From assembly GCA_965287045.1 (NCBI GenBank), contig OZ336873.1, positions 49,786,001-49,850,000 of the forward strand: a stretch of 64,000 bases of DNA, in the 5' to 3' direction. Each line of letters opens with the position of its first letter. Positions within the stretch are counted from its first letter, which is position 1. Below the pieces are notes generated by a model. It searched no databases, was not told where the DNA came from, and saw only the letters and a program-made list of their open reading frames with translations. Origin of the DNA: Carcharhinus amblyrhynchos. Taxonomy: Eukaryota. Below are positions 1-64,000 of the stretch, one piece after another. The translations under genes and the position numbers were made by a program.

Positions 1-740
1 GGCTTGTCCAAAGAAGTATTCTTGACAATGCTGAAGATTTGTAATGTTGGAGGTTTTTATGTCTGATTGACATGGTGAGCTCTGATCAATTGGATCAGCA
101 TGGGTGTCAATTAAGTTGGGAGACTTTAGATCTCAAATAAGGATCAAGACGGCCATCAGGAGGAGAAGGAGCAGCCAATGCATCAACAGCCTGTTACTCA
201 CAAAGCTGGACAGTCCCATAGGGGAGAGGGGATGAGCAGCATGTACAACTCACTGGAAGCCAAAGCCAGCACACAGATAATACAGAGGGTCAGCTTCTCC
301 AACATGTCAGACACCAGACTGTCAGGAGACTCCTGGTCTAATATCAGGTGGTGGCAGAAATTTACAGCCTGTTGGAACGAGACCTGCCGCCAGGAGGAAT
401 TGGTGGTCACACTCTACCCAGTGGCTATGTCAAAGTTTCCATCAACCTCAATTTCTCTGTCCTGGATTCTTCCAGGTCTTTGACAGAGATATTTGCAGCA
501 TTTCACACTCAAGACGCCCACAAATACGCAAGCCAGGTGATTGATGGTTTATTTGCCAAGTCCAGCAATTATGCCAACATTGTTTATGGTGACACTGTCA
601 GAGTAAGGGCACTGACCAGCTTCCTACAGGGCAGGGTGGCATTGACACACATATGAAACACTCATTGTTCACCGAGAGTATTTTTTTTAAAACATCAGAC
701 ACAAGGGCTTCCACTCAATGTACAATTGGGAATGCAACCA

Positions 741-2480
741 TAGAATCATAGAGGTTTACAGCATGGAAACAGGCCCTTTGGCCCAACTTGTCCACGCTGC
801 CTGGTTTTTACCACTAAGCTAGCCCCAGTTGCCCGCATTTGGCCCGTATCCTCTTTACCCATTTTACCCACATAACTGTCTAAATGCTTTTTCCGGGTAC
901 GGAACTGGATTGTCAGGTGATACAACAGGATATAGATAGGTTGGTGCAGTGGGCAGATAGGTGGCAGATGGAATTTAATCCTGACAAATGCGAGGTGATG
1001 CATTTTGGATGGAATAATGCAGAGAGGAGCTATGTGATAAAAGGTAGGCCGATTAGGAGTATAGACATACAGAGGGACCTGGGAGTGCAGGTTCACAAAT
1101 CCATGAAGGTTGCGTCACAAGTGGAGAAGGTTGTTAGGAAGGTTTATGGGATGTTAGCCTTTATAGGAAGGGGCATAGAGTATAAAAGCTGCCGTCTAAT
1201 GCTTCAGTTGTACAGAACGTTGGTTAGACCGCATTTGGAGTACTGCGTCCAGTTCTGGTCACCTTACTACCGGAAGGACGTGGAGTCTCTGGAAAGGGTG
1301 CAGAGGAGGTTTACCAGGATGTTGCCTGGCATGGGGGGACTGGGTTACGAGGAGAGATTGAAGAAACTGGGACTATTCTCCTTGGAAAGACGGAGATTGA
1401 GAGGGGACATGATAGAAGTATATAAGATACTGAAGGGAATAGATAGAGTTAATAGTGAGAGACTGCTCCCTAGACTGGGTACGAACACGAGAGGTCATCA
1501 TTTAAGGGTGAGGGGGGGGAGGTATAATTTGGAGGTGAGAAGAAGGTTCTTTACGCAGAGAGTTGTGGGGGTCTGGAACGCGCTACCGAGTAGGGTGGTG
1601 GAGGCAGGAACATTGGACTCGTTTAAGATGCAGTTAGTTAGGCACATGAGTGAAACGAGAATGGACGGATATGGTAGGGGCTATTAAATAGGGTTAAACC
1701 TCAGGAGACACCGGAAGGGCAGGCTGTATGATTAATATTTTTTATCTTTATTCCACAGGTGGAGGTCCACCTCGTGTCAAGCGAGGGGCATGCACACGGT
1801 GGGTCGTGCGTGGGCTGCTCTTGGAAGTCCAGGAGTGGCCTAGTATTTCATGTCGGTGTGTGTGCTTGATCCTGGACCGGTAGACGGGCGCCGCAACAGC
1901 TCAGTGACTATCACTGCTGGCTGTGCAGACACATGGATTTGGGCCTGTGTCTGTGGGAGTTTGCGCATTCTCCCTGTGGTTGCGTGGGTTTCCTCCGGGC
2001 GCTCCGGTTTCCTCCCACACCCCAAAGATGTGCTCTTAGGCTGATCGGTTTTACCAAATTGACACTATTCTCCCCTGAATCTGGCTAAGTTAGGGGTTCC
2101 ACTCGTAGACATGCAGGGTAGAATAGGTGTAGGGTGATGCGGCGGCGCGGGCTCGTTGGGCCGAAGGGCCTGTTTCCCGTGCTGGATTGTCCTTTGTTCT
2201 TTGTTCTTTAAAATTGTACTTGCCTCTACTACTGTCTCTGGCAGCTCATTCCAGACAATCACCATCCTCTGGGTGAAAAAGCATCCCTCTGGACCCTTTT
2301 GTATCCCTTCCCTCCCACCTTAAATCTATGCCCTTTAGTTTTACACTCCCCTACCTTTGGGAAAAGATGTTGACTATCTACCCTATCTATGCCCCTCATT
2401 ATTTTATACACCTCTATAAGATCATTCCCAAGCTTCCTACGCTCCAGGGAAAAAAAGTCCCATCTATCCAGCCTCTCCTT
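741..2480 (-). mobile_element. CR1 LINE 3' end split into 741-893 and ~2209-2480 by a younger insertion
   Basis: CR1 tail (atagaatcatagagg...ggccctttggccca) in reverse. CR1 ORF2 C-terminal sequence resumes at 2209. Confidence 0.7.
894..2208 (+). mobile_element. Young 5'-truncated CR1 LINE: ORF2 C-terminus intact to stop at 1687, long 3' UTR containing a SINE-like segment, (ttgttct)n tail
   Basis: ORF 884..1687 has WQMEFNPDKCEVMHFG, RDLGV, RPHLEYCVQFWSP, LGLFSLERRRLRGD, TRGH, FFTQRVV. CpGs retained. Confidence 0.9.
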
Positions 2481-3650
2481 AAAGTCCCACCACTAAAAGA
2501 TCTTTACATACACATGTACAAGATTCCAGCTGCTATGATGCTTTCGTCCAGTAGCAATTCCCTCCCAAAGCCCTGGACAGAGTTACTGGCTGGTTGCTCA
2601 CAAGGAAAGGATAACACAGGATGGTTGCAGCACAGAAGGAAGCTGCTTGGCTCACTGTGCCTGAACTATACTACCCACTTAAATGTAACTGATGGCACCT
2701 CTGAGGTACCTGAGGAATGAGACCCAGGAGTACTGCAGTGCTTGCCACCACAATACACATTTTTAAACAAACTATTGAAATGCTGAAACTACATTTCAGG
2801 TATATAGACATGCATATACCTGCAAGGTAAGCTGAAGTGAGGAGTGATGTGCTGGACTATATATTGGCCTATTGTTGTGAGACTTCTTACTCTATGTATT
2901 GGAAGGCAGAGTGAGGGGTTTTGGGTGGTATACACATCAGGATGTTGATGAATGTACTCACCTTTTTTCATTGCTTAGGTTATTAAACCACTTTCGGCAT
3001 TGGCTCGACACACTTCTGTTGCTAACCTCATGGACAACTCTAGCCATGCATTCTTTGTTTTACCTGCTTACAGTAAAGAACAGCATCTCCCTGTGGGGCC
3101 CTTTAGACCCCTGCAAAGAGGCACCTTCACTTCATGAATGAACACAAAAGATAATTATTAATGAGAATTGTACAACAGCTCATAGCTATAGCCAGCTCCC
3201 AAAATGTCTCTTTGCCAAAGAGGGCTCCACCCCCTGGAGTGATTCTTCTGAGTTCCGATTGGTCTCCCAAGCCAGGTGACCCTTACTCTGCTGTGTTGCC
3301 CTTAAAAGGACAATCACCACAAGCCCACAGTGCCAGATGCAGGGAGGCATCACTATAATGAGGCACAGCCTTTTAATATTTGGGCTCCATTTTGTTAATT
3401 CCTTCTGTGTGCTCTTGATCCAATCTCTATTGAATTGCATGTTTAAAAACAGGAGAAACAGGAGCAAGATTACCGATACATCCTGTCAAGCCTGCTTTGC
3501 CGATCAATACATCATGGCTTATCTGTTGAAACTCCACTTATCCATCCATTCCTCATATCTCTTGGTTCCCTTAGAGACCAGTAATCTGTCTTTTTCAGCT
3601 TTAAATATTTTCAATAATGGAGCACACACTGTCTTCTGGAATAGAAGATA

Positions 3651-3950
3651 GGGTGGCACAGTGGTTAGCACTGCTGCCTCACAGTGCCAGGGACCTGGGT
3701 TTGATTCCCGGCTTTGGTCACTGGCTGGGCAGAGTCTGCATGTTCTCCCCGTGTCTGCGTGGGTTTCCTCCGAGTGCTCCGGTTTCTCCCCACAATCCAA
3801 AAAATGCGCTGGTTAGGTGCATTGACCATGCTAAATTCTCCCTCAGTGTACCCGAACAGGTGTTACAGCATGGCGACTAGGGGATTTTCACATTAACTTC
3901 ATTGCAGTGATTTTGCAAGACTATTTGTTCTCTAATAAACTAAAACAAAA
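3651..3950 (+). mobile_element. tRNA-derived V-SINE (HE1-like), tail type B
   Basis: Head ggtggcacagtggttagcactgctgcctcacag, core tctccccgtgtctgcgtgggtttcctccg, tail ggcgactaggggattttcac..aacttcattgcagtg. Confidence 0.8.
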
Positions 3951-4674
3951 CTAAACTACAGATTTCCAAAGAGTTACAAACCTCCGAGTGAATATAAAAT
4001 GATCATCCCCTTAACCTGAGACAGTGCCATGTTCTAGATTCTTCAGTCAGGAGAACCAAAAGTGTATACATCATCAAGCCCCTTCAGAATCTTGTATGTT
4101 TCAATGTTATAACCCCTCGTTCAGCAAAGCTCCGGAGAGCAAAGACCTAATTTACTCAGTCCCTCCTTGTAGGACAACCCTCACAACCCGGAGACTAATC
4201 TAGTAACCCATCACTGCACCATCTCCAATGTAATCATATCCTTCCTTAAATATGGAGACTAAAACTAAGCATGGCTGGCATGTCCCTCTAAATGCTGGAG
4301 ATGAAATGCACTCATGCAGGTCAACATTGCATCTACTCATGCAAATTGGCCAGGAAGCCTGGAAGTGATATGATAGTAAAGTGTCTTAGTTAAAGTGCCA
4401 CTGATAGACACAGTGCACTTTGCTGCACTTACCTACAGTTTCAGATACACTGCCAGACCCCATCACACTTCACTTGGCAATGTGTCTGAATCCTAAAATT
4501 CAGCTCTGCGATATCAGATCAGATACGTTCTGGTTAGCATTTATACTCCCAAGTCATGATGCTTCCATTAATAATCTTGCTACAGGCAAGTTATCATGAG
4601 GTCTGATGTCAAAGCGTGTGATTGCTTTTATCAATGTCCTCAATGTGCGCCTACTGAAAAGTATGTGTTTATTA

Positions 4675-4968
4675 TAGAAACCCTACAGTGCAGAAGGAGG
4701 CCATTCAGCCCATCGAGTCAGCACCAACAACAATTCCACCCAGGCCCAATCCCTGTAATCCCACTTATCTACCATGCTAATCCCCCGACACTAGATTCAA
4801 TTTAGCATGGCCAATCCACCTAACCTGCACATCATTGGACTGTGGGAGAAAACCGGAGCACCCGGAGGAAACCCACGCAGACACAGAGAGAAAGACAATG
4901 ACCCGAGGCTGGAAATGAACCCGGATCCCTGGTGCTGTGAGGCAGCAGTACTAACCACTATGCCACCA
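4675..4968 (-). mobile_element. V-SINE (HE1-like), CR1-type tail A
   Basis: Reverse copy with tail tagaaaccctacagtgcagaaggaggcc. Confidence 0.8.
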
Positions 4969-5241
4969 TTACATTTCAACAACAACAACTCATATTTCAA
5001 AGCATGTTTAACAGCGTAAAACACCTAATCTGTTTCATAAGAACACCATCAGGGAGAAGGTGGAACTAATACTAAGACGAGTAAGCATCATCTTCGTCAA
5101 AGTGGAAGGTTTTAAGGTATGTCTCAGAGGAGAGGGAGGTGGAGTGATTCAAGAAACAGATTCTGGAGTCAGTACAACAATGTACATCAGAGGTGGATAA
5201 GGGGCCAGTTTTGGAGTGTAGCTGAAGAACGTGAGTTTTGA

Positions 5242-5545
5242 AGTTCATTTATTAGTGTCACAAGTAGGTTTACATTAACAGTGCAATGAAGTTACTATGA
5301 AATCCGCTAGTCACCACACTCCGGCACCTGATTGGGTACATTGAGGAAGAAATTAGAATGACCAATGCATTTAACCAACATGTCATTCAGACTGTAGGAG
5401 GAAACTGGAGCACCCAGAGGAAACACACACAGACATGGGGAGAATGTGCAGATTCCACTCAGACAGTGACCCAAGCTGGGAATCAAAGCCAGTTACCTGG
5501 AGCTGTGAGGCAGCAGTGCAAACCACTGTGTCACCGTGCTGCCCT
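5242..5545 (-). mobile_element. V-SINE, tail type B
   Basis: Reverse head and core, tail tcacaagtaggtttacattaacagtgcaatgaagttac. Confidence 0.75.
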
Positions 5546-6984
5546 ATGACAGAAATGGGAGACCATGGACAAAATAGAATACAAGCATGAGAAATTTATA
5601 TATTCATATTTATGTGTGTAAATAGTCTATGAAACCAAGAGTTCAACCACAGAAGAATTCAGGCAGAAATAATGTCCCCGACAGCATTGATTTGCCTGTT
5701 GGTCAAGGCCTGTTGACTATTAAACCAAGGTTGAATCTGAAGGATTTCCTGCTGTATGTTAATAACCTCTGCATCCTCCTGATGAAGTTTCGTGACATAA
5801 AACAACAAGCCATTGCTTACAGTGCAACCTGCAGGAAAAAAATCAGACAGGAATATGTTTCAATCTAAAAATAAATATCAGTTCGTTCATTGAAAAGGTA
5901 CAGCATTCAGAACACGGCAGCATTAATGTAAATGCAAGAAAATATAAACGGGTCACATAAAAGTTGTCCATTTTGAGTAACAATGAGCAAACTGGGCATT
6001 TTCTTTTTGCTAAATTGCCTTTCTTCTCTCTGAAACAGCGATGATTTGGCACACATTTTAAAAGAAAAATAGAAATAGATTTGGAAAGGAAAATTTTCAG
6101 GGCGATGGGGAAAAGGCAGGGGAGAGCGCAATGATTGGATGGTTCTTCCAGGACAGCATGATCAGCTTTTAAGCTGGAAAACATCCCAGCCTGCTGCACA
6201 GCACTGTACCAAGATAAAAATAATGTCTCCAAGCCACCTAAGGAGACATTAAAGAATGTGATTAGAACATTGGCCAGAGATGTAGGTGTGGTGAAAGAGG
6301 GAGAAGTGTACAGAAGGCCAGAGATAGAGAATAGAATTGGGCAAAGGCTGTAGGAGTACGGAGATTGGGAGCAATAAGGCCATGGAGGGATTGAACATAA
6401 GTCTAACTGTTGGCATTGGGGTGAGGGTCAGGAAACTGACTAGGTCCCATTCCTTGCCTCAACCTTTCTTTGGCATCACCTATATCGTCTCTCCAGGTTA
6501 GAATCACAGAATTGCCCCTCATGTTCCTCGCATCTCATATGTTTTAATCCATGAACTGTACCACATACATGCTCATCACATACCCAAACAGACAGCTGCC
6601 AACCTGTCAAATCTCATGCCTTTCCAATGAATTCCTTTTGGTTCAACATCATTCCGTTATTTACAATGGAGTCTGATCATGTTCACACCACAAGGAGAAC
6701 CACTGAACAGGCTACACAGAGCATTTGGACATCACTGCTTAGACTCCTGACAAGCATTCACCAGTGCATCAATGCAGTGTTTCAGGAGTGTATTGAACTG
6801 AGAGTCACAGTTTAGCCTGGGTGTCAATTTAACTGGCACAGCACACAAGTGATGAAAGAAGCCCCCAAAAGGCTGCCATGAATGATGCTGAATTTGAACT
6901 GAATGCAGTCCATTGGGACGGTGCCTGATCAGTGATAGCTCATCAGAGACAGAAAGGCATGGGTTTGTACTCAAATGGCCCACT

Positions 6985-7840
6985 GAGACACAAGTTTGCT
7001 GATGACACTGCTGTAGGGGGTCAGATCTCAAACAACGATGAGATGATGTACAGAGAAGATGGAGAACCTGGTGAATTGGTATGATGACAATAATCTCTCC
7101 CTCAATGTCAATAAAACAAAGGAGATAGTCATTGATTTCAAGAAGCATAGTGGAGCTCATACCCCTGTCTACATCAACAGGGATGAAGTGGAAATGGCCA
7201 ATCACTAGGTGTCCAGATCAACAATAACCTTCCTGATCTCTCCACACTGATGCTGTAGTTAAGAAAACCCACCAATATCTCTGCTTTCTCAATGGGCTAA
7301 GGAAATTCGGCACCATAGCCACTCTGACTCTCACTACTGTTTACTGGTGCACAATAGAAAGCATCCTTTCTGGATGTATCATAGCTTGGTATGACTCTTA
7401 CTCTGACCAAGACCACAAGAAATTACAAAGGGTGGTGAATGTAGCCCAGTCCATCACACAAATCAGCCTCCCATCCATTGACTCCGTCAACACTTCCCAC
7501 TGACTTGGAAAAGTAGCCAGCATACTCAAGGATCACATATACCTGACATTCTCTCTTCCACCTTCTTTCATCGGGAAAAAGATACAAAAGTCTGACATCA
7601 TATACCAACTGATTCAAGAGCTTCTTCCCTGCTGCCATCAGACTTTTGAATGGACCTACCTTGCGCTAAGTTGATCTTTCTCTACATTCTAGCTATGACT
7701 GTAACACTACATTCTGCACCCTCTCCTTTTCTTCTCTCTTATGTACTCTGAATGGTATGTTTTAATAGTGTAGTGAGCAAGAAACTATATTTTTTCGCTG
7801 TATCCTTAAATGAGACAGTAATAAATCAAATCAAATCAAA
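6985..7840 (+). mobile_element. Rex1/Babar-like LINE 3' portion, decayed
   Basis: KFADDT and NLSLNVNKTKEIVIDF RT motifs; tail aataaatcaaatcaaatcaaa. Confidence 0.7.
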
Positions 7841-9320
7841 ACAATGCCCATCTGTCTCAGAGACTTTATGGTCTTGGGAGAGGGGCAGTAACAAAATCTG
7901 TCACTCAGTGGAGCTCTCCGCAACCGAGAAATGGTCTCAACCTCAAATGATATCACAGTAGATGGTCTGTTCATTAAAACGAGCACGTGCTGCAGTCACT
8001 GATGAACTAAATACTGCACTGAGATGCTGCTCACAGTGCAGCTTTTAAACCCACCCAATTAAGCTGGCCCACGAGAAGCCAGATTCCTCATGTGTTGTGA
8101 TTCTGACTCTGTGGGCGTATTATCACATTCAAAGTATATAGTGACATTCAGTTGTGTCGTTAATGACGTTGATCACTGCTTTAACTAAATGTTACATAGC
8201 ACAGGTAGGTTTCTGACTTTTGACCTTGTCCGCATAGCGCATTATTCAAACGCCTGATGTTATGTTCCCCTGTGTGGAAATCATTCCTGTTTTGGGAGTG
8301 TATCCTTCAGCCCATCCTGTGTACAAAACCCATTGCCAATGCACAAAGTGAACTGTGTGAAGAAGGCAAATAAAGAAATGAACATGTTTGTTTATGTGAT
8401 GATGCACGCTCACAGTCCATGTCAGAAGCTCTAAGGGTATTTATTAAAAATGAAAAACTGTACAGAGACCAGCAGCCCCCCAGCTGCCCTGGAGGTACAT
8501 GCTTTCTACATGTCAACCACATGTGTTGTACAGGTCCTCTGTCTAAGAGAGGCCTCCACCCCTGGGGTGGTTGCCCACTCTCAGTCCCCATTGGTCGCTC
8601 AAGTTAGATAACCCTTTACTGCTGTGTTCCTTAAAGGGATAATCACCACAATTAACATCATCTTCATTCCTCAAGCAGATGCACTTTTTGATCAACAGGG
8701 AATTCATGACTCTTCCCATGGACCACGACAGACCTCTTCCAATCCCACAGTGGCTTCCTCCCACAACAACCTGGTCTCTTGCAAGCTCAAACTTTCTAAG
8801 CAGCCATGTCGATGACACATGCAGTGTGATCTGGCAGCTGCAGCTCATCCAGCTCCGCTCTCTGTCAGCCTCAAGCTTCCTGCCTCCTCCCTTTACCCTC
8901 CCAAAATCTTAATGCTCATTTCACCAATCATCCTGGAGCCTCCAACTAAACCTACCCTGCCTCCAGCTGGACCAGCTCTGCTTCAAGCTTAATATCCCTT
9001 CCCTGACGTATGTGGTCCAGCTGAATCACTTTAATATATAGGCCCAGACTCCTGTAATGATGGACCCAGTGTGACAGGCTGGAATCCGGATCCCTTCAGA
9101 TACAGCCCCTCCAAAACCCCACCCCCATTGTCACTACCACACCACCCATACATGTCAATGCTTTGCTGTATTGCCATTGTCAACACTATCAACACCCTCT
9201 CACTGGCCCAACCATCATACCATTTGAGGAGCCAACTACCACCATCCTGCCCTCTCCTCCACCTTCCTCATGGACTACTCAACTTCTCCTGCACCGCGCC
9301 CCCCCCTGCCCGCCCCGCTT

Positions 9321-11279
9321 TTTGAGTAACCTATTAGATTTAACTGTGTATTGAGGTTACCCTTTGAGTGACCTATCAGATTTAACTGTGTATTGAGGTT
9401 ACCCTTTGAGTGACCTATCAGATTTAACAGTGTATTGAGGTTACCCTTTGAGTGACCTATCAGATTTAACTGTGTATTGAGGTTACTCTTTGAGTGACCT
9501 ATCAGATTTAACTGTGTATTGAGGTTACCCTTTGAGTGACCTATCAGATTTAACTGTGTATTGAGGTTACTCTTTGAGTGACCTATCAGATTTAACTGTG
9601 TATTGAGGTTACTCTTTGAGTGACCTATCAGATTTAACTGTGTATTGAGGTTACTCTTTGAGTGACCTATCAGATTTAACTGTGTATTGAGGTTACTCTT
9701 TGAGTGACCTATCAGATTTAACTGTGTATTGAGGTTACTCTTTGAGTGACCTATCAGATTTAACTGTGTATTGAGGGTATTCTTTGAGTGATCTATCAGA
9801 TTTAACTGTGTATTGAGGTTACTCCTTGAGTGACCTATCAGATTTAACTGTGTATTGAGGTTACTCTTTGAGTGACCTATCAGATTTAACTGTGTATTGA
9901 GGTTATTCTTTGAGTGACCTATCAGATTTAACTGTGTATTGAGGTTACTCTTTGAGTGACCTATCAGATTTAACTGTGTATTGAGGTTACCCTTTGAGTG
10001 ACCTATCAGATTTAACTGTGTATTGAGGTTACTCTTTGAGTGACCTATCAGATTTAACTGTGTATTGAGGTTACTCTTTGAGTGACCTATCAGATTTAAC
10101 TGTGTATTGAGGTTACCATTTGAGTGACCTATCAGATTTAACTGTGTATTGAGGTTACTCTTTGAGTGACCTATCAGATTTAACTGTGTATTGAGGGTAT
10201 TCTTTGAGTGATCTATCAGATTTAACTGTGTATTGAGGTTACTCTTTGAGTGACCTATCAGATTTAACTGTGTATTGAGGTTACTCCTTGAGTGACCTAT
10301 CAGATTTAACTGTGTATTGAGGTTACTCTTTGAGTGACCTATCAGATTTAACTGTGTATTGAGGTTACCCTTTGAGTGACCTATCAGATTTAACTGTGTA
10401 TTGAGGTTACCCTTTGAGTGACCTATCAGATTTAACTGTGTATTGAGGTTACCCTTTGAGTGACCTATCAGATTTAACTGTGTATTGAGGTTACCGTTTG
10501 AGTGACCTATCAGATTTAACTGTGTATTGAGGTTATTCTTTGAGTGACCTATCAGGTTTAACTGTGTATCGAGGTTACTCTTTGAGTGACCTATCAGATT
10601 TAACTGTGTATTGAGGTTACTCTTTGAGTGACCTATCAGATTTAACTGTGTATTGAGGTTACTCTTTGAGTGACCTATCAGATTTAACTGTGTATTGAGG
10701 TTACCGTTTGAGTGACCTATCAGATTTAACTGTGTATTGAGGTTATTCTTTGAGTGACCTATCAGGTTTAACTGTGTATCGAGGTTACTCTTTGAGTGAC
10801 CTATCAGATTTAACTGTGTATTGAGGTTACTCTTTGAGTGACCTATCAGATTTAACTGTGTATTGAGGTTACCGTTTGAGTGACCTATCAGATTTAACTG
10901 TGTATTGAGGTTATTCTTTGAGTGACCTATCAGGTTTAACTGTGTATTGAGGTTACTCTTTGAGTGACCTATCAGATTTAACTGTGTATTGAGGTTACTC
11001 TTTGAGTGACCTATCAGATTTAACTGTGTATTGAGGTTACTCTTTGAGTGACCTATCAGATTTAACTGTGTATTGAGGTTACTCTTTGAGTGACCTATCA
11101 GATTTAACTGTGTATTGAGGTTACTCTTTGAGTGACCTATCAGATTTAACTGTGTATTGAGGTTACTCTTTGAGTGACCTATCAGATTTAACTGTGTATT
11201 GAGGTTACTCTTTGAGTGACCTATCAGATTTAACTGTGTATTGAGGTTACTCTTTGAGTGACCTATCAGATTTTACTGT
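9321..11279. repeat. 42-bp tandem minisatellite, ~46 copies
   Basis: Unit tttgagtgacctatcagatttaactgtgtattgaggttac(t/c)c; period 42 seen at 9361 and 9403. Confidence 0.97.
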
Positions 11280-11826
11280 CTGTACCTTTAGTCTTCCACA
11301 GTGTGATGGGTTTCCTTCGAAAAACCCCAAACATCTGACACTGTGTAAGTTAACAGAGATCCTTCTGTGCTAATTGTTGGTGACAACCATCATAGGATGG
11401 GGTGATTATTTTTCCTGTTTGCTGGTATAATGAACATATTCTGTAATTGGACCACAGTTTCTCTATACGTAGTGTGATGAAGGACTTTTTCACTCTATCT
11501 GCTATGCTGGAACAACTCAGGCACCACTGAACACTGACGATTGAAATATATCTGTGAACTTTCACTTCAAATGCTGATGCAAATGGGATATGATTTAACG
11601 GATTTCCCGTAAAAGTAAAGATTAATGGGCCTGGGTGTGGATTTGACATTGTGGGGAAACTTGTGCATGTCTAATGAGGTTTCAGTAAACTGGGTAGGTA
11701 GGTCAACTAAACAATAATCTGTACTTCCTGACATTGTGCATTCTGCTCAGTTCCTGTGGAACGTGGAACACAGCAGTCTCTTAATACAAGGGAGGTAGCA
11801 TTCTGTGCCTTTCCTGTCTTTTCCAG

Positions 11827-11896
11827 AACTCTAAAATTATACAGCTTCATCCCAGCTCCAGCAGGGATACACATTTTCAGGCTGTGAAATACAGCT
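11827..11896 (+). CDS. Candidate exon of an unidentified plus-strand gene (NSKIIQLHPSSSRDTHFQAVKYS)
   Basis: Acceptor ttctgtgcctttcctgtcttttccag| and donor |GTAAGT. Only one frame is open (phase 0 to 1). Lies in unique sequence. Confidence 0.45.
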
Positions 11897-12181
11897 GTAA
11901 GTCTGTAGTTATTACCGAGGCTTCCACTATCGAGCCTGTACTCAGCAGTTACCCAGCGTCAGCATAGTCATAACACACTGCACATGCAGTCTGACTGGGA
12001 ACCAGACACCAGATTTCCCAGAACTTCACTCTGTATATTGTTTGCTTTATTGCTAGGAACAGATGAGAGAAACATCTAACTTGTCCCATCATTTAAAGGA
12101 CACCAGTGTGAAGTTTTAAAAATTTAAGAAAGAAAGACTTGTATTTTTATAGTGCTTTTTATGTTCTTTTAAAGTGCAGTA

Positions 12182-14135
12182 TTTTTTTTTAATTCTTTCA
12201 TGGGATGTGGACATCACTGGCTGGGCTAGCATTTATTTCCCATGCCTAATTATTCTTTAGAAAGTGGTGGTAAGCTGCCTTCTTAAACTGCTACAGTCTA
12301 CGTGGTGTAGGTACATGCGCGATGCTTGTTAAAGAGGGAGTTCCAGGATTTTGACCTGGTGATAGCGATATATTTTCAATTCAGGATGGTGAGTGGCTTG
12401 ATGGAGAACTTGCAGGTGGTGGTGTTTTCATGCTTCTGCCTTTGCCCTTCTAGGGGTGGAGGTCGTGGGTTTGAAAGGTACTGTCAAAGCAGCCTTGCTG
12501 AGTTGCTGCAGTGCATCTAATAGATAGTACACAGGGCAGCCACTGTGTGTCTATGTAGCAGGGGGAATGAATGTTGAAGATGGTGAATGAGGTGCCAATC
12601 AAGCGGGCTTCTTTGTCTTGGATGGTGTCAATCTGTGTTGTTGGAGCTGCACTCACCCAAGTAAGTAAAGAGTATTCCATCATATTCATGACTTGTGTCT
12701 TGTTGTTGGTGGACAGGCTTTTTGGCCTCAGGAAGTGTGTTTTAGTAGCCGCAGAATTCCCATCCTCAGTAGCCACAGTACTAAAATGGCTAATCCAGTT
12801 CAGTTTCTGGTCAATAGTAAGCCTCAGGATTTGTTGGCAAAGTGGTTAGCACTGCTGCCTCAGCTCCAGGGACCCGGGTTCAATTCCAACCTTGGGTGAC
12901 TGTGTGGAGTTTGCATGTTCTCCCTGTGTCTGCGTGGGTTTCCTCCAGGTGCTCCGGTTTTCTCCCATAGTTTGAAGATGTGCAGGTTAGGTGGACTGGC
13001 CATGTTAAATTGCCTGTTAGTGTCCCAAGATGTAGATTAGGTGGAATAGCCATGACAAATGGGAATAGGGCGAAGTGGAGGGCCTGGGTGGGATGCTCTT
13101 TCGGAGAGTTTGTGCAGAATGATCTCTTTCTGCACTGTAGGGATTCCATGGTACAAATGGGATAAGGATGTTGATAGAGTTTCAATGATGATAATGTTGT
13201 TGAAAATCAAGGGGAGGTGGTTGGATTCTCACTTATTGGAGATTGTCATTGCCTGGCGCTTGTGTGTTGTGAATGTTATTTACCAGTTGTCAGCTCAAAC
13301 CCAAATGTTGTTCAGGTCTTGCTACATATCAGCACAGACTGCTTCAGTATCTGAGGAGTTGTGAATAGTTCTGAACATTGTGCAGTCACCAGTGAACATC
13401 CCCATTTCTGACCTTAGGATGAAGGGAAGATCATTGGTGAAACAGTTAACAGGGGGCTGTGATGTCCTGGAACTGAGAATACTGACCTCCAACCACCACA
13501 ACTATCTTTCTTGGTGCCAAGCATGACTCCAATCAGTGGAGAGTTTCCCTCTGATTCCTACTGACACCAGTTTTGCTAGGGCTCCTTGATGCCGCACTTG
13601 GTCAAATGCTACCAGGTTGTCAAGGGCAGTCAGTCACCTCTGGAATTCAGTTGTTTTTTTTTATCCATGTTTGAAATGGGCTGTAATGAGGTCAGGAGCT
13701 GAGTGATACTGGTGAAACCTAAACTGAGCATCAGTGAGCAGGTTATTGCTGAGTAAGTGTTGCTTGGTAACATTGTCGACGACACCTTCCATCACTTTGC
13801 TGTTGTGATAGATTAGACTGTTGGAGCAGGGTTGGATTTGTCCTGCTTTTTGTGGATGGGGCATACCTGTGCAATTTTCCACATTGCCAGCCAGGTGCCA
13901 GTGTTGGAGCTGTACTGGAACAACTTGGCTAGGGACGCTGGAAGTACTGGGGCACATCTTCAGTACTATTGCTGGAATGTTGTCAGGGCCCATTGTTTTT
14001 GCAGTATCCAGTGTCTCCAACCGTTTCTTGAAATCACATGGAATGAATTGAATTGGCTGAAGATTGGCATCTGTGATGCTGGGGATGACTAAAGGAGGCT
14101 GAGATGGGTCATCCACTTGGCACTTCTGGCTAAAC
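12182..14135 (-). mobile_element. Decayed CR1/L2-group LINE with a V-SINE nested at ~12836-13150
   Basis: RT fragments LDTAKTMGPDNIPAIVLK, HLLSNNLLTDAQF, SAPDLIT; tail ttttaattctttcatgggatgtgg. Confidence 0.75.
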
Positions 14136-14864
14136 AATGTGTAAGAATGCCTTCGCCATTGTGTGCTTAACCCCCGAGCAGCACGCTTATCCTTCCCAAG
14201 GTACCAATTTCTGTGATGGTGCTGAGGGATGATGTGATACTGCATCCTCTGTAACTTCTTCCTCCTCCTGGGAAGGGAGTGGTGGCACAGCTTCTGCCAG
14301 AGGGTCACCAGAAGAGGCTCCTCCTGTGACCAAGAGATAGAAGTCAGGGGGTTAATTGGCATCCAATGACCTTGACAGAACAATGCTACCACAAGACTGA
14401 ACATATTGGCAGACATAATACATACTTGAACGATCACCTGAAGCTTCATATGATGCAGTGTGTCAGAATTCCAATGTTTGAAATATATTCACAGCCTAAT
14501 TGTCCACCCTCCATGAAACCTCCACTTTACTATCTGACTGAGCCTTTGGCCTTTAGACTAAGGCCTTTCTCCAGTCTTATCTCAGCCTATGCTCTAGGAG
14601 GAATCAGCTTCCATGAGTCTCAGAATCTTCTCTTCAAAAGGACTCAGGATTTCCGGGTTTGGCAATTCCACATCTCTAAGGGCTCTCTCGTGGGCATTGT
14701 GGGCTCGCTTTTCCTGAAAAGACTTGTAAGTGTGCGTTCATTAACAATCTCAATTAACATGACACCAACCTATTCTAAGTGCAATATGTACCAACCTGGA
14801 TGCCATGCTCATATGTCATATTCTCTTCCTATAAACTCCTAACTAGACCATTGGCTGACAATGT

Positions 14865-15200
14865 TTAAGACAGTGGTGTTGTTGTTGAATCATGCTTTCC
14901 TTGAGAAGCAGCCATACCCAATTCCCTCCTGCATTCACCAGTGCCAGTGCCCAAACTTGGTCTTACCGAGGCTATACTCACCCTGTCCAACCTCAAAAGG
15001 TCATTGATCTTTTCTGCACATTGGGAGCAAGTTCTTATGACCAAGCCAACACTCTGGACCACCTCAACCATCTTTTTGTGCCTGGTGCTGGCATCAACTG
15101 TTCACGCCAATCCAAGATTGCATGTAGGAGAGCTCTCAGGATCTATTGGCTGATTTGTCCCCTGTAATCTGCCTCTCCACCTCGCTCCAATGGTATTGAC
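14865..15200 (-). mobile_element. Harbinger Myb/SANT-like ORF remnant
   Basis: EVVQSVGLVIRTCSQCAEKINDL fits the RTxxQCxKKxNDL trihelix pattern. Confidence 0.5.
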
Positions 15201-15404
15201 ATTCTATATGGAAACATATAACAATTGTACTACTCCTACGTGCAACTATATGAGAAATTTTCTGAGGTTTAAGAATTATTCCAGCTGTGAAGTGTGCCAA
15301 GGTTAGAAGACAGAACTCCCAATTAGATTTTCTCACATTACAGGTCTGGAAGCCTCACAAAAGATTATTGGGGTTAGGTGAGAATGTTTACAAAAAGCTT
15401 AAGG

Positions 15405-15700
15405 ATTAGTGTCACAAGTAGGTTTACATTAACACTGCAATGAAGTTACTGCGAAAATCCCCTAGTTGCCACATTCTGGTACCTGTTCAGGTACACTAAG
15501 GGAGAATTTAGCATGGTAAATGCACCTAACCAGCACATCTTTTAGATTATGGAAGGAAACCGGAGCACCCAGAAGAAAACACAAGCAGGTACAGGGAGAA
15601 CGTGCAGACTCTGCACAGAGACCCAAACCAGGAATTGAACCTGGGTCCCCGACAATATGAGGCATCAGTGCTAACCACTGTGCCACAATGCCACCACCAT
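15405..15700 (-). mobile_element. V-SINE, tail type B
   Basis: Same family as 3651, reversed. Confidence 0.75.
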
Positions 15701-16657
15701 GTGGAGTTGAGGTTGCAATCAGATCAGCCACGATCTGACTGAGCCCACTCAGCCATTCAAGGGGCCTATGCTGGCTCCTCATTCAATTGTTGGTTCATAT
15801 GTTCATATATAGAAGTATGGAGCGCTAATAAAAAGTAGTAAATAAATAGCCTAATTAATCGGCTTTGTGAGCCAAAGTTTAATGGATATTGAGTCAGCAT
15901 AGAACTGGCTTGAAGTGCTGAATAGCCTACTCGTATTCATGTGCCATAGTAAAAGTGTGTTTATATATTCACCACCATGCCGTGCCACCATATTATCTTT
16001 AGGTATGCAACAACCAAATCACATTAATTTCTGTGACATCACAACAATAACCTGTAACCTCTGATCTGAATGCAAGCTTAAGTCATGTGTGCTCCATACA
16101 TATGCATCTGAACATGATGGAAGTTGGGATGTACCAGCGTACACGCTGAAAGTACTCTTTTTATTAACTTCTGATGCGGTCACCTCCAGTCATCATAGAT
16201 CAGGTGTTGCAGTTTCACTGGAACAGGACATAGACATTTAGCTCTTTGAGCCCGTTCTGCCATTCAGCCAGATAATGACTGATCTGTATCTTGATGGCAG
16301 CTACCTGTCTTGGTTCACTTTCCCTCAATATATTTGATGAACAAAAATCTATCAATCTCGGCTTTGATATTTTCAGTTGACTGAGCTTTCAACAACTTTT
16401 CAGTGGAGAGAGTTTCAGATTTACACTGTCCTTTGTGAATATATTCAAGTTAGAGTTGGGCCGTTTAAGAGACAAGTTAGGAAATAAACGTTTCATACGA
16501 AAGGGGTAGAAATGTGGCACTCACAAAACAATGCTAGCAATTAATGATTTGAAATCTGAGGCTGATGGGTTTTTGCTAACCAGTGGTATTAAGGGATACG
16601 GAAGCAACACAAGTGGATGAAGCTGAGATATGGATCAGATATGACCTAATTAAATGA

Positions 16658-16920
16658 TGCCTCACAGCACCAATGACCTGGGTTCAATTCTTGGCTTGGG
16701 TCACTGTCTGTGTGGAGTCTGCACATTCTTCCTGTGGGTTTCCGCTGTGTGCTCCAGATTCCCCCTGCAGTCCGAAAGATGTGCAGATTAGGTGCATTGG
16801 TTATGCTGAATTCTTCCTCAGTGTACCTGAGCAGGCACTGGAGTGTGGCAACTCAGGGATTTTCACAATAACTTCAAAGCAGTGTTAATGTAATCCTACT
16901 TATAACAATAATAAATAAAT
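16658..16920 (+). mobile_element. V-SINE, tail type B
   Basis: 5'-truncated copy ending aataaataaat. Confidence 0.7.
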
Positions 16921-17208
16921 GTCAATCTAAGAATAGTGCCCATCCCAGTTAAGCAATCAGCATTACTTTTATTGATACTCTTCAGAGTAAAATAAAACAG
17001 GAGGGAATTACAGAAGCAGAGCTGTTATTGCTAAGATCTTTGCTTCGAATGCTCATTATCTGAAGGAATTTCTGCATTTATACTTGCCATGTTAAACTCT
17101 ACAGATGAATAATTGCATATTTGAGCATGGATTACAATAATTCACGTTGGTTCACACTATGGATCCCTGTAGCTGTGATATTTTAATAAATGTGTTTCTG
17201 TTCTAAAG

Positions 17209-17262
17209 ATCAGCAATGACTTGATGGATTACGATAGGAACAGAGACATCCGATCACATGAA
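17209..17262 (+). CDS. Weak candidate exon (ISNDLMDYDRNRDIRSHE), 54 nt, phase 0-0
   Basis: tgtgtttctgttctaaag| ... GAA|GTGAGA. One open frame. Confidence 0.3.
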
Positions 17263-18439
17263 GTGAGACTTAACATCTTGTATTTTGTGAAGACATGTGA
17301 CTAACTAGAAGGTTAATATGCTCTAAGGGCTGCAACCTGATCAGCCACACAGGCATTTATGCAACAAAAACTACAATTCTACTTTTGTTTTTGGAAAACC
17401 ACAAACTGTTTATTTGCTTATGTCTTTCCTCTGTTCTGAATAAGGAGCTGTAGTGCAACACAACATGTTTTGGATTAAATATGTGATCTAGGGCATGAGC
17501 ACAATGTGGCTTTTGAAGTCCCACACTGGTACAAATGGGATAACATATGATTGATTGTTCAAAAATCTTCCTTGAGTTAACATTGTGTTTGGCCTTTGCG
17601 TTTTTTAAAAGATATCTAAGGCAGAACAGCTATATATAAAGAGAACACTTCTTTCACGTGTGGTTGGTTCTCCCTGAGCCATTTTTCAATCTGATACAGG
17701 GATCATCTTTCCAAACCTCTTTTAAATCACTGCTTCTCAACAAGACTGTAAGAAGATAAATGAGAGGTTTTTTTTATTCTTTCATGGGATGTAGGCATTG
17801 CTGGCTGGGCCCATCCCTAATTACCCTTGAAGGGGCATTTAAGAGTCAATTGCATTGCTATGGGTCTGGAGTCACATGTTGGCCAGATCAGGTAAGTAGG
17901 GCAAATTTCCTTCCCTAAAGGACATAAATGAACCAGATGGGTTTTTACAGCAATCGACAGTAGTTTCATAGCCTTTGTTAGATTTTTATTTTCAGATTTT
18001 TATACAATTCGAATCTCACCATCTGCTGTGGTGGAATTCGAACTTGGGTCCCCAGAGCATTATCCTGGGTCTCGAGATTACTCTTCCAGTGACAATTTTA
18101 TTATGCCACTCTTTTACCTCCGTTTTGTCCAATGGAGAAGGGTTTGACATCACCAACTCTGTAATAAGAGTGCAGTCAACACCAAGAACTTATTGGTTAG
18201 CCCAGGACACTGAATCACCAATGCACCACCTTAAGACAGGTTATCTATCCATGTAGAATTGGTCCAATTTCTGGGCACTACTCTGTAGGAAGGCAACGAA
18301 AGCTTTGGTGAGAATACAGAAGAGATTCCCAAAAACAGTCACAGGGATGAGGGTTTTTTCTCAGAACAGAGGAGGCTAAAGAGATTTGACGGGGATGCAT
18401 AAAGGGGTTTAGATCATGTAAATAAAGAGAAAATGGCAC

Positions 18440-18762
18440 AGGTGGCATATGGCACAGTTGTTAGCATTGCTGCCTCACAGCGTCAGGGACCCGGATTCAA
18501 ATCCAGCCTTGGATGACTGTCTGTGAGGAGTTTTCATGTTCTCCCTGTGTCTGTGTGAGTTTCCTCTGGGTGCTACAGTTTCCCCCCACAGTCCAAACAT
18601 GTGCGGGTTAAGTTGATTGGCTATGATAAATTGTCCCTTAGTGTCAGGGGGATTAGCCAGGTAAATATGTGGGGTTACAGGGATAGGGCCTGGCTGGGAT
18701 TGTTATTAGTGCAAGCTTGATGGGCCAAATGGCCTCCTTCTGTACTGTAGGAATTCTGTGAT
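18440..18762 (+). mobile_element. V-SINE, tail type A
   Basis: Full head and core plus tgggccaaatggcctccttctgtactgtag tail. Confidence 0.8.
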
Positions 18763-19049
18763 CAGATGATTGGATAACCAGACCTTCCATACATCCACAG
18801 ATATTTACAATCCCAGCCTGTTGGCAGCACTACAGAAGAGAGGGATTGTGTACAACTGAACATAAGAACTAGGAGCAGGAGTTGGCCATTCAGCCCATCG
18901 AGCCTGCTCCACCATTCAGTACCATCATTGCTGATCTCTAATAAAGGAAGGAAATGCACTGGCCACAATGAAAGGAAGGTTTGGGCCTAAGAAAGGTACC
19001 TCCAAAGGACACCTCAAAGGATTACTTTCTGAAGAACAGTTACTCTTGT

Positions 19050-19305
19050 TATCTAGGCCCAAGTCCAATTTGCCAGTGCCAGTGTTGTTTGAGGGAGAAA
19101 TGCTGGCCGGCAGAGAACGTCCTGTAGCTTTCTGAATCGTGCCAGGTTGATGTAAATAATCAGGACAGGGCTGTGGCTGAACATCCCATCTAAATAACTG
19201 CTTCTGACAATACAGAGCACCCTTAATACAGCGCTGAAGCACCAATCTAGATTACTTTGCACAAATCCATTGTGGGATTTGAGGCTATGACCTGCTGACT
19301 CTGAG
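19050..19305 (-). mobile_element. Old Deu-domain SINE fragment (SacSINE1/AmnSINE1-like)
   Basis: Similar to the 24392-25156 copy. Confidence 0.45.
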
Positions 19306-19507
19306 GCCCCTACTATAGATCTTGTGTTGGAAGATTAACAATTCATTTCTCCTTGAGGGGAAGTCCTAGTGGAAACACCAGTCGGGATTGAACTTGGGTC
19401 TTCCAATCCTGCAGCATTAATTGCTAGGCCACCTATTTGAAAGCTGTGCTGAGCGTACTTTTAGCAATGTAGCCTTTTTATAACCAGCACCTTCTCTCTT
19501 CATACAG

Positions 19508-19599
19508 CATTGTTCATACAGGATGGGGAGATTGCAACAAGTGTTGAATTAACTGCTGATCCAGTACATACCTCAGGATACATTGAATCATGGCACAAG
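19508..19599 (+). CDS. Candidate exon (LFIQDGEIATSVELTADPVHTSGYIESWHK), with an alternative acceptor at 19522
   Basis: cttctctcttcatacag| ... AAG|GTAAGT consensus donor. The phase-1 start fits exon 11827-11896; the phase-0 start at 19522 fits exon 17209-17262. Confidence 0.5.
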
Positions 19600-19725
19600 G
19601 TAAGTGTGCAAAGCACAAACAGGAAAATCCACTGCGGCCTTTGGATAACGTCGTGAAAATCCGGCACCTTGTATTTTGAGTTAACCTGCACCAACTCCTT
19701 TGAAAAACATTAATCCGTGACCTAT

Positions 19726-20070
19726 GGGTGGCACAGTGGTTAGCACTGCTGCCTCACAGTGCCAGGGACCTGGATTCAATTCCAACCTTGAGTAACTGTC
19801 TGTGTGGAGTTTGCATTTTCTCCCTGTGACTGTGTGGGTTTCCTCTGGGCGCTCTGGTTTGCTCCCACAGATGTGCAGATTAGGTGGATTAGCCATGCTA
19901 AATTGTCCCCTAGTGTCCAAAGATGTGTAGGTTACGTGGTAGGTTAGCCAAGGTCAATGTGTGGGGATTATGGGAATAGGGTGGGGGAGTGGGCCTTGAA
20001 TGCAATTTTGGAGGGTTGGTACAGATTCAATGGGCCAAATGGCCTCCTTCTGCATTGTAGAGACTCTATG
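19726..20070 (+). mobile_element. V-SINE, tail type A
   Basis: Head, core and tail as above. Confidence 0.8.
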
Positions 20071-20142
20071 GAAAAAAAATACGGAAGGGCCACAGATTTA
20101 AAGGAATTGGCAAAATAAAGATGCGACATGAGGAAAAACATT

Positions 20143-21112
20143 AGAACATAAGAACATAAGAAATAGGAGCAGGAGTAGGCCATCCAGCCCTTCGAGCCTG
20201 CCCCGCCATTCAATAAGATCATGGCTGATCTGTCGCTGCTCAGTTCCACTTTCCCGCTTTCTCCCCATAACCCTTAATCCCCTCTCTTATCAAAAACCCA
20301 TCAACCCGCGTCTTAAAAATATTTAGCGAGGCAGCCTCCACCACTTCAACGGGCAGAGAATTCCAGAGATTCACCACCCTTTGAGTGAAGAAGTTCCTCC
20401 TCAACTCCGTTCTAAACCGCCCCCCTTTTATCTTGAGGCTGTGCCCCCTAGTCCTACTGTCTTTTTTGAGCGGGAAGAGTCTCTCCACCTCTATCCTATC
20501 CATCCCATTCATCATCTTATAAGTCTCAATGAGATCTCTCCTCATTCTTCTAAACTCTAACGAGTACAAGCCCAGTTTATTCAGCCTCTCCTCATAGCTC
20601 AACCCCCTCAACTCCGGTATCAGCCTAGTAAACCTCCTCTGCACTCCCTCCAAGGCCAAAATATCTTTGCGCAGGTGCGGCGCCCGAAACTGCACACAGT
20701 ACTCCAGCTGCGGCCTCACCAATGCCCTATACAGCTGCAGCAAGACCTCCCTACTTTCATATTCAATCCCCCTCGCTATGAAGGCCAGCATCCCATTCGC
20801 CTTCCTGACCACCTGCTGCACCTGCAAGCTGGGTTTTTGCGACTCATGCACAAGGACCCCGAGGTCCCTCTGCACCGTCGCCTGCTGCAGTTTTTCGCCC
20901 CGTAAGTAATAGTCCTTCCTACCATTCTTCCTACCAAAGTGGACCACCTCACACTTGCCAACATTAAATTCCATTTGCCATTTCCTGGCCCATTTGCCCA
21001 GCCTATCTAGATCCTTCTGCAGACTCTCCACACCCTCCGCACAATTTGCCGTTCCCCCTATCTTGGTGTCATCAGCAAATTTCGACACCCTACACTCGGT
21101 TCCCTCCTCCAG
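20143..21112 (-). mobile_element. Young 5'-truncated CR1 LINE with an uninterrupted ORF2 C-terminus
   Basis: ORF 20240..21088: SKFADDTKIG, WQMEFNVGKC, RPQLEYCVQF, TRGHSLK, FFTQRVVNLWNSLP; (aagaacat)n tail. Confidence 0.92.
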
Positions 21113-21410
21113 ATGGTTAAGATTTTGAATGCATTAGCTGATTGGGTGGTGGATACAGATTCAATTGCAACCTTGACAAAGCATTAGATAAATACATGAA
21201 AGAGAAAACAATTACTGGGATAAAGGGAAGGAGGAGAAGGGAACTAACTGGATTGCTCTTTAAAAGAGTTGGCACAGACTCAATGGGCCGAATAGCCACC
21301 TTCCATGCTGTACTATTCTATGATTTGAGAATGTTACCCATCTTATGGACTAAGTTGATTGATGACAAATGAATCTAATCAACAATTAGCGATGTTTTCC
21401 TTTGCAACAG

Positions 21411-21440
21411 CAAAAACTAGGCAACGGACATCAAGCATAA
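21411..21440 (+). CDS. Candidate terminal coding segment (QKLGNGHQA*)
   Basis: Acceptor gttttcctttgcaacag|, phase 0 compatible with 19599. TAA at 21438-21440 and AATAAA at 21538-21543. Confidence 0.3.
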   Translation, partial: QKLGNGHQA

Positions 21441-22011
21441 TTTAAAATTCCAGTCTTTGCTTTAAAAAAAAAGACTGGTTCCAGAATAATCGGATCAGAT
21501 GAATATGTTCAGAAAATAGATCAGCTGAGTCACCTTAAATAAAGGCAGCATTGAGTAGAGAAGTCTCTGGATGTCACAGAATAAGAAACAATCTTAGTGG
21601 AAATAGCTGAATCCGTGCAAACTGTAACACATGATCGTTCAAAGTGTTTCACAATGTGAGGATAGAGAGACAAAGATATATGTAGATAAAGATACACAGA
21701 AACAACTTGCTTTTATACAGCATCTGTCATGGTCTCATCCCTCACAGGAAATGCAGTACTTATTGCAGTGTAGTTACTGTTGGAATACAGCAGAGTGGCA
21801 TTGTAAACTCCCACAGACAACAAGGAAATAAATGACCAGGTCATCTATCGTAGGTGCTGCTGGTGGGATGGATGTTGATCAGAATATAGTTATCCATCCT
21901 CTCAGAATTCCCTGGAGCCTCCTGGAATGGGGAACGAGGAGATCTTAGAGCTTCACAGTTTGAATCATAGCAGCGCCCTCCAGAACCCTGCTCCACAAAG
22001 TCACCAACCAA

Positions 22012-22322
22012 AGGTGGCACAGTGGTTAGCACTACTGCCTCACAGCACCAGGAACCTGGATTTGATTCCGGCCTTGTGTGACTGTCTGTGTGGAGTTTGC
22101 AAATTCTCCCCATGTCTGTGCGGGTTTCCTCCCGGTGCTCTGGTTTCCTCCCACAGTCCAAAGATATGTGGGTTAGGTAGGTTGACCATGCTAAATTGCC
22201 CCTTAATGTCAGGGCGATTAGCAGGGTAAATATGTGGGTTACAGGGACTGGCTAGATTGTGGTTGGTGCAGACTCAATTGGCTGCATGGCCTCCTTCTGC
22301 ACTTAGGGATTCTGTGATTCTA
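22012..22322 (+). mobile_element. V-SINE, tail type A
   Basis: Head, core and tail as above. Confidence 0.8.
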
Positions 22323-22739
22323 ATCACCATTGCAGAGAAAACTCCACCAGGGGGCGCACAACTCCAGGACCTCACAATATTCTCAACCCCACCCCTAGAG
22401 GAGCTGGGAAGAGTTGGAAGTCAGGAATTTGGGCTGGGAACTTTGCTGGAGAATTGTGAGGTCGTGGAAGTTGTCTAAGGCTGCAGAACAGGATTTGGAG
22501 GTCAGGAGGGAAAGGATGAGCCAGTGAATGGGACAGACTTATAACAACCTGCAGTTTGTACAGAGCCAAGACTAACAGCAGTGAGAAGAGTGGGAAATGG
22601 AGAGATTGAGGGGGATTAAGATTCAGGGGTCAGGTCGAGAGGAAGACTAGGAAATGGTGATCAGGGAGAAGGCAACTACGGAATGAAGTCAATAGCTTGG
22701 TAATTGGAGGGAGGACAGTAAAAATTCTGGTCTTGGTCA

Positions 22740-22930
22740 GGGAGTGGGAGACTGCTGGATAAGAATGGGAGAATGGGAGAGAGGGAGAGTGCAGAGTGAG
22801 GTTGGGAGAGAGGGAGGGTGGGGAATGAGGGTGGGAGAGTGGGGTTGTGGGGAATGAGGGTGGGAGAGATGAGGAATGAGGGTGGAAGAGAGGGAGTGCA
22901 GAATGAGGGTGGGAGTGAGGGGCAGTGGAG
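22740..22930 (+). repeat. G-rich low-complexity tract (gggaatgagggtgggagag variants)
   Basis: Repeated GGG runs on a purine-rich plus strand. Confidence 0.7.
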
Positions 22931-24391
22931 AATAACGTGCGTACCAGGATCAGCATTTTCTGCAAATCTTTGAGTAGCAACAATGTGATGATGACAGCAG
23001 TGCTGAGAGAGGAGAGGCCAGGAAAAGGAAGGGAAGCCTGGGGGTTATGGGAGAATAGTGAGTAACGGTCTCCACTGGGAAGCTAATGGAAAAGAAGGGG
23101 ACAGAGTTTCAAAATTCTCACTGAAAGATCCATTGAGGAAGGGAAAAGGAAAGTTCTTTAATTGAGACTACTAAGTGATAGGATGTTTTATCACCAGTTG
23201 CTACTAAGGTGAAGAGAACCCCTTTGTTTTTAGCAGGGTATGGGATAAATGTTTAATAAGTGTCCATCATCATTCACGACTGGATGTATCACACTGTTGC
23301 TTGACAGCTTGAGATAGCTGTCCCAGTTTTGGGGCTAGCCTCCAGGTGTTAGTAAGGAGGGCTTTGCAGAACTGACAGGGCTGGGTTTGCCATTGTTTTT
23401 TCTAGTGCCAAGGTCCATACAGGTGGTCCATTCAGTTTCATTCCTTTTTGACTTTTCTGTGGTGGTCTGATACAACTGAGAGGCTTGCTGGGCTATTTCA
23501 GGGGGCAATTAAGTGTGAACCAAATTGCTATTGGTCTGGAGTCAATTGTAGGTCAGACAGAGTAAGGATGGCAGATTTCCTTGCATATTGGTATCATCGG
23601 ACAATGATGGCTTTTTATGACAATCGATGCAGAATTCACGGTCAACATTACTAAAACTAGCTTTTAATTCCAAAAAATTTAAATGATTGAATTTAAATTC
23701 CACCATCTGCCATAGTGGGATTTGAACCTGTCTCCCCAGAGAGCAAAAGCTTCAGTCTCTGCATTACTCAGTAAGCTACATTATCTCTATGCAACCACCT
23801 TCCTTTAAATATCCAATGGTGCTAATGTAGATTATTTGTTTGTACCTCTGGATTGGGGTTTGAACCCACAGCCTTCTGACTTGATGAGATATTAAACTGA
23901 GGCCTCATAGTCCTGGGCAGCACAGACACCATGTCTCAGTTGTACTTGTCAGATCAGAGCTGTTGGTGATCTGAAGGGCTGATCACAGTGAACATGTTAA
24001 TCTTGCACCATTTGCTCAGTCAGAAGTCAAGGTAATGAACAAAGTTAGCAGCAGAATTTCAATGGATCCATACAATCTATTGCTTTCTCCTTCATCTGTA
24101 CATTGGATATTTCACCTGGGACTATTGTGATATAATGTGCATGCACCTTTAAGGATGTGAATCTTAAATTGTTGTATTTAACTACTCCCACTGACACAGG
24201 ATATGAATCAGTAGATCCATAGGGTGGAGATTAGATGGACAATATTTAGGTGCATAATGATGCTATCTGTATATAATTTTACCTTCAAATAAAGAACCTA
24301 TGTTAATGTGCCACCAATTCTTGTGTATGATTGGCTCATTTTGGAAAAAGTGAAGAATATATTAGGGGTCAATCTCTCAATTGGTATAAAA

Positions 24392-25156
24392 AAGAAAGAC
24401 TTGTATTGATATAGCACCTACCATGGCCACACAACATTCCAAAGCCAATGACGTTCTGAAGCCAATGAGGGCGGCACAGTGATTAGCACTACTGCCTCAT
24501 AGTGCCAGGGACCTGAGTTCAATTCTGGCCTTCAGTGACTGTCTGTGTGGAGTTTGCACATTCTCCCCGTGTCTGCGTGGGTTTCCTCTGGGTGCTCCGT
24601 TTTCTCCCACAGTCCAAAGATGTGCGGGTTAGGTGGATTGGCCATGCTAAATTGCACCTTAGAGTCCCAAGATGTGTAGGTAGGTGGATTAGCCATGGGA
24701 AATGTGTAGGTTTATGGGAGGGGGAAAAGGGCCTGGATAAGATACTTGGTCAGAAAGCCGGTGAAGACTCAACAGACCAAGTGGTCTCCTTACGCACTAT
24801 AGGGATTCTATGATGCTTTTGACACGCAGTCACTGTTGTAGTGTAGGAAATAGTAGTCATGATGTGGAGTAGTGTAGGAAACACAGCAGCCAATTAGTGC
24901 AGAGCAAGGTCCCACAAACAGCAATGTCATAATGATTAGCTAATCTGTTTTTTGTGAATAATATTGATAACAGGATAGATATTGAGCTAGGCACCAGGGA
25001 ATGCTATGGGATCAATTACATCCACCTGGGAGGCAAATGGCATCTTGGTTTAGCATCACATCTGAAAGGTGGCATCTCCAATAGTGTAACTCTCCCTCCG
25101 TACTATATTGGAGCGTCAGCCTAGATTTTTGTGCTCAAGTGCTGGAGTGGGACTTT
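24392..25156 (-). mobile_element. Deu-domain SINE (SacSINE1-like) with a V-SINE nested at ~24469-24815
   Basis: Tail aaagacttgtattgatatagcacc; Deu-like core tgctatgggatcaattacatccacctg..catctgaaaggtggcatctcc; head end gctggagtgggactt. Confidence 0.6.
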
Positions 25157-25741
25157 ATACAATGGTGCAGTACTGTTTGCAATAAGGCAGTCAGTAAACT
25201 GCTATATAAGGGCATGATCAATGAAGTAGAAATCAGTCTTGGGCAGTATCACGATGTGGGACAATGGTTCAAAGCTCCAGGTTCAAGTCCTACCCAGGAC
25301 TTGATGGCCAAGAAAAGTGTGTGTATAACGCGGTCAAACAGGTTGAGTGTCAACCAGAAAATCTTTCCAAACATGCCAATGGCTGCTGGTAAGTGCGAGA
25401 GAGACTCCTGGTCAGCCATGTTTGATGTGAAGTGGAGTGGTGACAGGCAAGCGACCTGTTCTAGGGAAAAAAAATCTTTGGTACGGAAAGAGAAAACATG
25501 ACTGTGGCATGGTTGATATGGTAAATCAGCCACCAGTTAAAATTTGGGCGATGTTTATTAGATCCTGTAACGGACAATATATTCACCCGATACTTAAATG
25601 TTTATGGTTTGCTTTAAGACATTCACATTCTTGAAGTCATTAGTCAAGGTCATGTACAGATCCGACTGATTTTCTCTCTTTTATCAAATATTAAAGAGCG
25701 CAACATCTAATTATTACATAACCAGGCCAAGATTATTCAAA

Positions 25742-25866
25742 TAAAAACAGAAAATGCTGGAAAATTTCAGCATCTGTAGGGAGAGAATAGAGCCAATGTT
25801 TTGAGTCTAGATGACCCTCTGAAGGGGTTTCAGATTCCCAGCATCTGCAGTGTTTTCCTTTTATCT
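25742..25866. mobile_element. Short Penelope-like element (family B) with inverted segment and 13-bp TSD
   Basis: aagattattcaaa at 25729-25741 and 25867-25879 flanks acagaaaatgctgg..gagtctagatgaccc plus inverted cagattcccagcatctgcag. Confidence 0.7.
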
Positions 25867-26262
25867 AAGATTATTCAAAATTGGGAGATTAATGGGAATG
25901 TATTCCCCTTTTTACTGAGATCCGAACAAAATAAGAAAACAAATGTTTTATAAACAAAATGGTATCTATCTCTAAATGATAGAGATGATTATGTTTAAAT
26001 ATTGGGAAAGCTGGAATTCTGTTGGGGGAAGACACTGAGTGACAGACCTTTACTCTGGTGAAATTCACATCATCTTTATTTTCAAACAAGGCTCAATGGC
26101 TATTATTAAATTGCGTTTTAAAGTTTAATAAACATTTTGTCATTTGAACATATAGATATTTTCCACCTTGTTCGAGTTTTGCGATGTGAGGTATTTCTCT
26201 GCTGGTAGCCCACTGAGGTCAGAAGACTTGCGTGTTCCCCTGCCCAGATATAGAGCAGGATA

Positions 26263-26276
26263 TTTTATTAATAAAA
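26263..26276. promoter_or_regulatory. Candidate bidirectional poly(A) signal TTTTATTAATAAAA
   Basis: 14-bp palindrome giving AATAAA on both strands, ~360 nt downstream of the GASK1-like stop codon. Confidence 0.35.
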
Positions 26277-26630
26277 ACCTTCACATTACATTCTCTCCTC
26301 ATATGATATCTTCCCCTTCAGCCCTGAGGGAATCCTTGATATCTCCGCCAGGTCAGGCTCTCCAGAATGATGGCAAAAACAACCTCTAGGTTTCAAACTC
26401 CAACTCAGTGCATGTAAACTTGTATCTCACCCCAGAACACTTTGTTCAGTTTTGTAAGCCTTGACTGCGATTTGCTTAGACCTGCGGCATTTACTGAGTG
26501 TTTGACATGAAGGTAAAATAAATCCTTTTTACCACCGAGATCACCACTTCAATGTGATGGGTTTCACTCCATGAAATCAACCAATTATTAATTAACCACA
26601 AGTTCAGGTGGAGTTTTCTTCTGTTAAATT

Positions 26631-26835
26631 TCACATCAATGTCTTTTTAGGTTTTGGTCGGTCTTCTCGGATGTACTTTAACAAAGCCTGAGCTCTTTTA
26701 TTGACTTGCTCCACCAGTTTCAATATTGCACTCAGTCCCTTGCTTTGCCAGTATTCGTGGTCCTCATACAACGAACATAAGAGCATCTCGGGCAAACACT
26801 GTGAGGCAATGGTCTTCATTGTGCTGGGAGGTAAC
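26631..26835 (-). CDS. GASK1A-like: Last coding exon of the GASK1-like gene
   Basis: Acceptor ttttggttggctttag|G (phase 2). LPPSTMKTIASQCLPEMLLCSLYEDHEYWQSKG..VEQVNKRAQALLKYI resembles the GASK1A C-terminus (recalled as [45 protein letters not shown]). TGA at 26633-26631. Confidence 0.8.
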
Positions 26836-28074
26836 CTAAAGCCAACCAAAAGTACATTGCATGCCCATTAAAATACGTATGTCGATGTATAAAAGCCATT
26901 CTGATCACAACAACTTGCATTTAAATAACGCCTAAAATGTCCCACTGGAATCTCACAAAAAAGGACATGGGTGGAATTTCTGGCCACTCTCACCTCAACA
27001 CCTAGATCTACAGACCTTTGAATGGTACACCCCCACCTGTGGCAGGCAGCAGAGAACATTCTGCCCATAGAGTCAAAGAGGGAGATCCCAGGACAGGTGA
27101 CATAAAGCTGGCTCAGAGAGATAGGATTTAAGTTGCGCATTAAAGGAGGAGCGACAGGGAGGGTTGGAGAGGGATTTGCGGAGCTTGCAGCTCAGACGCT
27201 TAAGGCATGGCCATCATTGGTGGAGCAAGGGACGTGGAGGATTCACGAGGTCAGAGTTGGAGGAGTGTAGAGTTCTCAGAGGGATGTAGAACTGGAAGGG
27301 GGCTGCAGAAATAGGAAGGAGTGAGACCACGGTGGGCTTTGAGGATGAGGATTTTAATATGAAGGGTATAAATTAAAATTATTGATAGGAATGAACACCA
27401 TCTATGTGGCGTTTACACATTCTCCATGTGTCTGCATGGGTTTCCTCCGGGTGCTCCGGTTTTCTCCCGCAGTCCAAAGATATGCGGGTTTGTTGGATTG
27501 GCCATGCTAAATTGACCACAGGATCAGGAGAATTAGCAGGGTCAATGTGTGGGGTTATGGGAATAGGGCCTGAGTGGGATTGTGGTTGGTACATACTCGA
27601 TGGGCTGAATGGCCTCCTGTACTGTATTGATTCTATGAATGCAACTAACTTCTAAAAATCAAATTCGACCACAAAAGGGGAGAAATTCATTCAGGTTCAG
27701 AATGACTTTAATTCCCCAGGGACAGACAGTACCCTGGGTTTGTAGCTACACAGGCCAAGCAGCATTCTTCAAATGATATCGATGAAGAAGGTCGCGTGGG
27801 AATCACACAGCTAGTGGTCTGTAGTGCTACCTGTCTCCAGGCCATCCACAAATCTTAGCCCCATAGTTTTCAATTTCTTTCCATTAAGCATCAACCAATA
27901 AAAATGAATAGATATGAAACATGAGCATGATGAAGTATGGCTATAAAAATGTCATAACATAAAATTCCCTCTAATGTTCTCAACTATTCTGCCAGATATG
28001 TAGACCCTCTTTCCCCAGTTAGGTTCCCAAACTATCACAGGGAGTCTAATTATTTAATGTTATGTTAACCTGGA

Positions 28075-28395
28075 TAGAATCATAGAATCCTACAGTGCAG
28101 AAGGAGGCCATTCAGCCCATCAAATCTGCACCAACCACAATCCCATCCAGGCCCTATCCCCATAACCAAAAATATTTACCCCAGCTAGTCCCTCCGACGC
28201 TAAGGGCAATTTAAAATGGTCAATCTACCTAACCCGTGTATTTTTGGACTGTGGGAGGACATCGGAGCACCCGGAGGAAACCCACGCAGACATGGGAAGA
28301 ATGTGCAAACTCCACATTGACAATGACCCTGGGAATTGAACCTGGATCTCTGGTGCTGTGAGGCAGCAGTGCTAACCACTGTGCCACCGTGCCAC
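28075..28395 (-). mobile_element. V-SINE, tail type A
   Basis: Full reverse copy. Confidence 0.8.
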
Positions 28396-28705
28396 TGGTG
28401 GATTCATATGGAAGATTAAGAGGGACATCTCAGCTCTGCCCAATCACTTTACTGTCTATGTCATTCATTAACCTCAAAATGCTGTGGTTTCCAATCTAAC
28501 CCTTCTAATTTCAGCACAGCTGAAATATACAAGCTGGGAGCACGGGGTAAGATTTCCAATTCTCGGAAGATCAGAGTGGTGAAAAGTTCCACAATCTTTT
28601 CCAGCTCCATTTGTGAGCGTGTTTGATGACACAACTCTCATGAGCTCTCCCCCATATGAAGATCCCACTTCAGAGCAGCTGGATTCAGACACCATTCTAG
28701 TCAAT

Positions 28706-28840
28706 AAGGGCAAAGTACTGCGGACACTGGAATCTAAAACAAAACCAGAAAATGCTGGAAAATCTCAGCAGGTCTGACAGCATCCGTGAAGAGAAAATAG
28801 AGCCAACGATTCGAGTCTGGATGGCCCTTCATCAGAGCTC
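28706..28840 (-). mobile_element. Short Penelope-like element (family B)
   Basis: Same family as 25742, 34168, 39147, 40270, 44308 and 58886. Ends at the hammerhead stem I. Confidence 0.7.
28800..28840 (-). ncRNA. Minimal type I hammerhead ribozyme motif (one core substitution, GAAU for GAAA)
   Basis: GAGCU CUGAUGA A GGGCC AUCCA GACUC GAAU CG UU GGCUC: stem I GAGCU/GGCUC, CUGANGA core, imperfect stem II. Confidence 0.6.
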
Positions 28841-29567
28841 ACTTTAGTCGAGTTCCTCTAAGGCCCTCAGTACAAGTGATACTTTTAACCTGCCATTAAA
28901 AACAAAAAATGCTGGAAGCAATCAGCAGATTGCTGGTGAGGAAGCTAGTTTTATCGCTTCAGGTCAGTGATGTTCCAGAAGAAAATTTCTAATGAAAGAT
29001 TATCAAGCTCCAAAGATTTCTACTATCTGCAGCATTTCACTTCTTATTGGTGTTCACCACCACCAGCCCTTATCCATCATAATCACATTGAGAGAGCAAG
29101 GTAACAAGGTATATATAAATATCAATAATATCATAAGAATATTTACTACATTTTTCTTTCAGCTGTCTCAAGGACAACTTATCCTCTGCCACATCAGGAC
29201 AGAAAAGCCAGGTAAGCTTTTCTTGGTAGAGGTAAGCACTGCCTTCAGTTGAACATAGGGGAGTTGATCCTAGCCAGGGTTTTCTGCTTCTATTTGCATT
29301 GAGCGGGTTTGGCAATGGGAGTGGAAAACATTGTGAGAAGTGCAAAGAAAATATTGTGAGAATTAATGACACAACCCTCATGAGATCTCCTCCATATGAA
29401 GATCACACTTCAGAGCAGCATCATTGTCAGACTGGATTCAGACACCATTCTAGTCAATAAGAGCTTACCATGATTGTCCCCTCCCTTGTCAGTTGGCAGA
29501 TAGCGCTTCTCACTGTTAAACACCAGAAACTCATCAGAATATATTAGCATCTCATTATCAAACTCAG

Positions 29568-32262
29568 AATTGGGTAAGACTTGAGGGAGACTGAGTAAGA
29601 CTCGAGGGAGAACTGGGTAAGACTCGAGGGAGAACTGGGTAAAACTCGAGGGAGAACTGGGGTAAGACTCGAGGAAGAACAGGGTAAGGCTCGAGGGAGA
29701 CCAGCGTAAGGTTTGAGGGAGAACTAGATAAAGATTGAGGGAGAACTGGGTAAGAAATGAGGGAAAACTAGGTAAGGCTTGAAGGAGAACTGGAGTAAGG
29801 CTTGAGGGAGACCAGGGTAAGGCTCGAGGGATAACTGGGGTAAGGCTCGAGGGAGAACTGGGGTAAGGCTGGATGGAGAACTGGGGTAAGGCTGGATAGA
29901 GAACTGGGGTAAGGCTGGATGGAGAACTGGGGTAAGGCTGGATAGAGAACTGGGGTAAGGCTGGATGGAGAACTGGGGTAAGGCTCGAGGGAGAACTGGG
30001 GTAAGGCTGGATGGAGAACTGGGGTAAGGCTCGAGGAAGAACTGGGGTAAGGCTGGATGGAGAACTGGGGTAAGGCTCGAGGAAGAACTGGGGTAAGGCT
30101 GGATGAAGAACTGGGGTAAGGCTCGAGGGAGAACTGGGGTAAGGCTGGATGAAGAACTGGGGTAAGGCTGGATGGAGAACTGGGGTAAGGCTGGATGGAG
30201 AACTGGGGTAGGGCTGGATGGAGAACTGGGGTAAGGCTGGATGGAGAACTGGGGTAAGACTCAAGGGAGAACTGGGGTAAGGCTGGATGGAGAACTGGGG
30301 TAGGGCTGGATGGAGAACTGGGGTAGGGCTGGATGGAGAACTGGGGTAAGGCTGGATGGAGAACTGAGGTAAGGCTGGATGGAGAACTGGGGTAAGGCTG
30401 GATGAAGAACTGGGGTAAGGCTGGATGGAGAACTGGGGTAAGGCTGGATAGAGAACTGGGGTAAGGCTGGATGGAGAACTGGGGTAAGGCTGGATGGAGA
30501 ACTGGGGTAAGGCTGGATAGAGAACTGGGGTAAGGCTGGATGGAGAACTGGGGTAAGGCTGGATGGAGAACTGGGGTAAGGCTGGATGGAGAACTGGGGT
30601 AAGACTCAAGGGAGAACTGGGGTAAGGCTGGATGGAGAACTGGGGTAAGGCTGGATGGAGAACTGGGGTAAGGCTGGATGGAGAACTGGGGTAGGGCTAG
30701 ATGGAGAACTGGGGTAAGGCTGGATGGAGAACTGGGGTAAGGCTCGAGGGAGAACTGGGGTAAGGCTGGATGGAGAACTGGGGTAAGACTCAAGGGAGAA
30801 CTGGGGTAAGGCTGGATGGAGAACTGGGGTAAGGCTGGATGGAGAACTGGGGTAAGACTCAAGGGAGAACAGGGGTAAGGCTCGAGGGAGAACAGGGGTA
30901 AGGCTGGATGGAGAACTGGGGTAAGGCTGGATGGAGAACTGGGGTAAGGCTGGATGGAGAACTCGGGTAAGGCTCGAGGGAGAACTGGGGTAAGGCTGGA
31001 TGGAGAACTGGGGTAAGACTCAAGGGAGAACTGGGGTAAGGCTGGATGGAGAACTGGGGTAAGGCTGGATGGAGAACTGGGGTAGGGCTAGATGGAGAAC
31101 TGGGGTAAGGCTGGATGGAGAACTGGGGTAAGGCTGGATGGAGAACTGGGGTAAGGCTGGATGGAGAACTGGGGTAAGACTCAAGGGAGAACTGGGGTAA
31201 GGCTGGATGGAGAACTGGGGTAAGGCTGGATGGAGAACTGGGGTAAGACTCAAGGGAGAACAGGGGTAAGGCTCGAGGGAGAACAGGGGTAAGGCTGGAT
31301 GGAGAACTGGGGTAAGGCTGGATGGAGAACTGGGGTAAGGCTGGATGGAGAACTCGGGTAAGGCTCGAGGGAGAACTGGGGTAAGGCTGGATGGAGAACT
31401 GGGGTAAGACTCAAGGGAGAACTGGGGTAAGGCTGGATGGAGAACTGGGGTAAGGCTGGATGGAGAACTGGGGTAAGACTGGATGGAGAACTCGGGTAAG
31501 GCTCGAGGGAGAACTGGGGTAAGGCTGGATGGAGAACTGGGGTAAGGCTCGAGGGAGAACTGGGGTAAGGCTGGATGGAGAACTGGGGTAAGGCTGGATG
31601 GAGAACTGGGGTAGGGCTAGTTGGAGAACTGGGGTAAGGCTGGATGGAGAACTGGGGTAAGGCTGGATGGAGAACTGGGGTAAGGCTGGATGGAGAACTG
31701 GGGTAAGACTGGATGGAGAACTCGGGTAAGGCTCGAGGGAGAACTGGGGTAAGGCTGGATGGAGAACTGGGGTAAGGCTGGATGGAGAACTGGGGTAGGG
31801 CTAGTTGGAGAACTGGGGTAAGGCTGGATGGAGAACTGGGGTAAGGCTGGATGGAGAACTGGGGTAAGGCTGGATGGAGAACTGGGGTAAGACTGGATGG
31901 AGAACTCGGGTAAGGCTCGAGGGAGAACTGGGGTAAGGCTGGATGGAGAACTGGGGTAAGGCTGGATGGAGAACTGGGGTAAGGCTGGATGGAGAACTGG
32001 GGTAAGGCTCGAGGGAGAACTGGGGTAAGGCTGGATGGAGAACTGGGGTAAGGCTCGAGGGAGAACTGGGGTAAGGCTGGATGAAGAACTGGGGTAAGGC
32101 TGGATAGAGAACTGGGGTAAGGCTGGATGAAGAACTGGGGTAAGGCTGGATGGAGAACTGGGGTAAGGCTGGATAGAGAACTGGGGTAAGGCTGGATGGA
32201 GAACTGGGGTAAGGTTGGATGGAGAACTGGGGTCAGGCTGGATGGAGAACAGGGGTAAGACT
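29568..32262. repeat. 23-bp G-rich tandem minisatellite, ~117 copies, inside the GASK1-like last intron
   Basis: Unit ggagaactggggtaaggctggat with variants (gctcgagg, gactcaagg); degenerate copies at the left edge. Confidence 0.97.
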
Positions 32263-32949
32263 CAAAAGGACTGATGGTTTACGGACTGATGGTTCCACTC
32301 AAATCCTGGGGAGGCGCTGGGATGCAGGGATGAAGGGGGAGCGGCTTCTGGAGGCTGCATGTTGCCAAGGGAATGGCTAATGGAAAACCTGTCATTCATC
32401 AGTACCCCATTCCATCTGGGGTTGTTCATACCTGGAGTCAAAGTAGGCACATAATTATGCCCACTCAAGCACCACTTACGTGTGTGAGTGTCACTGGTTG
32501 CTGTTCAGCATGTAACTCTTGGTGGACTCACTTCCAAGATCGATGACTGCCCTGTTGTGCCTGTTCCATTGTCCGAGTAGGTAAGCAATGATATCCTCTT
32601 ACAGAGTTGGCAATAGTACACTACCCAAGGACAGTGCTCCTAATCCTTGGCTGTGTGTTGATGTGCATATTGAAAAGTGTCCTCATGGAACAGGTTCAGT
32701 ACAAGGCCTTGGACTGAAGCTTGGGACAATCCTGCACCGGCGATGAAAGCTCAGGATGCTGTAAAGCAGCTAAAGCTGTGACCACTCAATCATTTGGTGT
32801 GGGGCGAGGGTGGTGTGGGCTGTTGTCAAAGAAGTAATGGCTGAGCATCAAAATTATAGCCAGGCAGGAGTAAGTGGGCTTTGAGAGACAGCTTCCGATG
32901 GATGCTGCTTAGTAAACAAATGCTGACTGTCATGGTTTTTTATTTGATA

Positions 32950-35900
32950 CTGCAGGACACTATCAGGACCTGACATATCCACAGATGTCCGGGAGCCAAT
33001 GCCATCAAAGGTGGTGCATAACCTGTGAACTGGTTGGTCACACCTGCCACCTTCTGCAGGACTTGGCACCACAGGGACTTGGGAGGACAGCCACTGCCAG
33101 TGTCACTGAAAGTTACAGCGGCACTCCATTTTTATGCCAGTGGCTCTTTCCAGAGTTCCACAGGTGACCCCTGCAGCATTCTGCAAGCCTCTGCACACAA
33201 ATACATTCAGGACGTGACAGACACAATCTTCACAAAAGCACATGACTTCATCCATTTCACCCAGGGTTAGTCAAACTAGGCTTTGCGCAGATCCCTGACT
33301 TTCCACAGGTGCAGGGTGCCATCGACTGCACTCACGTGGCACTCAGATCTCTGGGGCATTCAAGCTGTCCATTATGTGAACCACAAGGCCTTCCACTCAC
33401 TGAATGTTCTGCTGCTCTTTGACCACACTAAATGCACCCGGCAGGTGTGTGATTGATTCCCAGTGAGTGTACACTCCTACATCCTGAGCCAATCTCAGAT
33501 CCCTGACATGTTTCAGGGTTCACAGAGGCTGCAGGTTTGGCTTCTCTTGGACAGGGGATACCCACAAGGATGTGGCTGATGAAGTCTGTGTGGAGTCCAC
33601 AGAGAGCAGCTTAGAGCAGATACAGTAAGGCTCCTGCTGCAACTTGCTCTATGGTGGAGCAGACCAAAGGGATGCTGAAGATGAGTTTCGAGGCCTGGAC
33701 AATTCTGGCGGAGTCCTGCAGCATAGGGTATCACACATCGTGGTCGCCTTTTGCACCTTGCATAACCTGATGCTGCAACAGGAGGAGGAACTTCCTGAGG
33801 AGAAGATGGAAGAGTGGCATGTTTCCTCTGATGAGGAGCAGCACATTGAAGGAGCAAAGATTGAGAAGGTCCTTGACAGAGAGAGAGAGGATGAGGCAAT
33901 GTCCAGACAGGGCAGACAAGTTTGGGATGTGCTCACTGCTGCTGGGTTCATGGAGAGTGATGAGGACATCCAGTGAGGCCATCCCATTATCTCCACATGG
34001 AATCTGTGAGCATTGCTCTCCATGGGACTGATGGGAGTGTACACCCTCGCTGACACAGCTCATGTCGTGCTAATGCAGTTACCCATAGTCCCTACATTGC
34101 AGGAGGATGATGATGACTAGCAGTGGGAACATTGCACTGATCCTCAATGTCTGAATGTCTGACTCCTATAACAAAAAAAAAGAAAATGCTTGTAAATCTC
34201 AGCAGATCTGACAGCATCTGTGGGGAGAGAATAGAGCTAACATTTCGAGTCTTGATGACCCTTGGTCAGCATTCACAGTATTTTACTTTTCCTTAATGAC
34301 TGACTGATGGCAGCTCACTTACTCTCAATGACCAGATCACATTATGGCGATGCAACAGGGAAAGTTCCACTTCTCCTGATCTTTCTTCACCCTTTGCAAG
34401 TTGTACCTTTGAGGTTCAGTATCACTGGAGGCTGAGGGATAAAGGTTGGGGGGAGGGATCCAGAGCTCCAAGGTGCAGAGAGCACCCATTGACAATGACT
34501 GGAGTGAATCATGCTTACACTGTGGGAGACATCCTCATTCCCTATGAGAAACAGGCATGTTACCATGAGGGGACATTACTTATGAGCAAGCAAGCTTGCA
34601 CAAATCCTGGACTAAGCACCCCGTCTTTACCATGTGCAGGAATCAACTTTTCAGATCTGAATTACAGGAACAGCTTGTCAGAACAAGAAACCGCAATAAG
34701 TGAGAATTTATTTACAGAGGTGGACACTATCTACTAGTGCCTAACTCCCATACCCATGCTATGCAGTTAAGACATTTTAACCTTTCTAACACTGCTGCTA
34801 TGTCTTGGCGCAGCCCCAGCATTTACAGTGGAAGTGGAGGCAGTCTGCTTTCTGCCATGTCCTATTGTCTGTGATACTTACTGGGTGTCCTCTGGACGGC
34901 TGAAATCTGGAGAGCGTCAGCCTGCTTTCAGAGTCCTGTGGCAGTGCCACCTTCCTCAGTCTGGAGCTGGAGCTGAGGCAGTCACAATAAGAGAGGATTC
35001 AGATGGGCAGGACACTCCCAGAGTCACTCAGGTGAACTGATTCTCCTTCATATGTGTGCCTGAGGTCCCCTGGCCTTCTCACTGGGGGAACAAGAGTGCA
35101 CTTGAGAAGCTCCTCATCCTCTGGCTTTGGCACTCATGGATCCCAACCAGTGCCTGCACCGTGGAGTGTGTGTCCTGCAGCAGTGCAGGACAAAGATCTT
35201 GTACCAAAGAATCCATGAAGCTGCCACCCTAGCTGTGTTGGCCTCTGCAAAGCAGTGTTGGCACAATCACCTCAGATATGAGGCAGACGGTATCCTCCAC
35301 ATGGCCTTTCATTCCGAAGAGTGTACCAAACATCCCTTCCTGGTTTTCCTGAGTTTACCTTTGGAGCTCCAGCAACTGAGACATTGACTACGTCCGGAGA
35401 CATGTCATCTGACTGCGACTCATCAGGTTCCTGGACTCTGGCAATCTTCCAACTGCTGGCATCCCGGGATATCCCTGCTCTGTTTACTGTGGATCCGAAA
35501 ATGTGATTGCTTGCCAGCTTGTGACCTGAAAGCTGTTCTAAAACTAGTGTTTATGTGTCTCTGCACTGGTGGAGGGTGTGGGTGAGCTGTGATGACTTTT
35601 CAATGTCAAGTCTTTGAATTCCTCCTCTGCACTGCGCTTGGGCTGGAGTCAAGGACCTGGCCGGTGTACTCACTGAGCTGCTTCCCAAATCACCATGGAC
35701 CATAAAAACCCTACAGTGCAGAAGGAGGCCATTCAGTTCATCAAGTCTGCATCGACAACAATCCCACCTAGACTCTATCCCGGTAACCCTACATTTTCAC
35801 CCCACTAATCCCTCTAACCTACGCATCCCAGGACACTAATGGGCAATTTACCATGGCCAATGCACCTCACCAGCACATCTTTGGACTGTGGGAGGAAACC

Positions 35901-36950
35901 GGAGCACCTGGAGGCAACCCATGCAGACATGGGGAGAACGTGCAAACTCCACATGACAAACTCACAGCGACCCAAGCCTCGGAATTGAACCCAGATCCCT
36001 GGAGCTGTAAGGCAGCAGTGCTAACCACTGTGCCGCCCATGTGACAGAAAGGAGAGGTCATTAGTGCATGGCAGGGGCCTTTAGAACCAGGAGACATGAC
36101 TCACAGCATTGTTGTCTGATGGATGATACAACGCTGAATCCTCACTTGGTTTATCGCTGCCAACCGCACCATCAGCACAGGAGTGGTTAACACCCTCCTG
36201 GCCAGCTAGAGGGCTCTGTCCTCAAAGTCCATGGAAACTGTCGGTTCTGGAATCCCTCCTCCCACCTGTAATTTTTCCCTCTTGTGTGACAATTTGTCCT
36301 GGATGAAGAGAGATGGAGAGAATGTGAGCAGGATGTGTGTCAGGGCAGCTGTGGATGGTGAAGTGATGAGGCAGCGAGTGGGATCCCTGTGGATGTGTGG
36401 TGGGTGAGTGATGAGAAGGGTGACTTGCATGGCAGGACGTAATCATTCATTCCAGCACCGGATGGCTGCCCTCTCCTGCAAGGTGTTAGCGCTGATCTCC
36501 ACCACCACTGCTCACACTGGGTTGGTGATCTTGCTGGCAGAGCACAGGTATAGCACACCGCTGGGCCTCCACTGCATCCAGCCGCTCTTCCAGGTAGATG
36601 TCAGTGAATTTCAGGCAGCTTTTTAACTTTCACGGCCATGACTTCCCAGCGGTAAGTGTGCCAGCTGTGTGCAGGAGTGGCATTTAAATGTGGCACCATT
36701 AAAGCACTGAGGTGATAGCAGGGTGAGTGAATCAGAGGCCACCCAGCAGCGATATGACATGCAACCCCTGACAGGAATTTTTTTCTTCCACGATAGAGTG
36801 GAAAAAGCCACTACTATCGTGTGTGCCGCATTTCTCACACAGTATTGGCTTTTCCCAATATCGGAGAAAGGCTTGCCTCTTGTCTTCACACACAGTGTAA
36901 AATGGGCGATAATGAATCAGCAACCTTTTTTACATTTCTTCCCACTGATC
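32950..36950. mobile_element. Decayed two-ORF PIF/Harbinger transposon: transposase on + (~32950-33976), Myb/SANT ORF on - (~36200-36640)
   Basis: LKVTAALHFYASGSFQ, FPQVQGAIDCTHVAL, KAFHSLNV, LLLGQGIP (frameshifted LGDxGYP), SHIVVAFCTLHNL, acidic tail; convergent trihelix remnant. Nested Penelope-like element (34168-34290) and SINE (35700-36040). Confidence 0.8.
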
Positions 36951-36951
36951 T

Positions 36952-37335
36952 GACTTGATTTGATTTATTATCATCACATGTATTAACATACAGTGAAAAG
37001 TATTGTTTCTTGCATGCTATACAGACAAAGCATATCATTCATAGAGAAAGAAACAAAAGAATATAGAATGTAGTGTTACAGTCATAGAGAAAGATCAACT
37101 TAATGCAAGCTAAGTCCACTTAAAAGTCTGACAGCAGTAGGGAAGAAGCTGTTTTTGGGTCGGTTGGTATGTGACCACAAACTTTTATATCTTTTTCCTG
37201 GTGGAAAAGAGAATGTCCATGCAGTGTGGGGTCCTTAATTGTACTGGCTATTTTCCCGAGGCAGCAGGAAGTGTAGACAGAGTCAATAGATGGGAGGCTG
37301 GTTTGAGTGATGGACTGGGCCACATTTACAACCTT
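36952..37335 (-). mobile_element. Rex1/Babar-like LINE 3' end
   Basis: Reverse of the 7440-7840 sequence; tail ttgatttgatttatt. Confidence 0.7.
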
Positions 37336-37666
37336 TCACTGACTTCAATGGAAAGAGAGATTGGGATTGCTGAGTTACTGACACCCATTTTACACTGTTG
37401 GACAAGGTCAACTCCTTGCAGTTGTGTGGGAGAAGCTCAGGATTCCTTTCAAACTGATCTCTCCACCCCAATCCTCGACTGTGGTCATTTGGAAATGCCA
37501 AGCAGCAAATGACAGGCACAAACTCTGCCAATCTTCCTGTAGCAACAACAGACCCGTGCCAGTCAGTATTAACTGAGTATGAACTGGCTGGGCCAAATGT
37601 TTCTGTGCTGTACCTTCTATGTATTATTTAACATTTTAAATTAACACAGACATTCTGTGCACTCAC

Positions 37667-37743
37667 CAATATAAATCTTTGAAATTAATTGCATGTCGAT
37701 TCCTGTCTCTGGCGAAGCTATCCAAATTTAGCTTCACATCCAC
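37667..37743 (-). CDS. GASK1A-like: Probable internal exon of the GASK1-like gene (77 nt, VDVKLNLDSFARDRNRHAINFKDLY)
   Basis: Acceptor cttctgtctttttccag|GTG and donor TTG|GTGAGT. Open in phase 0 and ends in phase 2, so it links the first exon in frame to the last exon. Similarity to family sequence is weak (INFK ~ LNFR/K). Confidence 0.55.
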
Positions 37744-37864
37744 CTGGAAAAAGACAGAAGTTTTAAAGAGAATTCAATGAATATAAGCCAAATGCACCAA
37801 GACTTCTGCCAAACATGAGTCCAAAATGCACAAGCACAGTGTGATAAAGGATAAAAGCACTCTA

Positions 37865-38148
37865 AGCATCAGGGACCCGGGTTCGATTCCCGGCTGGAGT
37901 CACTATCTGTAGGAGTTTACACATTCTCCCTATATCTGTGTGAGTTTCCTCCAGGTGCTCTGGTTTCTTCCCACAGTCCAAAGATGTGCGGGTTGGGTGG
38001 ATTGGCCATGCTAAATTGCCCCTTAGTGTCAGAGGGACTAGCTAGGATAAATGCATGGGGTTATAGGGATAGGGCCTAATTGGGATTGCGGTTGGTGAAG
38101 ACTTGGTCCGAATGGCCTCCTTCTGCACTGTAGGATTCTATGATTCTT
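37865..38148 (+). mobile_element. V-SINE, tail type A
   Basis: gggttcgattcc B-box, core and tail. Confidence 0.8.
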
Positions 38149-39146
38149 TAACAGGCGACATCTGTGGAGAGAAAGAGTTAATGCTTCAGCTTGAAAGCCT
38201 GAGCCACAAGTGCTGTTTAATCTTCCAGATGTTTTCAATGTTCAGTAAGAGATGCAGCATCCAGCTGTTGAAATGGGGCCATTATCTCTTCCATGTAGGT
38301 TAGTTCTCCCTAGGATTGCACTGATGGCACGGAAAGGCATTGCGGCCTCCACCCGTGATCCAGCTGCTGTTTGACACAGGTGGAAGCAATGTTCCAGATT
38401 TGCTATTCCGGGAAACAGATGGAGCATTACAGCTGTGTTCATTGTTAAATTGGTCTGTGGGATTCACCGCCTGTGATTTGGCTCCAAACCATTCTGCTGA
38501 GAACAGACGCGTTTCTGGAAGGGAGCTGTGCTGAGAAATAGTTCTCAGACGTATTCAGACTGGCTTTTATGACATTACTTCTAAGATAATAGCCCAGCAG
38601 GGAGTAGAAACCAGTTTAATGTCAACCATTGGGATTAACGCCAACACTTCTGTTAACCAAAAATTCTGTGAAGCCATTAAATTGTTGCATTTTTTTAAAA
38701 TTGTCACTGTTCAACACGGAAGATCACACTGTGAGGTTTCTAAGCTTGAAATGCTGTACTATTTAAAATATACCATGTGGGCTCTTTGTGTGTAAACTCT
38801 GACATTGACAAATACTGAAATGTGCTTATCTCAATAATTATCCCATAGTCTCAGTGTCCTTCCCTCACAACCTCTGCACTGCCTACCTGCAGCAGGGTCG
38901 TGTGGGCTGTGGGCCTTCTGTGAGGGCATCAGCACTGCTCTCTCCTATCAGCTGACTGTTCCATACTGACTGATAATTCAAGATTTCATTGTGAGAACAT
39001 GACTAATGTCTGCTGTGCATCAGCCTGAGGTTATCCATTCAGCATACCAAACTAAAATTGGTCATATCCCTCCTCGCTGTCAATCAAACAATATTTCAAG
39101 TAAACATCTTGATCTATTTTAAATGCAAAATAGTGTGTATTCTGTT

Positions 39147-39272
39147 CAAAAGAACAGAAATTGCTGGAGAAACTCAGCAGGTCTGACAGCATCTGTGGAG
39201 GGAGAGTAGAACAGGGGTTCTCCTCGCTCTGTGCAGATGCTGTCAGACCTGCTGAGATTTTCCATCATCTTT
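39147..39272. mobile_element. Penelope-like family B fold-back copy
   Basis: ctcagcaggtctgacagcatctg ... cagatgctgtcagacctgctgag inverted arms. Confidence 0.7.
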
Positions 39273-39581
39273 AACTCTTTCATTACTTCGGATTAATAAA
39301 GATGGCCTGAGTGAAACACAGTTTTTCCTCTGACTATGTCCATTGTTTTTATGCTTTGTGGCATTTTGATAGTTACGTGCACTGCCTGCACTGCCCCCCC
39401 ACCACCGACCCCCCCCCCCCCCCCCCGGCCCCCACTTATTCCTTCTCCATCCCAGCCCCACGTCCTTAGATCAGTCCTTGGTCCTTTCCAGCAGGGTGTG
39501 TCTGCAACATAGGATGATTGCACACACTATTCAAACTAAATAGTGTACTAGAGTGACTGGAACGAAGTCTACAGAATTTAC

Positions 39582-39890
39582 CAGCACGATGGCTCAGTGG
39601 TTAGCAGTGCTGCCTCACTGCGTCAGTGACCCGGGTTCAATTCTGGCTTCAGGTCACTGTCTGTGTGGAGTTTGTACTTTCTTGTGTGGGTTTCCTCCGG
39701 GTGCTCCAGTTTCCTCCCACAGTCCAAAGATGTGTGGGTTCGGTTGATTGGCCATACAAAATTGACCCTAGTGTCCAGATGATTAGCAGGGTAAATATTG
39801 TGGAGTTACGTGAATAGGGCCTGGGTGGGATTGTGGTCAGTGCACACCTGATGGGCCAAATGGCCTCCTTCTGCACTGTCGGGATTATAT
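39582..39890 (+). mobile_element. V-SINE, tail type A
   Basis: Head, core and tail as above. Confidence 0.8.
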
Positions 39891-40269
39891 GTACAGGTGA
39901 CCTATATTTTTGCCACAAGGCAGAGATGTTTTCCTCTTCTATCAGTTATTCTCCTGAGGAGAAATTTCTAAGAAAATCTCCTGAGGAGATGATGCTGTAG
40001 TGGTAATGTTGCTGGGTTAGTTACCCAGAGGCCCAAGTTAATATTCTGGATACATGGGTTCAAATCTCACCCTGGCAACTAGTGGAGTCTAAATTCTGCC
40101 CCATAAATCTGGAATATAGAGCTATCTCAGTAATAGTGACCACAAAGCTTGTTGTAAAAACTCATTTGATTCACTGATGTCCTTTAGGGAAGGAAATCTA
40201 CTGCCCTTACCTATCAGGCCTACATGTGATTCCAGAGCCAGGGCAATGTGGTTGACTCCTAACTGCCTT

Positions 40270-40367
40270 CTGACGAAGGGTCATCTAGACTTGAAATGTT
40301 GGCTCTACTCTCTCTCTATGGATGCTGTCAGACCTGCTGAGATTTTCCAGCATTTTCTGTTTTTGTT
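40270..40367 (+). mobile_element. Penelope-like family B copy starting at its hammerhead core
   Basis: CTGACGA AGGGTC ATCTA GACTT GAAA TG TT GGCTC at 40270-40305, inserted in an older repeat. Confidence 0.7.
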
Positions 40368-41324
40368 CCCTCTAAACTGGCCTAGCAAGCCACTCAGTCC
40401 AAGGGATTAGGGATTAGGGATGCACAACAAATGCGTGCCCAGCCAGCAACGCTCACATCCCGTGAAAGAATTTTAAAAGACACTGAAATGTCAACAATCA
40501 ACATTGGATTAGCCATGTTTAGGATAAAGATTTGAAACTGCCAGGCAAAGAATAACGTTTGTTTTTTTAAAAATAATTTTCATATTCTAGTTATATATGA
40601 GAGCCAGGCTTCCTTACATTACTATGTCTCTTTGTCAGTACCTACCCATTGGCTGATTTCATCCACTATGAAAAGCTACACTAAGGGAATGGAGATGGCC
40701 TCTGTTTAGTTACATTGTGATTTGGGAGCTGGTTTCTGCTGGGCCAGAATGTGTGTGGCAGACACAGGAATGACAGAAAAGTCCTCTTGGGAAAACATAG
40801 CCCCTGCTGTATTACAGCATGGAAGGATAATTGTCTCGCATCAGAGACTATTGGAGATGAGCCAGTTTCACATGATGTAAATGCCTGGTGCTTTTTCTTT
40901 CCCATAAATGTTGTCTCCATAAATATTTGTAAATCAGCATCAGGACCTTAGTGCATTTAAAGTCACAGTAGTCTGTACCTGTGTTTTCCATGTTTAATTT
41001 TGACATCAATCTTTGCCACAGTATTTCCCAATATTTTGTGGCCTTTACCAGGCAAAATGCAAAGCCTTTCTACCATGCGGTTCACCAGGCCCCATTTAAT
41101 CTTACATAGCTGAGGATGCAGTCAGGTGCAGAGTGGATCCCAATACCATGCTTTAAAGGGGCCATCAAGCACTTTCAAGTTAGTTGCTGATCGATTTTTG
41201 TTAGGAATCAGGAGAGCTGCTGAAGGTTTGTGGTGGTATAGTTTGTGAAGTCTACAAGGCAGTAGTCTGGCACATGGTGAAAGCCTTGGTTCACACTTCA
41301 ACGGCTCTGCGCCTGACACTTACG

Positions 41325-41985
41325 TAGAATCCATTGAATCCCTATAGTGCAGAAGGAGGCCAACCAGCCCATTGAGTCTATGCCAAACCTCTGACATATC
41401 ACCCTACCCAGGCCCTAATCTGGTAGCCCTATGTATTTCCCACACCATTCCCCCTAATCTACATGTGGGGTGGCACTGTGGTTAGCAAAACTGCCTCACA
41501 ACTCCGTGGACCCGGGTTCAATCTGGCCTCAGGTGAGTAACTGTGTGAAGTTTTTTCCTGTGTCTGCGTCAGTTTCCTCCAGGTGCTCCAGTTTCCTCCC
41601 AGACTCCAAAGGCGTGTGGGTTAGGCTGATTGGCCATGCTAAATTGTCCCTTAGTGTCCTGAGATGCATAGGTTAGAGGGGTAAGTAATGTGGGGTGACG
41701 GGGGATAGGGCCTGGGTGGGATTGTTGTCGGTACAGACTCAATGGGCCAAATGGCCTCCTTCTGCACTGTAGAATTTCTATGATTCTATGATCTCTGGAT
41801 TCTAAGAGGCAATTTAGCAATGGCTAAGCCACGTATCATGCACATATTTACTGTGGGATGAAGCCAGAGCACCCGGAGGAAACCCACTCAGATACAGGGA
41901 GGACTTTCAAACTCCACACAGTCGTCCGAAGCTGGTATTGAACACAGGTTCCTGGCGCTGTGATGCAGCAGCGCTAACCACTTGC
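41325..41985. mobile_element. Nested V-SINEs: a minus copy interrupted by a plus copy (~41467-41792)
   Basis: Reverse tail, then a full forward copy, then reverse core and head. Confidence 0.75.
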
Positions 41986-42844
41986 TCTCAGTCATGGATG
42001 CTGTAGTTACCATTCCCCTTGGCCTGCAGCCTGCGCCTGAGAATGAGCAGAGTCAGCACAGAGCAGGAAATGCTGCTTAAAGAGAGAGGAGGGTGAGAAA
42101 GGCTTATAGAGGGAGGCTATGTCTATCCAGAGACCAATTCACTTGCCTCAGTTTAAGCCAGGAAGCGTGTACAATGTCTCCATTTCACTGATGACGTTCT
42201 CCCACCTCTTGCAGGTGGGAGAACCTCTTGCAGACAGGCTTGCAACTCGGAACAGGGGGAAAGATGGCACAGCCAATTGTGGGAAACGTGAGCATGGATT
42301 TGAAAGTCCTCACATCGGGCTCCTTCAGGTTGGAGCAAGCAACATTTTCAACATCTCACAGTTCACTGTCCACTGTTGTACGAGGGTGCTGACTGACCAG
42401 TCTGTACGGAAATAAGAGGGAATGCCACTCACTCTCTCAATACACAGAGTAACAGACTGGGTGAATGTATAGCATCACTGAGAGAGCTGTTTTCCCCATG
42501 GTGCCCAGTCACATTAACTGCACACATGTGGCTTTGCACGCAGAAATGTACCACAATTATAAAATAATTCCACTCCCTCAACACCCAACTGGTATGCAAC
42601 TTTCATCCACACACCATTCCGGTCAATAACCAGCTGCAGCATTGGTGCTGGAATTGTGTACCAGTCCAGTGTACCATCAACATTAATACCATTGACAGAG
42701 GGGGACATCTGGCAACCAGGGCTATCCGCTGCTCATCAGTTCATGGCAACCAATGTGCAACTCTCACCGACACCATGTACTTAATAACAGCCAAACTGCC
42801 ATACAAAGAGCACAGGTGTTTAAGCAACACCCCCACTGTCCCAG

Positions 42845-43101
42845 AGCTGCTCTGGGAGGGCTCACTGTCTGGGCTGCTCTGGGAGGGCTCACTGTCTGGG
42901 CTGCTCTGGGAGAGCTCACTGTCTGGGCTGCTCTGGGAGAGCTCACTGTCTGGGCTGCTCTGGGAGGGCTCACTGTCTGGGCTGCTCTGGGAGAGCTCAC
43001 TGTCTGGGCTGCTCTGGGAGGGCTCACTGTCTGGGCTGCTCTGGGAGGGCTCACTGGGCTGCTCTGGGACATCTCACTGTCTGGGCTGCTCTGGGAGGGC
43101 T
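42845..43101. repeat. 27-bp tandem repeat, ~9 copies
   Basis: gctgctctgggag(g/a)gctcactgtctgg; 9-aa periodicity in the ORF track. Confidence 0.92.
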
Positions 43102-44307
43102 CTGCAGAGCTTGGCATTGGGGTGTCATGATTGATTGTGTTCTATTCACAATCCCACCTTCACCTTGGTCACCAGTTATCTGATGAACAATTGACGAGGA
43201 GGAGGAAAGTCAGATACAACCAACAGATTCCTTACTCCAGCTGGACTGTCCATGACTGTCTATCTGACTCTGCTACAGTGAACACAACCCCAGTTTCCTA
43301 TTCACCCACTTCACTATCCTCTGTGACTGATCATCCTGTTCCTTTGGCCATATTGCTGATAGAAATAAAACACTTCAAAACAACCACTGCTAACATCCTG
43401 TATTCGCTTCAAAACTCAAATAATCACTCTTGTTTATTCTCCTGGTGGATTTCCCTGTCTCCATGCTCCTATATCTTGCAACCTGAATTATAACTGGCTG
43501 ACGTTCAGTGGGGAGACACTAGGTGGTCTTAGGGATGACATTTCGTAGCTATGTTCCTGGAAAGCTTGACATCAAACTGTACTAACACTGCAACACCAGC
43601 CTGGTGCCAGCTGGCTGATGGGCAGTGGCGAGAGGGTGAATATTATCATCCTGAGTGAGGATAGAGGGTTCATGCTCCCTGGAGCCTCTCCTGGAGCAGT
43701 GAGCGGAGGGGAGACAACATAACACATCAGCAATACTGGCAATGCATCAGACAGATTGCTGGAATGCTGTGACACTCTGCAAGTCCCTTTGATCCTTGTG
43801 TTAGTCTCATGGCAGCAAACTAAGCCTTTGTGACCTCAGTGAGAATGTCCGCGCGTTTATAATCCCCGTGTTTGAGAGTAAAACTTGACAATAGCAGGTG
43901 TGAAGTTGCACACAGACTGCTGCTTAGGTGTGTCCATCCGAGGGAGATTCCTGCCCAATTTGGCTCCAAATTTCAATTCAATTTGGAAGTTTCCAGAAAG
44001 CTGGGCCGCTGAAGTCATAGTATTTCAGTCCAGTATTTGTTGCCCATCCCTAATTGCCCCCTGAGTGTCTCACTCGGGCCATTTCGGGGGGTGTCATGTA
44101 ACATGCCTCCCCCCCCACCCCCACTGGCAAAGCAGCCATCTTCCAGTTTACAAGGGTCCATTTTAAAAGGTATACAAATTTTCTTCTAATTGTAATGTCT
44201 TCACAGACTGGCATGGCTCTCTACTGTACAGAGACTGCCAGCATCTGAGTTGGGCTAAAATTCGAAGGTGTTTGGCAAAACAGGGCCATGAGGATTTCTG
44301 TGAGTGG

Positions 44308-44421
44308 AACAAAAGCAGAAAATGCTGGAAAATCTGAGTGGGTCTGACAGTCTGTGTGGAAGGAGAACAGAGCCAATATTTGTTTCCGATTCCAACCGCT
44401 GCAGTATTTTGCCTTTACTAA
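44308..44421. mobile_element. Penelope-like family B copy with inverted segment and 9-bp TSD
   Basis: tgtgagtgg at 44299-44307 and 44422-44430. Confidence 0.65.
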
Positions 44422-44959
44422 TGTGAGTGGTTTGAGTGGGGAATTCACTGCCAGAGAATGTAATAGAGACAGATTCAAACGTGGCTTTCAAAAAAATTTG
44501 AACAATGATTTGAAGGGAACTGCATTTTCAGGGCAAAGCTTGGGAGTGGGATGAGGTGAGTGGCTCTTGCAGAGAGCCAGCATGAACATGACAGGACAAG
44601 TGGGCTCCTCATTTTCTCACTCTCTGATCAGTAACTGTGAGTGTGAGAACCAGTGTTTTTCCTTCATCGCTGTCTTCAGATCCCACCGTGGCAGCTGATG
44701 GAATTTAAAATTTAGTAAATAAATCTGGAATGAAAGACTGTGAGCATAAAAATATTGTTGATTGTCTTAAAAATCCATCTGGTTCATGAATGCCCTCGAG
44801 CAATGGGAATCAGGACTCCGAGCGGGCAAGAATATGGTCAACTTTTAAAAGGTGCCCTCTGCAATGGGCTAGCGAGACATGCTGTTGTATCAAGCCACTA
44901 TCGAAAAGTCAAAAAGGGATTGAACTGAACTGATCACCTTCATTAAGTTAGGCACCAGA

Positions 44960-47620
44960 AGCAACATCAGCCAGCACCTTGTTGATACTGCAAAGTCCTC
45001 CTCACTAATATGTGGGGACTTGTACTAAAATTGGGAGAGCTGTCAAATAAACCAGTCAAGCAACAAAGCAAACCAGTCAAGCAATAAAGACACACTTGCT
45101 GAATCATACCTTACAGAGACCTCAGACACCACCATCAGATAGTATCATACCCATTGAGTCTGACACACCAGAAACACTTGAACTCCCACCTAATCCCATC
45201 TATCAGCACTTGGCCCAGAGCCCTGAATGTCTTTTTTTTAAGTTAAGTTTATTTATTAGACATAAGTAAGGTTACATTACACTGCAATGAAATTACTGTG
45301 AAATTCCCGTATGTGCCAGGTGCACGTTCAGATACTTTTTAAAGGATGTGAGGCAATCTGCCTGTACCATCCTCCCAGGCAGCACATTCCAGACCAGCAC
45401 CACAAGAGCAAAGAAACTTCCAGCTGATCATCACTATCTGCACCCCTGCTCCCTCAGCTGATGAGTCAGTACTTCTCCATGTTGAACACCATTTGAAGGA
45501 AGCACTGAGGGTGAAAAGACATGAAATATATTTCAATGTCCATCATCACAAGAGTGGATCTAACAGCATTACTGACCAAGCTGGCCAAGTCCTAAAGAAT
45601 ATAGCTGCTAGTCTGTGGCAGGTGGTGAGGGAGCCATTAAGAGGGAAAAACCTACTTGACTTTGTCCTCACCAATCTACCTGCTACAGATGTATCTGTCA
45701 ATTACAGTATTGGTAGGAGTAACCACTGCACAGTCCTTGTAGAGTTAAAGTCCTATCTTCACACTATCATCTTATGTGGCATTACCACTGTGCTACATAG
45801 GAGAGATTTTGAAGATATCTAGCAATTCAAAATTGAGCATTCTTGAGGTGATGTAGGCCATCAGCAGCAGCAGAATTGTATTCAAATACAGTCTGTAACC
45901 TCATGGCCTGGCATATCCCCCATTATCATCAAGCCAGGGATCAACCCTGATTCAAAAAGGTCAGGAGGGCATTGTCAAGAGCAGTACCAGGCAGATCTAA
46001 AAGTGAGGTGTCAACCTGGCAAAGCTACCAAACAAAACTACTTGCTTGCTAAATAGTATGAGATAAACAGAGCTAATTAATCCCACAACTAATGAATCAG
46101 ATGCACAGTCTGCAGACCTGCTACATCCAGCCATGAATGGTGGTGGACAATTAAACAACTCACTGGAAGAGGAGGCTTCACAATGATAGAAGAGCCCAGT
46201 ACATCAGTGCAAAAGATACAACAATCACAACAATCTTTAGCAAGAAGTGCTGAGTGGATGATCCATCTTGGCCTCCTTTGGAGGATCCCAGCATCGCAGA
46301 TGTCAGTCTTCAGCCAATTCTATTCACTCCACATGATATTAAATGTTTGAAAGAATTGGATACTGTAAAGGCTATTGGCACTGAAAATATTCTGGCAATA
46401 GTACCAAAGACTTGTGCTGCAAAATTAACTGCACCCCTAGCCTGTTCCAGTAATGTGGAAACTTCTCCAGGTATGTCTTATCCATAAGAAGCAGGAAATA
46501 TCCAGCCTGACCAATTACTGCCCATCGGTCTACTCTCAATCCTCGGTAAAGTGGAGGAAGGGGTCATCAACAGTGCCATTGAGTGGTACTTACAAAGCAA
46601 TAGCCTGCTCAGGTCACTCAGCTCCTGATCTCATTACAGCCTTAGCCCAAACATGGACAAGTGAGCTGTATTCCAGAGATGAGATGAGAATGTCAGCCCT
46701 TGACATCAAGGCCACATTCAACCGAGTGTGGCTTCAAGGAGGCCTAGAAAAACTGGAGTTAAAGGGAATCAGGCTGAAAACACTCCGCTGGTTAAAGTCA
46801 CACTTGGCATAAAGTAGGATGGTTGTGGTGATTGAAGATAATCAACTCAGCTCCAGGACATAACTCAGGAACTCCTCAGGATAGTGTCCTGGGCCCAACC
46901 ACCCAGGTGTTTCATCAATGACCTTCCCTCCATTATAGGGTCAGAAGTGGGGTTGTTTGCTGATGACTGCACAGTGTTCAGCACCATTCATAACTACTGA
47001 AGCAATCCATGTCCAAATGCAGCAAGACCTGGACAGTATTCAGGTTTGTGTCGTTAAGTGGCAAGCAACATTCATGTTACAAGTGCCAGGCAATGACCAT
47101 CTCCAACATGAGAGGATCCAACTATTGTCCCTTGGCATTCAATGGCATTACCACCGCTGAATCCCTCGGGATGTTTAACTTCACCAGAAGTTAAACTGGA
47201 ATAACCGTATGAATACAGTGGCTGCAAGAGCAGGTCAGAGGCTGGGAATTATGTGGAAAGTAATTCATTTCCTGACTCCCAAAGCTGGTCCACCATCCAC
47301 AAAGTACAAGTCAAAAGTGTGACGGAATACTCCCTGCTTCTCTGGGTGAGTGCAGCTCCAACATTGGAGAAACTCAATGTTATCCAAGACAACGCAGCCC
47401 GGTTGATTGGCACCCCATCCACTAACATTCACTCCCTCCACCACCAACACATGGGGACAGCCATGTGTACTACCATCTACAAGATACACTGCAGGAATCA
47501 CCAAGGCTCCTTCAACAGCAAACCCACAATCTCTATCATCTAGGAGAACAAGGCTGACAGACACAGAGGAACACCACCACCTGCAAGTTCCCCACCAAGT
47601 CCCCTCCATGGATTAATAGG
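44960..47620 (+). mobile_element. Long decayed CR1/L2-group LINE (APE plus RT remnants)
   Basis: RGKNLLDFVLTN..SNH (APE C-terminus), LDTVKAIGTENI, SAPDLITAL, ALDIKATFNRVW, FADD. Same family as 12182-14135. Confidence 0.8.
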
Positions 47621-47739
47621 GACATTAGCAACATGGATACAAAATTGACCTATTAATAGGAAGCAGCAATTAACAGTCAAAGGATATTTTTCAAGTTGTA
47701 GAAAGGTTTATAATGGTATTGGAAACCTTCTTTTCAAGT

Positions 47740-48010
47740 AAAGTTTATTTATTAGTCACAAGTAGGCTTACGTTAATATTGCAATGAAGCTACTGTGAAA
47801 ATTCCCTAGTTTGGGCACACTGAGGGAGAAATTAGCATGGCCAATGCACCTAACCAGTACGTCTTTCAGACTGTGGGAAGAAACTGGAGCATCTGGAGGA
47901 AACCCACACAGACACGGGGAGAATGTGCAAACTCCACACAGACAGTGATCCAAGCCGGGAATCGAACCCAGATCCCTGGCACTGTGAAGCAGCAGTGCTA
48001 ACCACTGTAC
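47740..48010 (-). mobile_element. V-SINE, tail type B
   Basis: Reverse copy. Confidence 0.78.
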
Positions 48011-48379
48011 GAATATATTAATCATCTAAATTTTGGTGTGCAGGAGATGGTTTCAAACCTTGCAGATGACACAAAACTTGGATTTATTGTAAACTGTGAG
48101 GACAGCGAGGAACGTGGGGTGTGAACCCTGCCAGATTGAGCCAGCACTGGCACTGAGTGCAACACCCCTGGTTTCACTCTGTAATCTCCCCTCTCCTCTT
48201 TGAGGATGCAACACAGAGGAGGGGAATGTCTCCACAGGGAGCAGGGAAAGGAGAGGTGAGGACTGGGAAAAGGGAGAACAGGAAATCTCCACCTTACTCT
48301 GAAATGCAGAGAGGTAACAATAGAGAGAGCCAGAGGAGAACATTGTAGCAGGTCCAGCCCACACAGGAGGTCATTCACC

Positions 48380-49239
48380 CAGCGGAGACCATTTCATGAG
48401 TTTCTCATTGGGCGCCAGTCTTCTGCACATCTCCCTGCTGAAGATTTACAGAGTAATCAGTTCTGCAGCAGAAATCGACATGGAGCTGATTACAATATGG
48501 AAATCTCCATTTACATTTTGTTAGTAGGCCCACAGCTAAAATCTTTGGGCCTGCTAGTGTCCCCCACCACCGCCCCCTCCAACCCCTCAGGACTGGTTCA
48601 CTCCAGCAGGGCTTACAACTGCTCTCCACTAACAGGAACCAGGCAGCCAAGCCTTCTGGGGTGAAGAGGGGTCATTGAGGCTTTCCCAGGAGGTCACTGA
48701 TAAGAGGGGTTGCCCCTTGGACAGTGTCAGGCTGGCAGTGCCAGCCAGGGTGGGGAGGGGAAATTGGGCCACTAGGAGGAGGGGGGCAGCTGGTGGGGTG
48801 GTATTGGGAGATCGGGGCTGGCTGGGGCCGGGGACGGGGGTGGTAGGGGCGGCGGGGAGGACAGTGTGGGGGGATGGGACATGGGGCTTGCCCGGCAAGT
48901 TCCGGGAGGCCAGCGATCAGGAGGTGGAGGGCTCTGCAAGGCCAGCAATGGGATGTTGCGGGGCTGGCCAACGATCGGATTAGTCAGTGATCTGGAGGGG
49001 GGGCAATGTGGCACTGACAGATTGGCACATGCACAGTGGCCCACACAGCGCTATGCTGCCAGCCTCTCAGACAGGAACTAGGTCTCGCTCCCTGAATTTC
49101 AGAGGGAACCCCGCTAGCACATTCTGTGATGCATATTGTGTCGGAGATTCACTCTGGAAATTACACTGAAAAAATTGCCTGGATTACTCCCATTTTCAAG
49201 TGAATTGGGGACAGGGAATTATTTTGGGAGAATCCTGGC
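48380..49239. mobile_element. GC-rich non-autonomous Harbinger-like DNA transposon
   Basis: Terminal tttgggagaatcctggc; internal blocks shared with 49845-51488, 53893-55399 and 61154-62091. Confidence 0.55.
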
Positions 49240-49844
49240 TATTGTATTTTGAGTGAGTGAGTTCTAAATATCTGTTACCCTTTGTGCGAAAAAGTGCTTC
49301 CTGATTTTGACCCTCCTGGGTCCAGCTCAGATTTAGGACACACATCTCACTGGCTCCTGATTTCCTGTTCCGAGGTCCCAGCTTCCCTCTATCTAAATCC
49401 AATCAAACCCTTTTAACACTTTAAACACCTCGATCACTTCACCTCTTCCTCCCTCATTACTCGAGAGATTACAAGCAGCCTATCCTTATAATTCAACCCT
49501 CAAAGGAAAATTTGACAAGTAACTCACGACAAATATGGCCAGCATTTATTTTCCATCCCGAATTCAGAAGGGGGTGGTGAGCCACCTTCTGAGATCCTGC
49601 ACGGGATTTTACGGCCTCGCTCGTCCCAAAACGGTAAAATCCTGCCCAAGGATAACGGAACTTTCCACATTCTGCCCTTCAACACTCCGATTCCCGTGGC
49701 GGGTGGGGTGGTAAAATTCTGGCATCTGGGAATGTCACCCTGGGAAATCTGCGGTGTGCCCACCTCGAGTTCAGTATATCCTACCCAAGCTGCAGTGGCT
49801 AAAACCCAGCACAGTTCTCCTGATGTGATACAAACCGAATCTGT

Positions 49845-51488
49845 GGGCCCCAATTCTCCCATCCCACTGCGCTAATTTCGTGTTGGCCAATTCGTGGGGT
49901 TCGCGCCCTGCTAGCATCTCCAGGCACCAGATTTCTGCTGGTGTCAGATCCACGCTGGAAATCGGCAGGGAGGCACAAGGACTATTTAAATGATCATTTG
50001 TATATAACTTAAGTGTGATTAGTGGGCCTGGGGCTGAAGTCTCCAGGCCCACTTGCATCTTCCCACCACCACCCCCAGAGTGGTTCACTCCAGCAGGGTT
50101 TTGGGTACTTAAGAACATAAGAACATAAGAAATAGGAGCAGGAGTAGGCCATCTAGCCCTTCGAGCCTGCCCCGCCATTCAATAAGATCATGGCTCATCT
50201 GTCGTGGCTCAGTTCCACATTCCCGCCCTCTCCCCATAACCCTTAATCCCCTTGCCTATCAAAAACCTATCTACCCACGTCTTAAAAATATTTAGCGAGG
50301 CAGCCTCCACCACTTCAACGGGCAGAGAATTCCAGAGATTCACCACCCTTTGAGTGAAGAAGTTCCTCCTCAGCTCCATTCTAAACTGCCCCCCCCCCTT
50401 ATCTTGAGGCTGTGCCCTCTAGTCCTACTGTCCTTTCTGAGCGGGAAGAGCCTCTCCACCTCTATCCTATCCATCCCATTCATCATCTTGTATGTCTCAA
50501 TGAGATCTCCCCTCATTCTTCTAAACTCTAACGAGTACAAGCCCAGTTTATTCAGCCTCTCCCCATAGTTCAACCCCCTTAAACTCCGGTATCAGCCTAG
50601 TAAACCTCCTCTGCACTCCCTCCAAGGCCAAAATATCCTTGCGTAAGTGCGGCGACCAAAACTGCACACAGTACTCCAGCTGCAGCCTCACCCGTGCCCT
50701 GTACAGTTGCAGCAAGACCTCTCTACTTTTATATTCAATGGGTACCTCTCCAATAACGAGGAATTAGCAGCCTGAGTGAAGGGAGGAAATCGGGTCCCCT
50801 CAGAGGGTTGGCGGGGGGGTGCCCGTTGGGCATTGGCATCCTGACAGTGCCAACCTGGGCCCCCGGCACTGCCCAAGGGGCAAAATGCCGATGCCCAGGG
50901 GCAACTTAGGACTGCCCACTGGGCATATGGCAGTGCCAGGGTCCAGGACACACAGGGTGGGCTCTTGGAGCAGGCCCTGATGGGGCGGGTCCTGACGGTG
51001 ATTGGTGGGGATGTGTGGTCCCTCTGCCAATGGAAGAAGGGAGGCCAGCGATTGGGGGCAGGCTGGGGTGGGGTGGGGTGGGGTGGGAGGGGGCTAGCCA
51101 GGGGAGGGGTGGCCAACCTGCTGTGGGGGGCTGGCCCGGGAGAGCCAGCGATCTGGCCGTGGCTGGGGGGGGGGGAGGGGCGTGCAGAGGGCCGGCGTTA
51201 TGGGGGTTACAGAGCTGACCAGCAATTGGGAGGCCATCAGTGCGGGGCCAGTGCGCACAAACCGATCCCGGCATTGACAGTCAGCGTATGCGCAGTAGCC
51301 CTCTCAGGGCACTGGTTTCCAGTGGAAATACATCTCCCCCACTTGTTTTTAATAATATTCATGCTGGCAGCCTCTGGAGTGCAGAGCGTGGGAAATTCTT
51401 CTCTGAACTCCTGCTGAAAAAAAATGGTGAGTGAACTCCAGTGTTCCTGCGGATTGGAGACTTCGAATTTTCTTGGCAGAATTCCACC
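49845..51488. mobile_element. Non-autonomous Harbinger-like element with imperfect TIRs and 3-bp TSD, containing a CR1 insertion
   Basis: Left gggccccaattctccc, right ggcagaattccacc, flanked by tgt/tgt. Confidence 0.6.
50111..50738 (-). mobile_element. CR1 3' end, same young family as 20143-21112, TSD tgggtac
   Basis: Near-identical sequence; tgggtac at 50102-50108 and 50739-50745. Confidence 0.88.
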
Positions 51489-51523
51489 TGTGGAAATCTG
51501 AAGGTACCCGCTCCCGAAATTAC

Positions 51524-52585
51524 CTGGAAGAAATAATCCAACAACTTCAGCTTTTCCAACTCTGGGCTGTTGTTCCGGAAACACACTTTGCCTTTCTCTT
51601 CCCCGCACTGTGTGAAGACGGATGGAAACTGTGCCAGGTGGAAGAGGTAGGTGTCAAGGTGCAGGCTGGCACCTGGGGGCAGAGAGATCTGCGGATCCCA
51701 CCACACGACAGGCCGTGCCAATCCCCCCCTGTACCTGGATGGCAGCAGGGGGGACTGCAGTCGCCGAGCCACCACCGGCTGACTGACATGAAGGCCCAGA
51801 ATCCTGTCCAGGTGGAAAGCAGCCACTTCCCGCAGCTCACCGAGATCTTTCACAACTCCACAAGCTCCTGCTCGGCACAGGTCTCTGCTGCCCTCTGCAG
51901 GAAGGGTACGGTTAATGCCCAGGACAACACGGGCCATCTGCTTCCCCCTGCTGAGATGGTCAACCTTCTGAACAAATCCTCCAGTGAGGAACTTTACCAG
52001 CTGCCAGTCTCTCTGACTGAACCAAGTGATGGGTTTGTTTGGAGGGGACCCCCCAAGTAAATCCAGCAAGTGGAACCTGCTAAATCGTGGGCATTGCAAG
52101 CTGGTTTTTGCTGATTTCTTTACTTCTTTCCTCTTCTTCACTTCTGATCTCATTGGGGAATCCACATTATTCTTCTTGGCAGATTTCTGAGTGGTGTCCT
52201 TATCCGTATCATCTTGTGGAGCACCCACTATTTCATTGTCCTCTCCCAACCACTTCGTACCATCTTTGTTTTTTGGCTTCCTGACTGACCTGGCTTTTTT
52301 GGACTTTTCATTTAGGTTTGACTCCAGTATCTGCACAGAATCCGAAACAGAAAACTCCTTCCATTTATATTTACTGTGTGGCTGGAATCCGCTCTGACGG
52401 ACACCCCTGCCCTTGACTCCATTTGCTCTTGTATAAGGCTGCACAGCTGGCGGAATGTGGGATGTCCTGTCCACTGCCGGTGAGTTGACACCCAGTGTTT
52501 GCACTGTGCAAAGCAGAAGATACACAGATCCAAGGAAGCTGGCACATAAAAACATCTTCTTCTTGTTCAGCCTCATACTTGTCAT
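51524..52585 (-). CDS. GASK1A-like: First coding exon (354 codons) of a GASK1A/FAM198A-like Golgi-associated kinase-family protein
   Basis: ORF 51359..52606 has an N-terminal hydrophobic anchor (FLCASFLGSVYLLLCTV) and FAM198-type motifs CGVVK, EVAAFHLDRILGL, RPVVWWDP, LLDYFFQ. First ATG at 52585. Donor CAG|GTAATT after 51524 (phase 0) falls at the position of the family FDFLLQ| intron (recalled, not aligned). Confidence 0.85.
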
Positions 52586-53029
52586 TCTTGAGAAAACCTC
52601 AGGCACAAAGAAAATGGGGAACTTTAAAATTCCAGTACAGTTTCAAGAACCCTTCAGGACTCATTTCAGTCCATCGCACTCTTTATTGGTTCAACGTAAC
52701 CCCTGGATCCAACATAGAGCATTGGATATTTGGGAATTCCTGAAAAGGCGGTGATGTATTGAAGGAGCTCAGATATTTTTATATATAGAATAATGAATGG
52801 TTGGGAGCTTCATACAGATGAAATGTCATCAAGGGGTTCAGAGGATGATGAAATCTATAAAGATAAAATTCACATGTTATATGATTCATGTTCCAAAAGT
52901 AGATTGCAGCCTTGATTTAACTGTGGGTAAATCTGTAACTATGGACAGAAATTCATATTTAGGCAAGAGTTTACTCTTTCATTAAAACATTTTACAGTAT
53001 TTTAAACCAGTGAGATTCATTCCATTTCT

Positions 53030-53500
53030 TACAGTATTTTGCATCAGTGTGGAATATACACTGTTTTATGGTATTTTATATCAGTGTGGTGTTTACACTG
53101 TTTTATGGTATTGTATATCGGTATGGAATACACACTGTTTCATTGTATATATCAGTATGGTATATACACTGTTTTATGGTATTTTACACCAGTATGATGT
53201 ATGGTATTGTATATCAGTGTGGTATATACACTGTTTTACAGTATTGTATATCAGTGTGGAGTATACACTATTTTATGGTATTTTATATCAATGTGGAGTA
53301 TACACTGTTTTATGGTATTGTATATCGGTGTGGAATACACACTGTTTTATGGTATTGTATATCAGTGTGGAGTATACACTATTTTATGGTATTTTATGTC
53401 AATGTGGAGTATACACTGTTTTATGGTATTTTATATCAATGTGGAGTATACGCTGTTTTATGGTATTGTAAACCACTGGCAATGTTTGCAACTGTTTTAT
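53030..53500. repeat. 37-bp AT-rich tandem repeat, ~12 copies
   Basis: tatatcagtgtggagtatacactgttttatggtatt(t/g); period 37 seen at 53292 and 53329. Confidence 0.9.
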
Positions 53501-54201
53501 AAAGGTCAGGACATAGTATGGCAGCACTGAAGAGGAGGAAAGAGTTAAGTGTTATGGAGCTGCAGCCCCCGGAGTGCAGGGCTGGTGGAGACCAGCGATG
53601 TCCGGGTCACTGGGGGCTGGTGGAGGTCAAAGATGTCGGGTTTGGGGGGGGGGAGGGCGTGGCTGCAGGTGGATAAGAGGCCAGTGATGTCTGTGCTGTC
53701 AGAATGGGGCGGTAAGAGACTGGCAATGAGACCAGCGATGTCCCTAGGTGGTGAGTGGTGTGAGCCCAGTGATTTCAATGCTGGGAGGATGTGTGTACGA
53801 TCTCCCAGAGATGGGCGCATGCGCAGTGTCCCGCTCAGTGCATTAATTCCAGCCCCTTCAGTGGGAATCGGCCCCATCCTCCATTTCTCAGAGTAATTCT
53901 CGCTCAGGCTCTCTGCAGTTCACAGACTGTCGGAGGTTCAAGGCGCAATTCTGCCACATACCACTTATCGACTCCCTGCCGGGCACCATAGCCTCACCCG
54001 ATGTCCGGGAACAGGATTTCCAACATCAACAGCTCTGTGCTGAGAATCAGCACAGAGCTGATTTCAATATTGTAATCACCATTTAAATCCCATTAGCAGG
54101 CCCGCTACATCCCCCCGTGCTAGGGGTGGTTTACTCCAGTGGGGTTTAAAACACCTCCCCTCTAATGGGTAACTGGCAGCTGACCCTCCTGGAGGAAACG
54201 G

Positions 54202-54462
54202 AGTAAGAAGTCTCACAACACCAGGTTAAAGTCCAGGAGGTTTATTTGGCAGCACTAGCTTTCGGAGCACTCACTGCTCCTTCCTCAGGTGAGTGAGGAC
54301 TTGTGTTCACAAACAGGGCATTTAAAGACACAAACTCAATTTACAAGATAACACTTGGAATGCCAGTCTTTACAGGTAATCAAGTCTTTAAGGTCCAGGC
54401 AATGTGAGTGGAGAGAGGGCCAAGCACAGGTTAAAGAGATGTGTATCATCTCCAGCCAGGAC
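54202..54462 (-). mobile_element. Penelope-like element (family A) terminal fragment
   Basis: agtaagaagtctcacaacaccaggttaaagtcc... shared with the 58524 and 63321 copies. Confidence 0.7.
54253..54291 (-). ncRNA. Minimal type I hammerhead ribozyme motif
   Basis: CAC CUGAGGA A GGAGCA GUGAG UGCUCC GAAA GC UA GUG: stem I CAC/GUG, perfect 6-bp stem II, palindromic AGCU in place of stem III, CUA cleavage triplet. Confidence 0.7.
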
Positions 54463-54505
54463 CCCAGGAGGGAACAGAGGCCATGGAGGTTGGTGGTAAG
54501 GGAGG

Positions 54506-54742
54506 TAAGATCAAGTGTAGTATTTTTTAAAGCGGCATCTCAGCCTTTTGGCTAAGACGCAAATGAGATCAAGCCTTGGAGGAGGAGCTATGCCTACTCC
54601 AATCAGATTGGGTCATGTAGATCAAGCCCAAGACAGGAGGTGAGAGCCCTGTCTTGTCAGCTTGGATCGGGAATGTTTCAAACTTGTTGAGACTCTGAAT
54701 TGGACTTGATTTGATTGAATTGGAATAAAAACAAAAAAAAAA
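54506..54742 (+). mobile_element. Short poly(A)-tailed retroposon with U2 snRNA-derived 5' region
   Basis: U2 nt 22-39 (18/18) at 54506-54523 and U2 nt 4-26 (21/23) at 54535-54557, compared with recalled human U2. Two hairpin modules, AATAAA at 54724, A-tail to 54742. Confidence 0.7.
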
Positions 54743-56296
54743 TTCCTGGGCAGTTCCAGCCTGGCCCCTGACACTGCCCAAGGGGCAAGGTGGCCTCAGA
54801 GATATCTTGGCACTGCCCGGTGGGCATCAGGCAGTGCCAAGGGGAGGGAAATGTTGGGACAGGGCCAGAGGGTCAGGACCTATAGGGGGCGATCAGTGGG
54901 GTAGGGGTTCCCACTGCCACTCTGCAGTCAGAATTAGTAGCAAAGAGAGGGAAGGGGCTGACCAGGGCTGGCCATCAGGGTGGGGTGGGGCAGGGGCAGG
55001 TCTGCCTGGGGGGTAGCGCGTTGTCAGAGACATCGGGGCTGGCATGGAAACATCTGGGAGGCCAGCAATCGGGGGCTGGAGGGATTAGAGGGGCAAATCT
55101 GTGGGGTCACGGGACTGACCAGTATTCGGGAGGCCAGCAGTGTGGGGCTACTACATATACGCTGATCTCAGTGCTGACAGATCAGTGTGTGCTCAGTGGC
55201 CCACTCAGCGCTATGCTGCTGGCTTCTCCAGGGGAATAGGTCCTGCCTACAGATTTTCAGCGTGAATCTCTCTGAGGCACTCAGTGATGCACAGAGTGTG
55301 GGAGATTCATTTTAAAAATCCTGCTGAAAAAAAATCAGTGGCAGTCACTCCTGTTTTCACACAAATTGGGTACTTAGAACTTTTTGGGAGAATCCCGCCA
55401 CTATCTTCTGTGGTAAATTGCTTTGATATATATGCTGTTTGCACAGTATGTGATATTGCTGTGATTATTATGCTGTTTAGTGGTTTTCATATGGGTGTAA
55501 TATATACACTGCTTTATGAGTCTCTTAACTGCTCATTGCAATGAAATGGGAAATATAATGATGCTGTACAAAAACTAATCAAGCAGAAACTGGCTGCAAT
55601 TTGCAATGCCAATTAATGTGTAGGCTGCCCATTCCTTTCTAACCACAATTGTCTCAATCCACTTGGTATCCGTAACGATAAAGCATCATTCCGATCCAGG
55701 GTGGGCTCCTTCATAGGTGTTCAAAATAAAAATTATCTCCTTCCAAAATAGCAAACAGCACTCATGAAACTGAAAGAACACAGAAGTCTCCTTGTGTTTA
55801 TCCAGACTGCTTCAGCCTCACTGCCTCATACTTAGGACAGGCTCTTCTCTCTCTAACCAAATGTTTCCCTGGGTGGGGCAATCTAGAACAAGAGGTCACA
55901 GCAATAGGTTGGGATGCGATATATTTAAAACTGAGATGAGGAGGAACTACTCACAGAGGGTGGTGAATTTGTGGAACTCGCTGCCCATAGCGTGGTGGAG
56001 TCTGAATCATTGGCTGGAATTTTACCATCCCACTCACCACGGGAATTGGAACGGGTGAGGGGTGGACCATGGAAAGTTCCATTGACCTCGGGCAGGAGTT
56101 TCCAGTTTCGGGGTGAGCAAAGCCGGAAAATCCCATCCACTCAATGGTTTCAAGAAGGATATGGATATATTTCTGGTTAAAAACAAAATGGGTTAAAGGG
56201 ATATGGGGAACAGGTAGGAGGTGGATTTGGGACCAGGAAAAGATTAGCCATGATCTGATTGAATGGCAAAGTTGCCTTGAAGGGCTGAATTGCCAC

Positions 56297-56545
56297 ACGG
56301 CACACTGGTTAGCACTGCTGCCTCACAGCACCAGGAACCTGAGTTCGATTCCCAGTTTGGGTCACTGTCTGTGTGGAGTTTGCACATTCTCCCCATGGTC
56401 TGCATGTGTTTCCTCCCACAGTCAAAAGACATGCTGGTTAGGTGCACTGACTCAAACAGGTGCCAGAGTGTGGCGACTAGGAGATTTTCACAGTAACTTC
56501 ATTGCAGTGTTAATGTAAGCCTACTTGTGACTAATAAGTCAACTT
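56297..56545 (+). mobile_element. V-SINE (tail B) inserted in a CR1 3' fragment (~55860-56570)
   Basis: SRTRGHS..QRVVNLWNSLP precedes it; CR1 tail resumes after it. Confidence 0.7.
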
Positions 56546-58523
56546 TTCTGCTCCTAATTCTTATGTTCCTCTGTTTCATCTCACAATTACTCTGAGTAAA
56601 ACCAATGGCAGGTGTGTAAGAAATCATCCAAAGTCCCTTTGGACTGTCTGTTCAATAGTTCGAAGCTAACTTTACATTTGTAACAGTCACTTTGTATAAG
56701 CTTAAGTGAGACTTGCTGCACTGTGTGGGCTTCAGAAAGCTTGCACAGAGACAAGGAGCCGAATGGCCTTCTCTGCTGTAAATTAGCCTCCCCGACAATC
56801 TCAGTAGGGCCGGTGAATACATTTCCTCTCACACCAAACATTGAAAACCAAACTGAGAGGGAGCTAGATCTCACCTGTGAAAAGATGAGTTACGTCGTCT
56901 TCAGGCTTATGAATTGAGAGCTCCATGTTCTTTCTGACACAGTGAGTTACACTCAGTCTGTTGACAGTAATGAGCTCTGGCTGTCATCTCCTGAGAGCTG
57001 AGCTTGAAGTGTTCAGTAGTCAACCGTGGGCAATCTTGTTCCTACCTTGTATCGTTCCATTGCATCTGACAGCGCAGTGCGTGAAAACTGCAACTGAAAC
57101 AGTTCGCAGGATAACGGGGGGAGGGGCTCACTTTCTTTTTTATACACTTGAACCCCGTCCAAATGCAAGGATTCATTAGAAGTAACGCAACGTGTTCGAA
57201 CTTGAGACAATAATGGAGAAACACTGGGAGGAATTAACAGTTCGTTAGATATTCCAAGGGTGCATTCGATTAAGAATGTTAAAAAGCAGCGCCACATCTT
57301 TTGAGAGAAAAGTGAAATTATTTATTGAGTCTGTAACCATTGATGACATGCTTCAGAGACTTGTGGAAAATGCAAGGGAAAAAAGATAGTATTATTGGAT
57401 ATCAACTCCGTGAATATTAACTGCGATCAGGTACAAACTCACTCAGGGGAACACAGCAGCCAATATGCAGCAAACCCAATAAGTGAAGAGGCAGCTCTGG
57501 ACTTGGTTTTGAACCCGGACAGGTAGGAGTTTTATCACTGAGAAAGTGTTTTAGTGGCCGGGATCACCAATTCAGTTAGATTTAGCGTTGTTGTGGAAAA
57601 ACATAAAGATAGACTTAAGGGTAAAGATTTTAAACGGAGGTTAGACTCATTTTACTAAACTAGGATGTAGTTTTGACATAAAGTGGACTGGAAGCAGCGA
57701 TTGGGAAGTAAATGTGAGTCAGTGCAGTGGGAGGAACTAAAGAGGGTTCGGAACAAGTAAGTTCCCATAAAGGGAAAAGGGTGGTACTACCACAAAGTGA
57801 CGCCCTCCTGGGTGTCAACATACGGATTAGATAAGGCAAAAACAAAGCTCTTGTCAAATATCTACTGTTCAATTCAACAGAAAGCCCAGAGGAGTGTAGA
57901 AAATGCTGGGGTGAAATTGTAAAGGAAATTAGGAAAGCAAAGAGAGAGATTAAAATAAAACTGACAGGTTAAAATCAAGGGAAACCAAACGACATCTTAT
58001 AAATACGTAAAGAACAAGAGAAAAAGCAGGGCCAATTGGAGACCAAACAGGTAATTTGTGTGGAGGTGTGAAAGGCATGGCATGCTTCTTAATAAATACT
58101 TTGCATCTTTTTTTTACAAAAGAGAGGTATGGAGACATTGGGAGGGGAGGGTTCTCTGGTCTCCCTACAGTGTGTTTCTTGTAGCGAGGGGTTGGCACAC
58201 CGTTGGCTGGCAGCAGGATCTTCTGGTCCCACTGCTGTCAATGGGATTCCCCAATGTATCCATCCCCGGCTGTGGGGAAACCTGCGGTGGGGATATGCCG
58301 TAAAAGTGGGACTAGAAGATTCCGCTGACATAAACAGCCAGAGAATTCCGGCCGATGTAATGCAGCAGAAGCTTGAAATATTGAAAGGGGAATATTATTA
58401 CACTTGAAAGCGGCTAAATCAGTACGCCCAATTGAAATGTATTCCAACCAGCTATTGAAAGTAAGGGAAGAACTAGCAAAGATACAGACCACCTTTTCCC
58501 AATTCTCTGACTACAGGCATGGT

Positions 58524-58811
58524 AGTCATGATGTGGAGATGCCGGCGTTGGACTGGGGTAAACACAGTAAGAAGTCTCACAACATCAGGTTAAAGTCTAA
58601 CAGGTTTATTTTGTAGCAAAATCCACTAGCTTTCAGAGCACTGCTTCTTCGTCAGGTGAGTGGGAGTTCTGTTCACAAACAGGACATATAAAGGCACAAC
58701 TCAATTTACAAATTGTAAATTGTAGCAAAGGAGTAGCCAGCGCTCTGAAAGCTAGTGGCTTTTGCGACCAAATAAACCTGTTGGACTGTAGCCTGGTGTT
58801 GTGAGACTTCT
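58524..58811 (-). mobile_element. Penelope-like family A element with inverted partial terminal repeat, hammerhead motif (58624-58658) and 12-bp TSD
   Basis: tacagg(c/t)atggt at 58512-58523 and 58812-58823; CAC CUGACGA AGAAGC AGU GCUCU GAAA GC UA GUG on minus. Confidence 0.75.
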
Positions 58812-58885
58812 TACAGGTATGGTGCCAGAGGACTGCAGGAAAATTGGATCAGCCATTAAAAAGAAAGGAAGGGATAGTCTGAGTA

Positions 58886-58951
58886 TTAAAAGCAAATTAC
58901 TGCGAATACTGGAATCTGAAACCAAGAGGCATTTTCCAGCATTTTCTCTTT
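58886..58951. mobile_element. 66-bp Penelope-like family B remnant with 11-bp TSD
   Basis: tagtctgagta at 58875-58885 and 58952-58962. Confidence 0.6.
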
Positions 58952-59180
58952 TAGTCTGAGTAATTACAGGCCAGTCCTCCCAACCTTAGCGGTGGACAAA
59001 TTATTGGAAACCATTCTGAAAGACTGCGTATATCACTGAGAGAGGCACAGATTAATCAAGTACAAATTTATGAAGGAATGGTCATGTCTGAATAATGATT
59101 GGGATTATTGAGGAGGTAACAAGGAGGGTCAATGAGGAGAGTGTGTTTGATATAAAATGCATGGATTTTAGCAAGGTTTT

Positions 59181-60303
59181 TAGAACATAGAACAGTACAG
59201 CACTGTACAGGCCCTTCAGCCCTCAATGTTGTGCCAAGCTATGTCGGAACCCAAGATCAAGCTATCCCACTCCCTATCATTCTGCTATGTTCCATGTGCC
59301 TATCCAATAACCACTTGAAAGATCCTACAGTGTCCCACTCCATTATCACAGCAGGCAGTGCATTCCACACCCCAACCACACTCAGAGTAAAGAATCTACC
59401 TTGGACATCCCTCCTATATCTCCCACCATGAACCTTATAGTTATGCCCCCTAGTAACAGCTACATCCACCTGAGGAAATAGTCTCTGCACATGCGCTCTA
59501 TCTATTCCCCTCATCATCTGTAAACTTTTATTAAGTCGCCTCTCATCCTCCTCCGCTCCAATGAGAAAAGCCCCAGCTCCCTCAACCTTTCCTCACAAGA
59601 CCGACACTCCAAACCAGGCAGCATCCTCGTAAATCTCCTCTGTACTCTCTCCAATGCTTCCACATCCTTCTTATAGCGAGGTGACCAGAACTGAACACGA
59701 TATTCCAAATGTGGTCTCACCAAGATCCTGTATAGTTGCAGCATATCCCCACGGCTCTTAAACTCAAATCCCCTGTTAATAAACGCTAACACACTATAAG
59801 CCTTCTTCATGGCTCTATCCACTTGAGTGGCAGCCTTCAGAGATCTGTGTATATAAACCCCAAGATCTCTCTGTTCCTCCACATTCCTCAGAACCCTGCC
59901 ATTGACCCTGCAATCCACATTCAAGTTTGTCCTACCAAAATGAATCACCTCGCACTTATCAGGGTTAAACTCCATCTGCCACTTTTCGGCCCAGCTCTGA
60001 ATCCTATCAATATCTCTTTGCAGCCTACAAGAGCCTTCCACCTCATCCACTACTCCACCAGTCTTGGTGTCATCAGCAAATTTACTAACCCACCCTTCAG
60101 CCCTCTCTTCCAAGTCATTGATAAAAATCACAAATCCCCGTGGTACACCGCTGGTACCTGGCCTGCAGTCTGAAAATTTTCCCTCCACCACCACTCTCTG
60201 GTTTCTATGAGACAGCCAGTTACTTATCCAATCGGCCAAATTTCCTTCTATCCCACACCTCCTTACTTTCTTCATGAGCCTACCATGGGGAACCCTATCA
60301 AAT
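59181..60303 (-). mobile_element. 5'-truncated CR1 LINE (RT region, one frameshift near 59515)
   Basis: ORFs 59514..60275 (SGVP, FINDL, SKFADDTK) and 59257..59517; (agaacat)n tail. Confidence 0.9.
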
Positions 60304-60654
60304 GGTAAGGTTGATAGGGTTCAACATGGCAGACTGGTCAAGTAGGTAAAAGCTCAGAAAGTCCAAGGGAAGGTGGCAAGGTGGATCCAAACTTGATTCA
60401 GTGGCAGGAAGTAAAGGGTATATTTGTACTTCCAGTGGGGTTCTGCAGGGTCCTGACTCCAAGACTTTAGTGGTTTATAGCAATGATTTAGTCTTCAGTA
60501 TAGGGGGCATGATGAAGATGTTTTCAAATAGTACAAAAGCTGACTGTGTGTCTGACATTGAGGAAGAAAGGTATCAACTGCAGGAAGCTATCAAGGGACT
60601 GTTCAAGGCGAACATTGGTAGCAAATAGAATTCAATCCAGAGAAGTGTGGGGTA

Positions 60655-61017
60655 ATCATAGAATCCTTACATTCCTGATGGAGACCATTCTGCCTATCAA
60701 GTCTGCACTGATTCTCCAACAGAATATCTTACCCAGCACCCCTTCCCCCCATATCCCCATGACACTGTGCTATGACCATGACCATGGCTAATTCCCCCTA
60801 ATCTACATATTTTGAGACAGTAAGAGACAATTTAGCTTGGCCAATCCATCTAACCTGAACATTTTTGTACTGTGGAAGGAAACTGGAGCATCTGGAGGGA
60901 ACCTATGCAGACTCTGGGAGAACATGCAAACTCCACACAGACAGTGACCCAAGGCTGGAATTGGACAGGGGTCCCTGTAAGAAAGCAGTGCTAACCACTG
61001 TGCCACCATGCTGCCCT
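60655..61017 (-). mobile_element. V-SINE, tail type A
   Basis: Reverse copy. Confidence 0.72.
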
Positions 61018-61153
61018 ATTCATTTGGGGAAGACAAAGGGGGCAAGGGGATAAATGGTAGGATTGTGAAAAATGTTAGACTGCAGCTAGTGTAGTGTGTA
61101 GCGTTCTGGTCATCTCACTGCAGGAAGAATGTTTTCACACTGGAGAAGATATT

Positions 61154-62091
61154 GGGCAGAATTCTCCCAAAACATTTCTATGTATCAAAAGATGAGAATA
61201 CTGGAGTAACCACACTGGTCTCTCAGATGCTCTTCACTGCAATCCTCCCAAGCACAATCCCTTTTTTGGATGGTTGGGAGTTTTGTGCCGGTCGTTGGGG
61301 AGGTAATGGGGAGGGAAGGGGAGGACAAAGCCTAAACAGGCCGATGAGCTCAGCTTCAGAGCGCTCAGGCGCCATTTCACAATAACGCCCCAATCACACA
61401 GTGTACTGGGATCCCGTCCCTCCTCCCACAGACATCAGGACACCCCCCTCATCAACAGCATGTTCCCCCATCTCCTCCATGACACAGGTCGCCACATCGT
61501 GGCATCAGAGCCATCCCAATGGATCCCCTTGTCCAATATGCCCCCCATCAGGAACCCCGGCTTTCCCCCTTCAAGACCACCTTCATGATCCACCTCTGTA
61601 AAACTGCCCCTCATCCTCATCAGACCTCCCCTACATAGACCTCTCTTCATGCCCCATCTTAGGCCCAGCCCCTCGGCACTGTCCCTAATACACTGGCAGT
61701 ACCCAACTGACACCATCAGGCTGTCCAGTGGCCATTGCCATGCCTAGGTGGGCATTGCCCAAAGGACACTGCCCCTCCATGATCCCTACTGCCCAGGGGC
61801 TTCACTGGCCAGCATGACCATTGGACCAGGTCTCCATTAGTGGAGATCAGTAGTGATTCTCATCTTTACCCTGCGCCCAACGGCCGGCAAGTTCCGTGTG
61901 CTAGGATATGAACGGGCTCTGCATATTTAAACACTATTTTAAATATGCTAATCAAACCCATGCCCTTAGGAAGGGGCCAGGAGACTTGGAAGCTGTTTGC
62001 CACCGGGTGCAAAACAGATTTTTAGATCCACACACTATTCTCCAGGACGACACAATCTACTAATGGCGCAATGAGGTCAGAAAACCGTCCC
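61154..62091. mobile_element. Non-autonomous Harbinger-like element, opposite orientation to the other copies
   Basis: Left gggcagaattctcccaaaa, right gaaaaccgtccc; C-rich interior. Confidence 0.6.
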
Positions 62092-62484
62092 TGTACAGCA
62101 GAATGGGAAAGGTGAATTTTAGCCATGGATGGTCTGGGATTGTTTCCTCTGGAATAAGGGGATGGGGGTAGATTGAATTGGGATGAATAAACTTATGAGG
62201 GGGTCACACAGAGTGGATATTTCCCTTTGCAGACAGGTCCAGAACCAGGGGGGATGGTTCTCAAATGGACACATTCGCAGGAAGCTGAGGACTTTTGTCA
62301 CCCAGCAGTTGGTGGGAGGTTTGGAGCTCACTGTCTGAAGGGATGTAAAGCCAGAAATCCTCAGCACATTTTAAAAAGCTAACGATACACCAAATGTGCC
62401 ATAACTTACAGATTTACAGGAGCTGGAAGGTGAGGTTACACTCTCTAACTCTTTTGAAATGGACATGAACATAATGGGTCATAG

Positions 62485-62819
62485 AATTATAGAATCCCTA
62501 CAGTGCAGAAAGAAGCCATTTGGCCCATCGAGACGGCACCGACAACAATCCCACCCAGGCTCTATCTCCCTTAACCCACATATTTACTCTGCAAATCTCC
62601 CTGACATTAAGGGGCATTTTAGCATGGCCAATCCACCTAACCCACATCTTTGAACTGTGGGAGGAAACCGGAGCACCCAGAGGAAACGCACACAGACACG
62701 GGGAGAACATGCAGACTCCGCACAGACTCTGCACAGACTGTGACCTGAGGCTGTAATCGAACCCAGATCCCTGGTGCTGTGAGACTGCAGTACCAACAAT
62801 CATGCCACCGTGCTGCCCA
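62485..62819 (-). mobile_element. V-SINE, tail type A
   Basis: Full reverse copy. Confidence 0.8.
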
Positions 62820-63320
62820 GTCAAATGGGCTCTTTCTGTGTTTCTGTTATAAACCTCCCTTCCTGATCAGTGACCTGTAGGAGTGGATTATCTGTCCTTC
62901 AGAGAACCTCAGGGGTTCCAGAGGTCATGCTTGCACCTGCAATCCAAAACACCAGCTGTGACCTCAGGAGGCCAGTGCCAGTGTGAAAGATAAATGAGGC
63001 ACCAAGTCTCTCTCTGCAAAGTATCTGCCTATCAGTGGCGAGAAGGGAGGTCCAGACATTCCTCACGCTGGTGGATGAGCTGCCTGAAATCCCTGTGGAT
63101 CCCTCTCAGGGCACTCCAGAGGAGGCCACTAGCCCCTCTGCCCCTCTTCCAATGTTCACAGAATCTGACAATGCCATGACGACTCAGGAATGTGCAGCCA
63201 TGGGGCTGGGCGCACCCTCCCAGACAGAGACTACTTCGGTTCCGGGGGCTAGAGAACGATTGGTGAGGTCACCAAGGTCAATGAGACAGCAGGGTCAGCG
63301 GGCTGCCTCCAGTGGCACTG

Positions 63321-63531
63321 TAAAAAGTCTGACAACACCAGGTTTTAGTCCAACCTATTTATTTGATAATATACTCGCAAGCTTTCGGGTTAGCCCCTTC
63401 GTCAGGTGACGAAGGGGCTAACCCGAAAGCTTGCGAGTATATTATCAAATAAATAGGTTGGACTAAAACCTGGTGTTGTCAGACTTTTTACTGTGTTTAC
63501 GCCAGTCCAACGCCGGCATACCCACATCATG
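63321..63531 (+). mobile_element. Penelope-like family A element forming a perfect palindrome, 13-bp TSD
   Basis: Arms 63320-63404 and 63407-63491 around a 2-nt loop; tcca(g/a)tggcactg at 63308-63320 and 63532-63544. Confidence 0.85.
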
Positions 63532-64000
63532 TCCAATGGCACTGCCAGCGAGGAGCGGCACCAAGACACAGCACCCACAGACATAGATTGCAGACATCCT
63601 GAACACAGCAGGGCCCCATCACAGATGATATTATTTGTGTTGATTATTTTGAAATTTGTGTACAGTTCAGCCACATTCTTTCTTTGCTGCATTGAAAATG
63701 ACATAAACATTGACTTTGTATTAATGAGCTGAGTTGGATTGATGGTTGCAGTAAGTGTCAAGCAGAGGCTTGTAGCTGTATGGTATTGTGTGCAGCTGCA
63801 CTTTGGGGTTGGTCTATTATAATTTTTTGTAAAGAGGAAAGTGCCATTGACAGGAGGAAGAAGCAATGTCTTGGAGAGCCAGCTGAAGGTTCACAAGATC
63901 AAGGAATCCCTGCTGTCCCTGTCTCCCTGCAGGTTCCTCTCATCTGCCTCCAGCCTCATCTCTGCCACCCCAGGCTTCTCACCAGTTCCATCACTGGAAT

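What the first reader, a model, noticed from the sequence alone, without database searches (positions are those of the whole stretch)
54506..54742. Structured poly(A) retroposon built on permuted U2 snRNA fragments (candidate shark SINEU-like or non-autonomous Keno element)
Seen: TAAGATCAAGTGTAGTAT (U2 nt 22-39, including the branch-point pairing GTAGTA) comes first. A T-run follows, then GCATCTCAGCCTTTTGGCTAAGA (U2 nt 4-26), so the U2 pieces are out of order. Next are two paralogous modules AGATCAAGCC-[hairpin]-TCAG(A/C)TTGG(G/A)TC. Their inner stems differ in sequence but both pair (ttggag/ctccaa; caagacagg/cctgtcttg, 9 bp), and each module starts with U2-like AGATCAAG. The element ends in AATAAA and an A-tail and sits inside a DNA transposon, not at a U2 gene. 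Known: Tx1-clade Keno and NeSL-like Utopia retrotransposons target U2 genes near this position, and U1/U2-headed SINEU families are described from crocodilians. Inference: a non-autonomous element mobilised by a U2-targeting LINE, carrying target sequence at its 5' end, or an independently evolved U2-derived SINE. No clear TSD is visible.
Basis: partly seen in the sequence, partly recalled or inferred. Interest (0 to 1): 0.75.

Follow-up and report, generated by a model that had tools for sequence, protein, structure and literature searches.

The report
Shark retroposon end mimicking U2 hairpin
This is the cut-off tail of a very abundant shark jumping element that carries a built-in copy of a hairpin from the U2 splicing RNA, and this one copy also has a separate scrap of U2 at its front, likely picked up while it was being inserted, so the "scrambled U2" is two separate events, not one design.

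Summary
The motifs are real, but the "permuted U2" unit is not a family. Contigs from 4 public runs (4 organism labels) cover 54522-54742 at very high depth, so the body is an abundant, dispersed poly(A) retroposon. The front U2 piece (54506-54523, U2 nt 22-39) has near-zero depth. The family instead continues upstream of 54522 with its own shared sequence. This copy is therefore 5'-truncated, and its U2 front is a rare addition that ends at nt 37-39, around the Keno/Utopia site.

The family-level feature is internal. It is a U2 stem-loop I copy (nt 4-29) whose four changes from U2 all create Watson-Crick pairs, followed by two hairpin modules with identical flanks and a third hairpin. Common variants avoid the modules' upper stems. 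The copy sits in a TIR-bounded DNA element, without a TSD, near a GASK1A-like exon of a shark.

I could not see the family's 5' end or partner LINE, and could not search Repbase or Dfam. It works like the Tx1/SINEU system of crocodilians, but membership in SINEU, Keno or Utopia is not shown. In passing: 4 small circular virus contigs carry a U2 5'-domain mimic between rep and cap.

The parts
54506..54523 (+). U2 snRNA nt 22-39, rare addition seen on this copy; the last two bases (54522-54523) can be read as U2 or as family, a 2-nt microhomology, so the U2 end point is nt 37-39
   Evidence: depth near zero in 4 runs, table 2
54522..54742 (+). 5'-truncated 3' end of an abundant poly(A) retroposon family
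   Evidence: tables 2, 7, 8
54535..54560 (+). U2 stem-loop I mimic (U2 nt 4-29), extended and stabilised in the family; C at 54558 is private to this copy
54566..54614 (+). Hairpin module 1: U2-like AGATCAAG start, 6+3 bp upper stem, variable 7-nt loop; 54607 and 54612 decayed in this copy
54619..54668 (+). Hairpin module 2: same flanks as module 1, 9-bp upper stem, 10-nt loop
54675..54693 (+).
54704..54712 (+). Tail stretch complementary to U2 nt 24-32 and so also to the modules' own 5' strands (predicted duplex -10.1 kcal/mol, no shuffle control)
54724..54742 (+). AATAAA (54724-54729) running into the A-tail
53942..55399 (.). Host non-autonomous DNA-transposon-like element with imperfect terminal inverted repeats; interrupted by the retroposon and by another repeat
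   Evidence: empty-site joints tables 5, 5c
54200..54462 (.). Fragment of a second, unrelated high-copy repeat nested in the same host (Penelope-like is a recalled label, from no call)

Best explanation
54522-54742 is the 5'-truncated 3' end of an abundant, dispersed shark poly(A) retroposon that carries an internal U2 stem-loop I copy and three more hairpins, which likely form the RNA signal used by a LINE reverse transcriptase (probably Tx1/L1 type), and the U2 nt 22-38 piece in front was likely added to this copy by a template switch to U2 snRNA during insertion. Shown: abundance, truncation, rarity of the U2 front, identical module flanks in the family, insertion in a TIR element without TSD. 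Inferred steps: (1) target-primed reverse transcription began at the A-tail; (2) it stopped at the T-run at 54522-54528; (3) the cDNA end paired through 2 nt with U2 A38-U39, next to the branch-point-binding stretch, copied 16 more bases and joined the host; (4) the hairpins were kept by selection on source elements, not on this copy, which has about five private changes. Whether the full element is an autonomous LINE (about 55%) or a longer SINE-like element (about 40%) is open.
For: Depth and loose ends in 4 of 4 runs laid. Against human U2 the family hairpin differs at four positions (U2 nt 6, 11, 28, 29) and each turns a mismatch or G-U into a Watson-Crick pair: -14.5 kcal/mol, against -10.1 for this copy and -7.0 for the U2-like nt 4-29 of L021. 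Majority-letter body folds at z -3.4 (1 of 150 shuffles as good) with upper stems at probability 0.8-1.0. Of 9 sites with variants at 5% or more in a DNA run within 54536-54693, 6 are unpaired, 3 paired, none in a module's upper stem (P 0.04). One compensatory pair, 54576/54602, is inferred from similar depths in X18 (535 and 431). Repeated 5' addition of U1/U2 pieces with short junction homology, and U1/U2-headed Tx1 families, are described in PMC4494074. snRNA truncations cluster in single-stranded segments with junction complementarity (PMC4476161 section 8).
Against: The partner LINE and the family's 5' end were not seen; only 30 upstream letters are visible. In human, the one U2/L1 chimera reported is inverted and same-sense switching is mostly to U6. 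The U2 end point includes the Keno/Utopia site (nt 38/39), which the rival explains directly. There is no TSD. The minus strand folds as well or better (z -4.4 and -6.0), so energy alone does not show an RNA role. The module lower stems are only about 0.45 probable because identical flanks can swap partners. The variant test is weak, subfamilies are not independent, and linkage of the compensatory pair is not shown. The read tool drops human-like contigs, which may hide U2-joined copies.
Confidence: 0.55

Rival explanations
1. The family descends from a U2-targeting LINE (Keno- or Utopia-like). A copy truncated at 54522 once landed at nt 38/39 of a real U2 gene, was transcribed from the U2 promoter as a U2(1-38)-body fusion, and this fusion retrotransposed here. 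This would be the founding step of a U2-headed SINE.
For: The U2 piece can end exactly at nt 38, where Utopia and Keno insert. A little depth exists over 54504-54517 in both DNA runs (22.8 and 3.9). Crocodilian Utopia shows weakened targeting. It would supply the promoter that SINEU lacks.
Against: Bulk 3' flanks are heterogeneous (agreement 0.35-0.36). The U2-fronted form is under 1 in 10,000 of body depth. None of 5 body or tail motifs occurs in the 10 Utopia supplements. No ORF could be tied to the body.
Confidence: 0.28
2. Two separate insertions: a tailless U2 fragment entered the host element first, and the retroposon later inserted at its nt 38/39 because it resembles a U2 target.
For: Removing the body leaves the U2 piece next to a host flank that begins with T, loosely like degenerate Utopia sites. 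Tailless snRNA retrocopies are common in mammals.
Against: None of the 4 empty-site spacers printed holds a U2 piece (table 5c). An 18-nt fragment cut at both ends with no TSD is unusual (inference). It needs two rare events at one base.
Confidence: 0.1
3. One reading: a SINE family that starts with U2 nt 22-39 and is built on permuted U2 pieces.
For: Both U2 pieces are real and adjacent; complex U1/U2 arrays occur in SINEU-1.
Against: The front piece is nearly absent in all 4 runs while a different upstream sequence is shared. The runs may not include the window's own species (best share of words 0.50).
Confidence: 0.05

Closest known systems
SINEU-1/2/3 and U1/U2-headed Tx1-Mar families of crocodilians (PMC4494074; parts 1-4 of 5 read, supplements not available)
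   Same: Poly(A) retroposon with U2-derived sequence, 5' addition of a U2 piece with short junction homology, copy nested in a non-autonomous DNA transposon.
   Different: Shark host (the paper found none outside crocodilians). The shared U2 piece is internal, about 180-210 nt from the tail, not a head. It is rebuilt into a stronger hairpin and followed by duplicated modules. No target preference is seen.
Keno (Tx1 clade) and Utopia (NeSL clade) U2-targeting LINEs (PMC4640811 parts 2-3 of 5, passages, supplement 4 part 1 and supplement searches; PMC6136364 passages)
   Same: The front U2 piece can end at their insertion site, nt 38/39; AATAAA-type end.
   Different: 3' flank is not U2 nt 39 onward; the family is abundant and dispersed; no motif match to listed Utopia ends; no ORF seen.
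snRNA/LINE template-switch chimeras, group IV of PMC4476161 (sections 6 and 8 and passages read)
   Same: snRNA piece in the same sense in front of a 5'-truncated retroposon.
   Different: U2 rather than U6, cut at both ends, no TSD.

Membership tests
SINEU | Family-wide 5' head from U1 or U2 | tested here: not met
   Front U2 piece nearly absent; family continues upstream with non-U2 sequence. The true 5' end was not seen.
SINEU | 3' poly(A) tail | tested here: met
SINEU | Short (under about 500 bp), non-coding unit | not testable with these tools
   Only 30 letters upstream of 54522 are shown; no genome held.
SINEU | Target preference shared with a Tx1 partner | tested here: inconclusive
   This copy is in a TIR element, but 3' loose ends are heterogeneous.
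SINEU | Sequence similarity to SINEU consensus | not testable with these tools
   Repbase/Dfam not available; paper supplements not held.
Keno | Insertion in U2 genes with U2 nt 39 onward as 3' flank | tested here: not met
   This copy's flank is host DNA; bulk flanks vary. Human-like contigs are filtered, so rare U2 insertions could be hidden.
Keno | 5' neighbour ends at U2 nt 38 | tested here: met
   end point ambiguous over nt 37-39; this copy only
Keno | Tx1-clade ORF2 with AP-type endonuclease | not testable with these tools
   No linked ORF; frame searches gave nothing.
Utopia | Restriction-like endonuclease ORF, NeSL-clade RT | not testable with these tools
   no linked ORF
Utopia | 3' end like listed Utopia families | tested here: inconclusive
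   0 of 5 exact motifs found in 10 supplements; exact matching cannot exclude distant relatives.
U2 gene or plain pseudogene (RF00004) | Collinear match at or above 46 bits | tested here: not met
   17.8 bits over model 7-26; nothing at E up to 1 in 50000-60000.
snRNA/LINE template-switch chimera | Same-sense snRNA piece fused to a 5'-truncated retroposon | tested here: met
   2-nt junction homology
snRNA/LINE template-switch chimera | Whole chimera flanked by a TSD | tested here: not met
Known ribozymes and other Rfam RNAs | Match to an Rfam model | tested here: not met
   13 matches up to E 10, none near a gathering score, no hammerhead, HDV or twister family among them.

The most novel reading that the evidence does not exclude
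A shark retroposon lineage uses a U2 5'-domain mimic plus U2-antisense stretches in its 3' end to bind U2 snRNA or U2 proteins, which aids 3' processing or mobilisation and keeps producing U2-headed copies: SINEU birth caught in progress outside crocodilians. The U2 mimic found downstream of a stop codon in four small circular viruses would be the same device evolved independently.
Probability: 0.15. Interest if true: 0.8.

Novelty: new variant of a known kind. Interest (0 to 1): 0.5.

Why it matters
How SINEs with snRNA heads arise and get transcribed is an open question in PMC4494074. An abundant shark family with a structurally improved internal U2 hairpin and occasional U2-fronted copies ending near the Keno/Utopia site lets the two routes (template switch, or read-through from a copy inside a U2 gene) be told apart by counting junctions in existing assemblies. 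The duplicated module with fixed flanks and variable stem is a compact candidate for a reverse-transcriptase or host-protein binding site. If the family is already in Repbase as a Tx1 3' end, what stays new is the structure analysis.

Tried and rejected
No genome is held for the window. No second copy in the window.

Collection scans. The metagenome scan with the module pattern gave 7 loci; 6 are one unrelated repeat and 1 a GC-rich contig, and none aligns to the body beyond the motif or A-runs: chance. Prokaryote genomes gave 0. Viral scans for the module or the split U2 motif gave 0. The front 18-mer hit 26 viral loci; 23 show no U2 flanks and are treated as chance, 3 are U2-like.

Protein route to the upstream part. 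Two frames of the element gave 0 hits among 4 and 1 candidates; the HMMER search gave 1 hit, an unrelated repeat protein. The 30 upstream letters and one variant do not fix a reading frame.

Structure. The 15-bp long helix (54600-54614 with 54703-54717) in this copy's best fold depends on private changes and has probability 0 in majority letters: rejected. No tRNA; the bacterial promoter scan is uninformative.

Runs. Of 24 rows listed, 20 hold part of the stretch (12 studies, 9 organism labels, shares 0.21-0.50); I laid 4, and the other 16 are listing only. No RNA holder listed on record; X15 and X18 are guessed RNA, so expression is not shown. Two X15 contigs seem to start at the tail and run 0.5 and 1.9 kb upstream, but orientation is my reading of table 8 and their content is not shown.

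Literature. Searches found no shark snRNA-derived retroposon; one search (six sequence words) gave one influenza paper, chance. Passages only were read in PMC5499810, PMC7245038, PMC5381603, PMC3747384, PMC5786205, PMC2912911. Kojima and Fujiwara 2004 (Keno) was not read. SINEU supplements were not available and may bear on similarity. Look-ups of earlier findings by sequence, place and two word sets were empty.

Full report
Setting. The window comes from a shark: the long frame at 51359-52642 (minus strand) holds a FAM198 domain and its best relative is GASK1A-like of Mustelus asterias at 90% identity, then Scyliorhinus torazame at 77% (15 hits). The finding lies about 1.9 kb upstream of that exon, on the opposite strand. 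No whole genome is held, so copy evidence comes from public runs.

Observation. Using human U2 as printed in supplement 1 of PMC4640811, 54506-54523 is U2 nt 22-39 and 54535-54560 corresponds to nt 4-29. The first match is far beyond chance (about 2e-8). Rfam sees only the hairpin, weakly (17.8 bits). The insertion interrupts an element with imperfect inverted ends at 53942 and 55399 (12 of 15) whose parts align with other window copies. A second repeat is nested in the same host at about 54200-54462. No TSD adjoins the insertion.

Family. Twenty of 24 listed runs hold part of the stretch. I laid four, from organism labels A, B, D and H. Summed depth over the body reaches 397,000 and 261,000 in the two DNA runs, where long single contigs have depth near 8; the ratio is 29,000-48,000. 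The tool warns that this is no copy number, and overlapping contigs inflate it, so I infer thousands to tens of thousands of copies. Depth over 54504-54517 is 22.8, 3.9, 0 and 0. Contigs that cross 54522 continue with one shared non-U2 sequence in all four runs (131, 130, 13, 11 contigs; agreement 0.77-0.84). Contigs that leave the A-tail disagree (0.35-0.36 in the DNA runs, 0.55 for 5 contigs in X18). Joints from 54489 to 54745-54766 show the host without the insertion, and none of the four printed spacers holds U2. So the body is a dispersed family, this copy is truncated at 54522, and the U2 front is rare. Caveats: human-like contigs are filtered out, which may hide U2-joined copies, and the window's own species may not be among the runs (best share 0.50).

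Structure. This copy differs from the majority at 54558, 54607, 54612, 54677 (97-99.9% of depth in the DNA runs) and probably by one extra A at 54680-54682. With majority letters the two modules have identical flanks and the body folds at z -3.4, against -2.6 for this copy. The U2 hairpin differs from human U2 at nt 6, 11, 28 and 29, and all four changes make Watson-Crick pairs (read; -14.5 kcal/mol). Upper stems of both modules and a third hairpin at 54675-54693 have pair probabilities of 0.8-1.0, apart from one third-hairpin pair at 0.59; lower stems are near 0.45 or less because identical flanks can swap, and the best fold pairs module 1's 5' strand with the tail. Of 11 sites with variants at 5% or more in a DNA run (I left out the four private sites, the indel position 54680 and host sites; 4 rows were not shown by the tool), 9 lie in 54536-54693: 6 unpaired, 3 paired, none in an upper module stem (P 0.04, weak). 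One U-A to C-G switch (54576/54602) is suggested by depths in X18. Against: the minus strand folds as well, and the long helix in this copy's best fold is an artefact of its private changes. The tail stretch 54704-54712 is complementary to U2 nt 24-32 (no control), but equally to the modules' own 5' strands, and a common variant at 54712 breaks its end pair.

Mechanism. The A-tail, AATAAA, 5' truncation and mixed flanks fit target-primed reverse transcription by a Tx1/L1-type enzyme (established knowledge; clade inferred). The U2 front joins through two shared bases, so U2 ends at nt 37-39. Utopia and Keno insert between nt 38 and 39. Template switching to U2 is how PMC4494074 explains repeated U1/U2 additions on SINEU and Tx1-Mar, and snRNA truncations cluster in single-stranded segments; I give this 0.55. 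Read-through from a truncated copy inside a U2 gene explains the end point more directly but has no support from flanks; 0.28. Human data argue that same-sense U2 chimeras are rare.

Comparison. It works like the crocodilian Tx1/SINEU system. It is not filed as SINEU (no shared U2 head), Keno (3' flank not U2) or Utopia (no ORF, no motif match). I found no description of a shark snRNA-derived retroposon in searches, but Repbase, Dfam and the original Keno paper were out of reach, so prior cataloguing is quite possible.

Side finding. Three viral contigs with Rep and circovirus capsid genes (L018, L021, L033) and one with a Rep gene and an unassigned second frame (L034) carry U2 nt 1 to about 42 between the two stop codons. 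Rfam scores are 49.7, 35.0, 28.8 and 25.8 bits (E 8.5e-8 to 0.047); all 4 loci found by the 20-letter scan are of this kind. Beyond the U2 words they share nothing with the shark body. Searches listed no paper on it (0 and 5 unrelated titles, listings only).

Verdict. Real feature, partly misread. New variant of a known kind; interest 0.5.

Noticed in passing
L021:985-1027 (-), L018:990-1034 (-), L033:1052-1098 (-), L034:1096-1140 (+): Four small circular DNA virus contigs (three with Rep plus circovirus capsid, one with Rep plus an unassigned frame) carry a U2 snRNA 5'-domain mimic (about nt 1-42) in the gap between the two stop codons; Rfam U2 49.7 to 25.8 bits. In the three circovirus-like contigs it lies on the capsid strand, in L021 and L018 ahead of AATAAA. 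No paper found in searches. May deserve its own follow-up.
   Followed up: partly
table 7, upstream of window 54522: The family's shared upstream 30 letters, and a variant in one X1 contig that also shows a partial duplication (joint 54525 back to 54522). One X1 contig joins the tail back to 54522, a tandem arrangement.
   Followed up: partly
window 54200-54462: Fragment of a very abundant repeat (depth up to 847,000 in X1; more pieces at 58553-58814, 63320-63505), flanked by a decayed duplication of about 20 bp. Penelope-like is a recalled label.
   Followed up: partly
window 53942-55399; relatives near 48400-49239 and 50840-51488: Family of non-autonomous DNA-transposon-like elements with short GGC-starting inverted ends; 53545-53940 looks like another partial copy.
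   Followed up: partly
window 51359-52642 (-): Large coding exon of a GASK1A-like (FAM198) gene; a related DNA element ends at 51488 beside or within its 3' part.
   Followed up: partly
window 9318-11279, 29572-32265, 52990-53500: Long tandem arrays (units of about 42 bp, about 23 bp and about 37 bp, judged from self-alignment offsets) that give spurious long open frames.
   Followed up: no
window 884-1687 (+), 20240-21133 (-), 59514-60320 (-): Related reverse-transcriptase-end fragments of a LINE (CR1-like is a recalled label; weak RVT_1 hit for the second), and about 20 copies of a 300-bp SINE-like repeat across the window.
   Followed up: no
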